Assembly (NCBI GenBank): GCA_037381915.1
Contig: JARRQJ010000003.1
Location: 3,917-67,916, forward strand
DNA length: 64,000 nucleotides
Direction: 5' to 3'
Source of the DNA: Gammaproteobacteria bacterium
Lineage (GTDB): Bacteria; Pseudomonadota; Gammaproteobacteria; DRLM01
Positions 1 through 64,000 of the stretch are shown here, piece after piece. Position numbers and translations under genes: made by a program. Each line of letters opens with the position of its first letter. Position 1 is the stretch's first letter. The notes under the pieces are model-generated. The model did not search any database, was not told the DNA's origin, and saw only the letters and a list, made by a program, of their open reading frames with translations.

Positions 1-787
1 CCGGCAGGCGCCCCAACACATTATATGATTGCCCGGGCCCGTGGTAATCCGAGCCCATCGAGGCCCGCAGTTCATAGAGCCGGGCATAATTGGCCAGTGC
101 GGAAGCGGCACCCCGGGAATGGCTGCCCGAGATCACCTCCAGGGCTGCGCCGCCTAACTCCTTGAACTCCGACAACAACTCGCGAAAACGCGCGGCGCTC
201 AGTGAATAACGCGCGGGGTGAGCGATGACCGCCTGCCCGCCCGCCGCGCGGATCCAGCCGACGGTGTCGGGCAGGGATGCCCATTGCCCCGGCACATGAC
301 CGGGTTTACCGCGCTTCAAGTACTTATCAAAGGCATGCTGCATGTCCTTCGCCTTTCCCTGGGCCACCAGAAATCGGGCGAAATGGGTCCGGCCGATGCT
401 GGGACCTGTCGCCAGCGCCTGCGCCCCGGCGTAGGCCCCCGCAATTCCCCGCTTTTCGAGACGCCGCCCCATCTCCTCGGCGCGCCACACGCGAAAATCC
501 CGCAATCCCGCCAGACCCCGCTGTAATGCTTCATTTCCCGGATCAATGCCCAGACCGACGATATGCAGCAACTGATGCCCCCAGCTCACGGAGATTTCCA
601 CCCCGGACACCAGCGTCACCCCCGCTTCCCGCGCCGCCTGTTCAGCTTCCGCCAGGCCGGTGGTAACATCGTGGTCTGTCAGGGCCAGCACATCCACGCC
701 TTGGGACGCGGCGTACCGCACCACGTCGCGGGGTGACGCCGTCCCATCGGAAGCCGTGGAATGACTATGGAGATCGTAACGCAACAT
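1..787 (-). CDS. PHP-domain phosphoesterase (TrpH/YciV family); 3' end lies beyond the window edge
   Basis: Absent from the ORF track because it runs off the window. My reverse translation from the ATG at 785-787 gives MLRYDLHSHSTASDGTASPRDVVRYAASQGVDVLALTDHDVTTGL...GVEISVSW...IAHPARY, which contains the PHP metal-binding motifs (DLHxHSxxSDG, LAxTDHD). The frame stays open to base 1. Confidence 0.8.
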   Translation of the reverse strand, partial: MLRYDLHSHSTASDGTASPRDVVRYAASQGVDVLALTDHDVTTGLAEAEQAAREAGVTLVSGVEISVSWGHQLLHIVGLGIDPGNEALQRGLAGLRDFRVWRAEEMGRRLEKRGIAGAYAGAQALATGPSIGRTHFARFLVAQGKAKDMQHAFDKYLKRGKPGHVPGQWASLPDTVGWIRAAGGQAVIAHPARYSLSAARFRELLSEFKELGGAALEVISGSHSRGAASALANYARLYELRASMGSDYHGPGQSYNVLGRLP

Positions 788-886
788 CCGCTTACCCACC
801 CGGTCTACCTAAGTTAAGCGCCCACATAGGATTCCGTGTATGATACGGGATTTTTGCAGTCTCTGCGCGGCGCACGCACGTAAGTC

Positions 887-1450
887 ATGAAATTATTATT
901 TGATTTTTTCCCGATCTTCATATTCTTCGTCGTCTATAAACTGTACGATATCTTCGTCGCCACCGCCGCGCTGATGATCAGCGCCGTGGTGCAGGTCGGC
1001 TGGTCCTGGTTTCGTCATCGCCGTGTCGACACCTTGTACTGGGTTACCCTGGGCTTGACCCTGGCGCTGGGCGGCGCCACCTTATTGCTGAAGGATGAAA
1101 CCTTCATCAAATGGAAACCCACTGTGGTAAACTGGTTGTTCGCCGCGGCATTCCTCATCAGTCAATACGTCGGGTCCAAACCCATCCTGCAACGCATGAT
1201 GGCGAACAACATCAGCCTGCCCGACGTAATCTGGGCGCGCCTCAACTGGAGTTGGATCATTTTCTTCACGGCGATGGGCGTGCTCAATCTCTACGTGGCA
1301 TTTTCGGGACAATTCAGCGACGACGCCTGGGTAAATTTCAAATTGTTCGGGATGATGGGATTGACCATTGTCTTTCTCATCGGCCAGGCGTTTTATCTCA
1401 GCCGCCACATCAAACCCGAGCAGGATCACGATACGCAGGAAGGTCAATAG
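887..1450 (+). CDS. yciB: intracellular septation protein A (YciB/IspZ family inner-membrane protein)
   Basis: 187-aa ORF with several hydrophobic segments. The N-terminus MKLLFDFFPIFIFFVVYKLYDIF and ...KWKPTVVNWLFAAAFL... are typical of YciB. It sits next to the PHP and yciI genes, as in many proteobacteria. Confidence 0.85.
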   Translation: MKLLFDFFPIFIFFVVYKLYDIFVATAALMISAVVQVGWSWFRHRRVDTLYWVTLGLTLALGGATLLLKDETFIKWKPTVVNWLFAAAFLISQYVGSKPILQRMMANNISLPDVIWARLNWSWIIFFTAMGVLNLYVAFSGQFSDDAWVNFKLFGMMGLTIVFLIGQAFYLSRHIKPEQDHDTQEGQ

Positions 1451-1453
1451 CAC

Positions 1454-1753
1454 ATGCTCTACATCATCATGGGAGAAGATGGCAAGGACAGTTTGAGCAA
1501 ACGCGCCGCAAACCGGGCGGCGCACCTGCAACGCCTCCACGAGTTGCGGGACCAAGGGCGATTGGTTCTGGCGGGACCAATGCCGGCGGTCGACGCCGTG
1601 GATCCGGGCCCGGCCGGATTCACCGGCAGCGTCATCGTGGCCGAATTTCCCTCCCTGGCGGACGCGCAAAGCTGGGCCGATGCCGAACCGTATCTGAGCG
1701 GCGGTGTCTATACGCACGTCACCGTGAAACCCTTCAAGAAGGTTTTACCGTGA
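1454..1753 (+). CDS. YciI-like family protein
   Basis: 99-aa ORF starting 3 nt after yciB. It has the YciI-like pattern (...RAAHL..L..L...G.LVLAGP...[21 protein letters not shown]). Confidence 0.7.
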
Positions 1754-2070
1754 TGACACAAACGGAGCGTATGCTGCGCATCCGCGAACGGCTCACTGCC
1801 AAGTTGCAGCCGCTGCAACTGGAAATCGTCGACGACAGCCACTTGCACGCCGGCCACGCCGGCGCGCGCGGCGGTGCGGGACATTTTACCATCCACATCG
1901 TCGCGCAGGGCTTCGCCGATAAGACGCTCATCGAGCGTCATCGCATGATTTACGAGTTATTACAGGATATGATGCACAGCGAAATCCATGCCTTGAGCAT
2001 TCAGGCGCGCAGCCCTAGTGAGCTTCAAGCCTCTAAACCCACGACAACACAAGGACCCATTCATGATTGA
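1753..2070 (+). CDS. bolA: BolA family protein
   Basis: ATG at 1753 overlaps the yciI-like stop (TGATG). The translation [38 protein letters not shown]...HFTIHIVAQGFADKTLIERHRMIYELL...IHALSIQ resembles E. coli BolA (..VVDES..H....SHF.V..VS..F.G...L.RHRMIY..L....VHAL.L). Confidence 0.8.
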   Translation: MTQTERMLRIRERLTAKLQPLQLEIVDDSHLHAGHAGARGGAGHFTIHIVAQGFADKTLIERHRMIYELLQDMMHSEIHALSIQARSPSELQASKPTTTQGPIHD

Positions 2071-2887
2071 TAAACGTTTTATCCCTCTCGTTGCGATCCT
2101 CGCCGGGATAACCTCCGTCTTTTTGCCCTTGAACGCCGCTTACGCCACGAATGCCCATCAGGCCAACGGCGATAAACCCCTGGTCAGCGTCAACGGCGCC
2201 GTTCTCACCAACGGGGATCTGGAGGCGTTTACCAAGGCCATGTCGGCCTCGCGCGGACAGCACGTGTCGCGCACCGAGGCCTTGAATACCCTGATCGACC
2301 GCGAACTGCTCTACCAAGAGGCCCTGTCCAAAGGGATAGATAAGAAGCCTGAGGTACTACAGGAGCTGAACGACCAACGCCGTTCCATGCTGGCCAATAT
2401 AATGATCACGGATATGCTGCGTGCCAAACCGGCCACCGATGCGGAATTGCACAAAATCTACAAGGAGCGCGTGCTGAATCAGAAACTCACCGAGTATAAG
2501 GCGCGCCACATCCTGGTAAAGACCGAAGGCGAGGCCAAGGACATCATCGCCCAGCTGGATAAAGGCGCCGACTTCGCCACGCTGGCCAAGGCAAAATCCA
2601 TCGACACCGGATCCGCGGCGAAGGGTGGCGACCTGGGGTGGTTCAACCCCGCTCAGATGGTGCCCGAATTTTCCAAGGCCATGGAGGCATTGCAGAAGGG
2701 CCACTACACCAAGACCCCGGTGAAGAGCCAGTTCGGCTGGCACGTCATCCTGCGGGAAGACTCGCGTCCGGTCAAGCCGCCCACCTTCGCTGAGATCAAG
2801 CCACGCCTGGAAGGCGTCGTGCAGAGCGAGCGCGTCAGCGCCTACGTGAAAAGCCTGCGCGACAAGGCCAAGATCGAGAACAAATAA
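2063..2887 (+). CDS. parvulin-type peptidyl-prolyl cis-trans isomerase (PpiC/SurA-like, secreted or membrane-anchored)
   Basis: Rotamase core ARHILVKTEGEAKDIIAQLDKGADFATLAKAKSIDTGSAAKGGDLGWF...SQFGWHVI. N-terminal hydrophobic signal or anchor MIDKRFIPLVAILAGITSVFLPLNAAYA. The start was chosen at the internal ATG (2063) of the 2018-2887 ORF. Confidence 0.85.
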   Translation: MIDKRFIPLVAILAGITSVFLPLNAAYATNAHQANGDKPLVSVNGAVLTNGDLEAFTKAMSASRGQHVSRTEALNTLIDRELLYQEALSKGIDKKPEVLQELNDQRRSMLANIMITDMLRAKPATDAELHKIYKERVLNQKLTEYKARHILVKTEGEAKDIIAQLDKGADFATLAKAKSIDTGSAAKGGDLGWFNPAQMVPEFSKAMEALQKGHYTKTPVKSQFGWHVILREDSRPVKPPTFAEIKPRLEGVVQSERVSAYVKSLRDKAKIENK

Positions 2888-2918
2888 AACGCCAGATACA
2901 AAGTCCAGCGGTTGCGTC

Positions 2919-2941
2919 GCCCCCCGCCGATGGCGGGGGGC
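2919..2941. terminator. GC-rich hairpin between convergent ppiC and TPR genes (likely bidirectional terminator)
   Basis: Perfect 10-bp stem GCCCCCCGCC / GGCGGGGGGC with a 3-nt loop (GAT), lying between two convergent stop codons (2887 and 2998). Confidence 0.55.
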
Positions 2942-2997
2942 TGCCGCGACGCCGCGGCGTTACGTCCGGGCGGCAAGCGCCTTCATACGCACCCCGT

Positions 2998-4680
2998 CTA
3001 TGGAAAATTCATTCGCCGCAAGGCCTCGCATACCTCGTCCATGACACCCTGCCAGTCACCCCCGCTCCTCTGCCGGAAAAGCCGTGCACTGGGATACCAC
3101 GGACTGTCGTGCCTTTCCGTCATCCATCTATAATCCGGCGCATACGGAAGCAAAATCCACACCGGCTTACCCAAGGCACCCGCCAGATGCGCGATGACGG
3201 TATCCACTGTTATGACCAAATCCATCTCGGCAACCAGGGCGGCGGTCTCGGCAAAGTCGTGCAATTCTCCCGCATGGGTCGCGAGTTGCGGGTATTCGGA
3301 CATTGCCGCCTCATCCGCCGCCCTCACCTCCTTTTGCAGCGAGTGGTATTCGAAGTCCAGGCGCAACAGAGGTGCCAAGCTTCGCAGGGACAGGCTGCGG
3401 TTGCGTTCATTGGGATGCGCGGGACTGCCGGACCAGGCAATCCCTATACGCGGCCCGCAGCGGCTTCCAAGACGACTGCGCCACTCGCCGCGTTTATCCA
3501 GATCGGCGGCAAGATAGGGTCCCGCAGCCGGAATGGTGTCGAGAGTGGTCCCTAACGCCAAGGGCAGACTCATGAGGGGACAATGGAGATCGAAAACGGG
3601 GAGTGCATCGGTTCGGGTCGCCGGGGTAAACGTAGCATTCAAGCTTCGTAACAGCGTAACCAGGTCGGGGGGTACGCCCAGGATCACTCTGGCGCCCAGC
3701 GCCTCCACCATCGAGACATAACGGACGAATTGAATCACATCGCCAAAACCCTGTTCCGCGTGCAACAGGATGGTCTTCCCCGCTATAGATTGCTCGCCCA
3801 GCCATAAGTCCTGCTTGAAATGCCTGGCGTAGCCCCGGTTTTTGGCGACCCTCCAACGCCACTCGAACAGCGCCCACCCTTCGCGGTATCGGCCCTGCAA
3901 CAGCAAGAGGCGACTTTTATTGAATTGCGCCTCCGCATAATCCGGACTTAGGCCAATCGCCTGATCGTACTCCGCCAGCGCCTCCGCATATCTTTGCATG
4001 TTTTGCAATGCGAAGCCCCGGTTGCCGTGGACCTCGGCCCAGCCGGGCTCGATAGCGAGCGCTGCAGCGAAGCTGTCCAAGGCCGCATCGGACTGCCCGA
4101 GCCGGCAGAGGGCAACGCCGCGCGCGTTATGTATTTCCGCTGATGCAATACCGAGGGAGAGCGCCGTATCATAGGCCGCCAAGGCCTCTTGGTAGCGCTG
4201 CAGACTTGTCAGGGCATTCCCGCGGTTGAAATGGGCCTCGGCATAATCAGATTTTAACGACAGGGCCTGGTCATAGTCGCCCAAGGCCTCCGCGTAACGA
4301 CGAAGGTCTCGCCGTACGTTCCCGCGGTTATTATAGGCGGGAATATATTCTGGTCTGAGGGATAGCGTCTTATTATAACTGGCAAGGGCCGCCTCGGATT
4401 GATTGAGCGCCTGCAGGGCCTTACCCAGATTGTAATGCGCGGCAAAATTTTCGGGCTGAACGTCGGTCGCAGCGAAGAGAAATTTCACCGACTGTTCAAA
4501 ACGCCCCGATTGCCCGTAGAGGACGCCAATCCCCTGCAAGGCATCCGCGTTTCTCGGGTCGGCGATCAGAACCTGCCGATACAGCGCCAAGGCCTCGGGG
4601 AGTCCGCCCTGTTGATGCCGGGACTGGGCCAGTTTGAGCAATGAGGTGATCTCATCATCGACTTCAGAAGACTTGGTCAT
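2998..4680 (-). CDS. TPR-repeat protein with C-terminal glycosyltransferase-like (GT9/GT41-like) domain
   Basis: The N-terminal half is a series of 34-aa TPR units (...AEAHFNRGNALTSLQRYQEALAAYDTALSL...). The C-terminal half has ...GKTILLHAEQGFGDVIQFVRYV... and ...VITVDTVIAHLAGALGKPVWILLP..., typical of heptosyltransferase/SPINDLY-like folds. The start was set at ATG 4680, preceded by AAGGTGG. Confidence 0.75.
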   Translation of the reverse strand: MTKSSEVDDEITSLLKLAQSRHQQGGLPEALALYRQVLIADPRNADALQGIGVLYGQSGRFEQSVKFLFAATDVQPENFAAHYNLGKALQALNQSEAALASYNKTLSLRPEYIPAYNNRGNVRRDLRRYAEALGDYDQALSLKSDYAEAHFNRGNALTSLQRYQEALAAYDTALSLGIASAEIHNARGVALCRLGQSDAALDSFAAALAIEPGWAEVHGNRGFALQNMQRYAEALAEYDQAIGLSPDYAEAQFNKSRLLLLQGRYREGWALFEWRWRVAKNRGYARHFKQDLWLGEQSIAGKTILLHAEQGFGDVIQFVRYVSMVEALGARVILGVPPDLVTLLRSLNATFTPATRTDALPVFDLHCPLMSLPLALGTTLDTIPAAGPYLAADLDKRGEWRSRLGSRCGPRIGIAWSGSPAHPNERNRSLSLRSLAPLLRLDFEYHSLQKEVRAADEAAMSEYPQLATHAGELHDFAETAALVAEMDLVITVDTVIAHLAGALGKPVWILLPYAPDYRWMTERHDSPWYPSARLFRQRSGGDWQGVMDEVCEALRRMNFP

Positions 4681-4724
4681 GCGGCCACCTTGAATCAAAC
4701 ATCGCCCGTTGGTAAAGCGGATCT

Positions 4725-6803
<2,079 letters not shown>

Positions 6804-6891
6804 TTATCAACTAATCCGGGCTTAGGCGAACCGGACAATGTCCACGGCCTCCGATGACCTATATCCGGAAAGTGTGAACTTAGGGAACACC

Positions 6892-7431
6892 ATGAATCCT
6901 CAAACCGTTATAGACTTCTGGTTCCGTGAAATCGAACCGCGGCAGTGGTTTACCAAGGATAGCGAATTCGACCGCCTTATTGAACGGCGCTTTCAAGGCG
7001 TTCACGAAGGGGCACTGAAGTGCGAGTTATTCCCCTGGCGCGATACATCGCAAGGCCGGCTGGCGGAAATCATTGTACTGGACCAATTCTCGCGCAACAT
7101 ATACCGTGATACCCCTCTCGCCTTTGCCTCCGACCCGCTGGCCCTGGTCCTGGCCCAGGAAGCGGTGCGAATCCAAGCCCAGCGCGATCTGCCACCCCAG
7201 CAAAGGCCCTTTCTTTACATGCCGTTCATGCACAGCGAGTCGCCGTTGATTCACGAGCAGGCTGTGGTATTGTTCGGCGAACCTGGGCTGGAGAAGAATC
7301 TGGAGTTCGAACTGCGCCACAAGGACATCATCGACCGCTTCGGCCGCTACCCGCATCGCAATACGGTGCTTGGGCGCGTCTCAACCTCTGATGAGCTGGC
7401 ATTTCTCAAAACGCCGGGCTCTTCGTTTTAA
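6892..7431 (+). CDS. DUF924 family protein
   Basis: MNPQTVIDFWF...W...D..FD..I...F...H........W......GRLAEIIVLDQFSRNIYR matches the DUF924 pattern as I recall it. The start was taken at an internal ATG of the 6838-7431 ORF. Confidence 0.65.
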   Translation: MNPQTVIDFWFREIEPRQWFTKDSEFDRLIERRFQGVHEGALKCELFPWRDTSQGRLAEIIVLDQFSRNIYRDTPLAFASDPLALVLAQEAVRIQAQRDLPPQQRPFLYMPFMHSESPLIHEQAVVLFGEPGLEKNLEFELRHKDIIDRFGRYPHRNTVLGRVSTSDELAFLKTPGSSF

Positions 7432-7443
7432 TTCAAATTAAAT

Positions 7444-10143
7444 TTAATGCCATCTGAGCGGATGAGGGCAGAAATGGGCTGTTGATAAAAACATGCCGAA
7501 ACTGTAGGCTTTGTCGAGGCTGAACGTCGCCGGCGGCATATCGCCTACCGTCCCGGTGTATGTGACACCCGAGCCGATGGTGAAGCCTAGCGAGGCCTCG
7601 GTGGTGCCGCCCACGGTTACACCCTGGGATTCGCCAACCGTGAAACCGAACAGTTCGCCTTCTTCCGTCGTTTTAACGGTGGTTTCATAGTGCAGGCCTA
7701 ATGTGGTGGTCAGGCCTGCCACCTGACTTTCCGAAATCGATACCGACTGGCTGCCCTCACTGGCGCCGATGTCCTTCGGGCCGATGCGCTTGGCATTTGC
7801 ATACCCCAGCATCTGCGAGTAGGTCGGGTACGATTTCGGCACGCCGATAGTATGACTGAGCACGCTGCTGTCGATCTTGTCGCCAATCCCGACCAGACTG
7901 TCGTTATAGAATTGGCGGTCGATCTGCATGGTACGCGGACTGCGCGGCAGGGAAATCACCACATCCTTGCCGACCAAGTCCGGATAAACCGGGTGCGAGA
8001 GAATCTTATAGGTGTATTGGTCATAAGGGACCACCGTGGCCACCACCGTGTCCTCCATGGGACCCGTGGTATAGGTCACCAGCTTGGTCAACTCATAGGC
8101 GTAACTCGCCTCCGCTTTGAGCGAAACACCCACCGACTGTTCCACTTCCGTCTTGACGGAGCCGAACTCAGGTACGCTGACACCACCCGATACCCCGGTG
8201 TGATATGTAACAGATACCTCTTGGGATATTGAAGCATTTGTTCCAGAAGTCGTGCTGCTACCCCATGCCGTGGTGCAGACGTCGGTTACCTGCGAACCGT
8301 CGCTATAGCAAGGTGGCGCGGACAAGACGGCATGCACGATGGGCTCGCTGAACACAATACGGTGCGAACCCTTGCTAAATTTCAGCATCATGCTGTCCTT
8401 GTCCACATTGGCCGGGACCACCATGGGCAGCCCGACATTTGACGCGCCGCTGAACATCTTTTTGGCGTACAGCAGGCCATTGCTGGCATAGTTGGTTCCA
8501 AGCACGTTCTTCTTGCCCCAGAGTCCGGTTTCTGGATCGAATCCCCAGATTGTGACCGCATACGACGTGTCACTGGAGTAGCATTTGCAACCGCTTTTGT
8601 AGGAACTACCAGTGACAACGGGACCGGAATTGTTGTAGACCAGGATATCCTCCTTGCCGTCCGCATTGACATCCGCGGCCGCCATCACCAGGCTGTCGCG
8701 CCGAACCTGGGCGCGTCCGTTGTTACTGTCGCTCTGCTTGAACATGTAGCCGAACGGGATTTTCGCCTCGACCTGCTTCGTGGAAGTATCGGAGGAGTCG
8801 ACCATCATGATGTCCCACGGGTGCGCGGCATGCTTGAAGTCTTCGTATACCACGCCATTGACCTGGATCTCGTCGATCTGATCTCCGTCGATGTCCAGCC
8901 TATTGGCCCAGATGTGGGCTGTCCAACCGTTGTTGCCGCTCTGCTCGCAGCTAGAGGGACCTTGATCGGTATTGTAATCAGTTCCGAGGTTCGCAAATCC
9001 ATTATGCGCGTCATCGAGAACGTACTGGATTACAGGCAGGGCATCGCAATAGACGGGGAAATCAGTCGAATTACTACTACCAGGTGCTCGCGTCAGGCCC
9101 GCCAGTACCACCTCATCCATAGCGTCGCCGTCCACATCCCCCATGGCGATGGTTGCGGTGACTGCATTGTAGGTAGAAGCACCGACATCGCCGGTGACAC
9201 GCCCCGCCCTGATCTCCGCGAAGTTAGCGGATTGGTCGTCGTAAATGTGGTAGTCGCTACGTCCTGTTCCAGGTGAGCCGTTGGTTCCGCCGCCCCACGT
9301 CTCATTGATCACGACGCCGAGTTCCATGCTCGCATCAAGATCGAGTTGGCCAACGGCCAGTTCGATACCCAGGGTACTACCGCCCGGCCCCTGCGTCCCG
9401 GTATAGGTCTTGCTTTTGCTGGAATCGATGCTGTAGGTGGCGGTCTTGCTGCCGATCAGAAAATCCAGTGTCACCGTGCCGGCTTTGTCATCAGCATAGG
9501 CAATAGCGATATCATCTGTGCCGTCGCCATTGAAGTCGCCGCAGATTACTCGTAGCTCGGAGGGGGTTTCGATAGTGGTCAGCACGCTTGTCGGCGACTC
9601 GGCGAAATTCTCCGTTTGATCATCGACGATCTTGAGCCGAATGGCTTTATCGGTGCTATCCCACCATGCCTCTACGATTTCATCGTACCCATCGCCGTCG
9701 ACATCGCCGGCCGCCGAGGCGTTGAGGCTAGAGTCCTTCCAGGTCTGATCCAGGGGACTCGTATTTAGTTTTTTGGTGCTATCCGGTTTATCGGGTACAC
9801 CTGGAACATTGCTGATGCCGGGTTGGAATTTGATGATGTTGACATCGTCATCGGCTGCGGTCAGCGGTAGTCCCGCGATAAACAGTTCATCATTTTTATT
9901 TAAGGTCTTCTTTGCGCCCAAGGGGGCAAAGCTATCCGGCAGCGGATTTGCTTTCTCGTCTACGCGCGCTGTCTGGGTAGTATCGACATTGAGGTTGTGC
10001 AGCGTAGCTGCAACATTGTCCGTGCTCGTTTGATTACCGCTAACACCGCTATTGCCGCCATCCCCTCCGCCTCCGCCACCGCCACCGCATGCCGTCAGAA
10101 CAAACGTCACCATCACACAAAGAATAGAAGCCGCTTTGGTCAT
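7444..10143 (-). CDS. large lipoprotein with FG-GAP (integrin-alpha-like) repeats and a Ser/Thr/Gly-rich beta-type C-terminal region
   Basis: The ATG at 10143 is preceded by GGAGGAG. Lipobox VLTAC followed by Gly8. At least five Ca-binding-type repeats (GDVDGDGYDEIV, GDFNGDGTDDIAIAY, GDVDGDAMDEVVLAG, LDIDGDQIDEIQVNG, ADVNADGKEDILVY). Confidence 0.75.
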   Translation of the reverse strand: MTKAASILCVMVTFVLTACGGGGGGGGDGGNSGVSGNQTSTDNVAATLHNLNVDTTQTARVDEKANPLPDSFAPLGAKKTLNKNDELFIAGLPLTAADDDVNIIKFQPGISNVPGVPDKPDSTKKLNTSPLDQTWKDSSLNASAAGDVDGDGYDEIVEAWWDSTDKAIRLKIVDDQTENFAESPTSVLTTIETPSELRVICGDFNGDGTDDIAIAYADDKAGTVTLDFLIGSKTATYSIDSSKSKTYTGTQGPGGSTLGIELAVGQLDLDASMELGVVINETWGGGTNGSPGTGRSDYHIYDDQSANFAEIRAGRVTGDVGASTYNAVTATIAMGDVDGDAMDEVVLAGLTRAPGSSNSTDFPVYCDALPVIQYVLDDAHNGFANLGTDYNTDQGPSSCEQSGNNGWTAHIWANRLDIDGDQIDEIQVNGVVYEDFKHAAHPWDIMMVDSSDTSTKQVEAKIPFGYMFKQSDSNNGRAQVRRDSLVMAAADVNADGKEDILVYNNSGPVVTGSSYKSGCKCYSSDTSYAVTIWGFDPETGLWGKKNVLGTNYASNGLLYAKKMFSGASNVGLPMVVPANVDKDSMMLKFSKGSHRIVFSEPIVHAVLSAPPCYSDGSQVTDVCTTAWGSSTTSGTNASISQEVSVTYHTGVSGGVSVPEFGSVKTEVEQSVGVSLKAEASYAYELTKLVTYTTGPMEDTVVATVVPYDQYTYKILSHPVYPDLVGKDVVISLPRSPRTMQIDRQFYNDSLVGIGDKIDSSVLSHTIGVPKSYPTYSQMLGYANAKRIGPKDIGASEGSQSVSISESQVAGLTTTLGLHYETTVKTTEEGELFGFTVGESQGVTVGGTTEASLGFTIGSGVTYTGTVGDMPPATFSLDKAYSFGMFLSTAHFCPHPLRWH

Positions 10144-10668
10144 CGTTAACTCCTCCAATTAGCATTCTTAGTTAAGGAACGTCGATGCTAAACGTGACCC
10201 GTGGTAGTTCCCCCCCAAGGCACATGACGCCGCCGTATCGTCGCCCCCTTTATTCCTAGCCATGATCATTTGGATTTAGTATTACCACCAAGCTGTACTC
10301 TTTGGGCTCAGTACATGCTCGACGGTGTGATCCCTTGAAACTGCAAGAAGAATAGCCATTATTTTTGTAAGGGATTGATGGCGCCTGACAACAGCCCTCA
10401 CCCCACTACGACTTATCCAACCAGCGGAATTTCATGGCGCTCCCCCCGGCTGTCACTTCCTTGTCACCGTGCATCAAGGATAATTAGTTGGATAGGACAC
10501 TAACAAAGTCATGTATGTGGCAAAATTAGCCATCTGGCTATTTTCATGTGGCAATCACGATCATATGGAGCACCGTTTGTCATACGTGGCTACCAATAAG
10601 CCTCTTTAAACAAGCGATTAAGGGTAGGAAATCAAGTCGCGGCTGTAAGTAGGGCTTGTTATCACTAA

Positions 10669-11325
10669 ATGGATATCCATCGACAAATGAAAGCACTGAT
10701 AATCGATGACCATCCGGTATTCATCGCCGCCCTGGAAACCCTGCTCAAGAACATGTACCAGGACATCGGTATCGATACTGCCACTTCAGCCGAAGCTGCG
10801 TTACGTCATATCGAATACCATCCCGATTATCAATTCATCCTGCTTGATCTCACCATGCCTGGCCTGGACGGCTTCGCCTTTTTGCGGGCGTTGGAACAAC
10901 GTAAGCTACCGATCCCTATAATCATCATCTCATCCTGCGAAGTGCCGGAAACCATCCACGCCTGCATCAACGCCGGAGCAGTGGGCTATATCCCCAAGTC
11001 CTATGACCTGGAACAGATGGCGCAGGCGATCGAACGTATCCACGACGGTGAAATCTACCTGCCGCAAGCGCTCACGCAAACGAGCGCGCAAACGGACGAG
11101 GCGGCCGTTAGACGGCGTTGCGAGCAAATCGGTATTACCACCAAAACCTACCAGGTTTTGGTGTGGCTGGCCAAAGGCAAGACCAATAAAGAGATCGCCG
11201 ACGAGCTGAATATCTCGGTACATACGGTGAAGGCACATCTGGCCAAACTGTATGAACGACTGCAGACCGGCAATCGGATGGATACGGCGATGGAGGCAAT
11301 ACGCCTGGGCTTGATTGACGGCTGA
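10669..11325 (+). CDS. LuxR/NarL-family two-component response regulator
   Basis: REC domain (ALIIDDHPVF...ILLDLTMPGLDGF...IIIISS) plus C-terminal LuxR HTH (LVWLAKGKTNKEIADELNISVHTVKAHLAKLYERL). Confidence 0.9.
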   Translation: MDIHRQMKALIIDDHPVFIAALETLLKNMYQDIGIDTATSAEAALRHIEYHPDYQFILLDLTMPGLDGFAFLRALEQRKLPIPIIIISSCEVPETIHACINAGAVGYIPKSYDLEQMAQAIERIHDGEIYLPQALTQTSAQTDEAAVRRRCEQIGITTKTYQVLVWLAKGKTNKEIADELNISVHTVKAHLAKLYERLQTGNRMDTAMEAIRLGLIDG

Positions 11326-11346
11326 ACCGTATTCCTTGGTGCGGAG

Positions 11347-13425
11347 CTACTCCACCATTAACCGGTGCAAAAGACTGCGCAGGGTAACGGGAGCTACCGG
11401 TTTACTCAATACCGGATAGCGACTCCCACGGAGCCTGCTCAACTCCTCTGGATTGACATCCCCCGTTATGATCACCGCCTTGCTCCGTCTTCCCCCTTTT
11501 TCGTTCAGCGTCTCAATTACTTCAAGACCGGTATGGCCATCGGCGAGGCGATAGTCGGCGATAATCACATCGATCTCTTCATCTGCCGCCACTCGCACGG
11601 CATCCTCCAGGGAGTCGGCCGTCAGCACGGCGCACGTCCAACTGGTCAGCAGATCCCGGGTGGCGGCAAGGACATCCGGATCATCGTCCACTACCAGCAC
11701 GACGGCGCCCTGTAGACGATAACCGCGCTCCTCGTGGGTGAGGGGCGCGCCATTTTGCCGTGGCAATGGTACCCCTTCCGGCACCGCCAGTCTGAAACAG
11801 GTACCGCGGCCCATGCGGGAAATGAGTCTCAATTGATAGCCAAGCAGTTGATTCAAACGCTGCACGATGGAAAGCCCCAGGCCGAGCCCTTTGCGTCGGT
11901 CACGACCCCGATTGTCCAGCTGGACGAATTTGTCGAAGATCGCCTGCTGCTGTTCCGCCGGAATACCGGGGCCGCAGTCCCACACCTCAATGCGCCACCT
12001 GTCGCCGCGTCTACGTGCCGCAATCAACACACCGGGGGCACGACTATGTTTAATGGCGTTGTCTACCAGATTGGCAAGCACCCGGTAGAGCAGGGTTGCA
12101 TCGGAATAAAGCCATGCACGGGTCGAACGGAGGCGCAGTCCGACATCATGCTCCCGCGCCAGGGAGGTAAACTCATTTTCAAGCCGGGTGAAGAGCTGCG
12201 CCAGCGGGAAGTGAGTCATGTTAGGTTTCAGGGTACCGGCATCGAGATGTGAGATATCGAGCAAGGCGTTCAGGATATCACTCAAAGCAAACTGCGAGTT
12301 GCTGATCTGCGCCAGGACCCCTTCCGCATTTTCATCCTGTAACAACTCTTTCAACTGCCCTATCTGCAGGCTCATGGCATGCAGCGGCTGACGCAGGTCG
12401 TGGCTTGCGGCTGCGAGAAAATCTGTTTTGGCGCGGGTTGCCTGTTCAGCCGCTTCGCGCGCCGTCCTGGCCTCCTCTTCACTTGCCCGCAGCTCCTGGG
12501 TGCTGAACTCGACTTTTCTTCTCAGCTGCCGGTTCCAGGCCAGAGTGACGCCGAAGCCAGCGACAGTCAGCGCAACAGTAAAGGCAATGACTTGCTCCCG
12601 CGTGGGTTTCCAGGACCCGGACTGCAGACCAACCCATTTGCGATAGATAGCCTGCCGCTCCTCACTGCCGATCGAGGCGACACCTTTCTGCAACAGGTGC
12701 TGCAGCATGGGCCAGTCCCGGCGCGAAGCAAGTGCCAGTTTGTATGAGAATTCCGTCAGGCTGCTGATATGAAGATTAGTAATCTTCCATTTTTCAATCG
12801 CGTAGGAGGTGGTGGCCAGATTCAACAGTCCGGCGTCTGCCTCGCCCGTGGAGACCCTCTGTAGCAGAGTCATTACATCCGCGGCCATGCGCAGTTCTAT
12901 TTGTGGATGGCTATTACGTAGAAATTCGTTGACGCCAAAACCCTTGATGGTAAGGAGCTGCTTGCCATGTAGCGCTTCAAGCGATGAGACGTCCTCCCCC
13001 GCACGGGTAATGATCACATCCGGATACGCCACGTAGGGTGCGGTGAAACGCATATACTTCAGACGTTCTGGCGTCTCCGTCGCCACCGCGACCATATCGG
13101 CCTTGTGTGTCTTGATCAGCTGCAGCGCCTGTGCCCAACTCACGGGGAGCCTATATTCAAAGCGAATTCCAAGGTTTTGGGAGATGATCTCAAGATAATC
13201 ATTGGCCAGCCCGACGGACTCCCCCGCATCATTTTTGAACTGAAAGGGGGCGTAATCGGGGTCGGATGCGACGCGGATAACCGGGTGCGCGTTGACCCAT
13301 CTCTGCTCTTCCGCCGTCAGAACCAAGCCGGGCGAATTGCCTGGATGCGCTACCTTACCCCCAAGGCAGGTGCCTGTGAAAAGCACGAAGAGCAAGAAAA
13401 GCAAAATGGTGCGCGCTGAACTCAT
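11347..13425 (-). CDS. hybrid sensor histidine kinase with periplasmic solute-binding (SBP_bac_3-like) sensor domain and C-terminal receiver
   Basis: Signal peptide, an extracytoplasmic domain (..IRVASDPDYAPFQF..), a TM segment, H-box AASHDLRQPLHAM, HATPase (DNAIKHS...GLGLGLSIVQ), and REC (VLVVDDDPDV...IIADYRLADGHTG). Confidence 0.9.
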   Translation of the reverse strand: MSSARTILLFLLFVLFTGTCLGGKVAHPGNSPGLVLTAEEQRWVNAHPVIRVASDPDYAPFQFKNDAGESVGLANDYLEIISQNLGIRFEYRLPVSWAQALQLIKTHKADMVAVATETPERLKYMRFTAPYVAYPDVIITRAGEDVSSLEALHGKQLLTIKGFGVNEFLRNSHPQIELRMAADVMTLLQRVSTGEADAGLLNLATTSYAIEKWKITNLHISSLTEFSYKLALASRRDWPMLQHLLQKGVASIGSEERQAIYRKWVGLQSGSWKPTREQVIAFTVALTVAGFGVTLAWNRQLRRKVEFSTQELRASEEEARTAREAAEQATRAKTDFLAAASHDLRQPLHAMSLQIGQLKELLQDENAEGVLAQISNSQFALSDILNALLDISHLDAGTLKPNMTHFPLAQLFTRLENEFTSLAREHDVGLRLRSTRAWLYSDATLLYRVLANLVDNAIKHSRAPGVLIAARRRGDRWRIEVWDCGPGIPAEQQQAIFDKFVQLDNRGRDRRKGLGLGLSIVQRLNQLLGYQLRLISRMGRGTCFRLAVPEGVPLPRQNGAPLTHEERGYRLQGAVVLVVDDDPDVLAATRDLLTSWTCAVLTADSLEDAVRVAADEEIDVIIADYRLADGHTGLEVIETLNEKGGRRSKAVIITGDVNPEELSRLRGSRYPVLSKPVAPVTLRSLLHRLMVE

Positions 13426-13648
13426 GACAATGGATTATGGGATCCGTAAACCTGGGAGATCGATACCTGAATAATCAGAGTTTCACCCTAATGTTGCATA
13501 TAATATCGATTTAATACCAATAATTTTCTTACGGAAGTTTAGTCTCCCCTCAATAAATTGTCATAATTGCCGTCTTAATCCATGATCCATCCTGATTTTT
13601 TGGTGTATGCACTGCGCAATTGCACCGTATTGGCCATATGAGACTACA

Positions 13649-14158
13649 ATGACGGATTACAGCGAAATCATCCTCGGGCAACATCAAGAACCCATCGACC
13701 TGGCGGACAGCGAGGCTCAGCGCAGTGCCGCGGTCGCGCTGGCCCTGCAGGCACGGCGCAGTGTGGATATCTTCACCCGTGACCTCGATAGAAAGATTTA
13801 TGATTACAGGAAATTTCTCGACGGCCTGCAGAATCTGGCTGTCAACCACCGGGGACTGATTCGCATCCTGGTGAAGGATTCGGGCAATGCGGTCAAATAC
13901 GGCCACCGCCTGATCGCCCTCAGCCAGCGCCTAACCAGTTTCATTGAGATCCGCAAAGTGGCGGAGGATTATAAGGAGTTTAATGAGGCTTTTCTGATCG
14001 CGGACGAAACCGGCTACGTGCACCGCAAACATGCCGATCGCTTCGAGGGCGTCGCCCGATTCAATGCCGCCAAGGAAGCCGCGAACCTACTGATCTTCTT
14101 TAACGAGGTGTGGAGGAACAGTGAGCCCGACGCCGACCTGCGGCGGATATATCTCTAA
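13649..14158 (+). CDS. hypothetical protein (169 aa, soluble)
   Basis: Clean ORF with coding-like composition. I recognise no motif. The start was taken at ATG 13649 inside the 13607-14158 ORF. Confidence 0.5.
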   Translation: MTDYSEIILGQHQEPIDLADSEAQRSAAVALALQARRSVDIFTRDLDRKIYDYRKFLDGLQNLAVNHRGLIRILVKDSGNAVKYGHRLIALSQRLTSFIEIRKVAEDYKEFNEAFLIADETGYVHRKHADRFEGVARFNAAKEAANLLIFFNEVWRNSEPDADLRRIYL

Positions 14159-14376
14159 TGTGGCTCTGCTTGATACATCATCCCGGCGCAAACCTGGATG
14201 AGGATTCATCAAAGCCGTGGTTTCCGGCTTCCGCCGGAATGACGGATCGGGGTTGCGTCAACGCCTTTCCAGGCATCACGACCGCAGGAATCCTGCTGCA
14301 GGTGACCACAACGCCCTAGCCGAACGGCCGGTCGAAGCGCCCTGCGGCGATCCACTCAGAGAAGCTGATTGTCCGA

Positions 14377-16167
14377 TCAACGTCCCCGCAGGAACAACTT
14401 GTCCAGATCGTCCATGCGCAACTGCACCCAGGTGGGGCGGCCGTGGTTGCACTGACCGCTGCGCTCGGTGCGCTCCATGTCGCGCAGCAGCGCGTTCATT
14501 TCCGCCAGGCTCAATTTGCGCTGGGCGCGCACCGCCCCGTGACAGGCCACGGTCGAGAGGATTTCGTTGATGTGCTCGTTGATGCGGGTACTGGAACCGT
14601 AGGTATTGAGATCGGCGAGCACGTCCCGCACCAGCTGCGCCACATCCGCATCACGCAATAGGGCGGGCACCTGGCGAATCACCAGGCTTTCGGGGCCGAT
14701 GCGGTTCACTTCGAAACCCAGCTCGCCGAACACCGCCTTATGTTCCTCGGCCAGACCGGCCTCCCGGGCGCTGACCTGCATACTGACCGGCACCAGCAGA
14801 GGCTGGGATACGATCTTGCCTTCTCCATGGGATTGCTTGAGGCCTTCATAGGCGATGCGCTCATGTGCCGCGTGCATGTCCACCACGATCAGACCTTCGC
14901 CGTTTTCGGCGAGGATATACACGCCATGCAACTGCGCGATGGCGTAGCCCAAAGGATGGGCATCGCCAGCGACCTCAGTTTCTTCCTCGCTTATCCGCGG
15001 TTGCGGATGCAGGGCCGCGTAAGCGGCGATCTGCTCCCGTACCTGCAAAGGGATGGCGCTCTGCGACGGCGGCCGTGCGGCGAAGGTCGGGCTGCGCATG
15101 GTCGTGGCGGCCGGTCTCTCCAGTACCGCCAGATCTTCCTGCGTCTCGCCCGGCACCGGCGTACCGGGCCGCAACTGGGCCAGGGCGTCGTGCAGACCGC
15201 GAAACAGAAAATCATGCACGCGCCGGCTCTCCCGGAAACGCACCTCGTGTTTGGTGGGATGGACGTTGACGTCCACCTCTTCCGGCGGTAATTCCAGAAA
15301 CAGCACGAAGGCGGGATGGCGGCCGTGGTATAACACATCCTGATAGGCCTGACGGATCGCATGGGCCACCAGCTTGTCGCGCACCATGCGCCCGTTGACA
15401 TAGAAATATTGCATATCCGCCTGGCTGCGCGAGAAAGTCGGCTGGCTGATCCAGCCCCACAGCCGCAATTCACCGACCTGGAAATCCACCATCACCGCAT
15501 TGGATGTAAACTCCTCGCCGCACAGCGTCGTCACGCGCCGCTGCTGCTCCTGTTCGGACGGCGCCGCCGCGAGCTTGTAGACCACCCGCCCGCCGTGGTT
15601 TAGATGCACGGTCACGTCGAAGCGGCTGAGCGCCAGGCGCTTGACCACTTCCTCGAGATGATTGAACTCGGTACGCTCGGTGCGCAGAAACTTGCGCCGC
15701 GCCGGCGTGTTGAAAAACAGATCGCGCACCTCCACCGTGGTTCCGGGCGGGTGCGCTACAGGGGCCGGCTCAGCACCGCCTTCGTTTTCCACCTGCCAGG
15801 CGCGTTCGCTGCCAGGCGTACGTGATGCCAGACTCAGGCGCGAAACGGAACTGATGCTGGGCAGGGCCTCGCCGCGAAAACCCAGGCTCTTCACTGCGAC
15901 CAGGTCGTCGAAGCTGTGGATCTTGCTGGTGGCATGGCGATCCAAAGCCATGGCCAGGTCATCGCGATGAATCCCGTGCCCGTCATCGCGGATCCGGATC
16001 AACTTCGTCCCACCCGCTTCGATGTCCATTTCAATGCGCTGGGCTCCGGCATCCAGGCTGTTCTCCAGCAATTCCTTGACCACCGACGAAGGACGCTCTA
16101 CCACCTCGCCGGCGGCGATCTGATTGGCAAGCTGGGCAGGCAGTAAAAAAATTCGCGAACCGGACAT
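14377..16167 (-). CDS. mutL: DNA mismatch repair protein MutL
   Basis: N-terminal GHKL ATPase motifs ([34 protein letters not shown]...DDGHGI...GFRGEAL), and C-terminal dimerisation domain ending ...CNHGRPTW. Confidence 0.97.
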
Positions 16168-16469
16168 CTCGACTCCCCGTAAACGACCCTTCGCGCATTA
16201 TAAAGGATGAGAGCGGTGATGGGCGCTAATTCAAGAAAGACTCCCCCAACCCGCCGTTGCCCCGCTAAAGCAACGGCATTCGAAAAGAAACACTTCTTTC
16301 ACCTATAGTTAGATTGATTGCTATCTTTGACGTCGGCGTCACCGCTACGCCGAGATCCCCTGGCGACGCCAAACAACGCGCGACGGGGAGATCGTGTTCC
16401 AATATCTACAAAAGCTGGCCGCCGCCTGTTTGAAGCGGCCGGAGGTGGTACGCCATGAAGTACCAAGAA

Positions 16470-17867
16470 TCAGGTGCCGTCGCTGGGCGGGATGCGCAGC
16501 ACGGTTCCGACGTAGAGGCGATCGCTGCTGAGATTGTTGGACACCCGCAAGGTGTGGACGCTCACACCGTAATGGTTGGCGATGGTGGAGAGTGTATCAC
16601 CCTTGGAGATCGTGTACTTGCGCGTGGAATTGGCCTGGGCGATCTTGGTGCCCGGCGGAGCGTTCTCCCGGAAATATTCCTGCACACCCTGCGCGATGGC
16701 GCGTGCCAGCCGTCTCTGATAGACGGGTGATGTCAGCTTTCGTTCCTGCTGGGGGTTGGAGATGAAGGCGGTTTCTACCAGCATGGACGGGATATCCGGG
16801 GCCTTGAGCACCACGAAACCGGCGTGCTCGATACGGTGGCGATGCAGCTTGCCCACGGTGCCCAGTTCATGCAACACCTCGCTGCCCGCCCGGTCGCTGG
16901 CTTCAATGGTGGCGGTCTGGGACAGGTCCAACAGTACCGACTTCAAGACGTCGTCCTTGTCGTCCAGACTCACGCCGCCGACCAGGTCCGCGGCGTTTTC
17001 CTTCTCCGCAAGCCAACGCGCCGCCTCGCTGCTGGCGCCGCTCTCGGACAGCACATACACCGAGGAGCCCTTGACGGAACGATCGTCAATGGCATCGGCG
17101 TGAATGGAAATGAAGAGATCGGCCTTGGCCTTTCGAGCCTTGATCACGCGTTTACGCAGCGGCACGAAATAATCGCCATCGCGGGTCAGTACCGGCTTGA
17201 TGCCGGGTTCGGCGCTGAGTTGTTTGTCCAATTGGCGGGCGATGGCCAGGGTGACATTCTTCTCTTTCACCCCGTGGGGACCGTGGGCGCCGGGATCGAT
17301 ACCGCCGTGCCCGGCATCGATGGCAACCACCACATCCCGAAGCTTCGTTTTGGACGGCGCGTTGGCCGCGATCACCGTCCGAGTCCTGCCGGACGCGCTG
17401 TGCGGTCCGGGCGCCGCGGCGGCGGTGCGTGCGACCGGGGGGGCCGGTTGCGGTACCGCCGCAGTTGCGACACGCGTGACCCCAACCCGCTGTAGATCTA
17501 CTACCAGGCGGTATCCGCGAACAGCCGCCGACGGTTGGAGAATGAAACTCTTGGTGACCACCTTGCTCTTAACCACCAACACCAGACGCAGATCGCGACC
17601 ATGGCGTATCCCGCTGCGTACCGCCTGCACCGGACTGCCGTTGACATGCACATTGGGTAGCGCGGATCGCAGCCGGGCATTTTTAAGATCGATCACTACG
17701 CGCGCCGGATGCGGCAGGGTAAACACCTTGTAGTCTGGTGATTTACTGAGATTCAGGACCAGGCGGCTGGTTTCGGGCGCGACGGTATAATGCACTTCCC
17801 TGACCTTGACTGAGGCCAGTGCCGGCACCGATAACATCACGAGTAAAAGAGCCACTATTCTTTTCAT
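16470..17867 (-). CDS. amiB: N-acetylmuramoyl-L-alanine amidase with AMIN-like N-terminus and C-terminal LysM
   Basis: Signal peptide MKRIVALLLVMLSVPALA. Amidase_3 core (VVAIDAGHGG.DPGA...ISIHADA...ETAFISN). C-terminal LysM (YTISKGDTLSTIANHYGVSVHTLRVSNNL..D.LYVGTVLRIP). Conserved tsaE-amiB-mutL synteny. Confidence 0.92.
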   Translation of the reverse strand: MKRIVALLLVMLSVPALASVKVREVHYTVAPETSRLVLNLSKSPDYKVFTLPHPARVVIDLKNARLRSALPNVHVNGSPVQAVRSGIRHGRDLRLVLVVKSKVVTKSFILQPSAAVRGYRLVVDLQRVGVTRVATAAVPQPAPPVARTAAAAPGPHSASGRTRTVIAANAPSKTKLRDVVVAIDAGHGGIDPGAHGPHGVKEKNVTLAIARQLDKQLSAEPGIKPVLTRDGDYFVPLRKRVIKARKAKADLFISIHADAIDDRSVKGSSVYVLSESGASSEAARWLAEKENAADLVGGVSLDDKDDVLKSVLLDLSQTATIEASDRAGSEVLHELGTVGKLHRHRIEHAGFVVLKAPDIPSMLVETAFISNPQQERKLTSPVYQRRLARAIAQGVQEYFRENAPPGTKIAQANSTRKYTISKGDTLSTIANHYGVSVHTLRVSNNLSSDRLYVGTVLRIPPSDGT

Positions 17868-18023
17868 GGTCGCGTCCCTGTACCCACTCTATCGCGAAGG
17901 TATACATGACCCTGACGATTTTCGCAAGTATTTTGAGTTGAATCCTGGGCTTATAGATTCAACTTATCCTTTTCACAAAGCAAGCAGCGCTATCTACGTC
18001 CTATTATAGGATATCGGCGTGAT

Positions 18024-18494
18024 TCAGCCAGGATTGAGATCGACGCCCCCCAAAGCCTCAAGGAAGGTTTTTCCAGCGGCACCCTGGTCTTCCAGCGAGA
18101 TCCAGCGGCCTTCACCCGCGTAGTCGAGGGTAATCACCACATCGGCAGGGGGCAAAAACCCCGCTCCCCGTTCGGGCCACTCCACCAGGACGATGGCATG
18201 GTCATCCTGCAATTCGCGCAGGCCGAGATAGTCGAGTTCCGCCGCGTCGCGCACTCGATAGAGATCCAAGTGATACACGTGCCAGGGACCGATTTCATAC
18301 GGTTCTATCAAGGTATAGGTCGGGCTCTTCACCACCGCATCGTATCCCATCCCGCGCATGAAACCCCGCACCAGGGTGGTTTTGCCCGCGCCCAGAGGAC
18401 CGTGCAGATAGAACACCAGCGGAGCATGGCAGGCCTCGGCTAGGCGCATCCCCGCCGCGACCATGGCCGCCTCATCCTGCACGGCAAATTTCAT
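18024..18494 (-). CDS. tsaE: tRNA t6A37 biosynthesis ATPase TsaE
   Basis: 156 aa. P-loop LHGPLGAGKTTLVRG, then ...VKSPTYTLIEPY...HLDLYR. The start overlaps the nnr stop by 4 nt. Confidence 0.92.
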   Translation of the reverse strand: MKFAVQDEAAMVAAGMRLAEACHAPLVFYLHGPLGAGKTTLVRGFMRGMGYDAVVKSPTYTLIEPYEIGPWHVYHLDLYRVRDAAELDYLGLRELQDDHAIVLVEWPERGAGFLPPADVVITLDYAGEGRWISLEDQGAAGKTFLEALGGVDLNPG

Positions 18495-19984
18495 GGGGGC
18501 AAGGACGGATTCACCAGGCGCTGCAACGGCCCCATCAAATCCCCGGCCATCAGACCCCGCTCTCCTCCCTGCGCCGCCGCAACGTCGCCGGCACCGCCGT
18601 GCAGCCGGACGCCGGCCAGTGCCGCGTCCCAGGGATTCAAACCCTGCGCCAGCAACCCGGCGATCACCCCGGTCAGCACATCGCCCATGCCGCCCACCGC
18701 CATACCCGGATTACCCGTATCGCACAGTGCCACCGGGTCATAGCCATTGCACACCAGTGTGCCTGCCCCTTTCAATACCACTACCCCGCCATAGCGCTTG
18801 TGCAGTTCGCGCACCGCCTGCCAGCGATCGGCCTGCACCTCAGCCACCGGGACCTTCAATAGGCGCGCAGCTTCACCCGGGTGAGGAGTGAGTATCCAAT
18901 GAGAGCGGCGCAACGGTTCCTGTGCCAGCCAGTAGAGGGCATCGGCATCCACCACCATGGGCAGCGAACTCTCCAGGGCGGCGCCGAATATCATTTTCCC
19001 CCAGCTATGACGACCGAGACCTGGTCCGACCGCCAGCACGCTTGCCCTGGACAATAACGCTTGTAATGCATTGGCTTCCGGAATACCGTGACACATCAAT
19101 TCGGGACGTGCCGCGTTCAAGGCCGCGGCATGGGACGGGTGGGTCGCCATGCTGATCAATCCGGCACCGACGCGGGCCGCCGCCTCACCCGCAAGACGCA
19201 ACGCCCCCGCCATGCCTGGTGCGCCCCCCATCACCAACACATGGCCGTGTGCGCCCTTGTGGGCGGTGCGCGGACGGGGCGCCAACGAGGGATTGATGCG
19301 ATCCGACGTGATGCGGAATGCAGGTGCCGGAACCCGCCGGTAGATCTCTTCGGGTACTTCTAAACCGTCGAAACTGACTTCACCGCAATAGTCCGGACCT
19401 TGCCCGGTGAACAGGCCCTGCTTCAAACCGACGAAGGTCATAGTCTTGGCCGCCCGCACGGCGCTCCCCAGGGGATTGCCATTGTCCGCGTGGAGACCGG
19501 ACGGGATATCCAAGGACAATACGGGCGCGGCCTGGCGGTTGATCAAGTCGATCGCCTCGCCATGCAAGCCGCTCACCTCCCGGTCCAGCCCCGTGCCCAA
19601 GACAGCGTCCACCACCACGTCGGCTTCCGGCCAGCGATCCGGTACGAAAGGCGAAACCTGCACCCCGGTCTTGAGCATTGCCTCGCAGGCGCGGCGGGCG
19701 TCGCCGCGCAACTGTGCCGCCTCCCCCAGCAACAACACCTCGACTTGCATGCCGCCTTCACGGGCAAGCCGTGCCAGAACGAAGCCGTCCCCGCCATTGT
19801 TGCCGATACCGCACACGACGACCACGGTGCGCGCACGCGGCCAGCTCCGCCGCAACAGGCGCAAACCCGCCATTCCAGCACGGCTCATCAGGGTATAACC
19901 GGGTATGCCCCGATCGGTAATGGCGATACGATCAAGCTCGCGCAAGTCCTGCGCGCGGTACAGTGCTTGGGGAAGTTCACGCAT
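18491..19984 (-). CDS. nnr: bifunctional NAD(P)H-hydrate repair enzyme (epimerase/ADP-dependent dehydratase)
   Basis: YjeF-N (..VVVVCGIGNNGGDGFV.AR.L) plus a carbohydrate-kinase-like C-domain (KG.HG.VLV.GG...GA..LAG.AA.R.GAGL...GPGLG...TPHPGE...VVLKGA.T......GNPGMA.GGMGDVLTG). The start is uncertain (ATG candidates at 20023, 20008, 19996, 19984). I chose 19984 because the longest form would overlap the queG start head-to-head. Confidence 0.85.
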   Translation of the reverse strand: MRELPQALYRAQDLRELDRIAITDRGIPGYTLMSRAGMAGLRLLRRSWPRARTVVVVCGIGNNGGDGFVLARLAREGGMQVEVLLLGEAAQLRGDARRACEAMLKTGVQVSPFVPDRWPEADVVVDAVLGTGLDREVSGLHGEAIDLINRQAAPVLSLDIPSGLHADNGNPLGSAVRAAKTMTFVGLKQGLFTGQGPDYCGEVSFDGLEVPEEIYRRVPAPAFRITSDRINPSLAPRPRTAHKGAHGHVLVMGGAPGMAGALRLAGEAAARVGAGLISMATHPSHAAALNAARPELMCHGIPEANALQALLSRASVLAVGPGLGRHSWGKMIFGAALESSLPMVVDADALYWLAQEPLRRSHWILTPHPGEAARLLKVPVAEVQADRWQAVRELHKRYGGVVVLKGAGTLVCNGYDPVALCDTGNPGMAVGGMGDVLTGVIAGLLAQGLNPWDAALAGVRLHGGAGDVAAAQGGERGLMAGDLMGPLQRLVNPSLPP

Positions 19985-20017
19985 GGAGGTCGGCATATTG
20001 GTTATCATATAACGGCT

Positions 20018-21115
20018 ATGCATTACTCACCAAACGCCGTCGGCGCCGCCGATGAAACGGAGTGGACGCGGCTGGCCGCGGACATCAAATCCTGGGGCAA
20101 GGCCCTTGGCTTTCAGCAAGTCGGCATCAGCGATACCCAGCTGGACGAAGCCGAAGGCAGACTGCGCGACTGGCTGGCGGCCGGCCGTCACGGCCACATG
20201 GCCTACATGGAACGCCACGGTGCCAAGCGCAGCCGTCCTGCCCAGTTGGTCCCGGGTACTTTGCGGATTATCTCCGCACGCATGGACTATCTCCCGCCGC
20301 GCACTGCACCCGCCGAAGAGGTCCTGCGGCGCAGCGATCGGGCCTATGTATCGCGTTACGCCCTGGGTCGCGATTATCACAAAGTCCTGCGCCGCCGTCT
20401 GCAGCGACTGGCCGATCGCATCCGCGCGGTGACCGGCTCCTTCGGCCACCGGGCGTTCGTGGACAGTGCCCCGGTCTTGGAAAAGGCCATTGCGGCAAAG
20501 GCCGGTTTGGGCTGGATAGGCAAACATACTAATTTATTGCACCGGGAAGCAGGCTCCTGGTTTTTTCTGGGGGAACTCTACACCGATCTGCCCTTGCCGG
20601 TAGATACACCGGTCACAAATCATTGCGGCGAGTGCCGGGCGTGTATCGACGTATGCCCGACCCAGGCGATCGTGGCCCCCTATCAACTCGACGCCCGCCG
20701 CTGCATTTCGTATCTGACCATCGAGCTGCGTGGCAGCATCCCCGTCGAATTGCGTCCCCTTATCGGGAATCGCATCTACGGTTGCGACGACTGCCAATTG
20801 GTATGCCCGTGGAACCGTTTTGCGCAGCTGAGCGCCGAAGCGGATTTCCTGCCGCGGTACGACCTGGACGCGCCTCTCCTCATCGAGCTTTTCGCATGGA
20901 GCAAAGAGGAATTCCTGCTGCGTACCGAAGGATCAGCGATCCGCCGCATTGGTTATGAATGCTGGTTGCGAAATATCGCCGTCGCCTTGGGCAACGCACC
21001 GACCGCTGAACCGATACTTTCCGCCCTGCATTCCCGCCTCGATCATCCTTCGACACTGGTACGCGAACACGTTGCCTGGGCTCTGGCGCAACAGCACAGG
21101 ACAGCCTCACTGTAG
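20018..21115 (+). CDS. queG: epoxyqueuosine reductase
   Basis: Downstream part of the 19400-21115 ORF starting at ATG 20018. Contains ...IKSWGKALGFQQVGISD..., 4Fe-4S motifs CGECRACIDVCP and CDDCQLVCPWN, and a C-terminal HEAT-like region. Confidence 0.9.
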   Translation: MHYSPNAVGAADETEWTRLAADIKSWGKALGFQQVGISDTQLDEAEGRLRDWLAAGRHGHMAYMERHGAKRSRPAQLVPGTLRIISARMDYLPPRTAPAEEVLRRSDRAYVSRYALGRDYHKVLRRRLQRLADRIRAVTGSFGHRAFVDSAPVLEKAIAAKAGLGWIGKHTNLLHREAGSWFFLGELYTDLPLPVDTPVTNHCGECRACIDVCPTQAIVAPYQLDARRCISYLTIELRGSIPVELRPLIGNRIYGCDDCQLVCPWNRFAQLSAEADFLPRYDLDAPLLIELFAWSKEEFLLRTEGSAIRRIGYECWLRNIAVALGNAPTAEPILSALHSRLDHPSTLVREHVAWALAQQHRTASL

Positions 21116-21141
21116 CGCCAGTTACGCAGTAGCTCTGCGGA

Positions 21142-21699
21142 TCACAGGTTTCCCGGCCGGCAGAAGAAATTCTGCCCGTAATAACGGAGTTCAGTGATGG
21201 AATCGCGGATATCTTCCAGCGCTAAGTGGGTGCTTTCCTTGGTGTAGCCGGCGTACACCGACGGAAACCAGCGGCGTGCCAATTCCTTGATGGTGCTGAC
21301 ATCCAGATTGCGGTAATGGAAATAACGTTCCAGCTCCGGCATACAGCGGGCGAGAAAACGGCGGTCCTGGCAGATACTGTTGCCGCACATCGGTGACGTG
21401 CGGGGTGCGACATGCTTGGCCAGGAACTCCAAGGTCATTTGCTCGGCCTGTACTTCGCTATAGGGACTGGCGCGCACCCGATTGAGCAGGCCTGACTTGC
21501 CGTGCTGGTTCTTGTTCCAGTCATCCATGGCATTCAGTATCGCATCCTCCTGGTGAATGGCGATCACCGGCCCTTCTTCCAGGATATTTAGGGCGCTATC
21601 GGTAACAATCGTTGCTATCTCAATGATATAATCCCTGTTGGTATCAAGACCGGTCATCTCCAAATCGATCCAGATCAAATTTAGCGGATCTTGGCTCAT
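21142..21699 (-). CDS. orn: oligoribonuclease
   Basis: 185 aa. [12 protein letters not shown]....[11 protein letters not shown]......VI.Q........MD.WN...H..SGL... is the DEDDh exonuclease pattern of Orn. Confidence 0.95.
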
Positions 21700-21777
21700 T
21701 ACACAGTTCCTTCCATCACCACGTTTAGGACGATTGTATCAAAACCTTCTCTCAATAACGGCCAAGCCTATCATCCC

Positions 21778-23034
21778 ATGAACGGATTTACTTTCGTATT
21801 TTTGACCTTCGTCCTGGCCACCAGTGCCGTTCATTTGTGGTTGGCGGGCCGCCAGCGCCTCAGCGCCCTGCGCCACCGCCAGCAGGTGCCCGAGGCCTTC
21901 CGCGGCCAGATCGACTCGACGGTACATGAAAAGGCGGCCGACTACACGGCCGCAAAGATGAGACTGGAGCAAGTCGACGTCGTCATCGGCGCAATGCTGG
22001 TATTGGCTTGGACGCTGGGCGGCGGCCTGAACGCCCTCGCCGCCGCGTGGGACATGAGCGGCTGGGGTGCCGTCGCCGCAGGCACCGGCCTCGTTATCAG
22101 CGCGCTACTGGTGATGGCTCTCCTGGACATGCCCATGGATATCTACCGCACCTTCGTCGTTGAAGCCAAATTCGGCTTCAACCGCACGACCCCCGCTCTC
22201 TACTTCAGCGACACCGTCAAACAGGGGGTGATCTCCCTGTTACTGGGCACGCCGATCATCGCCATATTATTGTGGCTGGTCATGCACGCCGGCGCATGGT
22301 GGTGGGTCTACGGCTGGTTGATATGGACTGCGTTCACCCTGGTCATGCTCTGGCTCTACCCCACCCTGATCGCACCCCTGTTCAATCGCTTCACGCCCTT
22401 ACAGGACGAGGCCCTACGCGAAAGGATCGTCAATTTGCTGAAACGCTGCGGTTTCAATAATGGCGGCATCTTCGTCATGGACGGCTCAAAACGCTCACAA
22501 CACGGCAACGCGTACTTCACGGGTTTCGGCACCAACAAGCGCATCGTCTTCTTTGACACCCTGTTAAAGAGTCTCCAGCCCGACGAAATCGAAGCCGTGC
22601 TGGCTCATGAGCTCGGCCATTTCAAACACGGACACGTACGCAAACGTTTCATACTGATTACCGTCACAAGCCTGGTGGCCTTTGCGATCCTGGGGGCGCT
22701 GGTCAACGCACCGTGGTTCTACAGCGGACTCGGCGTCCGGCACCCTTCCTACGCCACGGCCCTGGTATTGTTCCTGCTGATAATGCCGTATTTCTCCGCC
22801 GTGATGAAACCCGTCTCATCGTACTGGATGCGCAAACATGAATTCGAGGCCGATGACTACGCCGCTGCCCAGACCAATGCGCGCAATCTGATCCACGCGT
22901 TGGTGAAGCTATATCAAGAGAACGCCGCCAGCTTGACCCCGGACAGTCTCTATTCGGCTTATCACGACTCCCACCCACCCGCGCCGATCCGGATTTCGCA
23001 TTTGGCCGCCAAATCGCCCGCGCCTGCCCCCTAA
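21778..23034 (+). CDS. M48-family (Ste24/HtpX-like) zinc metallopeptidase, integral membrane
   Basis: Multiple TM segments and the HELGH zinc motif (AVLAHELGHFKHGH), followed by ...EFEADDYA. The start was taken at ATG 21778. Confidence 0.85.
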   Translation: MNGFTFVFLTFVLATSAVHLWLAGRQRLSALRHRQQVPEAFRGQIDSTVHEKAADYTAAKMRLEQVDVVIGAMLVLAWTLGGGLNALAAAWDMSGWGAVAAGTGLVISALLVMALLDMPMDIYRTFVVEAKFGFNRTTPALYFSDTVKQGVISLLLGTPIIAILLWLVMHAGAWWWVYGWLIWTAFTLVMLWLYPTLIAPLFNRFTPLQDEALRERIVNLLKRCGFNNGGIFVMDGSKRSQHGNAYFTGFGTNKRIVFFDTLLKSLQPDEIEAVLAHELGHFKHGHVRKRFILITVTSLVAFAILGALVNAPWFYSGLGVRHPSYATALVLFLLIMPYFSAVMKPVSSYWMRKHEFEADDYAAAQTNARNLIHALVKLYQENAASLTPDSLYSAYHDSHPPAPIRISHLAAKSPAPAP

Positions 23035-23054
23035 GCGCGACGATCCGCAAATCC

Positions 23055-24044
23055 ATGGCAAGGCATATCCCGTTACGTCGTGTCAAAAGCAAACGGCGCC
23101 GCCCGTTCCGGGAGGATCTCTCCGATGCGACAGCGGGAAAAAATGGCCTGATCATCTGCAATTACGGACAAACTCTGGATGTGGATGACCAGAGCGGCCG
23201 CATTCATCGCTGTACGACCCGCAGTAAAATCGATAACCCGGTATGCGGTGACAGGGTCCTATGGCTGCCCGCCGGCCGCGATCAAGGTGTGATCGTCGCC
23301 TTACAGGCTCGTCAAACCCTGTTGGCGCGGCCCGACGGCAACGGCACCCTGAAGCCGATCGCGGCCAATGTGGATCGGCTGATCGTCGTGACAGCGCCGC
23401 GTACGGACAACGATTCCGGCCGCACTAGCGACGGGGACCCGCCCATCGACACCTCCTTGGTGGACCGCTATCTGATCGCGGCGGAACTCAGCGGCATCCA
23501 CGCCCTGATCGTCGTCAACAAGATCGATCTTTTATCGCCAGCGGATTTGGCGCGCGCCCGACTGTTCATGGAGACTTATCAAGACATCGGATACCAAGTG
23601 CTGTTCACCACCGCCAAACACAGCCCGGCCGCCGAAAAATTGCTCGAGGCGCTCAAGGCCCATACCAACGTCTTTTGCGGCCCGTCGGGGGTGGGAAAAT
23701 CATCATTGGTAAAGGCCGTGCTGCCGGATCGGGATATCCGCATCGGGGAAGTATCCGCCGCCGGCGGCGGTCGCCATACCACCACACTGACCACCTTCTA
23801 CCGCCTGGAACAGGGCGGCGCCCTCATCGACTCCCCCGGGGTCCGCGATTTCGGCTTGTGGCACGTCGACGCGGTGCAAATCGCCCGGGGTTTCACGGAA
23901 TTTGGCAGGCACGCCCCGGATTGCCGCTTCAGCGATTGCATCCACCTGCACGAGCCCGGCTGCGCGGTACGGCGGGCGGTAGAGGCGCAGCAAGTAAGCG
24001 CCACACGCCTGGCCAGCTACCGGCGCATCATCGCATCGCTGTAA
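23055..24044 (+). CDS. rsgA: ribosome small-subunit-dependent GTPase A
   Basis: Circularly permuted GTPase motifs (VVNKIDLL...; FCGPSGVGKSSLV; ...DSPGVRDF) and a C-terminal zinc knuckle CRFSDCIHLHEPGC. Confidence 0.93.
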   Translation: MARHIPLRRVKSKRRRPFREDLSDATAGKNGLIICNYGQTLDVDDQSGRIHRCTTRSKIDNPVCGDRVLWLPAGRDQGVIVALQARQTLLARPDGNGTLKPIAANVDRLIVVTAPRTDNDSGRTSDGDPPIDTSLVDRYLIAAELSGIHALIVVNKIDLLSPADLARARLFMETYQDIGYQVLFTTAKHSPAAEKLLEALKAHTNVFCGPSGVGKSSLVKAVLPDRDIRIGEVSAAGGGRHTTTLTTFYRLEQGGALIDSPGVRDFGLWHVDAVQIARGFTEFGRHAPDCRFSDCIHLHEPGCAVRRAVEAQQVSATRLASYRRIIASL

Positions 24045-24052
24045 CACTAGGC

Positions 24053-24502
24053 CTAGGCCTCTTTCGAATCCGGGTCGTGCAGCACCTTGCCCAACCAGTC
24101 CTGATTATCCACTACGTCCGCCAAGGTATAGCGGTCCAGCACCGTGAGGAATGCCTGTTGCGCCTCATAGAGCGCATTCTTCAGAAAACAGGCGGTGGCG
24201 ATGGGACAGGTATTGCGCTCGCGATCGAAGCATTCCACCAAGTGGAAATTCACTTCGGTATGCCTCACCACGTCTCCGATATTTATCTCCGCGGGGGGGC
24301 GTGCCAGGGTGATGCCTCCGCCCCGGCCGCGGCTGGTATGTATAAACTCCTGCGTAGCCAGATTATGGACCACTTTCACCAGGTGATTCCGGGAAATGCC
24401 GTAGCTTCGCGCTATGTCGGTAATCGTCGCCATCCGCCGGGGATTGATCCCCAAATAGAGGAGCACCCGCAACGAGTAATCGGTATACAGCGTCAATTGC
24501 AT
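24053..24502 (-). CDS. Rrf2-family transcriptional regulator (NsrR/IscR-like, three conserved Cys)
   Basis: MQLTLYTDYSLRVLLYLG....ATI.DIA..YGISRNHL.KVV..L......HTSRGRGGGI.LARP, and a Cys triad C-x7-C-x5-C (ECFDRERNTCPIATAC) suitable for an Fe-S cluster. Confidence 0.88.
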   Translation of the reverse strand: MQLTLYTDYSLRVLLYLGINPRRMATITDIARSYGISRNHLVKVVHNLATQEFIHTSRGRGGGITLARPPAEINIGDVVRHTEVNFHLVECFDRERNTCPIATACFLKNALYEAQQAFLTVLDRYTLADVVDNQDWLGKVLHDPDSKEA

Positions 24503-24528
24503 AGCGTGCCTTCTATGGCAGCAGAACT

Positions 24529-24951
24529 CTAATGAACCATCACCAAGACCGCGGCCTTGACCGACTCCGGATCCACCAATAATAGCGCCGTTGCGACCAC
24601 CAGTCCCCGTACCAGGAGAATCGCCTTGGCCTGGCTGCGGTGCTCGCCGCGGGCTTCATGACTGCCGCCGAAGATTTTCCGCGCCGTCTGGATTTGCAGA
24701 AAATACAAGGCGTACAGGGTCAGCACCAGCCCGAAATGCATCCAGATCAAAAAGGAAAATATCTCCGCATGGACAATGAGGCGCTTATACCAATCATGGG
24801 TCAAGTACAGATAAAAGGGAAACAGTATGTCGACGACGACCATCACCACCATCACCGGCACATGGAACCAGCGATAGCGCGCATAATAATAGGCGGCGAG
24901 CATCAACGCGTAGGTGGCCAATACAAACCATACCGTACCCGCCGTAATCAT
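24529..24951 (-). CDS. small integral membrane protein (about 4 TM), unknown function, probably co-transcribed with the Rrf2 gene
   Basis: 140-aa ORF with four long hydrophobic stretches. Its stop is 26 nt upstream of the Rrf2 start on the same strand. Confidence 0.55.
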   Translation of the reverse strand: MITAGTVWFVLATYALMLAAYYYARYRWFHVPVMVVMVVVDILFPFYLYLTHDWYKRLIVHAEIFSFLIWMHFGLVLTLYALYFLQIQTARKIFGGSHEARGEHRSQAKAILLVRGLVVATALLLVDPESVKAAVLVMVH

Positions 24952-25047
24952 GATGTTTTCACGCCATCGTCCTCGCGCCGTTGAAGGGTGTGACGGGGAC
25001 CATTGCTGAACAACACTCCATTTTATGTTATATGCCGCCGCTGCACA

Positions 25048-25653
25048 TCAGATCGACTTTCGTCCGGCGAAGGCATGGGACAGAGTCCCGCCGTCGATGT
25101 ATTCCAGTTCGCCCCCCAGGGGCACGCCATGGGCGATGCGGCTGGCCTTGATGCCGCGCGAGTGCACCATCTCGCTAATATAGTGGGCCGTGGCCTCCCC
25201 CTCCACCGTGGGATTGGTGGCCAGTATCACCTCGCCGATCCCGCCGCCGTCCAAGCGGTCCGCCAATTGCTCCAGGCCCAGTTCCTCGGGACCGATGCCG
25301 TCCAGGGGGGAAAGATGGCCCATCAACACAAAATACAAGCCACGATAGCCGGTGGACTGATCGAGGGCCTGGACGTCCACCGGTGATTCCACCACGCACA
25401 ACAGGCTGTGGTCGCGTTGCGCGCTACCGCATAGGGGGCAGAGTTCCTGTTCGGTCAGCGTCCGGCACATCTTACAATGTCCCACGCGTTCCAGCGCCGC
25501 CGCCAAGGCCTCCGCCAGGCGACGCCCGCCCTCGCGATTATGCTGCAGGAGATGATAGGTCATGCGCTGCGCCGACTTGGGCCCGACACCGGGCAGGCAC
25601 CGCAGGGCCTCCATCAATTGCACGATGAGCGACTTGTCGCGCACCAAGCTCAT
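25048..25653 (-). CDS. recR: recombination protein RecR
   Basis: HhH ([16 protein letters not shown]), C4 zinc finger ([16 protein letters not shown]) and a Toprim domain. It directly abuts ybaB. Confidence 0.96.
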
Positions 25654-25977
25654 TTAGAAGGGCATCTTGAAGCCGGCGGGCAGACCCATGCCCGAGGTGA
25701 GGCTGGACATCTTTTCCTGAGTAGTGCTCTCCACCTTGCGCACCGCGTCATTGACCGCGGCGGCCAGCAGATCCTCCAGCATCTCCTTGTCCTCCTGCAG
25801 CAGGCTGTCGTCGATCGTCACCCGCTTCACGTCATGGCGACCGGTCATCACCACGCTCACCATCCCGCCGCCGGCCTGCCCGGTCACTTCCATTTCCGCC
25901 AGTTCCTGCTGGGCCTTTTGCATGGTCTCCTGCATGCGTTGGGCCTGCTTCATCATATTCCCGAGCCCACCTTTCAT
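25654..25977 (-). CDS. ybaB: nucleoid-associated protein YbaB/EbfC
   Basis: 107 aa. [24 protein letters not shown]......G.AGGG.V.V...G......V.ID....ED.EMLEDL. Conserved dnaX-ybaB-recR order. Confidence 0.95.
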
Positions 25978-26009
25978 ATTTACCTCCTCATCATGACTTC
26001 AACGATCAT

Positions 26010-27617
26010 TCAATCCACAGGCCGGATAGAGTCCGGCACGATACGGGCACCAAACATCTCTTGCAGGGTTTTCACATGGCTATCCTGGGCAATGGCCTCC
26101 TGGGCCGACCGCAGACGGTCCTGGGAGGCGCGTTCCTGCAAGGCCACCGGGGTCGCTCCGGCCGGCTGGGTGACGTTAAACAGCAATTTAACCTTCTCGC
26201 CCAAATACGCGCTCAATGCCTCCTGCAGGCGTTCTTCCAGTTTGGCGTTGCGCAGTGAGGCGTGCGCCGGGGCCAGCGCCAAATGAAAGGTATTGCCTTC
26301 GCGGCGGATCAAGGCGCAATTCCCCGCCAATGCGCGAACCACGCCCTGCAAGGGCAATTGTTCGACCAATTCGTGCCATTGCACATCTTCCCGGGCGGCC
26401 TTGGCGGTGCTGCGAGACTCGGACGAAACGGCGCCGGGTCGGGCCGCTGCCGCAGCCCGCTCCTGGCTAGAGCCGGCACGCAGCGTCGTTTGCCGCGAAG
26501 GCGGGGCTGCGTCCGGCTTGCTGCGCGCCGCCTCCACGGGACGGAAGGCGAGCATCCGCAACATGACCATTTCGAAACCCAGGCGCGGCGACGGCGCAAT
26601 CGCCAGGTCGCGACGACCGAGCAGGCCGATCTGATAGAAAAGCTGTACATCCTCCGCACCCAAACTCGCCGCCAACCGCCCGATCGCCGCGTCGTCCATG
26701 CCCTCGTCCACGACCGCACCCGGCACCGTTTGTACGACCGCGATTTGATGCAGCACCGCCAGCAACTCCGCCAACACGGCGTCATAATCCGGGGCGAATT
26801 CGTTTAAATCCGCAATGTGCCTCAACAGGGACTCGCCGTCCGCCACCGCCAAGGCATCGAGCAGATGCAGCACGCGGCCTTGCTCGATGGTGCCGAGCAT
26901 TGCCTGGACTTCGTTCTCCATTACTTGACCACCGCCATAGGCGATGGCTTGATCCAGCAGGCTGAGGGCATCGCGCATGCTACCGTCGGCGGCGCGGGCA
27001 ATGTGCTTCAGGGCACCGAGGCTGGTGCTGATGTTCTCCTGAGCGAGCACCCGCTCCAGATACTCGCGGATCATTTCCGGCGGCAGGCGCTTGAGGTTGA
27101 ACTGCAGGCAGCGCGACAGGATCGTCACCGGCAGGCGTTGGGGATCGGTGGTGGCGAGCAGAAATTTGACGTGGGGCGGCGGCTCTTCCAAAGTCTTCAA
27201 CAGGGCATTGAAACTATGGGTGGAAAGCATGTGCACCTCGTCAATGAGATATACCTTGTAGCGGCCGCGCGTCGGCGCATACTGCACATTCTCCAGCAGG
27301 TCGCGGGTATCCTCCACCTTGGTGCGGGATGCGGCATCCACCTCGATCAAATCCACGAAGCGGCCCTCGTCGATCTCCCGGCACGCGCTGCATTGCCCGC
27401 AAGGCGTGGCGCTGACCCCTTGCTCGCAGTTGAGGGACTTGGCGAAAATGCGCGCCACGGTGGTCTTCCCCACCCCGCGCGTACCGGTAAACAGGTAGGC
27501 GTGATGGAGCTGCTGGCGGTCGAGGGCGTTGATCAGGGCCTGCAGGACATGCGCCTGCCCCATCATCTCGGCGAAGGTGCGGGGACGCCATTTCCGCGCA
27601 AGGACTTGATAACTCAT
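26010..27617 (-). CDS. dnaX: DNA polymerase III subunit gamma/tau
   Basis: The start ATG at 27617 gives MSYQVLARKWRPRTFAEMMGQ.HV...L. Walker A GTRGVGKTT, Zn module CGQCSACREI, and Walker B YLIDEVHMLS. Confidence 0.95.
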   Translation of the reverse strand: MSYQVLARKWRPRTFAEMMGQAHVLQALINALDRQQLHHAYLFTGTRGVGKTTVARIFAKSLNCEQGVSATPCGQCSACREIDEGRFVDLIEVDAASRTKVEDTRDLLENVQYAPTRGRYKVYLIDEVHMLSTHSFNALLKTLEEPPPHVKFLLATTDPQRLPVTILSRCLQFNLKRLPPEMIREYLERVLAQENISTSLGALKHIARAADGSMRDALSLLDQAIAYGGGQVMENEVQAMLGTIEQGRVLHLLDALAVADGESLLRHIADLNEFAPDYDAVLAELLAVLHQIAVVQTVPGAVVDEGMDDAAIGRLAASLGAEDVQLFYQIGLLGRRDLAIAPSPRLGFEMVMLRMLAFRPVEAARSKPDAAPPSRQTTLRAGSSQERAAAAARPGAVSSESRSTAKAAREDVQWHELVEQLPLQGVVRALAGNCALIRREGNTFHLALAPAHASLRNAKLEERLQEALSAYLGEKVKLLFNVTQPAGATPVALQERASQDRLRSAQEAIAQDSHVKTLQEMFGARIVPDSIRPVD

Positions 27618-27702
27618 GGAAGGTGAATTCCCGGTATCGATACTGTAACTACCCCGGCATTGTACCCAATTTGCGGGAACAGCGCGCAATGAATGCGGCA
27701 GT

Positions 27703-27820
27703 GGGCGGCGGCTCGAACCCGCCCGACCCCGGCGCCCGAATCCGCTGCTGCCGCTGCTCCCTTCCGGGCCTGACGGGGTTCACAGCGTATCGTCGCGGGA
27801 GGACCGGCCCGAGCCACCAT
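27703..27820 (-). ncRNA. ffs: signal recognition particle RNA (4.5S RNA); ends approximate (+/-5 nt)
   Basis: The reverse complement reads GGUGGCUCGGGCCGGUCCUCCCGCGACG...CCCCGUCAGGCCCGGAAGGGAGCAGCGGCAGCAGCGG...GGGUUCGAGCCGCC. The core GUCAGGCCCGGAAGGGAGCAGC matches the conserved domain IV of E. coli 4.5S RNA (GGUCAGGUCCGGAAGGAAGCAGCC). The 5' GGUGGCUCG pairs with the 3' CGAGCCGCC. The position upstream of dnaX is common. Confidence 0.8.
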
Positions 27821-27966
27821 TGACTGTCGCCGCCCGCCCGGCATTCTATCCGCTGCTCGCGCCCGAGCACCGCAGGCTTCGCGACTGACAGAGCGCGGAG
27901 TCTACTACAAACCTCAGTGGATTGTAATTCCGGCCGCCCGGATTTCTCCGGTCGACCGACGCACAT

Positions 27967-29310
27967 CTAGTCCTCGAAGAAGAATTTCTCTTCACCGAAA
28001 GCCGGTTTGAGATCGGATAACCACGTGGCGTGTTCATCGTAGGCGGCGAAAAACGGGCGCTGGACCCAATCCGGATTGCGGCCCTGGATAAAGCGGCAGA
28101 CAAACACCTTTTCTCCGGCGACTTCTGAGACGCCCTGGATCTCCACCTTGCCGGAGGTCGCCGACATCGAAGGACCGCGTACCGTGCGTGACAATCCCGA
28201 GACCTGTTTGATCGCCTCACGGTAAATATCCCAGGCGCGGGACAGGGGCACCTCGAAATAATGCTTGGCCCCGGTATCCCGTTCGACGAACATGTAATAC
28301 GGAATTATCCCCAAGTGGGTTTGAGTACGCCACATCTTGCCCCACACATCCGGGTCATCGTTAATATTCCTGATCAAAGGCGACTGGCTGCGCAGGATGG
28401 CGCCGGTATCCCGCAGGCGGCGGATCGCCTCGACTGCTAGCGGGGTTTCCATCTCGCGCCAATGGTTGAAATGGGTCATGATCGCCAGGTGTTTGCCCGC
28501 CCTGACCAACCTGGCGAACAGCTTGAGCAGGTCGTCCGCGTCGCCATCGGTCACGAAGCGCTGCGGCCAGAATGAAATCGCCTTGGTGCCGATGCGGATG
28601 TTCTGGATATGTTCGAACTCCTTACCCAGCAAGGGCAGCAAATATTGCGTCATGTGCTTGCTCTTCATGACCATGGGATCGCCGCCGGTCACCAGCAGGT
28701 CGCTGATGCCCTTGTGACTGCGTAAATATTGATGCAGGTGTGCGGTCTCGTTGCTGGAAATGCGCAGTTCCTTATCACCGACAAACTGGGCCCAGCGGAA
28801 ACAGAAACTGCAGTAGCTGTGACAGGTCTGCCCTTGGCTGGGAAAAAACAGCACAGTTTCGCGGTATTTGTGCTGCATGCCCGGTAGTGCCTCATTGTTC
28901 AGAGTGGGCACGTTGAGATTCTTCTGTCCGGCCGGGTGCGGATTGAGTTTATCGCGGATCCGCGCTGCGGCCCGCTTGATTTCCAGTTGGCCCGCTCCCG
29001 ACTTCATCACCTTCGCCATGGCCTCAAAATCCTCGTCGGCCAGCATGCCCGGCTGCGGGAAAGTGAGTCGGAAGATAGGGTCACCCGGGATATTGGTCCA
29101 GTCGATCAACTCATCGATCACATACTGGTTCACCCGGAACGGCAGTACATTGGCGACCACGTGCATGGCGAAGCGCTGTTCTGCGGGCAACCGCCGCACT
29201 TGGGCGATGTCATCGATGTGACGCTCGGTATATACCTTGAAGCGCTGTGGTTCGTTAAACAGCTCCTCGAATTCATTGCGCTTACGATAAAACTGCAAGA
29301 TTTTACTCAT
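27967..29310 (-). CDS. KamA-family radical SAM protein (lysine 2,3-aminomutase-like)
   Basis: 447 aa. Radical SAM cluster motif CHSYCSFCFRW (CxxxCxxC), then ...DLLVTGGDPMVM..., as in KamA/EpmB-type aminomutases. Confidence 0.85.
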   Translation of the reverse strand: MSKILQFYRKRNEFEELFNEPQRFKVYTERHIDDIAQVRRLPAEQRFAMHVVANVLPFRVNQYVIDELIDWTNIPGDPIFRLTFPQPGMLADEDFEAMAKVMKSGAGQLEIKRAAARIRDKLNPHPAGQKNLNVPTLNNEALPGMQHKYRETVLFFPSQGQTCHSYCSFCFRWAQFVGDKELRISSNETAHLHQYLRSHKGISDLLVTGGDPMVMKSKHMTQYLLPLLGKEFEHIQNIRIGTKAISFWPQRFVTDGDADDLLKLFARLVRAGKHLAIMTHFNHWREMETPLAVEAIRRLRDTGAILRSQSPLIRNINDDPDVWGKMWRTQTHLGIIPYYMFVERDTGAKHYFEVPLSRAWDIYREAIKQVSGLSRTVRGPSMSATSGKVEIQGVSEVAGEKVFVCRFIQGRNPDWVQRPFFAAYDEHATWLSDLKPAFGEEKFFFED

Positions 29311-29823
29311 TGTTAGCTACTCCCGCTTTTTTAAGGCGTAGTAACTGCGGCTTACGGCTGGATTGACGACAATGCCTCGCGGGCATTTTTGTAATCGCCT
29401 GGGTAGCGTGGTCGCTCCTATGGCAACACGCACAAGCCCCAGTTGTGGCACACATCGCCGTTGCGGCGATGTGAATGTACTCCGCCAGCCCGCACGGGGC
29501 GGCGAAACGAAGTCCGCGACGCCATCAAGGTGCGCAAACGACGGAATCCCCGGCTACACGGGGGCGGACAGGGTAACAAGAACGGCGGTTTACGTCTACA
29601 GCGCTCCATTTGGAAAACGGGAAAATCGAAAAGCCGTTTCTCCCCCTGGCAGCCTCGTGTCGCCGCTTCTGCTCAAACCGATGTATGCCGTGCGATGACA
29701 GGGAATCATCGTCGCGCCATACCGCACCCTCTCAAACCCGCCGGGCAGACTGCCGCCGGTGTCGGTAGCTTTAGTGAGGCATGGTATCATCCTCGCAGTC
29801 CACGCCAGCGGAAGGATATCCGG

Positions 29824-31506
29824 GTGAAATTGCAACGCATCTTGGCCACGGTCGCGCTATTGCTCTACATGTCGAGTGGCTGGTCTTCCGCCATTGCCGC
29901 CGACCGCACGCCGCAAGCCGCCATTGCCAGCGCCCATCCTCTGGCGACGCGTGCGGGCATGGAAATCCTCGCCGCCGGCGGTAATGCCTTTGATGCCGCG
30001 GTGGCGGTAAGCGCCGCCTTGGCGGTGGTGGAACCCAACGCTTCCGGACTGGGCGGCGGCGGATTCTGGCTGCTGCATCGGGCCAGCGATGGCCGTGAGG
30101 TTATGATCGACGGCCGGGAACGGGCACCCTTGGCGGCGCATCGCGATATGTATCAGGACAAAAACGGTGCGGTCATCCCCGGTCTTTCGGTGAACGGACC
30201 GCTCGCCGCGGCTATCCCGGGCGAACCCGCCGCCCTGGTCCACTTGGCCCGGCAATACGGTCGGCTGCCCTTGGCGAAGAGTCTCGCCCCGGCCATTCGC
30301 CTTGCCCGGGACGGCTTTCCCGTAGACGAACATTATCGCAGGCTGGCGAAATTCCGCCTCAAGGTCCTGCGCGCCTCGCCGGCCGCGGCGGCGGTATTTC
30401 TTGAGGATAAGCGGATTCCCCCTCTGGGCTATCCCATCAAACAACCGGACCTGGCGGCGGCGCTCACCCTTTTGGCGGAGGACGGAAAGAAAGGCTTCTA
30501 TGGCGGAAAGCTCGCGGCCCGACTGGTCGCGGGTGTGCGGGCCGCAGGGGGGATCTGGACCAGTAAGGACCTGGCCGCCTACCGCGTGGTTGAACGCACG
30601 CCACTCAAGGGGCAATACCGCGGATTGCATATCACCTCGGTACCACCCCCCTCCTCCGGTGGCGTCGTACTCCTCACCATGCTTAATATACTCGGCGGTT
30701 ATGACCTGAAGAAAATGGACGCAATCACCCGTACCCACGTAATTGTCGAAGCCATGCGTCGCGCCTACCGCGACCGCGCCGAGTATCTCGGCGACCCGGA
30801 TTTCGTCAGGATGCCCATCGCGCGGCTCATCAGCCCTTTGTACGCCGCGGGCCTGCGGGCCGGCATTCGTCTCGACAAGGCCACCCCCAGCAGCTATTTG
30901 CCCGGGACGGCTTCCCACCGCCAAGGCGTCGACACCACGCATTTTTCCATTCTGGATAAGGAAGGCAATCGCGTGGCGGCGACCTTGAGCGTCAATTATC
31001 CCTTTGGATCCGGTTTCATGCCGCCGGGCAGCGGGGTCATCCTTAATGACGAAATGGATGATTTTTCCGCCAAACCCGGTGTACCCAATGTCTACGGCCT
31101 GGTGGGCGGTGACGCCAACGCCATCGCCCCCGGCAAACGGCCGCTGTCGAGCATGACCCCCACCTTCCTGGAGGATGGAAAGAAAGTGGTAATACTCGGC
31201 ACGCCGGGCGGGTCGCGGATCATCACCATGGTCTTGCTCGCCACTTTGGATATTGCCGCGGGCGGCGACGCCGCGTCCGCCGTGAGCGTCAAGCGTTTCC
31301 ATCATCAGTTCCTGCCCGATGTCGTCCAATATGAACCCGGCGCCTTGACGCCCGCCGTCGTCGCCGGCCTGCAGGCGCAAGGTTATGTGCTCAAGGAATT
31401 GGGACGCAGCTACGGCAATATGCAACTGGTCTGGTGGGATAAGGTCCATCACCGCGCCGAAGCCGCCAGCGACCCTCGCGGCGGGGGCCTGGCGTTGGTC
31501 CGGTGA
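29824..31506 (+). CDS. ggt: gamma-glutamyltransferase
   Basis: A GTG start at 29824 (GGAAGGA 8 nt upstream) gives a signal peptide VKLQRILATVALLLYMSSGWSSAIA. This is followed by ..ASAHPLATRAGMEILAAGGNAFDAAVA...EP..SGLGGGGF..., the autoprocessing site ...DTTHFSILD, and ...GTPGGSRI. Confidence 0.9.
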   Translation: MKLQRILATVALLLYMSSGWSSAIAADRTPQAAIASAHPLATRAGMEILAAGGNAFDAAVAVSAALAVVEPNASGLGGGGFWLLHRASDGREVMIDGRERAPLAAHRDMYQDKNGAVIPGLSVNGPLAAAIPGEPAALVHLARQYGRLPLAKSLAPAIRLARDGFPVDEHYRRLAKFRLKVLRASPAAAAVFLEDKRIPPLGYPIKQPDLAAALTLLAEDGKKGFYGGKLAARLVAGVRAAGGIWTSKDLAAYRVVERTPLKGQYRGLHITSVPPPSSGGVVLLTMLNILGGYDLKKMDAITRTHVIVEAMRRAYRDRAEYLGDPDFVRMPIARLISPLYAAGLRAGIRLDKATPSSYLPGTASHRQGVDTTHFSILDKEGNRVAATLSVNYPFGSGFMPPGSGVILNDEMDDFSAKPGVPNVYGLVGGDANAIAPGKRPLSSMTPTFLEDGKKVVILGTPGGSRIITMVLLATLDIAAGGDAASAVSVKRFHHQFLPDVVQYEPGALTPAVVAGLQAQGYVLKELGRSYGNMQLVWWDKVHHRAEAASDPRGGGLALVR

Positions 31507-31714
31507 ATCAAAGCACGGTGTTGTGCATCCGGACACCGACCGGCATCGCAACTCGGTTCTTAGCGACGCCTGTCACCCGTTAGGACTACCCACCCCGGCG
31601 TTTTCCCTCACCCCTCGCCCGCTGCGCGGCGACAAAGTTAAACCGTTTTCAGCGCATGCGTTCTAATGACTATATTTCTCTTCGCGACCATTCGCATCCG
31701 GAAAGGAGACTGAC

Positions 31715-32413
31715 ATGCCCAGTATACTCATCACCGGCAGCAACCGCGGCTTAGGCCTGGAATGGGCACGCCAATACGCCCAGGAAGATTGGCGCGTCTA
31801 TGCCACCTGCCGCCATCCGCAAGAGGCGACCGAACTGCATGAACTGGCGGAACGCCATCCCGATCTCAGCGTTCACCGCCTGGACGTAACCCGGCAAGCG
31901 GAAATCCAGGCACTGGCGGCGGACCTCGGCCAGGAGCCTATCGATATGCTGCTCAACAATGCCGGCGTTTACCTGGAAAAATTCGATGATGCGGTTAGCG
32001 GCGGCCTTTCCTATGACAACTGGTTATATACCCTTCTTGTAAACACCCTCGGTCCGATGCGGGTCAGCGAAGCCTTCATCCCCCACTTGGCGCGGAGCGA
32101 TCGGCGCTTGGTAATCACCATCACCAGCCATATGGGCAGCATCGCCGAGATCAGCAGTCCCGGCAGTTATTATTACCGCTCCAGCAAGGCGGCTTTGAAT
32201 GCCAGCATGAAAGGCCTGTCCCTGGAACTCAGGATGCGGGGGATCGGCGTGGTGCTTTTGCATCCCGGCTGGGTTCAAACCCGCATGGGCGGTCCCGGTG
32301 CACAGATCACCCCGGCCCAAAGCGTCAGCGGAATGCGCACCATAGTCGAGCATTTCAGGCTGGCTGACAGCGGTCGCTTCTTTCGCTACAACGGCACCGA
32401 AATACCCTGGTGA
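31715..32413 (+). CDS. short-chain dehydrogenase/reductase (SDR) family oxidoreductase
   Basis: Cofactor motif ILITGSNRGLGLE, NNAG, and catalytic YYYRSSK (YxxxK). Confidence 0.88.
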   Translation: MPSILITGSNRGLGLEWARQYAQEDWRVYATCRHPQEATELHELAERHPDLSVHRLDVTRQAEIQALAADLGQEPIDMLLNNAGVYLEKFDDAVSGGLSYDNWLYTLLVNTLGPMRVSEAFIPHLARSDRRLVITITSHMGSIAEISSPGSYYYRSSKAALNASMKGLSLELRMRGIGVVLLHPGWVQTRMGGPGAQITPAQSVSGMRTIVEHFRLADSGRFFRYNGTEIPW

Positions 32414-32583
32414 CCGTTCACGAGCACTAGCCGTTGCGCTATGGAACTCCGGGTGTTCACGTCTGTTATTTGCTATGATAGCCGGTACCTAAGCTTTCCC
32501 GACCTTCTCCGCTTGTTTCCGCGATGGCAGGAAACCAGGGGAGCGGATTATGCCGCAAATCGTGATTTATATCGGAGCGAATA

Positions 32584-32961
32584 ATGAAAATACCAGGCGC
32601 AGTGCTTCTAACTGCCATGTTGTTTCCGGCAATTTGTATGGGGGCGGACAAGAACGGCAACTTCGGCAGTTCGCTGCCCGTGGAGCTGAAGTACTGCGAC
32701 AGTTATCTTTCCGCCCTGGACGCCTGTCTGGCCGGGCATTGCTATAAGCAAAATATCTTCAATGCCTGGCTGAATGGGTACATCACCGCGTATAACGCCT
32801 ATGTCGACGACACGTTTAATATCATGGGCAAAAGGGACTCGGCATCCTTGAATTTCTGGCTGGCGAATTACTGCAAAAAGCACCAGCACACCTCATTCGA
32901 CTCCGCGGTGGGTCATCTGATGACCGAGTTGGCGCCGCAGCGGATCCGGGAGAAACCCTGA
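32584..32961 (+). CDS. small secreted Cys-containing hypothetical protein
   Basis: 125-aa ORF with a signal peptide (MKIPGAVLLTAMLFPAICMGA) and four Cys in the mature part. I recognise no family. Confidence 0.5.
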   Translation: MKIPGAVLLTAMLFPAICMGADKNGNFGSSLPVELKYCDSYLSALDACLAGHCYKQNIFNAWLNGYITAYNAYVDDTFNIMGKRDSASLNFWLANYCKKHQHTSFDSAVGHLMTELAPQRIREKP

Positions 32962-33223
32962 GTATTAACCTGGAGGAGTGGATCGGCATAGTCCGAATCC
33001 ATCGGCCGCGATCATGCTCCCCGCTTAATCTTCACCACGCCCCCTGCTCTCCCGCCAAGGCCCGCAGTCTTGCACGATGATGACCATCGCCGGACCGGCC
33101 GATCTCCCGGCATCGCAATGCTACCAATCGGTAACAAGGGCGCCGTTGCATTGTGCGGTTCACTCTACTGCAAAGGGGACATGAGTTCCGTGATCGATGT
33201 CATGAGGATATTCGCATAAGCTT

Positions 33224-34771
33224 TTATTCCAATTCCACGACGGTCTGCATGCCGGCATCCCGGGCCTTGGCGCTGTTTGGGCCCTTCAATAACAAGATCA
33301 GCGGCACGACGCACAGCGTGATCCACATCATCAAGCGAAAATCCTGCAAATACGACAATGCCGCCGCCTGACGGGTGACCAGATTATTGATGGCCGCCAA
33401 GCCCTGGGATGAACCGAGGTCGAATACCCCCGACTCCACGCCCTGCCGCAAACTCGAATTGAAAGGATTGATGTATTCGGAATAGGCCGCGTGATTGACC
33501 TGCAGGTTCTGGGCGAGCCGGGTCATCGCCACGGAGATCCCGATACTGCTGCCGATGTTCCGCATCAGACTGAACAGCGCCGTGCCTTCGTTGCGGTAGT
33601 GGGGTGCAAGTGTCGAAAATGAAACGGTCGACAACGGCACGAAGATAAAACCCAGCCCCAAGCCCTGGGTAATGCCCGTACGCACGATATCCCAGCCGGT
33701 GATATCCAGATTGAAATTCGTCATTTCCCACAATGACCAGGAAGTCAGGAGCAGGCCCAGGAATATCAGATAGCGGCTGTCGATCCTGCCGGATAGCCTG
33801 CCCACCGCCATCATGGCGATCATGGTGCCGATCCCGCGCGGCGCCAGGAGGAAACCAATGTCAATCACCGGATAATCCAACAGATTCTGCAGAAACGGCG
33901 GCAACAAGGCCATAGTGGCGAGCAGAATGATCCCCACGACAAAGATAAAAAGCAGTCCCACGCTGAAATTGCGATCCTTGAACAATTGCGGTTCGAAGAA
34001 GGGACGCTCATGGGTGAAGATATGGGAGACGAACAGATAGAGCATTAGTCCCCCCAGTATCGCCTCGACGACAATCTCACGGCTCGCGAACCAATTGAGC
34101 GATTCACCGCGGTCGAGCATCATCTGCATGGCGCCGATTCCCAGACTGAGAAAGGCGAAGCCCATCAGATCGAAACGCCGCGAGCGGTCGATGTCCGTCT
34201 CCTGGACGAAAGCCGCGAGCCCGGCCCAGGCAAGCAATCCCACCGGCAAGTTGATATAAAAGACCCACCGCCAGTTATAGTATTCCGTCAGCCATCCGCC
34301 CAGGGTCGGTCCCAAAATGGGTCCCACCATAACCCCCACCCCCCACATCGCCATGGCCGATCCGTGCCTTTCCCGCGGATAGGTGTCGAGCAGCACCGCC
34401 TGCGACAAGGGCACCAGACTGGCGCCGAATATGCCCTGCAAGAGGCGGAACAATACGATCTGGCCGAGACTCTGCGCCATCCCGCACAGCATCGAGGTCA
34501 AGGTAAATCCGATCACCGACCAGACGAATACGCGCTTGCGGCCCAGGCGCGCGCTGAAAAAACCGGTCAGCGGCATGAAGATCGCCGCAGCCACTATATA
34601 AGAGGTCAGGACCCAGGAAATCTGATCCTGGGTGGCCGACATACTCCCCTGCATATGCGGCAGCGCCACATTGGCTATCGTGGTGTCCACCCCCTGCATG
34701 ATGGTGGCCAACATCAAGGACAGGGCGATGAAGCCCTGGTGCCCGGCTGAATCGCTGTGCTTGGCTGTCAC
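33224..34771 (-). CDS. emrB: MFS (DHA2/EmrB-QacA family, 14-TM) multidrug efflux permease
   Basis: 515 aa. ...VALPHMQGS...W..TSY......P..G....R.GRKR... and 14 hydrophobic segments. It follows an HlyD-family gene and a marR gene. Confidence 0.88.
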   Translation of the reverse strand: MTAKHSDSAGHQGFIALSLMLATIMQGVDTTIANVALPHMQGSMSATQDQISWVLTSYIVAAAIFMPLTGFFSARLGRKRVFVWSVIGFTLTSMLCGMAQSLGQIVLFRLLQGIFGASLVPLSQAVLLDTYPRERHGSAMAMWGVGVMVGPILGPTLGGWLTEYYNWRWVFYINLPVGLLAWAGLAAFVQETDIDRSRRFDLMGFAFLSLGIGAMQMMLDRGESLNWFASREIVVEAILGGLMLYLFVSHIFTHERPFFEPQLFKDRNFSVGLLFIFVVGIILLATMALLPPFLQNLLDYPVIDIGFLLAPRGIGTMIAMMAVGRLSGRIDSRYLIFLGLLLTSWSLWEMTNFNLDITGWDIVRTGITQGLGLGFIFVPLSTVSFSTLAPHYRNEGTALFSLMRNIGSSIGISVAMTRLAQNLQVNHAAYSEYINPFNSSLRQGVESGVFDLGSSQGLAAINNLVTRQAAALSYLQDFRLMMWITLCVVPLILLLKGPNSAKARDAGMQTVVELE

Positions 34772-34781
34772 GGTGCCGGTG

Positions 34782-35861
34782 TCACAGGGTCAAGCCGAGC
34801 AGGCTGCGTTGGTGTCCCGTGTCGATCTCCACCCAGGAACTCAGCCCCGCCCGAACCGCCGGCAGCTTCGCGTCGGCGGCGATACGGATGCGCACCGGCA
34901 CGCGCTGCACAATCTTGACCCAGTTGCCGATGGCGTTCTGCGCCGGGATCACCGCGAACTCCGACCCGGTGGCAGGACTCAGGCTGTCGACCACCCCTGA
35001 CCACTTTCTGCCAGGATAGCTGTCGATCCGCAGCTTAACGGCCTGGCCGGGATGTACATAGGTGAGATCGGTTTCAGTGAAGTTCGCCTCGACCCACATG
35101 TGTTTGTCCGCCACCAATGCCATGGCGGTATTCCCGGCCTTGAGGTATTGGCCCGGCTCGGGAAGTCTGCTAACGCTGCCCGGGAGCGAGGCGCGAACCT
35201 CTGTGTGGTGCAGATCAAGTTCGGCCTGCGCCAGCTCTGCGGACGCGGCGAGATAGTCGGGGTGTTTATCCATCGGGGTGTCGATTCCGCCGCCCAGTGA
35301 TTGGGCGATACGCTTCAGATCCTGCCGCAGGGCCGTTATCTGCTGCGCGGTGACTTTGACATTGTGTTCGACCTTGTCCAGTTTGGAAGCGGAGACAAAA
35401 CTCTTCGAGGCCAAATCACGTACGCGCCGCCGTTCCTTGAGGGCATAGGCATGGTTGGTCCGGGCCACATCGATCTCGGCCTGTTTCTCGAGATAGCTTT
35501 GCTTGAGCGCCGCCAGATCAGTGCGGACCTGCGCGAGCTTGGCTTGCGCCCTGTCCACCGCTACCCGAAACGGCGCGGGATCCAGGCGAAACAGCACCTG
35601 CCCCGCCTTTACCTCCTGATTCTCTTTTACCAGGACGTCTTGCACGGTCCCCGCCACCTCCGCACTGACCGGCACAATATCGGCCTTGAGGTAGGCATCG
35701 TCGGTGGCCACATAGCGTCCACCCTTGAGATAGAAAACCAGACCGATCAATCCGGCCACCAGAGGTACGATAATCAGCAACAGCAACCGCTTTACGCGCC
35801 TGCCTGCAGGCCGAGTGCGAGATGCTGAGGCCGCGAAAGAATTTGATGCCATATCGTCCAT
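34782..35861 (-). CDS. emrA: HlyD/EmrA-family membrane fusion protein
   Basis: A single N-terminal TM, ...TDDAYLKADIVPVSAEVAGTV..V.V.ENQ.VK.GQVLF.LD, a coiled-coil middle and a beta-barrel C-terminus. The exact start among several Met codons is uncertain. Confidence 0.85.
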   Translation of the reverse strand: MDDMASNSFAASASRTRPAGRRVKRLLLLIIVPLVAGLIGLVFYLKGGRYVATDDAYLKADIVPVSAEVAGTVQDVLVKENQEVKAGQVLFRLDPAPFRVAVDRAQAKLAQVRTDLAALKQSYLEKQAEIDVARTNHAYALKERRRVRDLASKSFVSASKLDKVEHNVKVTAQQITALRQDLKRIAQSLGGGIDTPMDKHPDYLAASAELAQAELDLHHTEVRASLPGSVSRLPEPGQYLKAGNTAMALVADKHMWVEANFTETDLTYVHPGQAVKLRIDSYPGRKWSGVVDSLSPATGSEFAVIPAQNAIGNWVKIVQRVPVRIRIAADAKLPAVRAGLSSWVEIDTGHQRSLLGLTL

Positions 35862-35881
35862 ATCGATACTTCAAAAATAAT

Positions 35882-36313
35882 TTACTGGGAACGGGCGCCG
35901 AGGTTGTCGCGCAGCCTTTTCAGCACCAGGAGAAATTGTCGATACTCATTGTCATCGAGACCTTTCAGGGCATCCATGCGGATCGCTTCGCCGACTCGCG
36001 CTATGGCCTCAAGCTGCGGTGAGGCCGCGGAAGTGAGAAATAACTGGTAGGCGCGGCGATCATGCGGGTCGCTGCGCCGCTCGACCAAGCCGCCCGCCGC
36101 CAACTGGTCGATGAGCCGGGCAAGCGTGATGGGCTGGATTTCCAACAATTCCGCGAGATCTACCTGACGAATGCCTTGGCGCCGTGAAATGTTAACGAGA
36201 ACACGCGCCTGGGCCAGGGTCAGTTCGCTCCCCTCCAGGCGTTGCTGAAACGCACGCCGCATCAGGCGGGAAGCATCGGCCAATAGAAACCCCAACGTCT
36301 CTTGTCCCGTCAT
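35882..36313 (-). CDS. MarR-family transcriptional regulator
   Basis: 143 aa. wHTH pattern ...LTLAQARVLVNISRRQGIRQVDLAELLEIQPITLARLIDQLAAGGLVERR.DP.DRRA. First gene of the marR-emrA-emrB operon. Confidence 0.9.
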   Translation of the reverse strand: MTGQETLGFLLADASRLMRRAFQQRLEGSELTLAQARVLVNISRRQGIRQVDLAELLEIQPITLARLIDQLAAGGLVERRSDPHDRRAYQLFLTSAASPQLEAIARVGEAIRMDALKGLDDNEYRQFLLVLKRLRDNLGARSQ

Positions 36314-36381
36314 TCTAATACCCTATATATATCATATGTAACGCTCATTATATTTAGCATATATTATTTACCTGTCAAGCC

Positions 36382-36398
36382 TTCCTTGCCGCAAGGAA
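36382..36398. promoter_or_regulatory. perfect 8-1-8 palindrome, candidate MarR operator in the marR / ppk2 divergent region
   Basis: TTCCTTGC C GCAAGGAA lies 69-85 nt upstream of the marR start in an AT-rich stretch. MarR dimers bind palindromes of this size. Confidence 0.35.
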
Positions 36399-36606
36399 AT
36401 AAATATATTGCCAATCAATGATATATTATGAACAGCCTCTCGCACGGTCGGCATCCGCACCGATGAAATGCCTTGAACTTGAGCATGACCCCCTTCTCTA
36501 AAGCGGGATAGCAAGGTGCTCAACGGCGGCAAACTGACTACCATGGGGATTTAAGCGCAGCGTCGCGCCGCCGCAATCCAAAATTCGCCAACGATGAGGG
36601 CGTATC

Positions 36607-37443
36607 ATGACGTTCAGCGACAAGTTTCGCGTAAAACCAGGTCATAAACTGGCTCTTTCCGCCATCGACCCCGCCTACAAAGAACACCACCGGAACAAGC
36701 AGGATGCACAGGCCGAAATCGACCACAACGCTCGACGGCTGGTGGAATTGCAGTATCTCCTGTACGCCGAGGGACAACGCGGACTGCTGATCTGCCTCCA
36801 GGCAATGGACACCGGAGGTAAGGACGGCACCATCCGTCACGTGCTCAGCTACATGAATCCGCAAGGCTGCCGGGTACAGGCCTTCAAGGTCCCGACACAC
36901 GAGGAAGCGGCCCACGACTTTTTGTGGCGCGCCCATAAGGTCACCCCCCGCCGCGGTGAAGTCGTCATATTCAACCGCTCCCATTATGAGGATGTACTGG
37001 TGGCCCGTGTCCACAAGCTGGTTTCGGAATCCCTTTGGTCCAAGCGCTATGACGCAATCAATGCCTTCGAAAAACTGCTGGCTGACAACAATACCCACGT
37101 TCTCAAATTCTTTCTCCACATCAGCAAGGACGAACAACTCAAGCGCTTCAAAAAACGCCTGGAAGACCCGGCGCGCCATTGGAAAATCAGTGAGGCGGAT
37201 TATGCGGAACGTCACTACTGGGAAGAATACCAAAAGGCCTACGAAGACGCCCTGACGCGCTGCAGCACCGAGCAGGCACCTTGGTACGTGATTCCCGCCG
37301 ATCACAAATGGTTTCGCAATCTGGCAATATCAAGGATTGTCGTCGAATACCTGGAAGGACTGGATATGCGCTTCCCCGCGCCCACAGTAAATATCGCAAA
37401 CATCAAGAAGGAATATCACGAGGCACAGAATGAGGAACGGTAA
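36607..37443 (+). CDS. ppk2: polyphosphate kinase 2 (PPK2) family protein
   Basis: 278 aa. ...LLICLQAMDTGGKDGTIRHV...NPQG..V.AFK.PT.EE..HDFLWR.H...P..GE..IFNRSHYEDVLV.RVH is the P-loop-like PPK2 signature. Confidence 0.9.
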   Translation: MTFSDKFRVKPGHKLALSAIDPAYKEHHRNKQDAQAEIDHNARRLVELQYLLYAEGQRGLLICLQAMDTGGKDGTIRHVLSYMNPQGCRVQAFKVPTHEEAAHDFLWRAHKVTPRRGEVVIFNRSHYEDVLVARVHKLVSESLWSKRYDAINAFEKLLADNNTHVLKFFLHISKDEQLKRFKKRLEDPARHWKISEADYAERHYWEEYQKAYEDALTRCSTEQAPWYVIPADHKWFRNLAISRIVVEYLEGLDMRFPAPTVNIANIKKEYHEAQNEER

Positions 37444-37793
37444 TCCGCCTACACCGCTCCCAGGATAAAGCCGTTCCGCGGAGACGGAGCGTGCGCAAGC
37501 AAATTGCCTGTCGATGGTTTTAAAAGTCCGCGACGGAACAGATTACGACAGACTCCGCGCCGAGGCGTCCTGGCGGTGACCCGACGACGTTCTGGTGCTG
37601 TTTAACACTTTGATCGCTAAAGCGCCAAACCGTGGTCGGGCGGCTCGGCCACCAGCGGCTTACCGCCGTCTAAAGCATTCCGGTGACACGTAAAGAAATC
37701 AACCGATGTACCGAAATAGAGTATGCGGCCGGTTGGACCGCAAGCTGCCCATTTCAGCGTTCTGGGGACTGTACGAACTAAGCCAGGTGTGTC

Positions 37794-38561
37794 ATGAGTG
37801 ACAACAAGTTTGCATTGGTCATCGATGATTCCGTTTCCATACGGCAACAGGTCGTCTCGATTCTACGCGGTAACGACGACGTCGGGGAGGTTTTGGAAGC
37901 CGACAATCCCGACCAAGCCCTGGAGGTATTGCTGCAACACGACGGCAATCTGCAATTTATCGTCAGCGACTGGAATCTGTCCGGAATGCCGTTGAAGGAG
38001 CTTCTCAAGCTCATACAGTATCAGCCGCGCCTGGCCGGGGCGCCGCTGTTGTTAATGGTCGATGACGGCAATCAGAATGCCAAGATGGCGGCCAAGGAAA
38101 CGGGAGCGACAGCGGTGTTATCGACCCCTCTCGATCCCGAGCGATTACTGGTCATGAGCATGGCGGTGACCGGGACCGTGGATCGGCGCAGGGCCAAGCG
38201 CATCACCCCGTTTATCGACTGCGAGATTGACCTCGGCTTTGCAAAATCGCAAAAGAGTCAGGGGGCGGACATCGTCAACATATCCGATTCGGGCATATTG
38301 CTGCGCACCGCGGTACCAACGCCGGGCACCGGCTACGTATACGATATCGCGAACGTGAGCTTGCGACCCGCCGTGGGTGAATCGATCAAACTGTCCGCCA
38401 AGATCCTGCGTATCGAAGCGGCGGAGCAATACAGCGATGTGGAGAAGAAGGTCTTTATGGCACTCGCCTACGAAAACATGAATGAGTCTGTTGGCAAATC
38501 CCTGAGACAATATCTCATCATGAATGACCTCCAGGACTTCGGTGGTGAATTCACCGTATAG
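37794..38561 (+). CDS. response-regulator receiver fused to a PilZ (c-di-GMP-binding) domain
   Basis: REC: ALVIDDSVSIRQ...FIVSDWNLSGMP. PilZ: RRRAKR (RxxxR) followed about 30 aa later by NISDSG ((D/N)xSxxG). Confidence 0.8.
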   Translation: MSDNKFALVIDDSVSIRQQVVSILRGNDDVGEVLEADNPDQALEVLLQHDGNLQFIVSDWNLSGMPLKELLKLIQYQPRLAGAPLLLMVDDGNQNAKMAAKETGATAVLSTPLDPERLLVMSMAVTGTVDRRRAKRITPFIDCEIDLGFAKSQKSQGADIVNISDSGILLRTAVPTPGTGYVYDIANVSLRPAVGESIKLSAKILRIEAAEQYSDVEKKVFMALAYENMNESVGKSLRQYLIMNDLQDFGGEFTV

Positions 38562-38615
38562 GCCGGCCGCTCGCTTCCTGGCCGATCAGCCCGATGAGGG
38601 GAATCAACGCATTCC

Positions 38616-39605
38616 CTAGACCACCAGTCGCTGGATGGCCGCCAGCGAGCCCGCACTGATGGCCGACCACAGCAGCAAACCCAGCACCAGCGGCCGCGGC
38701 CCTACTGTTCTCAGCGCCTCTCTGGACACACCGGCACCGATCAGAAACAGGGTCAGGGTCATGAACCGCTCCGCCACAGCGGTTATGGCAGGCGCGGCGC
38801 CCGCCACCGCCGGTAGCAGCGTTCGCACCGTCGACGCCAGCAGAAACAAACCAATAAACCAGGGGATGGTGATGCGGGCAGTGGCGACGCCCGACTTGCC
38901 GGCGCGGAGTCGGTGTGTCATCGCTACCAGCAAGGTGACCGGCACGATCCATAAGGCCCTGGAAAGTTTCACCGCGGTCGCTACCCGCAGGGCATGGTGG
39001 CCGTAGGCGGCCGCCGCGCCAACCACGGATGAGATATCGTGGATGGCCACCCCCGCCCACGTACCAAACTGGGTCTGATCGAGCCCCAGGTGACGGCCGG
39101 CCAGAGGGAACAGATAGAGTGCCGCCGCATTGAGCAGAAACACCGTCCCCAGGGCCGCCGACATTTCGGCCCCCTCCGCCGCTATCACGGCACCCACCGC
39201 GGCAATCGCGGAGCCCCCGCAAATCGCCGTGCCGGCACACACCAGTGTTACCGTGGCAGCCGGAATGCGCATCCATCGCCCCAGGACATGACCCGCCGCC
39301 CAAGTGAGCGCGATGCTCACCGCGGTGAACCAGAAGCCATGCAAGCCCACCCGCCCTACCACGTGCAGATCCATGCTGAAACCCAGGGCCACCACCGAGA
39401 TCTGCAATAGCCGGTGCGCCGTGACCCTGGTCAGAGCGGCATGGGGATTGCCTGTTAGCAGGGCCAACGCCATGCCCGCCGCCAGCGCCTGCGGCGGTGA
39501 CAACACGCCCGCCAGGCAGGCCCACCCAACGCCCAATAATAAGGCCACGGCGAACCTGGATGAGGATACGGCGCATATCGCGGGATGATGGCTTTCGCTT
39601 GCCAC
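38616..39605 (-). CDS. yeiH: YeiH/UPF0324-family membrane protein (putative sulfate exporter family transporter)
   Basis: 329 aa, about 10 TM, Gly/Ala-rich helices. It pairs divergently with a LysR regulator, as for E. coli yeiE-yeiH. Confidence 0.75.
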   Translation of the reverse strand: MASESHHPAICAVSSSRFAVALLLGVGWACLAGVLSPPQALAAGMALALLTGNPHAALTRVTAHRLLQISVVALGFSMDLHVVGRVGLHGFWFTAVSIALTWAAGHVLGRWMRIPAATVTLVCAGTAICGGSAIAAVGAVIAAEGAEMSAALGTVFLLNAAALYLFPLAGRHLGLDQTQFGTWAGVAIHDISSVVGAAAAYGHHALRVATAVKLSRALWIVPVTLLVAMTHRLRAGKSGVATARITIPWFIGLFLLASTVRTLLPAVAGAAPAITAVAERFMTLTLFLIGAGVSREALRTVGPRPLVLGLLLWSAISAGSLAAIQRLVV

Positions 39606-39704
39606 AGTGCGGATCTCCCCAGTGAAGACAAGCTGAGCTTAGAGACTATTTATACATTTAAAAAATGCATATAATTTATACAATTCATAGCCTGAGGTTA
39701 TGCC

Positions 39705-40631
39705 TTGAATCTGAATCATTTGGCCATCTTCCAGGCCGTGGCCGAAGCTGGCAGTATCGGCGGCGGTGCTGCGCGCCTGCATATCAGTCAGCCCGCGGTA
39801 TCCAAACAACTCAAAGACTTCGAATCCTCGCTGGGTCTGCCCCTTTTCGACCGTCTGCCCAAGGGGGTCCGCTTGACCGGGGCGGGCGTGCAATTACTGG
39901 TCTTCGCCCAGCGAATAAGCGCCGCCGAAGCGGCGGCCGAACGGACGCTGGCGGATATGCGCGGTCTGCATGCCGGCAAACTGGCCATCGGCGCCAGCAC
40001 CACCATCGGCAATTACCTGTTGCCCGCCACGCTCGCCGAATTCCGGCGGGCCCATCCAGGCATCGAAATCGCGCTGGAAATCGCCAATACCGAAGTCATT
40101 CAACATAAGCTGCTGGACAGCGCCCTGGACCTGGGCCTCACCGAAGGTTTCGTGGAGAGTGACGAACTGTACGCGGAGGTGTTTGCTATGGACCAGATTG
40201 TGGTGATCGCCGCACCCGATCATCATTTGGCGAAACGTAGCCGTCTCTCTCTACACGAACTTTGCGATGAAACCTGCGTGCTGCGCGAACCGGGTTCCGG
40301 TACCCGCTCGGTAATCGAACATATGCTCATGCAACGGGGCTTAGAGCACAAACCGGCCATGTCGCTCGGCAGCACGGAGGCGATCAAGCGGGCCGTGGCC
40401 GATGGCGCCGGGATTTCCCTGGTATCCAGACTGGCGGTGAGCGACGAACTGGACGGCGGAACCCTGGTGCTGCTGCCGGTGGACGACTTGCAGCTGGAAC
40501 GCCCACTGCACAAACTCAGTTTACGCGACAAACAACCCAGTCGCGCCGTGCAGGTCTTTGCGGCGTTGCTCCCTCTCCACGTCTCGGGACGCGGACTTAT
40601 TTGTCCGCCTCCGTCGGAACCACGTCAATGA
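39705..40631 (+). CDS. LysR-family transcriptional regulator
   Basis: N-terminal HTH MNLNHLAIFQAVAEAGSIGGGAARLHISQPAVSKQLKDFE..LG..LFDR plus a LysR substrate-binding domain. Confidence 0.92.
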   Translation: MNLNHLAIFQAVAEAGSIGGGAARLHISQPAVSKQLKDFESSLGLPLFDRLPKGVRLTGAGVQLLVFAQRISAAEAAAERTLADMRGLHAGKLAIGASTTIGNYLLPATLAEFRRAHPGIEIALEIANTEVIQHKLLDSALDLGLTEGFVESDELYAEVFAMDQIVVIAAPDHHLAKRSRLSLHELCDETCVLREPGSGTRSVIEHMLMQRGLEHKPAMSLGSTEAIKRAVADGAGISLVSRLAVSDELDGGTLVLLPVDDLQLERPLHKLSLRDKQPSRAVQVFAALLPLHVSGRGLICPPPSEPRQ

Positions 40632-40695
40632 AGCAAATTGATGCGTCGGCTTAGGAAGAAGACGACCAACCCCGGAAGACCACCCCACCTCGTGG

Positions 40696-41382
40696 CTAGC
40701 GAAAGCGTCTCGGGGTCCGACGCCAGTACCACAGCAGCAAGAAACCGAACAGCATCCCGCCCAGATGCGCAAAATGGGCCACGCCGGCCTCGGTCCCGGT
40801 AACGCCGGCCCACAACTCGATGGCGCCATAAATCAGCACAAACCATTTCGCCCGCAGCACCACCGGCGGGAACAGCAGCACCAGACGTTCATTGGGAAAG
40901 GTCATACCGAAGGCCAGCAGCAATCCAAACACCCCGCCCGAGGCACCGATGGTCGGATAGATTCCAGCCATGCCCGAACTCTGACTGACAACGAATAATT
41001 GCACCAGCCCCGCCCCGATGACGCACACAAAATAGTAAACTGCAAACGCCTTCGAACCCCATACATACTCCATGCGCGTGCCGAACAGCCACAAGCCGTA
41101 CATATTCAGTAGCAGATGCATGATGCCGCCATGCAGGAATGCATAGCTTATCAGCTGCCAAGGCTCGAAGTGGGGCTGCGCCCCACCGGACAGGGGTGAG
41201 ACCGGCATGCCCAACGGCCAAAGTGCCAGCCGATTGAGCAGCGGGGCGCCAATATAAAGCTCGAGCAAGAACAGCAGTCCGTTCAGGATCAGGAGTGTCT
41301 GAACAACCGGCGCTGCGGCAGAATACGATCTTATGCTGTTAAATTTCACCCAAACTCGACTCGGACAGGTAAGCCATTCCAT
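40696..41382 (-). CDS. rhomboid-family intramembrane serine protease
   Basis: Six hydrophobic segments. ...FLHGGIMHLLLNMY.LW.FG, the catalytic GASGGVFG (GxSG), and His in AHLGGMLFG. The start is uncertain (TTG 41430 or ATG 41382). Confidence 0.85.
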   Translation of the reverse strand: MEWLTCPSRVWVKFNSIRSYSAAAPVVQTLLILNGLLFLLELYIGAPLLNRLALWPLGMPVSPLSGGAQPHFEPWQLISYAFLHGGIMHLLLNMYGLWLFGTRMEYVWGSKAFAVYYFVCVIGAGLVQLFVVSQSSGMAGIYPTIGASGGVFGLLLAFGMTFPNERLVLLFPPVVLRAKWFVLIYGAIELWAGVTGTEAGVAHFAHLGGMLFGFLLLWYWRRTPRRFR

Positions 41383-41855
41383 AAACAGAAGCCCGCGAAC
41401 ATTCGGCACGGACTCCCGGAGGCAAAACAAGACGCCACAGCGATGAAACCCGCAACGATGATCCTGGTAAGCCTAGCCCGGCGGGATCCTTAGACCAAGG
41501 AACGGTGCCAACACTCACGTGGCATCCGATTCTCCTGCTTGCCTAGCCAAATAGTATGAACCAACAAAATGCGTGCAAGAAGGAAGTCATTCATGTTGGC
41601 ACCGCGACCAGCACTCGGGATCACTTTCGGGAAACGTGAACAGCCAGACCGACGAAGCTGCCGCACATCTTTGACATTTCAAATATTCAATTAAATGAAG
41701 TCAGCTCGGCGGAGAGAGTGAGGACCCATTCTGATCTACGACCATTGCCCTGCGTGCACCGATCGAACCCGGCCGATCGATGTCCGAGGGGCTCGAATCC
41801 CCGCTCCGTCACGAAACCGGGCCAAAACAAGCATAGGCGGAACATCACGCGGCTA

Positions 41856-41881
41856 AATTGGCGGAGAGGGAGGGATTCGAA
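41856..41881. repeat. attL-type direct repeat: displaced copy of the tRNA-Ser 3' end
   Basis: AATTGGCGGAGAGGGAGGGATTCGAA is identical over 26 nt to 50224-50249, which covers the last 23 nt of tRNA-Ser(GGA) plus 3 nt downstream. Confidence 0.85.
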
Positions 41882-42080
41882 TCTTTGATATTTTTCATAT
41901 TATCAATAAGTTACAAAGATACCGTGTCCAGATTATGCCTGCCGCACGACAACAACGCACATACAAGCCATCCTCATTGGAGCTCCGATTGAACAGGAGG
42001 CTCGATGCGACCCACGATACAGCCGAGCCCGCGATATATTCTTATTTGAATAATTATACATGTAGATATATAATCCCCGC

Positions 42081-42401
42081 ATGAAGGATGTCCGATTCTG
42101 TGGTCGCTCTCTCGATGTGCTTCGCGACTTTCCGGCAGACGCGAAGCGTGAAGCCGGTTATCAGTTGGACCGGGTTCAACATGGATTGGAGCCAACCGAT
42201 TGGAAACCGATGCCGTCGATCGGATCGGGTGTTCGGGAGATCCGAATCATGCATGAAGGCCAGTATCGGGTGATTTATGTGGCGAAGTTCGCGGAAGCCG
42301 TCTATATCCTGCATGCCTTCCAGAAGAAAGCCCAGAAGACACGGAAACAGGATATCGATGCAGCAAAGCAGGCGCTGAAGCAGCTTCAAAATGAGGTGTG
42401 A
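42081..42401 (+). CDS. higB: type II toxin, RelE/ParE superfamily (HigB / phage Gp49-like)
   Basis: 106 aa. ...DWKPMPSIGSGVREIRI...YRVIYVAKFAEAVYILHAFQKKAQKTRKQDIDAAKQ matches the Gp49/HigB pattern (F.KK.QKT...I..A). The toxin-first order is typical of hig loci. Confidence 0.8.
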   Translation: MKDVRFCGRSLDVLRDFPADAKREAGYQLDRVQHGLEPTDWKPMPSIGSGVREIRIMHEGQYRVIYVAKFAEAVYILHAFQKKAQKTRKQDIDAAKQALKQLQNEV

Positions 42402-42683
42402 ATGATGACTAAAAATGTCCGGTTTACCAGTGTCTGGGATGCCTTGGAGGATGACCCGGTGCGCCAGGAGAATCTAAAGTTACGTTCTGTGTTGATGATG
42501 GAAATTGCGGAACGAATAAAGGATCAGGGCCTGACGCAAGCTCAAGCTGCTGAAGTGCTGCATATCACCCAGCCGCGAGTCAGCGCCCTTCTACATGGGA
42601 AGATTAACGATTTTCGTCTGGACAGCCTGGTCGACATGGCGCATCGACTAGGAATGCACGTTTCAATTAGCGTGGCCGCATGA
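42402..42683 (+). CDS. higA: XRE-family HTH antitoxin (HigA-like)
   Basis: 93 aa. It starts immediately after the higB stop (TGAATG). HTH GLTQAQAAEVLHITQPRVSALLHGK...F.LDSL. Confidence 0.8.
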   Translation: MMTKNVRFTSVWDALEDDPVRQENLKLRSVLMMEIAERIKDQGLTQAQAAEVLHITQPRVSALLHGKINDFRLDSLVDMAHRLGMHVSISVAA

Positions 42684-42812
42684 GATAACTCCCTCGACGC
42701 AAGGCAACGCATCCAGGCTGTAGCACTAGAGGGATTGGCGTTTAGTGCTGTAGCCGAGGCCTTTAGTGGACTTAGAAGGGACTGATGTGAACAGGAGCAG
42801 CATTAACGGCGC

Positions 42813-44267
42813 ATGACGACGCAGTTCTTCTCCGAGACTCGGCAGCACTTCTTCCGGCCTCTTACCGGAAAATACCGCGCCATGGTAGCCAACTGTCTAC
42901 AGGCGCTGTATTCACGCCTACACGGCCCAGAGGCCGACTACAGCACGCTGGTCACACGCGACGAGCTCATCGCCTTGCTGCTCCCAGTAGTCACCGAAAG
43001 CCCCGTGCTCGAGTCTGACGGCACCGAATCAGAGGAGGACTCCGGTGAAGACGAGCGCGCCAGGCTCAACGCGATCATCCGCCAGCTTATCGAGCACGGC
43101 TGGATCGAGACGCTCGCCGACAAATCTCAACTCGTGTCCGTCTACCGCCTCACGCGCGCCGGCAAGGTGTTCACGGAAGGGTTTCTTACACTCGAGGGGC
43201 GCGGTCTGCGCTCACGCCAGCGCAACGTGCGCAACACCCGTAACTCGCTCGCTCGCTACCTTGAGGACGGGGATCCGTTCAACCTGGTCGACGCCCTTAC
43301 TACAGCGGGACAGATCAACTCCGACCTATCTGACGACATCGACGACCTCCACGAGCGGCGCGCGGAACTACTGCGCGGTGCCGCCGGGCGCTACCGTGAG
43401 GCCTTCGATGAGTTCCTCGAATACATGAGGACGCACTTCGTGCCGGACCTATCGGTACGCCTGTCGGCCGATAGCGTCGAGAGTCACCGCAGCAGCATTC
43501 TCGCCAGTATTGAGGTCGTCCGCAGTTGGTCGGAGGAACAGCTCGACCGCGCAGCAGCAGACCTAGCGCGACTTTTCCCGGAGGTCGACACTTTTGGTAT
43601 CGGCAACCCGTTACTGCGCCTATTCGACCGCATCGAAAGCCTCGTCGATTCCGCCTGTGATGGCAAAATGCCCGAATTGCGCACCGCCTTGAGCGGGTTT
43701 GTGCGCCAAGCCGACGTGCTGATCCGACAGGCACAGGCGCTGTCGATCCATACGGAGGGCTCGCCTGCCCTGCTGTTCGACCGCCTCGGCAAACTTACAG
43801 ACAATCAGCGCGCGAGTTTCTTCAGCCAGGTGGGCATATCCGTGCTTCCGCCCTCCCCGGCGCTGCTCGACCCAGGCAAGATCAAGCGTGACGCGCCGAA
43901 ACCGCGCCGCACGATCGCCACCCTCAGCGAGACGCCACCGCCGACGCGCGAGGAGCTGCTCGCCGCCGCGCTCGCCAGTGCCCGCGAAGCGGCGTTCGCC
44001 CTGACCATTCCGAGTATCCGCAAGCGTGTTATAGCCCAGATTGGTGATGCGCCCTCGCTGCACATTCGCGACTTCCACGTTGTCGATGCCCTCGACCTGC
44101 TGGCACTGAGCCACTGCATTGAGATCGGCGCCGTCGGCTACCCCAACGATGAGCCTCGCCTGGTCGTCGATCCGGTGCTGGACAACGACGGCACCCCCAT
44201 CTGGGCCGATACACCCTATGGTCGGATCGAGGATTTCCGGATTCGCAAGGATTTCAGCCATGTCTGA
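42813..44267 (+). CDS. jetA: JetA-like (kleisin-like) subunit of a Wadjet/MksBEFG-type SMC complex
   Basis: 484 aa, first gene of a translationally coupled four-gene operon. Winged-helix-like segment RLNAIIRQLIEHGWIETL...VYRLTRAG. The assignment rests mainly on operon position and size. Confidence 0.6.
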   Translation: MTTQFFSETRQHFFRPLTGKYRAMVANCLQALYSRLHGPEADYSTLVTRDELIALLLPVVTESPVLESDGTESEEDSGEDERARLNAIIRQLIEHGWIETLADKSQLVSVYRLTRAGKVFTEGFLTLEGRGLRSRQRNVRNTRNSLARYLEDGDPFNLVDALTTAGQINSDLSDDIDDLHERRAELLRGAAGRYREAFDEFLEYMRTHFVPDLSVRLSADSVESHRSSILASIEVVRSWSEEQLDRAAADLARLFPEVDTFGIGNPLLRLFDRIESLVDSACDGKMPELRTALSGFVRQADVLIRQAQALSIHTEGSPALLFDRLGKLTDNQRASFFSQVGISVLPPSPALLDPGKIKRDAPKPRRTIATLSETPPPTREELLAAALASAREAAFALTIPSIRKRVIAQIGDAPSLHIRDFHVVDALDLLALSHCIEIGAVGYPNDEPRLVVDPVLDNDGTPIWADTPYGRIEDFRIRKDFSHV

Positions 44268-44955
44268 TGCCTGGGTGGACAATTTCGAAGATGCGCTGCA
44301 GCAGGCGCACATCAATGGCGAAAGCTTCCGCGAGGCGCTGCATCGACTGCTCGAGTACGGCGCCGTGGTCGCCGGAGACACCCAGCCGGAACGGCGCATC
44401 TACGACACGGTCACCCGCGGCTTCTCGCTGTTCGACAACTACCTGCAGCAGATGGGCTGCCGCCTCTACCACGACCGCCAGCTCGAGTACCTGCGCCTGT
44501 ACCCACCCGGGGCACGCATCCCTGGCGTCGAAGATGACGGCCTTCCCGCAGAGGGGTTGCGCGAACGTCTCAACCAGACCGAGGCCGCCACCCTAATGGT
44601 GCTGCGATTCCTGTACGATCAGAAGCTCGGCGAAGGCCAAGTGGATGACGACCAGGAGGCGGCGGTGCAGCTCGATGAGCTCACCTCCCTGATGAGCACC
44701 GCACTGGACCAGGTGCTGCCCACGAACCTCTCCGAGCGCCGCCAGATCCTGCGCCGCTTGCAGCGGCTCAAAGCCATTCGGGTTGATCCGGACGCCGATC
44801 TGCAGTCGCCGGAGAACTGGCTGTTCATTCGCCCGATGATCCTTACCCTGGTCAGCCCCGAATGGATCGAAGCGGTCAATCAGCGCATCGAGTCGACGAT
44901 CGAGCCTGACGGAGAGTCCGATGTAGACAACGAGGGCGTCGCCGATGTGGATTAA
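44260..44955 (+). CDS. jetB: JetB-like (MukE-like) small acidic subunit
   Basis: 231 aa. The ATG overlaps the jetA stop (ATGTCTGA). The pattern ...LLEYGAVV......Y..V.......DNYL...G..L..D..LEYLRL......RL...E...L.VLRFLY is reminiscent of DUF4194/MukE-like proteins. Acidic C-terminus. Confidence 0.6.
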   Translation: MSDAWVDNFEDALQQAHINGESFREALHRLLEYGAVVAGDTQPERRIYDTVTRGFSLFDNYLQQMGCRLYHDRQLEYLRLYPPGARIPGVEDDGLPAEGLRERLNQTEAATLMVLRFLYDQKLGEGQVDDDQEAAVQLDELTSLMSTALDQVLPTNLSERRQILRRLQRLKAIRVDPDADLQSPENWLFIRPMILTLVSPEWIEAVNQRIESTIEPDGESDVDNEGVADVD

Positions 44956-47900
44956 CAAGGTCGTCACCCTCAACTGGGGCACGCTACCCGACCGCGAATA
45001 CCCGCTCGGGGAGGTCACTTTGCTCGCGGGTCATACCGGCTCAGGCAAGAGCACGCTGGAGGACGCTATCCAGACGGTCATGACCGCCGCCCACCACGGG
45101 CTGTTCGCCTACAACCCGGGACAGGATGAGGCCAAACAGGGTGCGCGTTCCGGTAAGAAGGCGCGCAGTCTCGCTTCCTATATCCTCGGTGCAGATCGCG
45201 ATCGTTACGCACGGCCCGGCGGCGCCCACGGCTATGTTGCCTTGGTGTTTCGCCCTTCTGGCGAGGAGGACGGGCCTGCCTTCGCCGCGGTGTTCGGCGT
45301 CACCGCCAGCCTGGAAGAAGTGGGTGCTGGCGACAAGGTGCGCCGCGTACCACGCGAGTTGAACACCCAGATGATGCTAGTCCAGGCGGAGATTGGTATC
45401 GGAGATCTCGCCGAGCGCGCCGGGTCCTACGCCTTTGACGTCACTGACACCAAGGACGTCTACAACCGGTTGCGTGAACGTTTCGGACGTGATGCGGTGC
45501 GCGAGTTCAGCAGCAAGGAGAGTTATCTGTCCTACCTGTGGGGTGCGTTACGCGGTCGCGCCGGCAGCCTCGACGTTAAGGTAGCCAAGCGGGCCGCGCA
45601 GACTTTCTCCCAGGCAATGGCCTACAAACCCATCCGCTCAATCGACCGCTTCGTCAAGGATGAGATACTCCGCCCGAAAGACGTGAGCGCCGATGTTGCA
45701 CATCTTTCGAGTCTTGTACAACAAATGCACAAGATGCGCGAGGACGCCGAGACCATCAACCGGCGAACCGAGATGCTTGCCGCGATCCTCAAGGAGGGCG
45801 AGTTCGCGGCGCGCGCCTGGCTGTCGCGCAGCGAAACTCTTTACGTCAAGGCCGCCGGCATGGCGCATCGCAACTCCCAGGCGATTGAGCGGGCAACCAC
45901 CGAACGCGCCAAGGCCCAGAAAGATGCAGGCAGCGCCGAACAGCAATACCATCTGCTGGAGCAACAGGTCACCAACCTGGAGTCCCTGCGCACTCAACTC
46001 GACCGCCAACGCGGTGAGCACCCCAAGCTCTCCGAGCGCGGCCAACTTGAGGATACGCTGGAGCGATTCCGGGAGGACTATGGGCGACTGCGCCAAGCCC
46101 TGAGCGGCAAGACTCAGGAACTCAACACCATCCGCGACACATTGCGAGCGTTGCGTAACACGCCGGCCGCTCTGCGGGTCGACCCGGTTTTTGCCGATGC
46201 GTTCAAGCAGCTCGACCAAGCCCTGACGCTGTCAATTGGGCTCGACAGCGATGAACTACATACTGACATCATTCACGTACTCCGACACGAACCGGAGGCC
46301 GAAGGCACCGGTGAGGCGCTGCAGCGTCTGCGTGACGAATTGGGCGAGTCGGAGACCGCTATCGGATTGATCGAGGAGTCGATTAAGGGCGAGGTGGGTT
46401 TGCTCTCCCTCGTGCAGGAGCACTATTTCCAGCATGCGTCCCACGAAAAAGGGCTTGTAGAACGCCAGCGAGAGCTGCACGCGGAGATCCGTGAACTGTC
46501 CGAGGCGCGGCGCGTGAGCTATCTCAGGACGGCGTCCGAAGGGTTCGCCCTCCTACAGGCGCAACTGCCGGAGGCCAAGCCGCGGGTGTTGTGCGACCTG
46601 GTGGCCGTCCGGCCCAGCGAGGAGGAATGGCAACACGCCATCGAGGGCTATCTTGGCAACAACCGCTATATGCTCATCGTCGAGCAGAAATATGAGGTCG
46701 AGGCCAACCGCTTGCTGCGCCAGCACCCGGCCAAGGTCGCGCAAACCCATCGCATACTGCAGCGGGCTAGCGAACCGTTGCGCGCTGGTTCCATCGTCGA
46801 GTGCCTAGCCGTCGACGACCCGATCGCACAGGCCTATCTGCGTGCCGCCTATGGTGATGTCGTGAAAGTGCCGGACTTCGAGATACTGCGCCGTACCGCG
46901 CGCGGCGTCATGAAAGACGGGCGTTCCGCCGGTGGCTTCGCTACCGGTCGCTCCTGGGCTGAGGACCGCGACCTGGTATTCGGAGAAAGCGGGCGTCGTC
47001 GCCGTTTGGCCGCCCGCACAAGCGAGCTCACCCAACTTGACCGTCAATTGAACGATATCGGTAATCGGCGTAGTCGGTTGCAGGGTCTGAAGAGGCACCT
47101 TGAATCTATCCGCAGTCCTAATATTGTCGAGACCCTGTCCAACCTGATACACACCCGTATCGATCTAATCGAGGCTAAAGGTCGCCTAGCGACGCTTGAC
47201 CTAGGCGATGGCGTCGAGCTCGAGGCGCGCTATCAGAAGGTGCAAGCAGATTATAAGGCCGCGCTATCCGACAAGGAAAAGACAGCCGAGCGTCGGGTGA
47301 TCGCGCAACGCAAGGTTGAGGAGATGGAGAAAGAGATCGTACAGCTGCGTACACAGCAGATCGAACTGAATACACACCGAGAGAATGCCTATGGGCTGCT
47401 CGAGTGGCTTGATGGTGCCTCAGCCGACTACTCGCTGGAGGCGCAGATTGATGGGCTCAATGCCCAGGCGTCCGGCTTTGACGAGCAGATGAATAAGGCG
47501 CTCGATGCCCGCGTCACGGGCCACGAGGGCAATGTGGCCCGGCACCTCGGCGGGTTTCGCGACGGGCTGTATGGCTATAATCAAATGGCCGATACCTACC
47601 AGCGTGTGTTGTGGCCAGAAGTGCCGCTATCATCCGTCAGTTCTCAGGATGACTTCAGTTTGTTGCTGTCGATGATCGACGAGACACGCCGGCAACACGA
47701 TCGACACAAGAATCACCTGCTGGCCGTGGCGGAAGCGGAACTGCGCAACCTCGCTGAGCAGGTCAACAATGCGATCACGGCGAATTTCTGCCAGGTTATC
47801 AACCGCAGCCTGCAGGACGGACGCGATCAGATCCAGCGACTGAACCGTGCTCTGGAGGGCTATCACTTCAACGACGAGACCTATCGCTTCCACGCCGAAG

Positions 47901-48637
47901 CGGTGACCGACATGTCTCGTTACAACAGCCTGTTCGATGAGCTGAGCCGTGCTTACGATGTGCGCGGCGAACGGCTCGATCTATTCGGCGACGAATCCGG
48001 CAGTCTCAGTGAGGAAAGCCGCAAGACGCTGAACGAGCTGCTCGCGCTACTCGAACAGGGCGATCAGCAACAAGCACGCGAAAAACTCGAGCAGATCACC
48101 GACTACCGCAATTACCATAACTATGATGTCATCGCATACACCGGGGACGGCCACACCCTGAGCCTCGGCGAAAGCGCCACAGGCTCTGGCGGCCAGACCG
48201 AGACGCCCGCCTACGTGATCCGCTTAGCGGCGATCAGCAACGCTTACGGTCTCAACGACGAGCGCGGTCCGCGCCTGCGTTCCATCGTGCTCGACGAGGC
48301 CTTCTCCAAGATGGATGAGCCACGCACCGCGGAGGTTCTGCGCTTGTTCGCCGATGCTCGCTTCCGCTTTCAGGTAGTGTTTGCCATGCCGACGAAGAAC
48401 GCAGGCGCCTTCCAGCCGTTATTAACTCACAAGTACGTGTTCACCCGCACCAAGGCCACTGTGCCGCACGGCGAATTGCCCGACCGCACGCTGGTGAAGC
48501 TCGAGCTACCCGACCGCGCCGAGACACGCCGCCTGTGGGATCGTCATCTTGAGACGGTCGAGACGCAGGCGCGCCTGGAGTTTGAGGTCGAGAACCCCGA
48601 GCTGCCACCCGATCCCGTCTCCACGTCATCGTCATGA
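44945..48637 (+). CDS. jetC: JetC-like SMC-family ATPase
   Basis: 1230 aa. N-terminal head MWINKVVTLNWGTLPDREYPLGEVTLLAGHTGSGKSTLEDAIQ (Walker A G29-T37). The central region of about 700 aa is E/R/L/Q-rich (coiled-coil-like). Signature-like SGGQTETPAY and Walker B RSIVLDEAFSKMDE lie near the C-terminus. Confidence 0.8.
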   Translation: MWINKVVTLNWGTLPDREYPLGEVTLLAGHTGSGKSTLEDAIQTVMTAAHHGLFAYNPGQDEAKQGARSGKKARSLASYILGADRDRYARPGGAHGYVALVFRPSGEEDGPAFAAVFGVTASLEEVGAGDKVRRVPRELNTQMMLVQAEIGIGDLAERAGSYAFDVTDTKDVYNRLRERFGRDAVREFSSKESYLSYLWGALRGRAGSLDVKVAKRAAQTFSQAMAYKPIRSIDRFVKDEILRPKDVSADVAHLSSLVQQMHKMREDAETINRRTEMLAAILKEGEFAARAWLSRSETLYVKAAGMAHRNSQAIERATTERAKAQKDAGSAEQQYHLLEQQVTNLESLRTQLDRQRGEHPKLSERGQLEDTLERFREDYGRLRQALSGKTQELNTIRDTLRALRNTPAALRVDPVFADAFKQLDQALTLSIGLDSDELHTDIIHVLRHEPEAEGTGEALQRLRDELGESETAIGLIEESIKGEVGLLSLVQEHYFQHASHEKGLVERQRELHAEIRELSEARRVSYLRTASEGFALLQAQLPEAKPRVLCDLVAVRPSEEEWQHAIEGYLGNNRYMLIVEQKYEVEANRLLRQHPAKVAQTHRILQRASEPLRAGSIVECLAVDDPIAQAYLRAAYGDVVKVPDFEILRRTARGVMKDGRSAGGFATGRSWAEDRDLVFGESGRRRRLAARTSELTQLDRQLNDIGNRRSRLQGLKRHLESIRSPNIVETLSNLIHTRIDLIEAKGRLATLDLGDGVELEARYQKVQADYKAALSDKEKTAERRVIAQRKVEEMEKEIVQLRTQQIELNTHRENAYGLLEWLDGASADYSLEAQIDGLNAQASGFDEQMNKALDARVTGHEGNVARHLGGFRDGLYGYNQMADTYQRVLWPEVPLSSVSSQDDFSLLLSMIDETRRQHDRHKNHLLAVAEAELRNLAEQVNNAITANFCQVINRSLQDGRDQIQRLNRALEGYHFNDETYRFHAEAVTDMSRYNSLFDELSRAYDVRGERLDLFGDESGSLSEESRKTLNELLALLEQGDQQQAREKLEQITDYRNYHNYDVIAYTGDGHTLSLGESATGSGGQTETPAYVIRLAAISNAYGLNDERGPRLRSIVLDEAFSKMDEPRTAEVLRLFADARFRFQVVFAMPTKNAGAFQPLLTHKYVFTRTKATVPHGELPDRTLVKLELPDRAETRRLWDRHLETVETQARLEFEVENPELPPDPVSTSSS

Positions 48638-49767
48638 GTGATTTCGCGCCGCATCTGGAAGAGCCCGCAGTACGCGCCTTGCTTGACCGACTCGTCGACC
48701 TCCTTGATCGCACGCCGCTTGCCGAAAGGTCGCGCCCGCCCGGATTTCGTGTGAATCCCCGTGAATTGCCAATATTTTTCGCGATCGAGGATGCCCAGGA
48801 CCGCCGGCTGGTATGGCGCTTCATCGAGCAGTTGCGCGATGCCGGCTGGATTCAGATCGCCGGCAAGCGCCACGGTGCAGGCCAGGCGCCGTGGGAGGTG
48901 TCGCCGCGCCTCACGTTGGTGCCGCAGGCCGAGGGGGCGGTGCGTGCCGCGCTCGGTCGGGAGTTCGTCGAAACCCCCTACGCGCGGCAATGGCGCGAGG
49001 CGGTGCTGGCCGCCGCGCCGCGATTTGCCGGTGATGCCCGGCCGATCAGCCGCACACCCATCGAAGTGCCCGATGCCGCGCCCGAACAGATCATCGATCG
49101 GATCTGCAAGATGGCGGATCTGGCGCCGGGAACCCTCACCCGCGAGGCTAGCGCCCGTTATTTGTGGGGATTATCGAAACTATTAGATAACCGGGTCGAT
49201 GCGGTCAATGCCGCGCTGGGCCGGGCCGTGCTTCGCGAAAAGCCGCTTCTGGTTAACGTGCATGTGCCAAGCGACGCGCTACGCGAGGTGCTGTTCATCG
49301 AAAACGAGGTATCGTACCTGATGGCGATTGCTGCCTGTCCCGCGTGGCGGGCATTGGTATGGAGTTCCGGCTTCATGGCATCCGCCCGACGATTGCGCGA
49401 GCACGGTGGAATGACGATACATGCTACTGCAGCGAGCGCACGTGACGGTCTGTTCCGGCTCGAGATGTTGCTGCAAGGCGCCGAAGAGCTGCCATTCGCC
49501 TTCTTCGGCGATCTCGACTATGCGGGGATGCGGATCTTGCGTCAGTTGCGCGAGAGTTTTCCGTCGATGAGTGCCTGGCATGCTGGCTACCGAGCGTTGT
49601 TGCATCAGCTCGAGCGCGGTGATGGTCACTCGCCTGGGGCCGGCGATAAAGCCGGGCAGATCGATCCCGGGGCGACTGGGTGCATGTATGCCGACGGGAC
49701 AATACTCCCAGCCATTCGAGCATTAGGAAAGTTCGTAGACCAAGAAGGCTACAGTTGGATCGACTAA
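48634..49767 (+). CDS. jetD: JetD-like Toprim-domain nuclease subunit
   Basis: 377 aa. The start overlaps the jetC stop (ATGA). Toprim-type acidic motifs are in the C-terminal half (VLFIENEVSY; FAFFGDLDYAGMRILRQL). Confidence 0.65.
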   Translation: MSDFAPHLEEPAVRALLDRLVDLLDRTPLAERSRPPGFRVNPRELPIFFAIEDAQDRRLVWRFIEQLRDAGWIQIAGKRHGAGQAPWEVSPRLTLVPQAEGAVRAALGREFVETPYARQWREAVLAAAPRFAGDARPISRTPIEVPDAAPEQIIDRICKMADLAPGTLTREASARYLWGLSKLLDNRVDAVNAALGRAVLREKPLLVNVHVPSDALREVLFIENEVSYLMAIAACPAWRALVWSSGFMASARRLREHGGMTIHATAASARDGLFRLEMLLQGAEELPFAFFGDLDYAGMRILRQLRESFPSMSAWHAGYRALLHQLERGDGHSPGAGDKAGQIDPGATGCMYADGTILPAIRALGKFVDQEGYSWID

Positions 49768-50223
49768 TATTCGCTGGGAGTCAACGAATATCGGGAAAGG
49801 GGAATATCCGAGAATTTCAATTTCAACCAGAGTGTCGCCTCAGCGGTCCGCTTGTACACCTCAGTAACCTGGACTGCTTTTCTATTTCCGATCTCTGCTG
49901 CCGGACGTGTGTACACCGAAGGATGGTGGAAAGAGGTGCGCGCGCCAGGCCGTGGTGGACACATGTGAGCTGCTAAGGCCTGTATAAAGTCGCTGAAGTT
50001 ATCGTGTGAATTACTAAATCCGGAATTGGCCAAGCTCTCTAGACTAACCATCCACGCCGACCCGAGAACGATGTCACAAATCGTGTCTAACTGGACATGA
50101 AAAACAGCGGTGCCCGTAGTTTGATGGATCGTTAACTGTCTATCCTGACAGCAGTCTTCTCTAGTAAGGAATCAACCGTATCGAGGGTTCATGATGTCTA
50201 TTAATTAATTGTTTTTATTATAT

Positions 50224-50317
<94 letters not shown>

Positions 50318-50489
50318 CGGGACTGCATGCGCAGGGCATGCAAAGGCAGAGAAGGGTAAACTAGAATTCAGTCAGGCGCAACGGTTAAGCAAAGGGACCG
50401 GTTGCCACTTTTACGGATCGTCCGATAGATAGGAAAAGGCCCGCCACCGTGATATATACAAAATCAAGAGCCGTACAGGATGTCCGCCG

Positions 50490-53400
50490 ATGATTTTCGC
50501 CTCGCCTCCCGCCCCCCTGAGCCTCTTGCGTTCCGCCATCGCCACCGCCTATCTCGCCGATGAAAGTGTCTGTGTCGACGGCATATTGCGCGAGGCGGTG
50601 CTCGATGAGGCGGTTCGGCAAGGCGCCCACCGCCGCGCCTACCAGTTGGTGGAGACGGTCCGCCGCCGACAACGCCAGGAGAGCAGCCTGGATGCCTTTC
50701 TCCACGAATACGACCTGTCCTCCCGGGAAGGGGTGATGCTCATGTGTCTGGCCGAGGCCCTGCTCCGCATTCCCGACGCCGGCACCGCAGACCGCCTCAT
50801 CCAGGACAAGTTGAGCAAGGGTGTCTGGGACAAACACCTGGGGCACAGCCATTCCCTGCTGGTCAACGCCTCCACCTGGGGCTTGATGCTCACCGGCCGC
50901 CTGGTGAAATGGGGTGCCGACCATCCCCAGGACCTCGGTGACGCCCTGGGCCGCCTGGCGGCGCGCCTCGGGGAACCGATGGTGCGACTGGCCCTGAAAC
51001 AGGCTATGGGCATATTGGGCGAGCAATTCGTCATGGGCCGCAGCATCGACGAGGCCTTGAGCCGTAGTCATCAGAAAAGCCGGCGAATGTACCGTTATTC
51101 CTTCGACATGCTCGGCGAGGCGGCGCTGACCTATCAGGACGCGGATCGCTACACCGAGGCCTATCTCGACGCCATCGCCGAACTCGCCGCGGATCCCTCC
51201 TCTCAAAATCCGGATTTCTTCGCAAGGCCAAGTCTGTCGGTAAAGTTATCCGCCCTCCATCCGCGCTATGAGTTCGCCCAACGGGATCAGGTCATGGCGG
51301 AACTCCTGCCGCGTCTCTCCCATATAGTCAGCAAGGCAAGGGCCGCCAATGTCGCCGTCACTCTGGATGCAGAGGAAGCGGACCGCCTGGATCTTTCACT
51401 GGACCTGTTCGCCGCCCTATTTCATTCACCGTCTCTGGACGCCTGGCCGGGATTGGGGCTGGCGGTCCAGGCCTATCAAAAGCGCGCATTGGCGGTATTG
51501 GATTGGCTCATCGATGCGGCGCGGACGCGTGGCAGATGCATTCCCGTGCGTCTGGTTAAAGGTGCCTACTGGGATACGGAGATCAAGCGCGCACAGATGC
51601 TCGGCCTGCCGAACTACCCGGTGTACACGCGCAAGCTCAGCACCGACGCGTCCTATCTGGCCTGCGCCAAAAAAATGTGCGCCGCCCGCGACGCCCTCTT
51701 CCCCCAATTCGCCACCCACAATGCCTACACTGCGGCCGCCCTAATCGAGATCGCCGGTGATCGCCGCAACTTTGAATTCCAGCGCCTGCACGGCATGGGC
51801 GACGCCCTCTATCAACAGTTGCTGAATGATCCCGACCTGGGCGTCGCCTGTCGCGTCTATGCCCCGGTGGGCAGCCATGAGGACCTATTGCCCTACCTGG
51901 TACGGCGCCTCCTGGAAAACGGTGCCAACACCTCCTTTGTCAACCGCCTCGAAGATGAACGGACACCAATCGAAGAGGTGATCGCCGATCCGCTCGCCCG
52001 TCTGCAGGCCACGACGCCCAAGGCCCATCCCCGCATCCCCCTGCCGGTGGACCTCTACCCCGACCGCCGCAACTCGGCGGGCATCGATCTCACCGATCCC
52101 CTCGCCCTGGAGGCCCTGGCAGGCGCCATGGACACGGCCATGGAAAAACGCCGGCGCGCCATACCGCTGATCGGCCGCGAAACGGCTGTGGGAGAAGAGC
52201 GAGCACTGAACGATCCCAGCGATCGCCGCCGTAGCATCGGCAGCGTCGTGAATGCGGACGGCACGATGCTTGAACATGCCCTCGCCACGGCAACCGCGGC
52301 CGCGCCGCGGTGGAACGCCGTGCCGGCGGAACAACGGGCGGAGATTCTGGAACGCGCGGCCATGCTACTCGAGGAAAACCGGCCTGAATTGATGGCGCTG
52401 TGTGTCCGTGAAGGCGGCAAGACCGTTCCCGATGCCTTGGCGGAAGTACGGGAGGCCGTGGACTTCTGCCGTTATTATGCGGCTCTCGCCCGCGGGGATT
52501 TCGCTTCACCCCATTCCCTGCCGGGACCGACCGGCGAACACAACGAATTGCAATACCACGGCCGCGGCGTATTCGCCTGTATCAGCCCCTGGAATTTCCC
52601 CCTGGCGATCTTCGCCGGCCAGGTGAGCGCCGCACTGGCCGCGGGTAATGCGGTACTCGCCAAGCCCGCTGGCCAGACGCCGCTCATCGCCCACCGCGCC
52701 GTGCAATTACTGCATGAGGCGGGCGTGCCTTTCGAGGTACTGCATTTCCTCCCCGGCGAAGGACGGCTGCTCGGACCGCTGCTGGCGGGCGACGAACGCA
52801 TCAACGGCATCGCCTTCACCGGCTCCACCGAAACCGCCCGCTCACTGCAGCGCGCCCTGGCCGCGCGCGACGGCGCAATCGTCCCGCTCATCGCCGAGAC
52901 CGGCGGGATAAACACCATGATCGTGGACAGTTCCGCCCTGCCCGAGCAGGTGGTCAAGGATGCCTTGCGTTCCGCCTTCAACAGCGCGGGACAACGTTGC
53001 TCCGCATTGCGCGTCCTGTTCCTGCAGGAAGACATCGCCTCCCGGGTCATGGAACTGCTGGCGGGGGCCATGGCGGAACTGCGCATCGGCGATCCCGCCC
53101 TGCTCTCCACCGACATCGGCCCGGTCATCGATGAAACGGCGCGTGCCAAACTGATCGAACACGCCGCTCACATGGAACAGCACGGCCGCCTGATACACAA
53201 AATGGAGATACCCGACGAACTGCGGCACGGCTGCTATTTCCCCCCGCATCTTTTCGAAATCGATGAACTGGGGCGATTGCGGGAGGAGGTATTCGGGCCG
53301 ATTCTCCACATCGTCCGGTTCCGCGGCAGGTCTCTGGACAAGGTGATCGACGACATCAACGACAGCGGTTACGGGCTGACCGTGGGAATTCACAGCCGCG

Positions 53401-53639
53401 TCGACACCACGATCCGCCATATTCAAAATCGCGTCCGGGCCGGTAATTGCTATGTCAATCGCGATATGATCGGGGCCGTGGTGGGCGTCCAACCTTTCGG
53501 CGGCGAAGGCCTGTCCGGTACCGGCCCCAAGGCCGGCGGCCCGGACTATTTGCGCCGCTTCGCCGTGGAGCGCACCCTAACCATCAACACCGCCGCGGTG
53601 GGCGGCAATACTTCGCTATTGTCGCTTGGGGAAAAATAG
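50490..53639 (+). CDS. putA: bifunctional proline dehydrogenase / L-glutamate gamma-semialdehyde (P5C) dehydrogenase
   Basis: 1049 aa. ...EYDLSSREGVMLMCLAEALLRIPD..., a PRODH barrel (..RYSFDMLGEAA..), and an ALDH domain (..ISPWNFPLAIF...ETGGINTMIVDSSA...GQRCSALRVL..). Confidence 0.95.
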   Translation: MIFASPPAPLSLLRSAIATAYLADESVCVDGILREAVLDEAVRQGAHRRAYQLVETVRRRQRQESSLDAFLHEYDLSSREGVMLMCLAEALLRIPDAGTADRLIQDKLSKGVWDKHLGHSHSLLVNASTWGLMLTGRLVKWGADHPQDLGDALGRLAARLGEPMVRLALKQAMGILGEQFVMGRSIDEALSRSHQKSRRMYRYSFDMLGEAALTYQDADRYTEAYLDAIAELAADPSSQNPDFFARPSLSVKLSALHPRYEFAQRDQVMAELLPRLSHIVSKARAANVAVTLDAEEADRLDLSLDLFAALFHSPSLDAWPGLGLAVQAYQKRALAVLDWLIDAARTRGRCIPVRLVKGAYWDTEIKRAQMLGLPNYPVYTRKLSTDASYLACAKKMCAARDALFPQFATHNAYTAAALIEIAGDRRNFEFQRLHGMGDALYQQLLNDPDLGVACRVYAPVGSHEDLLPYLVRRLLENGANTSFVNRLEDERTPIEEVIADPLARLQATTPKAHPRIPLPVDLYPDRRNSAGIDLTDPLALEALAGAMDTAMEKRRRAIPLIGRETAVGEERALNDPSDRRRSIGSVVNADGTMLEHALATATAAAPRWNAVPAEQRAEILERAAMLLEENRPELMALCVREGGKTVPDALAEVREAVDFCRYYAALARGDFASPHSLPGPTGEHNELQYHGRGVFACISPWNFPLAIFAGQVSAALAAGNAVLAKPAGQTPLIAHRAVQLLHEAGVPFEVLHFLPGEGRLLGPLLAGDERINGIAFTGSTETARSLQRALAARDGAIVPLIAETGGINTMIVDSSALPEQVVKDALRSAFNSAGQRCSALRVLFLQEDIASRVMELLAGAMAELRIGDPALLSTDIGPVIDETARAKLIEHAAHMEQHGRLIHKMEIPDELRHGCYFPPHLFEIDELGRLREEVFGPILHIVRFRGRSLDKVIDDINDSGYGLTVGIHSRVDTTIRHIQNRVRAGNCYVNRDMIGAVVGVQPFGGEGLSGTGPKAGGPDYLRRFAVERTLTINTAAVGGNTSLLSLGEK

Positions 53640-53737
53640 TCGGCGCGCGTGCAGCGAAGATGTTTCTTGCTTGTCCAAAGTCAAGACGCCTTGAGTCGGC
53701 GCGTCGCGTCCTGAGGAGGCAAGAATCTTGAGGCCGT

Positions 53738-54367
53738 TCAGTGCTGATGATCGGCTTCATCGCCATGATCATGGTCAGGATGATCGTCGGCTGCCTCCCC
53801 ATGATTATGGTCGGAGTCTGCATCGGCGTCGTGATGATGGTCATGATCGTCGTCTTCCTCCGGTCCGGCCATTTTGTCCATTTCCTTGTATTGCTCCACG
53901 GTCATATGCGGCAATTTCCTGAGGAAAGCCACCATGGCCCAGATCTTTTGATCACTGTGCGTCGGGCCCCAGGCGGGCATGCCGGTCATCCTCACGCCGT
54001 TTTTTATCACCCAGAACAGTTCCGCGGGCTGCCATTCCTCCACCGCTTCCTGCAGTTTGGGCGGCTTGGGCATCAGACCCTGGCGAATTTCGGTGGAATC
54101 GATACCTGGCGCGAGATGACAGCCGACACACATCTCTCGATAGTGACGGAAACCTTCCATGATCATCCGTGGGTCCTCGAGGGGGGGCGCGACGATTCCC
54201 TTGGCGTGATAACGCACCGAATTGTCCATGGTAGTACTCAGCACAAACGCCGTTAAGGGATTATGCGGATTGGTGGCGGCGACGTTGATCACCCCGGAAA
54301 ACATCGCGCCCGCCCCGACGATGAGGGCGAACACCGCCAAACCGAGAAATCCCTTTATGCAGTTCAT
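53738..54367 (-). CDS. membrane-anchored monoheme c-type cytochrome with a His/Asp-rich C-terminal tail
   Basis: The ATG at 54367 is preceded by GGGAGG. N-terminal TM (FLGLAVFALIVGAGAMF), heme motif CVGCH, distal ...GMPAWG..., and a C-terminal 40 aa EEDDDHDHHHDADADSDHNHGEAADDHPDHDHGDEADHQH. Confidence 0.8.
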   Translation of the reverse strand: MNCIKGFLGLAVFALIVGAGAMFSGVINVAATNPHNPLTAFVLSTTMDNSVRYHAKGIVAPPLEDPRMIMEGFRHYREMCVGCHLAPGIDSTEIRQGLMPKPPKLQEAVEEWQPAELFWVIKNGVRMTGMPAWGPTHSDQKIWAMVAFLRKLPHMTVEQYKEMDKMAGPEEDDDHDHHHDADADSDHNHGEAADDHPDHDHGDEADHQH

Positions 54368-54542
54368 AACTACCTCCCAAGGCTGCGGCATGCCGGCTCA
54401 GCACGCCCCTACGTGGTCAAGACCGCGCTTTCAGCGTCTCATACGATTGATCGGAAAGGCGGCGGCGCAGCACAGTATTTTGCACTGCCAAACGAGGCGC
54501 CTATTTCCATCACCAGTTTATTCCCAAATTGCAACTATCGCA

Positions 54543-57500
54543 TTAACAGGACAATGACAGCAATAGTCGCTGGGTCTCGATGGAAAGATCAACGCCAAGC
54601 TTGGCGCGAAAGACCTTGACTGCCCGCTCATAGAGCCGTACGGACTCGGCCTTCTGTCCGATGGCGGCGTAACTTGTCATCAGACCGCGATAGAAGGCCT
54701 CCACCAGATCGTCGATCTCCAAGGCACGCTGATAATAGCGGATCGCATCCTCATGGCGATTGAGCCGTTGCAGCTCCTTGCCCCAGTTGCAAAAGATCTG
54801 GACGAATTTGGCATGCAACCTTTCACGCATCGGAATGGCCCAAGGGGCGTCATCCTCCGAATCGAGAAAAGGCATATGATATATTTCGCAGATGGCCCCG
54901 TATGTCTCGCAGCCATCATTGGCCGCCTCCGAAGCCAGCCGTTCGAAGGTCCAGCAATCGACCCAGCAAAGCTGCGGATCCAGACTGAGACGCCCCTCCT
55001 GGCGCTTGACGGTGTCGTTGCCGATCAACTTGCGCAGCCTGAATAATGAGGTCGCAAGCGCCTGCTGGGCCGCGTCGCCGTCCGACTCAGGCCAGAGGGC
55101 GCTCGCCAGGCGCTGTTCGCTGACGTCTCTGCCGCCGAAGGCGATGAGTGCTTTCAACATATTCATCGGTGCGCGCTGTGCCTTGCCTTCAAAACGAATC
55201 GGCAAATCGTCATTCAATACATTAAAGCGGCCCAAAGTGTATATCTTTACCGGATACGGCCAGCTGTCCGTGGTGGCAGACGTCGGGTCCGGCAGAAGCT
55301 TATGCTGTTTGATAAGGCGACGGACGTAGTCGGCCTCTATCCCTTGATCCAGGGCAATGCCGCACAGCCTGGAGATCACCGAGCGCGGCCAGAAGAAAAA
55401 GTGCATGTAACCGTTTTCCCGGCCGAGACGCATCGCATCCGTGAGCAGCAGTATCCCTGTCGCCTCCTTGTTCTGATCGATGGCCAAATGAGCGGCGAAC
55501 AGCAAATAGACCCATTCGAGCAAAGGATTATCGATGGTTTGTCCGATTTCCCGCGCGCGCTGCAAATAGGCCTCGGCGGTTTCGGTATCACCCAACCAGT
55601 AGTACACCAATCCCATACCCAGCATGAACGCCGCCAGGAAATAGGCCTTACCCGATCGCTCCGCCTTTTTGATGGCGAATTCGGCGTGCTTGCCCGCCAC
55701 CCCCGGTTGATTGGTCAATGCGGCATGCCACGCAGCCATGGCATGGTAAATAGAGGCTTCGGTATAACGGGTCTTTTCAAACACCGCCGCCATACCTTTA
55801 ACAAAATCCCCCGCGGCATCAAGATCGTTCAGACTGAACGCCGTCGTCGCGCCATGTCCGAGCAAGACCATGTCCCACATATGAATCCCGGTATCCCGCG
55901 ACAATTGCAGCCCCTGATTTACCGACTGCAGACAACGTTCGTGAAGCCCGGCGTGCATGGCATAAATGGCATCGACCAGGTACCACATTACCTGCGCGAA
56001 CGGCGATGAATCGATCTTGCTCAAATCACCACGTTGTGTTTCAAGGATGATGCTTGCCTGGGCAAGGTCGCCGCGCCACAGGCAATTTTTGGCAATATGC
56101 AAGGTAAGCATCATGCGCAGGGCCGGATCGATATCGGAGGCGATCAGTTGCCTGGCGCGCTGTTCCACAAGCGTCATGCGTGGATGATTGGGTTTCCAAA
56201 ACATCATTGCGGTGAACATGGTAAAGGTCACGCTTCCGGCAATTTGCGGCGACGGCATATTCGGACAACGCGTCAACAGGGCGTCCATTTCACCGATCCA
56301 ATGCTCAGCCTCCTTTAGATCACCGTAGGCATAAACGATGGAATCCATCACGCCCGCCCAACTCAAAAAGACGCCTTCCGGATCGTCGTTCTCCTGAAAT
56401 AGGACGTAGGCCTGCTCGAAATAGGGACGGCTCAGCACCGGATCGTAGAACAATAGGCTCATGCCCAGCCAATAGCTCAGGTACGGCTTCGCATCCATAA
56501 CCTCCTCGGGAAACATGCGCAGCCAGGTCTCCAAAGTGCGGTGACGCCCCTGTTCATGGAGTCTTCCCGCATGTGCAGAGATCACCTCGGCGGCTGTGTC
56601 CCAGTCCTCTATCTTGAGAAACATTTGCACGCCGTCCTCCACCTGGCCCGAGGCTACCAATATCTGCGCCGCCCGGCGGCGAATGTCCTTCAAGGTTTCC
56701 GCTGAAAGCGTCGCTTCGGCCCGTTCCAAAAGAAATTCGCGAAACAACGGATGATATTGGTACACGGGATTTTGGTCGCCGTGTTTCGTGGTGAAATAAT
56801 TTAGCTGGGCGAACCGGGACACCATGCGGCTGGCCTCGGGTGAACCGATCAGTTCATCGATGGTCTGCGGCCACATGACGGGCAGGACGGCAGTATGCTG
56901 CATAATATCCTGAATCTCCGGAGAGAGGCTGTTGAAGACTTCTTCGGCGAAGTAATCGAATACGACGGAATCAAGCGCGCCCGCGGGCCCGCTTGCGAAA
57001 TTTACGTGGGACTTCATTTGCAGGACCAGGGACAGACCCGCCGCCCAACCGCCCACCCTCATCTGCAGTTGCTTTGCCGCCTCGTCCGAAGGCAGCATCA
57101 AACCGTGCATGGCCGCGATGGCCTTCACCTCGTCCGGGCTCAATTGCAGTTCATCCCATTCGATAATCGCCACCATGTTACTGGCGCGCAAGCGCGCCAT
57201 GGCGGGAGGGCATTCCTTTCTGGTGATGATCACGATACGCCCGCCTTGCGGCAATTCGCTACAGGCCACCCGTATCGCCTCGTGCAACGCCGCATCTTCC
57301 GCAACATCCTGGTAGTTGTCGAGCACGATAAGAAAGGGGACATCCAGCTGGCGGTAGAGCTCCTGAAAGTACTGCCGGGCAAAGGCAGCAATCCCCTGAG
57401 AAAACTCGGGCGTCAGATGCGGCATGGCTGGCTTGTCGTGCGCAGTCGTATCGTGGGCCGCCATGCCTAGATAATGAAAGAAGCTCGCCAGGTCCTCATC

Positions 57501-57713
57501 GCACTTGTCCACCTGATACCACAGACAGGGAAGATTACGAGTTTCGACATAGGTCGCGATCAAGGTCGACTTGCCGGCACCCGGGGGACCGCTGACCACC
57601 ACCAGCTGGCGGGAACGCATCTCGTCAAGCAGATTATGCAAATCGGTACGTTGATAAGTAAGTGCGAGTCTTGGGCGGGCAATTTTGGGTATGACAGCTT
57701 TATCCGCGCTCAT
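54543..57713 (-). CDS. STAND-type ATPase / TPR-like regulator with C-terminal SARP module (OmpR-type wHTH plus BTAD)
   Basis: 1056 aa. Walker A VVVSGPPGAGKSTL (aa 38-51), Walker B FLIVLDNYQDV, and MalT-like helical repeats. The last ~250 aa read VKIYTLGRFNVLNDDLPIRFEGKAQRAPMNMLKALIAFGG...LW.......A...L...L.RLRK.L, then ...AIRYYQRALEIDDLVEAFYRGLMTSYAAIGQKAESVRLYERAVKVFRAKLGV (BTAD). Confidence 0.8.
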   Translation of the reverse strand: MSADKAVIPKIARPRLALTYQRTDLHNLLDEMRSRQLVVVSGPPGAGKSTLIATYVETRNLPCLWYQVDKCDEDLASFFHYLGMAAHDTTAHDKPAMPHLTPEFSQGIAAFARQYFQELYRQLDVPFLIVLDNYQDVAEDAALHEAIRVACSELPQGGRIVIITRKECPPAMARLRASNMVAIIEWDELQLSPDEVKAIAAMHGLMLPSDEAAKQLQMRVGGWAAGLSLVLQMKSHVNFASGPAGALDSVVFDYFAEEVFNSLSPEIQDIMQHTAVLPVMWPQTIDELIGSPEASRMVSRFAQLNYFTTKHGDQNPVYQYHPLFREFLLERAEATLSAETLKDIRRRAAQILVASGQVEDGVQMFLKIEDWDTAAEVISAHAGRLHEQGRHRTLETWLRMFPEEVMDAKPYLSYWLGMSLLFYDPVLSRPYFEQAYVLFQENDDPEGVFLSWAGVMDSIVYAYGDLKEAEHWIGEMDALLTRCPNMPSPQIAGSVTFTMFTAMMFWKPNHPRMTLVEQRARQLIASDIDPALRMMLTLHIAKNCLWRGDLAQASIILETQRGDLSKIDSSPFAQVMWYLVDAIYAMHAGLHERCLQSVNQGLQLSRDTGIHMWDMVLLGHGATTAFSLNDLDAAGDFVKGMAAVFEKTRYTEASIYHAMAAWHAALTNQPGVAGKHAEFAIKKAERSGKAYFLAAFMLGMGLVYYWLGDTETAEAYLQRAREIGQTIDNPLLEWVYLLFAAHLAIDQNKEATGILLLTDAMRLGRENGYMHFFFWPRSVISRLCGIALDQGIEADYVRRLIKQHKLLPDPTSATTDSWPYPVKIYTLGRFNVLNDDLPIRFEGKAQRAPMNMLKALIAFGGRDVSEQRLASALWPESDGDAAQQALATSLFRLRKLIGNDTVKRQEGRLSLDPQLCWVDCWTFERLASEAANDGCETYGAICEIYHMPFLDSEDDAPWAIPMRERLHAKFVQIFCNWGKELQRLNRHEDAIRYYQRALEIDDLVEAFYRGLMTSYAAIGQKAESVRLYERAVKVFRAKLGVDLSIETQRLLLSLSC

Positions 57714-57729
57714 GAACCTATCCCCTTAT

Positions 57730-57761
57730 AATATTTTTTATATTAAATATTTTTTATATTA
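57730..57761. repeat. perfect tandem duplication of a 16-bp AT-only unit just upstream of the STAND-SARP gene
   Basis: AATATTTTTTATATTA occurs twice (57730-57745 and 57746-61), 17-48 nt upstream of the start codon at 57713, in a window that is otherwise GC-rich. Confidence 0.8.
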
Positions 57762-58821
57762 TTTTATTTTATGACTGGATATATATGGACGCTGTCACGA
57801 CGGATGATATTGCATTGCCGCAGGCTCACAGAGCGCCCTTACTCCCTATTCACGAACAATACTGCTGCATGCTGATCAATGCAAGGCAGGGGATTCGGCA
57901 CTGCGGCCGCATGACGCTTTTTGCTGAAACTACAATGCCATCCTTCATATAGTTCATCCAATTTATTTATGGACTGTGCCGTCACCACCGTCGCCGACTC
58001 TGCGTATCAGTACTATTGCAAGCTTAAGCCTCTTTTATTTTCGGATGGATTGATGTGTCCAGTTACGCAGGAGCTTCCATGCTCGCTTCGGCGCGGACGT
58101 TCGTCCGGGTCTCCAGCCTCACGGCGAATGATTTTAAACCATGGAATCTGTACCCAATATGTAATGACTAATGGATTACATTTTGTCCGTCAGGGAAGAC
58201 GAAGCACCATGGCAACGAGCCCGAAGAAGCCGCACGGACAATGCCTGTTAGGGATAAACGGGGGTTAAGAGCACGGCGTAAAATCGTAGCGATGCACATG
58301 CGCAAGCGGTGCATTTAAGCTGACCAGGGAGCCAAGGTGACACTTTGGGTGCCGCGTGTCCCAGTACGCGAGCGTGGGCAGGGAAGCCTCATTGCGTTCC
58401 AAGGGACCGCGGCACAATCATTAAGACAACTTCAGGAAATGCTCGTCGCGATCCTATCCTTTCCTATGAGGATGGCAACGGGGCTACGCCCTAGCCGAAC
58501 ACTACACCACGCTCTTGCCGTTATCGTCAAATTCCCGATGAAACCTCCGTCATGCAGGGAGCGGTAGCTCTGCCCGCCTCCTAGCCAGCGACATCGTAAC
58601 GCCCGATCCCCCTGCTAAATGCTCATGCCCGGGGCCGGCCCTGAACCACTTGGGACGGAGGTCAAGTCCAGGAAGAGCCCTTGACGGTGCCGAGCGCGAA
58701 TATCTTTAGACTTCAATCCAAACTTCAATAATTAACTGATAATATAGCCAAGCAAACCGGATTTTCCCATGAAACGATGGGTATACCGCGCGCCGGCCGG
58801 AAGACTCTGCAAGGACAGGCC

Positions 58822-59676
58822 ATGGAATCCCAAGCGAGCTTGATTGATACATTGCGAGACACGCTCGGCCAAGCCCTCAATGGCCTGATCAAACTCATCC
58901 CCAATGTATTAAGCGCCGCCTTCGTAGTGATCATCGGCTGGCTACTGGCCCGCCTGATTAGGGGGCTGATCATTCGCGGTATTCATACCCTGGACCGGCT
59001 GCTGCGCAAGTTTACCGCTCATCAAGCCTCCCCCCCTCCCCTGGTTCAAGAACGTTCCGTCAAGGCGGTGAGCGCCCTCTTTTACTGGGCCGTCATCCTG
59101 CTGTTCCTGACCGCCGCCACCCAGGTCCTGGGTATGGGGGTCTTTTCGGATTGGTTGAGCGGCATCATGACATATCTTCCGGCGGTGATCGCCGGCATTC
59201 TTATTCTGCTCGCCGGTTTCGTCTTCAGCCTCATGGTGAAGGACCTGGTCACGGCGGCCGCCAACTCAGCCCATATCGCCTATGCCGAACTCCTGGGGCA
59301 AACGGCGCAGATACTGATCTTTTCCACCGCCGTAGTGGTGGGCATCGATCAGATGGGCATCAATATCACCTTCCTTATCGTAGTTGTCGCCATCATCCTG
59401 GGCATGATCTTCGGCGGCCTCGCCCTGGCCTTCGGCCTGGGCGCGAAGAACGTGGTCAATAACGTCCTCGCGGCGCATTATGTGCGCCAGGCCTATCAGA
59501 TCGGCGATACGGTCGAGTTCAACGATATCAAGGGCCGGATTGTCCAGGTGACCAATGTCGGTATCGTGGTGGAACACGAACGGGGACAAAGCCACATCCC
59601 CACCTCGCTGTTTTTAACCGGGCACTCTACCCGCCTGGAGGAGAATCGCCGCCATGAGCAACGACCTGGCCCTTAG
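58822..59676 (+). CDS. MscS-like / conserved-TM-helix family mechanosensitive channel-like membrane protein
   Basis: 284 aa from ATG 58822. It has repeated TM helices preceded by amphipathic segments, and a C-terminal beta-domain-like IGDTVEFNDIKGRIVQVTNVGIVVEHERGQSHIPTSLF. Confidence 0.6.
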   Translation: MESQASLIDTLRDTLGQALNGLIKLIPNVLSAAFVVIIGWLLARLIRGLIIRGIHTLDRLLRKFTAHQASPPPLVQERSVKAVSALFYWAVILLFLTAATQVLGMGVFSDWLSGIMTYLPAVIAGILILLAGFVFSLMVKDLVTAAANSAHIAYAELLGQTAQILIFSTAVVVGIDQMGINITFLIVVVAIILGMIFGGLALAFGLGAKNVVNNVLAAHYVRQAYQIGDTVEFNDIKGRIVQVTNVGIVVEHERGQSHIPTSLFLTGHSTRLEENRRHEQRPGP

Positions 59677-60487
59677 CCTCCTGTTTTGTGAAAACCATCC
59701 CTCCGATGCGGCGTCCCTCCTGGTCCGCCTGCCACCTGAATATGTCGCCGCCTTTTTGCGCTCCCTGTCCCCTGTTCAATGCATCAACCTCATTCAGCAC
59801 ATGCCGACCGCCTACACTACCCAGTTGCTCACTTATTTCGAAAAGGATTTTAGCGCACGCCTACTGTGCGAGGCGAACTTCTCCACGGCGACCAGACTGT
59901 TGCGCCCCTTCAATGCTCAGCAACGCGTAGAGTTGATGGCGTGTATGGACGCCGCGCAGTCCGCTCAATTGAGGCGGATGCTCAATTTTTCCCCAGGGAG
60001 CGTCGGCAACCTGGTGGAGATCCCGACGTTGACCGCCTTGGGGGATTGGACCGTCAAACACGCCCAACGGGAATTAAAGAAAATACGGCGCCACTCGCTC
60101 TTCGATTTTCCCGTCGTCGATGATGAACACCGTTTCCTGGGCCTAGTGACTATCCATGCCCTATTGATCGCTGCCGAAAACAGTCGCCTTGATGAGTTAT
60201 GCACAGGCAAGGATCTCGCCCTGCCCGCCTATGCCACCGTCGCCTCGGTGCTCAACCACCCCTTGTGGGAAAGGCGTCTCTCCCTGCCGGTGGTCGACCG
60301 CGGAGGGATTCTAATGGGCGTGTTGTATCACACCGGCCTCAAGGCACACGTTCCGACCCTCCCCGGCGCCCACGCACAAGACGTCCTGGCGCCGGTCATG
60401 GCCCTTGCCGAACTCTACTGGGCGGCGTCCTCATCGATCATCGACACCATCGGCAGAAAAAAGCCCTCTCGACCCAAGCGCACTTGA
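59654..60487 (+). CDS. soluble MgtE-like protein: MgtE N-domain plus tandem CBS, no transmembrane domain
   Basis: 277 aa. N-terminal helical domain (...AASLLVRLPPEYVAAFLRSLSP...), then ...FSPGSVGNLVEIPTLTA... and CBS-like ...DFPVVDDEHRFLGLVTIHALL... / ...SLPVVDRGGILMGVL.... There is no hydrophobic C-terminal region. It overlaps the upstream gene by 23 nt. Confidence 0.7.
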   Translation: MSNDLALSLLFCENHPSDAASLLVRLPPEYVAAFLRSLSPVQCINLIQHMPTAYTTQLLTYFEKDFSARLLCEANFSTATRLLRPFNAQQRVELMACMDAAQSAQLRRMLNFSPGSVGNLVEIPTLTALGDWTVKHAQRELKKIRRHSLFDFPVVDDEHRFLGLVTIHALLIAAENSRLDELCTGKDLALPAYATVASVLNHPLWERRLSLPVVDRGGILMGVLYHTGLKAHVPTLPGAHAQDVLAPVMALAELYWAASSSIIDTIGRKKPSRPKRT

Positions 60488-60502
60488 ACCTTTGGAGTAT
60501 TC

Positions 60503-61816
60503 ATGGCCAACGCCACCACTACCGCCGTCAATGCCCTCAACCGCTTTTTCATCCGCCAATACCCGGGCGAAGTCGCCGCGTGGTTGAGCGATCTGTCGCC
60601 CAAAGAGGCGGTCAGCGCCGTTGTCCGCATCCCGGCCAATATGATCGCGGCGGTCTGGGAGAAATTGCCCGTGCATGTCGCCCGTTCCCTGCTCGGCAAC
60701 CTGTCTTTGGAGCAAGCCCGCGGCATCTTGATGCGCGTCGACCCTTCTCATGCCGCCTTAGTCCTGCGCAGTCTGGAGCCGGAGCTACGCGAACGGTACC
60801 TGGGAGGACTCGAACCTCTGCTGGCCAAGGAACTGCTACGGCTGATGAACTATCCGCTGGACAGCGCCGGGGCGTTGATGGATCCCGCGATTGTCGCGTT
60901 TAAGGGCGACGCGGTGGCCCAGCAAACCCTGAAGCAATTGCGGCGCCATCGCGGCCATGTCGGCCGCCATATCTTCATCGTCGATGAACAAGGCGCCCTC
61001 GAAGGGTTAGTCGATATCCAGGATCTGGCCCTCGCCGGCGGCAAAACGCGGCTGAGCGCGCTCGCCTGGCCGGCGAAAATCATGGTGGACGTAATGACCA
61101 GCCGGGAAGAAATCGCCGCCATCCTGGAAACCCATAAGATCAGCGAACTGCCGGTCATTGACGCCCGCGGCTGTCTGGCCGGCATCATCCGTTACGACGC
61201 CCTGATCAGCGCAGTGCAGAATGAGACCAGTGTGGATATTCAGACCATGGTCGGCGCCAGCAAGGACGAGCGCGCCCTGTCACCCATCCCCTTCGCGGTG
61301 CGCAAGCGCCTCCCCTGGCTGCAGATCAACCTGGCTACCGCTTTTCTCGCCTCGGCGGTGGTCGGCCTCTTCGAAGGCACCATCGCCCACTTCACGGCCC
61401 TGGCGGTGTTATCACCCATCGTCGCCGGCCAGGCGGGCAACACCGGACAGCAGGCATTGGCGGTGACCATGCGCGGCCTTTCCCTGCGCGAGATCAGCGC
61501 ACACCATTGGTGGCGGATGCTTTATAAAGAGATGAGCACGGGCTTAATCAACGGCATCGCCATCGCCCTGACTACCGCCTTCTTTGTCTATTTGTGGTCG
61601 CAGTCGTTAAGCATGGCGACGGTCATCGCCGTCGCCATGGTGCTGTCCATGGTGGCGGCGGGGTTCGCCGGCGCCATCATCCCCTTGATCCTGACCGTTC
61701 TCGATCAGGATCCAGCGCAGGCGTCCTCTATTATCCTTACCACCATCACCGATTGCACCGGTTTTGGAACGTTTCTCGGCATCGCCACGCTGGCGGCGGC
61801 CGCGGGGCTGCTTTGA
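60503..61816 (+). CDS. mgtE: magnesium transporter MgtE (full length)
   Basis: 437 aa. N-domain, two CBS (..HIFIVDEQGALEGLVDIQDL..; ..ELPVIDARGCLAGIIRYDAL..), a connecting helix, and five TM segments including ...SPIVAGQAGNTGQQALAVTMRGL... and ...ILTTITDCTGFGTFLG. Confidence 0.93.
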   Translation: MANATTTAVNALNRFFIRQYPGEVAAWLSDLSPKEAVSAVVRIPANMIAAVWEKLPVHVARSLLGNLSLEQARGILMRVDPSHAALVLRSLEPELRERYLGGLEPLLAKELLRLMNYPLDSAGALMDPAIVAFKGDAVAQQTLKQLRRHRGHVGRHIFIVDEQGALEGLVDIQDLALAGGKTRLSALAWPAKIMVDVMTSREEIAAILETHKISELPVIDARGCLAGIIRYDALISAVQNETSVDIQTMVGASKDERALSPIPFAVRKRLPWLQINLATAFLASAVVGLFEGTIAHFTALAVLSPIVAGQAGNTGQQALAVTMRGLSLREISAHHWWRMLYKEMSTGLINGIAIALTTAFFVYLWSQSLSMATVIAVAMVLSMVAAGFAGAIIPLILTVLDQDPAQASSIILTTITDCTGFGTFLGIATLAAAAGLL

Positions 61817-61838
61817 CTCGGGCTGATTTATCAAAGAG

Positions 61839-61867
61839 GCTCTGAATGTTAATTTGTCATTCAGAGC
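61839..61867 (+). terminator. hairpin 23 nt downstream of the mgtE stop
   Basis: Perfect 10-bp stem GCTCTGAATG / CATTCAGAGC with a 9-nt loop. There is no clear U-tract, so it is terminator-like only. Confidence 0.45.
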
Positions 61868-62400
61868 GCAGGGCTGGACGACGCAGCGGCCAGCCATCGC
61901 CAGGCTCTCAGGGTCAATCCCACGCTTGTGGGCATGCATATTAGTTAAGGCAATGCATTGTGGTCGCTCGGGAATCCAAGGAAAGCGATAGCAAGTTATC
62001 GAGAGGCGGTTAAGATGAATCCGGACTCCACCGGAGCGCATATCAATCTGCGTAACGTGTTCCTGGGGGCTCAAAAGGCCGGATCAGTCGCTTGCCAGCT
62101 TCCAACAGGCGCTGAAGCTAGATCCAGACAACGCACACAGCTGCCTGGGCAAGGAACCAGTCCTTTCATGAATATCGATTGTGACCTCTACAGCATAAGC
62201 AAGACCGTTCTCGATTCACTGGCTCCGTCAATCGTTCCCGGCACTGTCATCGTGTTCGATGAATACGTTGGAAATGAGCATTGGCGCGAGGATGTGTCCA
62301 GGACGTTTCAGGAGGCCGTCCGTACCATGGCTGGACCGGTGAATACCTGACGTTCAGCTTGTTCACCAAGCAGGTCGGAATCCGACTACTCCAGTGCATC
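61868..62400 (+). pseudogene. decayed TPR-repeat / class I SAM-methyltransferase (TylF-like) gene fragment
   Basis: One frame reads ...AASHRQALRVNPTLVGMHIS*GNALWSLGNPRKAIASYREAVKMNPDSTGAHINLRNVF (TPR units with an in-frame TAA at 61949-61951). After a shift it reads FQQALKLDPDNAHSCLGK, then MNIDCDLYSISKTVLDSLAPSIVPGTVIVFDEYVGNEHWRE..FQEAV, and after another shift GWTGEYLTFSLFTKQVGIRLL. There is no intact start or continuous frame. Confidence 0.6.
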
Positions 62401-62442
62401 GCGTTCAGGAATCCCTTCATCCGATTTCAGTCGAACAGGCCG

Positions 62443-63216
62443 CTAGTGGTGCGCTATCTGGTTCTTCAGCCGCCACTCGATGAGCTGTTCGCGGATCTGG
62501 CCGATGGCATGGCGGGTCAGGACACTGCGACGGGCGTCACGCACCTCGCCGCTGAGCGCCTCCGCCAACTGACGCGCCTTGGCCAGCATGGTGTCGAAGG
62601 TGACGATGTCGTCATCTTCGCCCGCGGGAACCATGAACAGCGACAGACCCGCTGTCTTCATATCGTCCAGATGCTCCAGGTCGAAGCTGCCGGGCTTGAT
62701 CATATTGGCCAGACTGAACAACGGCGGTGCATCCCCGTGCGCCGGCGAGTAATAGTGGAAGATTTGCCATTCCCCGTATTCAAACCCGCTGTTCTCCAGG
62801 GCATAGCGTATAGCCTGGCCGGAAAAGCCGTGGCCTTCACCGGCCATCACATTCAACGCCACCACCTGATGGGGGTCCGCCGCCACCCGCGGCGGACGGC
62901 GCCTGCCGACGCCCGGCCGGGAGGCGGCCGCCGCGTCATGGCCATCGCCGGGAGACGGTGCCGTCTGCGGTTCGGCCGGCCCGGCCACGATCCTGCCCAC
63001 GCTTGCCAGCGCCCCATCCGAAACCTCGGAGAGTTTGGCATCCACCGCGAACAAAGGATCGAATTCCTCTTCCTCGATCCGATGATTACCGCCGGCAGGT
63101 GTTGCGATTGTCGGGATTGCCGAAGTACTGCGCCGCCGCAGCCCCCAGCGCAGCATCAGCACTACAGCGATGATCACCGCCCCGACTACAATCAATATCA
63201 CACTGACCGATTCCAT
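62443..63216 (-). CDS. zipA: cell division protein ZipA
   Basis: N-terminal TM (VILIVVGAVIIAVVLML), a charged and Pro-rich linker, and a C-terminal FtsZ-binding domain (...VVALNVMA..G..F.G......L...GF.YGE..IFH......G..LFSLANM.KPG.FD...). It is adjacent to smc. Confidence 0.9.
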   Translation of the reverse strand: MESVSVILIVVGAVIIAVVLMLRWGLRRRSTSAIPTIATPAGGNHRIEEEEFDPLFAVDAKLSEVSDGALASVGRIVAGPAEPQTAPSPGDGHDAAAASRPGVGRRRPPRVAADPHQVVALNVMAGEGHGFSGQAIRYALENSGFEYGEWQIFHYYSPAHGDAPPLFSLANMIKPGSFDLEHLDDMKTAGLSLFMVPAGEDDDIVTFDTMLAKARQLAEALSGEVRDARRSVLTRHAIGQIREQLIEWRLKNQIAHH

Positions 63217-63314
63217 GGATCAACCTTCACTTCGATTTAGTTAGTCCCGATCTTGAGACCGGCGGCCCGCGCAAAAGAGCAGCCGGCAGACGCGCAGCAC
63301 GCCTTCGTCGTCAT

Positions 63315-64000
63315 TCACGATGCCGCCGCCATCGCCATCTGCACCGCCTCGTCGATGTCCACCGATACCAGGCGCGATACGCCGGGCTCGTGCATGGTAA
63401 CGCCGACCAACTGCTCGGCGATCTCCATTGTACCCTTGTTGTGCGTGATATAGATAAATTGCACCCGTTCCGACATGTCTTGCAGCAAACGGGAAAAGCG
63501 CCCGACGTTGGCGTCGTCCAGCGGCGCGTCGACCTCGTCGAGAATACAGAACGGCGCCGGATTCAATTCGAAAATGGAAAACACCAGGGCCACCGCCGTC
63601 AGCGCCTTCTCGCCGCCGGACAACAGATGGATGGTACTGTTGCGCTTGCCGGGGGGGCGGGCCATGATGGTCACGCCGGTATCCAGGATGTCTTCGCCGG
63701 TGAGTTCCAGGTAGGCGTGGCCACCGCCGAACAAACGGGGGAACATGGCCTGCAATCCGGCGTTGACCTTGTCAAAGGTCTCCTGGAAACGTTCCTTGGT
63801 CTCGCGGTCGATTTTGCGAATGGCGTTTTCGAGGGTGGTAAGCGCCTCGGTGAGATCGGCGTGCTGCGCATCCAGATAGGTTTTGCGCTCCGATTGCTCG
63901 GTGAACTCCTCGATGGCCGCGAGGTTGATCGCACCCAAACGCTGTATTTGCGCGGCCAGACGCTCCGCCTGGCTTTGCCACTCGGCTTCCGTGGCCCCTT
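63315..64000 (-). CDS. smc: chromosome segregation protein SMC, C-terminal part (5' end beyond the window)
   Basis: ...[13 protein letters not shown]..., signature [18 protein letters not shown], and Walker [17 protein letters not shown]. The frame stays open to base 64000, so the M at 63938 in the ORF track is an internal TTG (Leu). Confidence 0.93.

Follow-up and report, generated by a model that had tools for sequence, protein, structure and literature searches.

Wadjet is a bacterial complex that recognises small circular plasmids and cleaves them. In the type I systems that have been studied, an IFDR motif at the N-terminus of JetB contacts the arm/CAP domain of JetD, and in type III systems the JetD3-type nuclease is composed of DUF2239 and DUF2220. 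The condensins are core chromosomal genes and have no Toprim nuclease subunit. Described systems with which a new operon can be compared include the type I systems of E. coli GF4-3 (8AS8, 8BFN, 8Q72) and P. aeruginosa PA14 (7TIL, 8DK1, 8DK2), the type I MksBEFG complex of C. glutamicum, an actinobacterial host (MksG, 8B7F), and the type II system of Neobacillus vireti (9QE0). MksG has a DUF3322 + DUF2220 architecture, and its residues E236 and D279 have been validated by mutation (PMC10123090); the JetB protein of type II systems is a tandem KITE (bioRxiv 10.1101/2025.03.10.642339). Here we describe an operon, located in a 64,000-nt stretch of DNA (the window) from an uncultured gammaproteobacterium, that shares its gene order and subunit families with the E. 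coli and P. aeruginosa systems, its overall design of an SMC sensor plus a Toprim nuclease with the N. vireti system, and homologous SMC, kleisin and KITE subunits with the MukBEF/MksBEF condensins. We consider it very probable that the locus is an intact type I Wadjet system, and that the 8.4-kb island which carries both this system and a HigBA-like toxin-antitoxin pair was inserted at tRNA-Ser(GGA).

The features of the island are collected in Table 1. A preliminary description had reported four co-directional open reading frames chained by overlaps at 42813-49767, and the coordinates, sizes and overlaps were all reproduced. Direct reading of the sequence gives an 8-nt overlap between jetA and jetB (ATGTCTGA, 44260-44267), an 11-nt overlap between jetB and jetC (44945-44955) and a 4-nt ATGA shared by the jetC stop and the jetD start (48634-48637). 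These start/stop overlaps point to translational coupling of the jet genes, which would help to hold the ratios of the Jet subunits constant. A promoter-like site was not found directly upstream of jetA. In a program-made list of reading frames, ORF2 is given 278 aa, with a TTG start farther upstream, at 44119. As judged from sequence comparison, a better jetB start is the ATG at 44260, because residue 7 is where the PADLOC JetB1 match starts, because homologues begin at an equivalent position, and because the 8-, 11- and 4-nt overlaps recur in a Cupriavidus plasmid copy (RefSeq annotation) and in Thiodiazotropha MAGs (gene calls).

Table 1. Genes and boundary elements of the island, in window coordinates.
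Feature	Position	Strand	Size and basis
Left island repeat, partial duplicate of tRNA-Ser 3' end	41856..41890		Direct repeat D3
HigB-like toxin (Gp49/RelE family)	42081-42401	+	Pfam Gp49 5e-26
HTH_37 antitoxin	42402-42683	+	Pfam HTH_37 3.2e-23
jetA (ORF1), kleisin subunit, MukF-like	42813..44267	+	484 aa; Pfam + PADLOC + AF2 fold
jetB (ORF2), KITE subunit, MukE-like	44260..44955	+	231 aa from ATG; Pfam + PADLOC
jetC (ORF3), SMC/MukB-like ABC ATPase	44945..48637	+	1230 aa; Pfam + PADLOC + motifs
jetD (ORF4), Toprim nuclease	48634..49767	+	377 aa; Pfam + PADLOC + AF2 fold
tRNA-Ser(GGA)	50227..50317	-	ARAGORN; Rfam tRNA 54.9 bits

All four genes are identified as Wadjet/JetABCD by Pfam thresholds, PADLOC models, predicted folds and synteny. 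The earlier proposal of a Wadjet (JetABCD/MksBEFG-like) operon is thus upheld by Pfam, near-full-length PADLOC Jet models, folds and a conserved four-gene synteny. In the Pfam scan that had been suggested as a check, all four proteins score above curated gathering scores, so the resemblance is not due to chance, and the genes follow the order kleisin (JetA), KITE (JetB), SMC ATPase (JetC) and Toprim nuclease (JetD). The suggested PADLOC comparison likewise gave matches that run almost end to end: JetA1 (PDLC00445, 340 bits, E=7.9e-102) over residues 5-458, JetB1 (PDLC00470, 197 bits, E=4.6e-59) over residues 7-213, JetC1 (PDLC00507, a model of 1215 positions, 910 bits, E=7.9e-274) over residues 1-1218, and JetD1 (PDLC00527, 309 bits, E=1.2e-92) over residues 6-373.

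JetC matches the Pfam families AAA_29 (44.5 bits) and SbcC_Walker_B (77.2 bits). The ATPase motifs noticed previously in ORF3 are present as G29HTGSGKS (Walker A), S1081GGQ and I1114VLDE (Walker B), and among 27 homologues K35, S1081-Q1084, D1117 and E1118 are invariant. The N-terminal LNWG..P motif is also conserved in these proteins, with N10, W11 and P15 invariant and G12 nearly so. In the conservation profile, two stretches of low conservation, with many E, R, K, Q, L and A residues, lie between three conserved blocks, and from this pattern we predict a head / coiled coil / hinge layout with heads at ~1-270 and 931-1200, a hinge at ~511-690 and two arms of ~240 aa. When the profile was searched against the PDB, the best match was P. 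aeruginosa JetC (8dk1_C, E=5.5e-4), followed by MukB, and the arms matched coiled-coil proteins.

ORF1, for which the preliminary description had found no match to the canonical type I families and had proposed a check against DUF3375, proved to belong instead to PF18982 (JetA, formerly DUF5716; 50.4 bits, cut-off 26.2). The PF18982 domain is present in all 92 homologues of JetA, many of which bear the name 'Wadjet anti-phage system protein JetA'. A JetA profile found nothing relevant in the PDB. Its AF2 model, of moderate quality (pLDDT 76), contains an N-terminal helix/strand unit resembling a winged-helix domain (WHD), in keeping with the winged-helix-like segment noted before, followed by long helices and, at the C-terminus, a second helix/strand unit. 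As modeled, JetA would therefore have the N-terminal WHD, helical bundle and C-terminal WHD of a MukF-like kleisin. The closest folds are MukF (9gm7_C), then N. vireti type II JetA (9qe0_E, E=6.7e-6), E. coli JetA (8q72_E) and P. aeruginosa JetA (8dk2_A). JetB, as had been stated, is small and acidic (231 aa, pI 4.39), and it matches DUF4194 (86.9 bits, cut-off 32.7) as well as MksE, the latter at 25 bits, slightly below its Pfam cut-off.

JetD scores 28.4 bits against Pfam JetD_C (PF09983; cut-off 22), and its AF2 model has a pLDDT of 92.7. The top three PDB folds for this model are MksG (8b7f, E=2.2e-7) and chains B and A of P. aeruginosa JetD (7til, 6-7e-7), and Topo VI-A folds rank after these. 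Both acidic motifs reported previously for ORF4 are present, I222EN within FIENE and D293LD within GDLDYAG, and the residues E223, N224, G292, D293 and D295 do not vary among 46 homologues. JetD thus carries the metal-binding glutamate and the DxD motif of a Toprim domain (E223, D293/D295); in an alignment with MksG, E223 and D293 fall on its metal ligands E236 and D279, and E223 would correspond to E248 of E. coli JetD, a correspondence deduced by way of MksG E236 and the Toprim motif that the proteins share. The N-terminal half has no Pfam match, including none to DUF3322 at E<=0.01, so that in JetD Pfam detects the C-terminal domain alone, whereas MksG has both DUF3322 and DUF2220. The earlier statement that the first ~230 aa of ORF4 are unmatched therefore stands with respect to Pfam, but not beyond it, since the PADLOC JetD1 match covers this region and the predicted fold aligns with the whole length of MksG and JetD (422-429 columns).

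The homology of JetA, JetB and JetC to MukF, MukE and MukB, with MukF as the top fold for JetA, MukB among the profile matches of JetC and a sub-threshold MksE match for JetB, is also what would be seen if the operon encoded a chromosome-organising condensin of the MksBEF/MukBEF type instead of a defence system. We regard this as extremely improbable. Unlike MukBEF and MksBEF, the operon contains a JetD/MksG-type Toprim nuclease gene that appears to be translationally coupled to jetC and whose metal ligands are intact, and such a subunit occurs in Wadjet complexes alone (bioRxiv 10.1101/2023.11.03.565488). In addition, the operon lies on an accessory, tRNA-flanked island, the neighbourhoods of its relatives vary and are rich in defence genes, and the 80 loci retrieved by way of the adjacent rhomboid gene all lack jet genes.

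The subtype, which the preliminary description had left unassigned, is type I as judged from PADLOC models and from papers later than the original type definitions. All significant PADLOC Jet matches of JetA and JetB are to type I models, and JetC and JetD favour the type I models by hundreds of bits. The best type II JetC model (JetC2) reaches 38 bits, JetD3 models reach 24 and 19 bits in a region confined to ~45 residues around the DxD motif, and JetA2/3, JetB2/3 and JetC3 are absent from the PADLOC match lists. In NCBIfam, JetA, JetB and JetD match no family; the membership in TIGR02677-TIGR02680 that had been suggested for checking was not found, as the only match, of JetC to the type II family TIGR02680, has 29 bits, whereas the cut-off is 462.85. 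Type II was rejected on this score and because JetB is a single 231-aa DUF4194 protein rather than a tandem KITE, and type III was rejected on the low JetD3 scores and the absence of its partner models. Lamassu, Rad50/SbcCD and other SMC-like defence systems were considered and rejected as well: LmuB and mad models score <=25 bits against 910 for JetC1.

Within type I, the lineage lies far from every Wadjet system that has been studied. Structural alignments with the E. coli and P. aeruginosa proteins have an identity of only ~13-16% (JetD ~16%), JetD is 16% identical to MksG, which is its best structural match, and phmmer searches of the PDB with the single sequences returned zero matches for all four proteins (E-value limits of 0.001 for JetC and 0.01 for JetA, JetB and JetD). 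A JetD profile reached one PDB sequence, MksG, at E=0.047, a JetD scan of genome representatives gave no confirmed relatives, and a phmmer search with JetB extended to only 154 representative clusters. Whereas JetB of the E. coli and P. aeruginosa systems carries the IFDR motif, the literal motif is absent from the JetB N-terminus described here, which reads MSDAWVDNFEDAL; its relatives have a short hydrophobic-acidic segment before the first winged helix, with no fixed motif. This divergence, together with the missing DUF3322 match, is what might suggest a type II or III system, or a new fourth subtype with different JetD docking or substrate range. Such an assignment is very unlikely, given the dominance of the type I models, the TIGR02680 score, the single KITE of JetB and the full-length alignment of the JetD model with type I MksG and JetD. 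The preliminary suggestion of a divergent subtype was accordingly right about sequence divergence and not about a separate subtype. Since the JetD arm/CAP region escapes DUF3322 and JetB lacks IFDR, the operon could conceivably represent a nominally type I sub-branch that attaches or activates JetD through an interface unlike that of the E. coli and P. aeruginosa systems, although we think this unlikely.

Relatives of the operon occur in gamma- and betaproteobacteria, and the lineage is already called Wadjet in RefSeq. The jetA-B-C-D order is kept in relatives from unrelated neighbourhoods, frequently beside other defence genes, and jetD is retained with jetA, jetB and jetC in all relatives examined. 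On the Cupriavidus taiwanensis plasmid NZ_CP016951.1, the JetD protein shares 38% identity, the genes stand in the same order with the same 8-, 11- and 4-nt overlaps, and the products are annotated by RefSeq as 'Wadjet anti-phage system protein JetA family protein' and '...JetD domain-containing protein'. This betaproteobacterial copy differs in being located on a 578-kb conjugative plasmid, without the HigBA pair and without the tRNA-Ser island context.

The jetABCD genes and the HigBA-like pair form an 8.4-kb island bounded by a duplicated tRNA-Ser 3' end. The two copies of repeat D3 (41856..41890 and 50224-50258) match at 31 of 35 positions, their first 26 nt being identical, and start 8368 nt apart; the right boundary is the 3' end of tRNA-Ser(GGA), which lies inside the second copy. 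The HigBA-like pair is directly upstream of jetA and is not a Wadjet component; a sigma-70-like promoter, TTGAAT-17-TATAAT, is located at 42046-42074. The island carries no integrase, and no remnant of one was found in the 459-nt AT-rich stretch after jetD or at the left border, using Pfam on a 95-aa reverse reading frame and tblastn with a Thiodiazotropha integrase. In Thiodiazotropha, the integrase comes after jetD. A rhomboid / tRNA-Ser / putA arrangement was found at none of the 80 rhomboid loci, of which the closest is only ~70% identical. In a sister assembly, 99.9% identical, jetC is frameshifted by the deletion of 61 nt, and an insertion of the IS3 family is present immediately downstream of jetD; the system may therefore be dispensable and perhaps decaying in the population, or the sister assembly may be erroneous.

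The missing integrase and the damaged sister copy would fit an inactive remnant, in which the jet genes are decaying cargo of a degenerate, non-functional island. For the copy in the window this is very unlikely, as its four reading frames have the full length expected from the PADLOC models, the gene overlaps are intact and all of the invariant catalytic residues are kept. Moreover, the jet genes have a GC3 of 0.69-0.81, like that of the adjacent chromosomal genes, which suggests long residence without decay.

By analogy with characterised type I systems (PMC10586767, bioRxiv 10.1101/2023.11.03.565488, 10.1101/2025.03.10.642339), we infer that the type I Wadjet complex assembles, extrudes DNA loops, cleaves DNA and restricts plasmids in this organism. 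JetC would be the SMC/MukB-like ATPase, JetA the kleisin, JetB the KITE dimer and JetD the Toprim nuclease. JetABC would form a dimer of two loop-extruding motors, linked via the JetA N-termini, that loads on DNA and pulls it in with ATP. On a small closed circle, both motors would exhaust the available DNA and enter a cleavage-competent state holding a bent DNA segment, to which a JetD dimer would dock by its arm/CAP domains and cleave the two strands at its Toprim metal sites, which would here be E223 and D293/D295. The linearised plasmid would subsequently be lost, and the chromosome and very large replicons would be spared because their full extrusion is impossible.

The locus, a further divergent member of type I Wadjet, comes from an uncultured gammaproteobacterium and has little significance beyond its correct annotation. 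If the JetD interface were indeed distinct, the substrate-size threshold or the sensitivity to plasmid anti-Wadjet factors could differ, and the operon would represent a functionally separate sub-branch that merits its own structure. The locus is an example of Wadjet moving on a minimal tRNA-Ser island, 8.4 kb long, along with a toxin-antitoxin pair. As a distant reference, it could also help to establish which JetD-JetABC contacts are universal in Wadjet, and the presence of intact and frameshifted copies in near-identical assemblies hints that plasmid immunity is still being gained and lost in a natural population, neither of which contradicts current understanding.

The four-gene operon had been read in the preliminary description as Wadjet (JetABCD), an identity borne out by family models. 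When the four proteins were compared with Pfam, as that description had proposed, all four scored above the curated cut-off of a Wadjet-related family, and the best PADLOC-DB matches were type I for all four, near full length (see table). We assign the operon to Wadjet type I from its sequence because these type I models match near full length, the type II JetC and type III JetD models of PADLOC reach at most 38 and 24 bits, respectively, and JetC scores far under the cut-off of the NCBIfam type II model TIGR02680 (29 bits, cut-off 463). The last was the only family returned by the NCBIfam comparison that had also been proposed, with JetA, JetB and JetD remaining without an NCBIfam match.

Features of the jetABCD locus and the rest of the window, with profile matches (Pfam bits/curated cut-off; E-value of the best PADLOC model)
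Feature	Coordinates	Strand	Length (aa)	Pfam	PADLOC	Remark
jetA (ORF1)	42813-44267	+	484	JetA PF18982, 50.4/26.2	JetA1, 7.9e-102
jetB (ORF2)	44260-44955	+	231	DUF4194, 86.9/32.7	JetB1, 4.6e-59	length counted from ATG
jetC (ORF3)	44945-48637	+	1230	AAA_29, 44.5/27; SbcC_Walker_B, 77.2/27	JetC1 (residues 1-1218), 7.9e-274
jetD (ORF4)	48634-49767	+	377	JetD_C PF09983, 28.4/22	JetD1 (residues 6-373), 1.2e-92
Gp49/HigB-like toxin and HTH_37 antitoxin	42081-42683	+				identified by Pfam; directly upstream of jetA
tRNA-Ser(GGA)	50227-50317	-				3' end duplicated to the left
tRNA-Ser 3'-end repeat, two copies	41856-41890; 50224-50258
Sigma-70-like promoter	42046-42074					ahead of higB
Inverted repeat AGCACTA/TAGTGCT	42722-42728; 42743-42749					seen by eye
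Small SRP RNA, bacterial	27713-27809	-				Rfam RF00169, 64 bits
AAA_16/TPR/BTAD protein	54543-57713	-	1055
MgtE_N and CBS gene	59654-60487	+
Full-length MgtE-related gene	60503-61816	+

Direct reading of the junctions places the four ORFs and their overlaps where they had been described: jetA and jetB share the 8 nt ATGTCTGA (44260-44267), the first 11 nt of jetC, from its ATG at 44945, are also the last of jetB, whose stop codon ends at 44955, and jetC and jetD overlap by the 4-nt ATGA at 48634-48637. The mechanically called ORF2 reaches back to a TTG at 44119; the ATG at 44260 is favoured as the start by the PADLOC model alignments, by the N-termini of homologues and by relatives whose genes overlap by the same 8, 11 and 4 nt. 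The motifs reported earlier are likewise all present, namely the Walker A (G29HTGSGKS), SGGQ (S1081GGQ) and Walker B (I1114VLDE) sequences of JetC and the Toprim-like I222EN and D293LD of JetD, and the acidity ascribed to ORF2 agrees with its pI of 4.39. A conservation profile of 27 JetC homologues contains three conserved blocks (~1-270, ~511-690 and ~931-1200) set apart by two poorly conserved ~240-aa stretches rich in E/R/K/Q/L/A, a pattern that predicts an SMC-type head/arm/hinge/arm/head layout. In the PDB, the JetC profile matches P. aeruginosa JetC (8dk1_C) best; next come MukB and a variety of coiled-coil proteins, which align with the arms. The AlphaFold2 model of JetA, the kleisin, is of moderate quality (pLDDT 76), and its best matches are MukF (9gm7_C, 7nz2, 3euh), a type II JetA (9qe0_E), E. 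coli JetA (8q72_E) and P. aeruginosa JetA (8dk2_A).

For JetD, an AlphaFold2 model built from a 46-homologue alignment reached a mean pLDDT of 92.7. Its top three matches in the PDB are the nuclease MksG of C. glutamicum (8b7f, E=2e-7) and both chains of the P. aeruginosa JetD structure 7til (6-7e-7), with topoisomerase VI-A next. Global TM-scores are low (0.2-0.35), which would fit the flexible linker that joins the arm/CAP to the Toprim domain in JetD (PMC10586767; bioRxiv 10.1101/2023.11.03.565488). Residues E223, N224, G292, D293 and D295 are invariant in the 46-sequence alignment; in a profile alignment, E223 and D293 align with MksG E236 and D279, metal ligands whose mutation drastically lowers DNA cleavage (PMC10123090). 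For this operon the analysis thus covers the families to which the proteins belong, the intactness of their catalytic residues and the folds predicted for them.

ORF1 and the N-terminal ~230 aa of ORF4 had appeared unfamiliar, and a divergent subtype was suggested as a possibility. The unfamiliarity has a basis: single-sequence PDB searches found nothing for JetA, JetB, JetC or JetD, structural alignments give just 13-16% identity between solved JetD and JetA structures and their counterparts here, and Pfam did not detect DUF3322 in the N-terminal half of JetD. Type I JetB is reported to carry an N-terminal IFDR motif (PMC10586767; bioRxiv 10.1101/2025.03.10.642339); a literal IFDR is absent from the JetB N-terminus of the window, and an exhaustive phmmer search of 1.84 billion representatives with JetB reached only 154 clusters. 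The operon appears from its sequence to be a deep branch inside type I, one that dedicated PADLOC sub-models already cover, and very probably not a new type.

Together with the toxin-antitoxin pair, the operon makes up an 8.4-kb island whose boundaries are the duplicated 3' end of tRNA-Ser(GGA), the two copies of which lie 8368 nt apart and match at 31 of 35 positions, including the first 26. Besides these genes the island holds only an AT-rich 459-nt tail (GC 0.47); GC is likewise low at its borders (0.43-0.47), searches found neither an integrase nor a remnant of one, and ordinary chromosomal genes flank it (a LysR regulator, a rhomboid protease and PutA). Because the only sigma-70-like promoter called in the island and near the operon precedes higB, co-transcription of jetABCD with the higBA-like pair is possible; the pair may be co-transcribed in this way, or may stabilise the island. 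Between the stop codon of the antitoxin gene and the start of jetA lie 129 nt with a 7-bp inverted repeat, which may act as an operator or form a weak hairpin. An empty site was not found, the nearest genomes with the rhomboid gene being only ~70% identical and not syntenic, and none of 80 rhomboid-gene loci had jet genes. Elsewhere in the window, the 1055-aa protein encoded downstream of putA and a cytochrome c gene is predicted from its domains to be a large STAND/AfsR-like regulator, and two MgtE-related genes adjoin, the first comprising MgtE_N and CBS domains only and the second encoding a complete transporter.

Over the locus, the window and the MAG contig JARRQL010000073.1 (GCA_037381885.1) share 99.7-99.9% identity. 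The contig carries a 61-nt deletion between short CAG repeats (window 48004-48064; 9432-9434 of the fetched locus, L001) that frameshifts jetC and breaks its product into pieces of 1050 and 168 aa, and an IS3-family transposase (L001 11397-12547) inserted after window position 50012. These two changes may reflect natural loss of Wadjet from some members of the population, or errors in that assembly.

If the operon works like the characterised type I systems, from which the following steps are taken (PMC10586767; bioRxiv 10.1101/2023.11.03.565488; bioRxiv 10.1101/2025.03.10.642339), a JetABC motor dimer would extrude DNA in an ATP-driven manner; on a small circle, completed extrusion would turn the complex cleavage-competent, whereupon a JetD dimer would dock and kinked DNA would be cut at the Toprim sites, with large replicons escaping. 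By analogy, we infer that the operon studied here would cleave DNA and restrict plasmids.

Homologues were detectable for JetD (69), JetA (92) and JetC (210), mostly in metagenomic gamma- and betaproteobacteria, with Microbulbifer, Thalassolituus, Gilvimarinus, Teredinibacter, Oceanobacter, Rhizobacter and Azohydromonas among the cultured hosts; many bear the source name 'Wadjet anti-phage system protein JetA/JetD'. The jetA-B-C-D order is conserved in all fetched neighbourhoods of relatives (L002-L008), each in a different genomic setting, and defence or mobility genes often adjoin (a BrxR-type WYL regulator, an E2/E1/JAB-patatin protein, integrases, an AAA_15/DUF4276 pair and an HNH protein). 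Specifically, in two Candidatus Thiodiazotropha MAGs (L002/L003) the WYL regulator and the large E2/E1/JAB-patatin protein lie upstream of the operon (1-4115) and a short tyrosine-integrase gene (219-226 aa; 11196-11876) follows it, a typical defence-island setting. The same lineage is also carried by megaplasmids of Cupriavidus, Variovorax and Ralstonia, including a 578-kb conjugative plasmid of C. taiwanensis (NZ_CP016951.1, L009 2150-9080) with the same 8/11/4-nt overlaps, on which RefSeq names JetA family, DUF4194, SbcC/MukB-like and JetD-domain proteins. A plasmid-borne anti-plasmid system is compatible with the size limit that has been reported for restriction by Wadjet. The locus is a further uncharacterised representative of a well-known system, within reach of standard tools.
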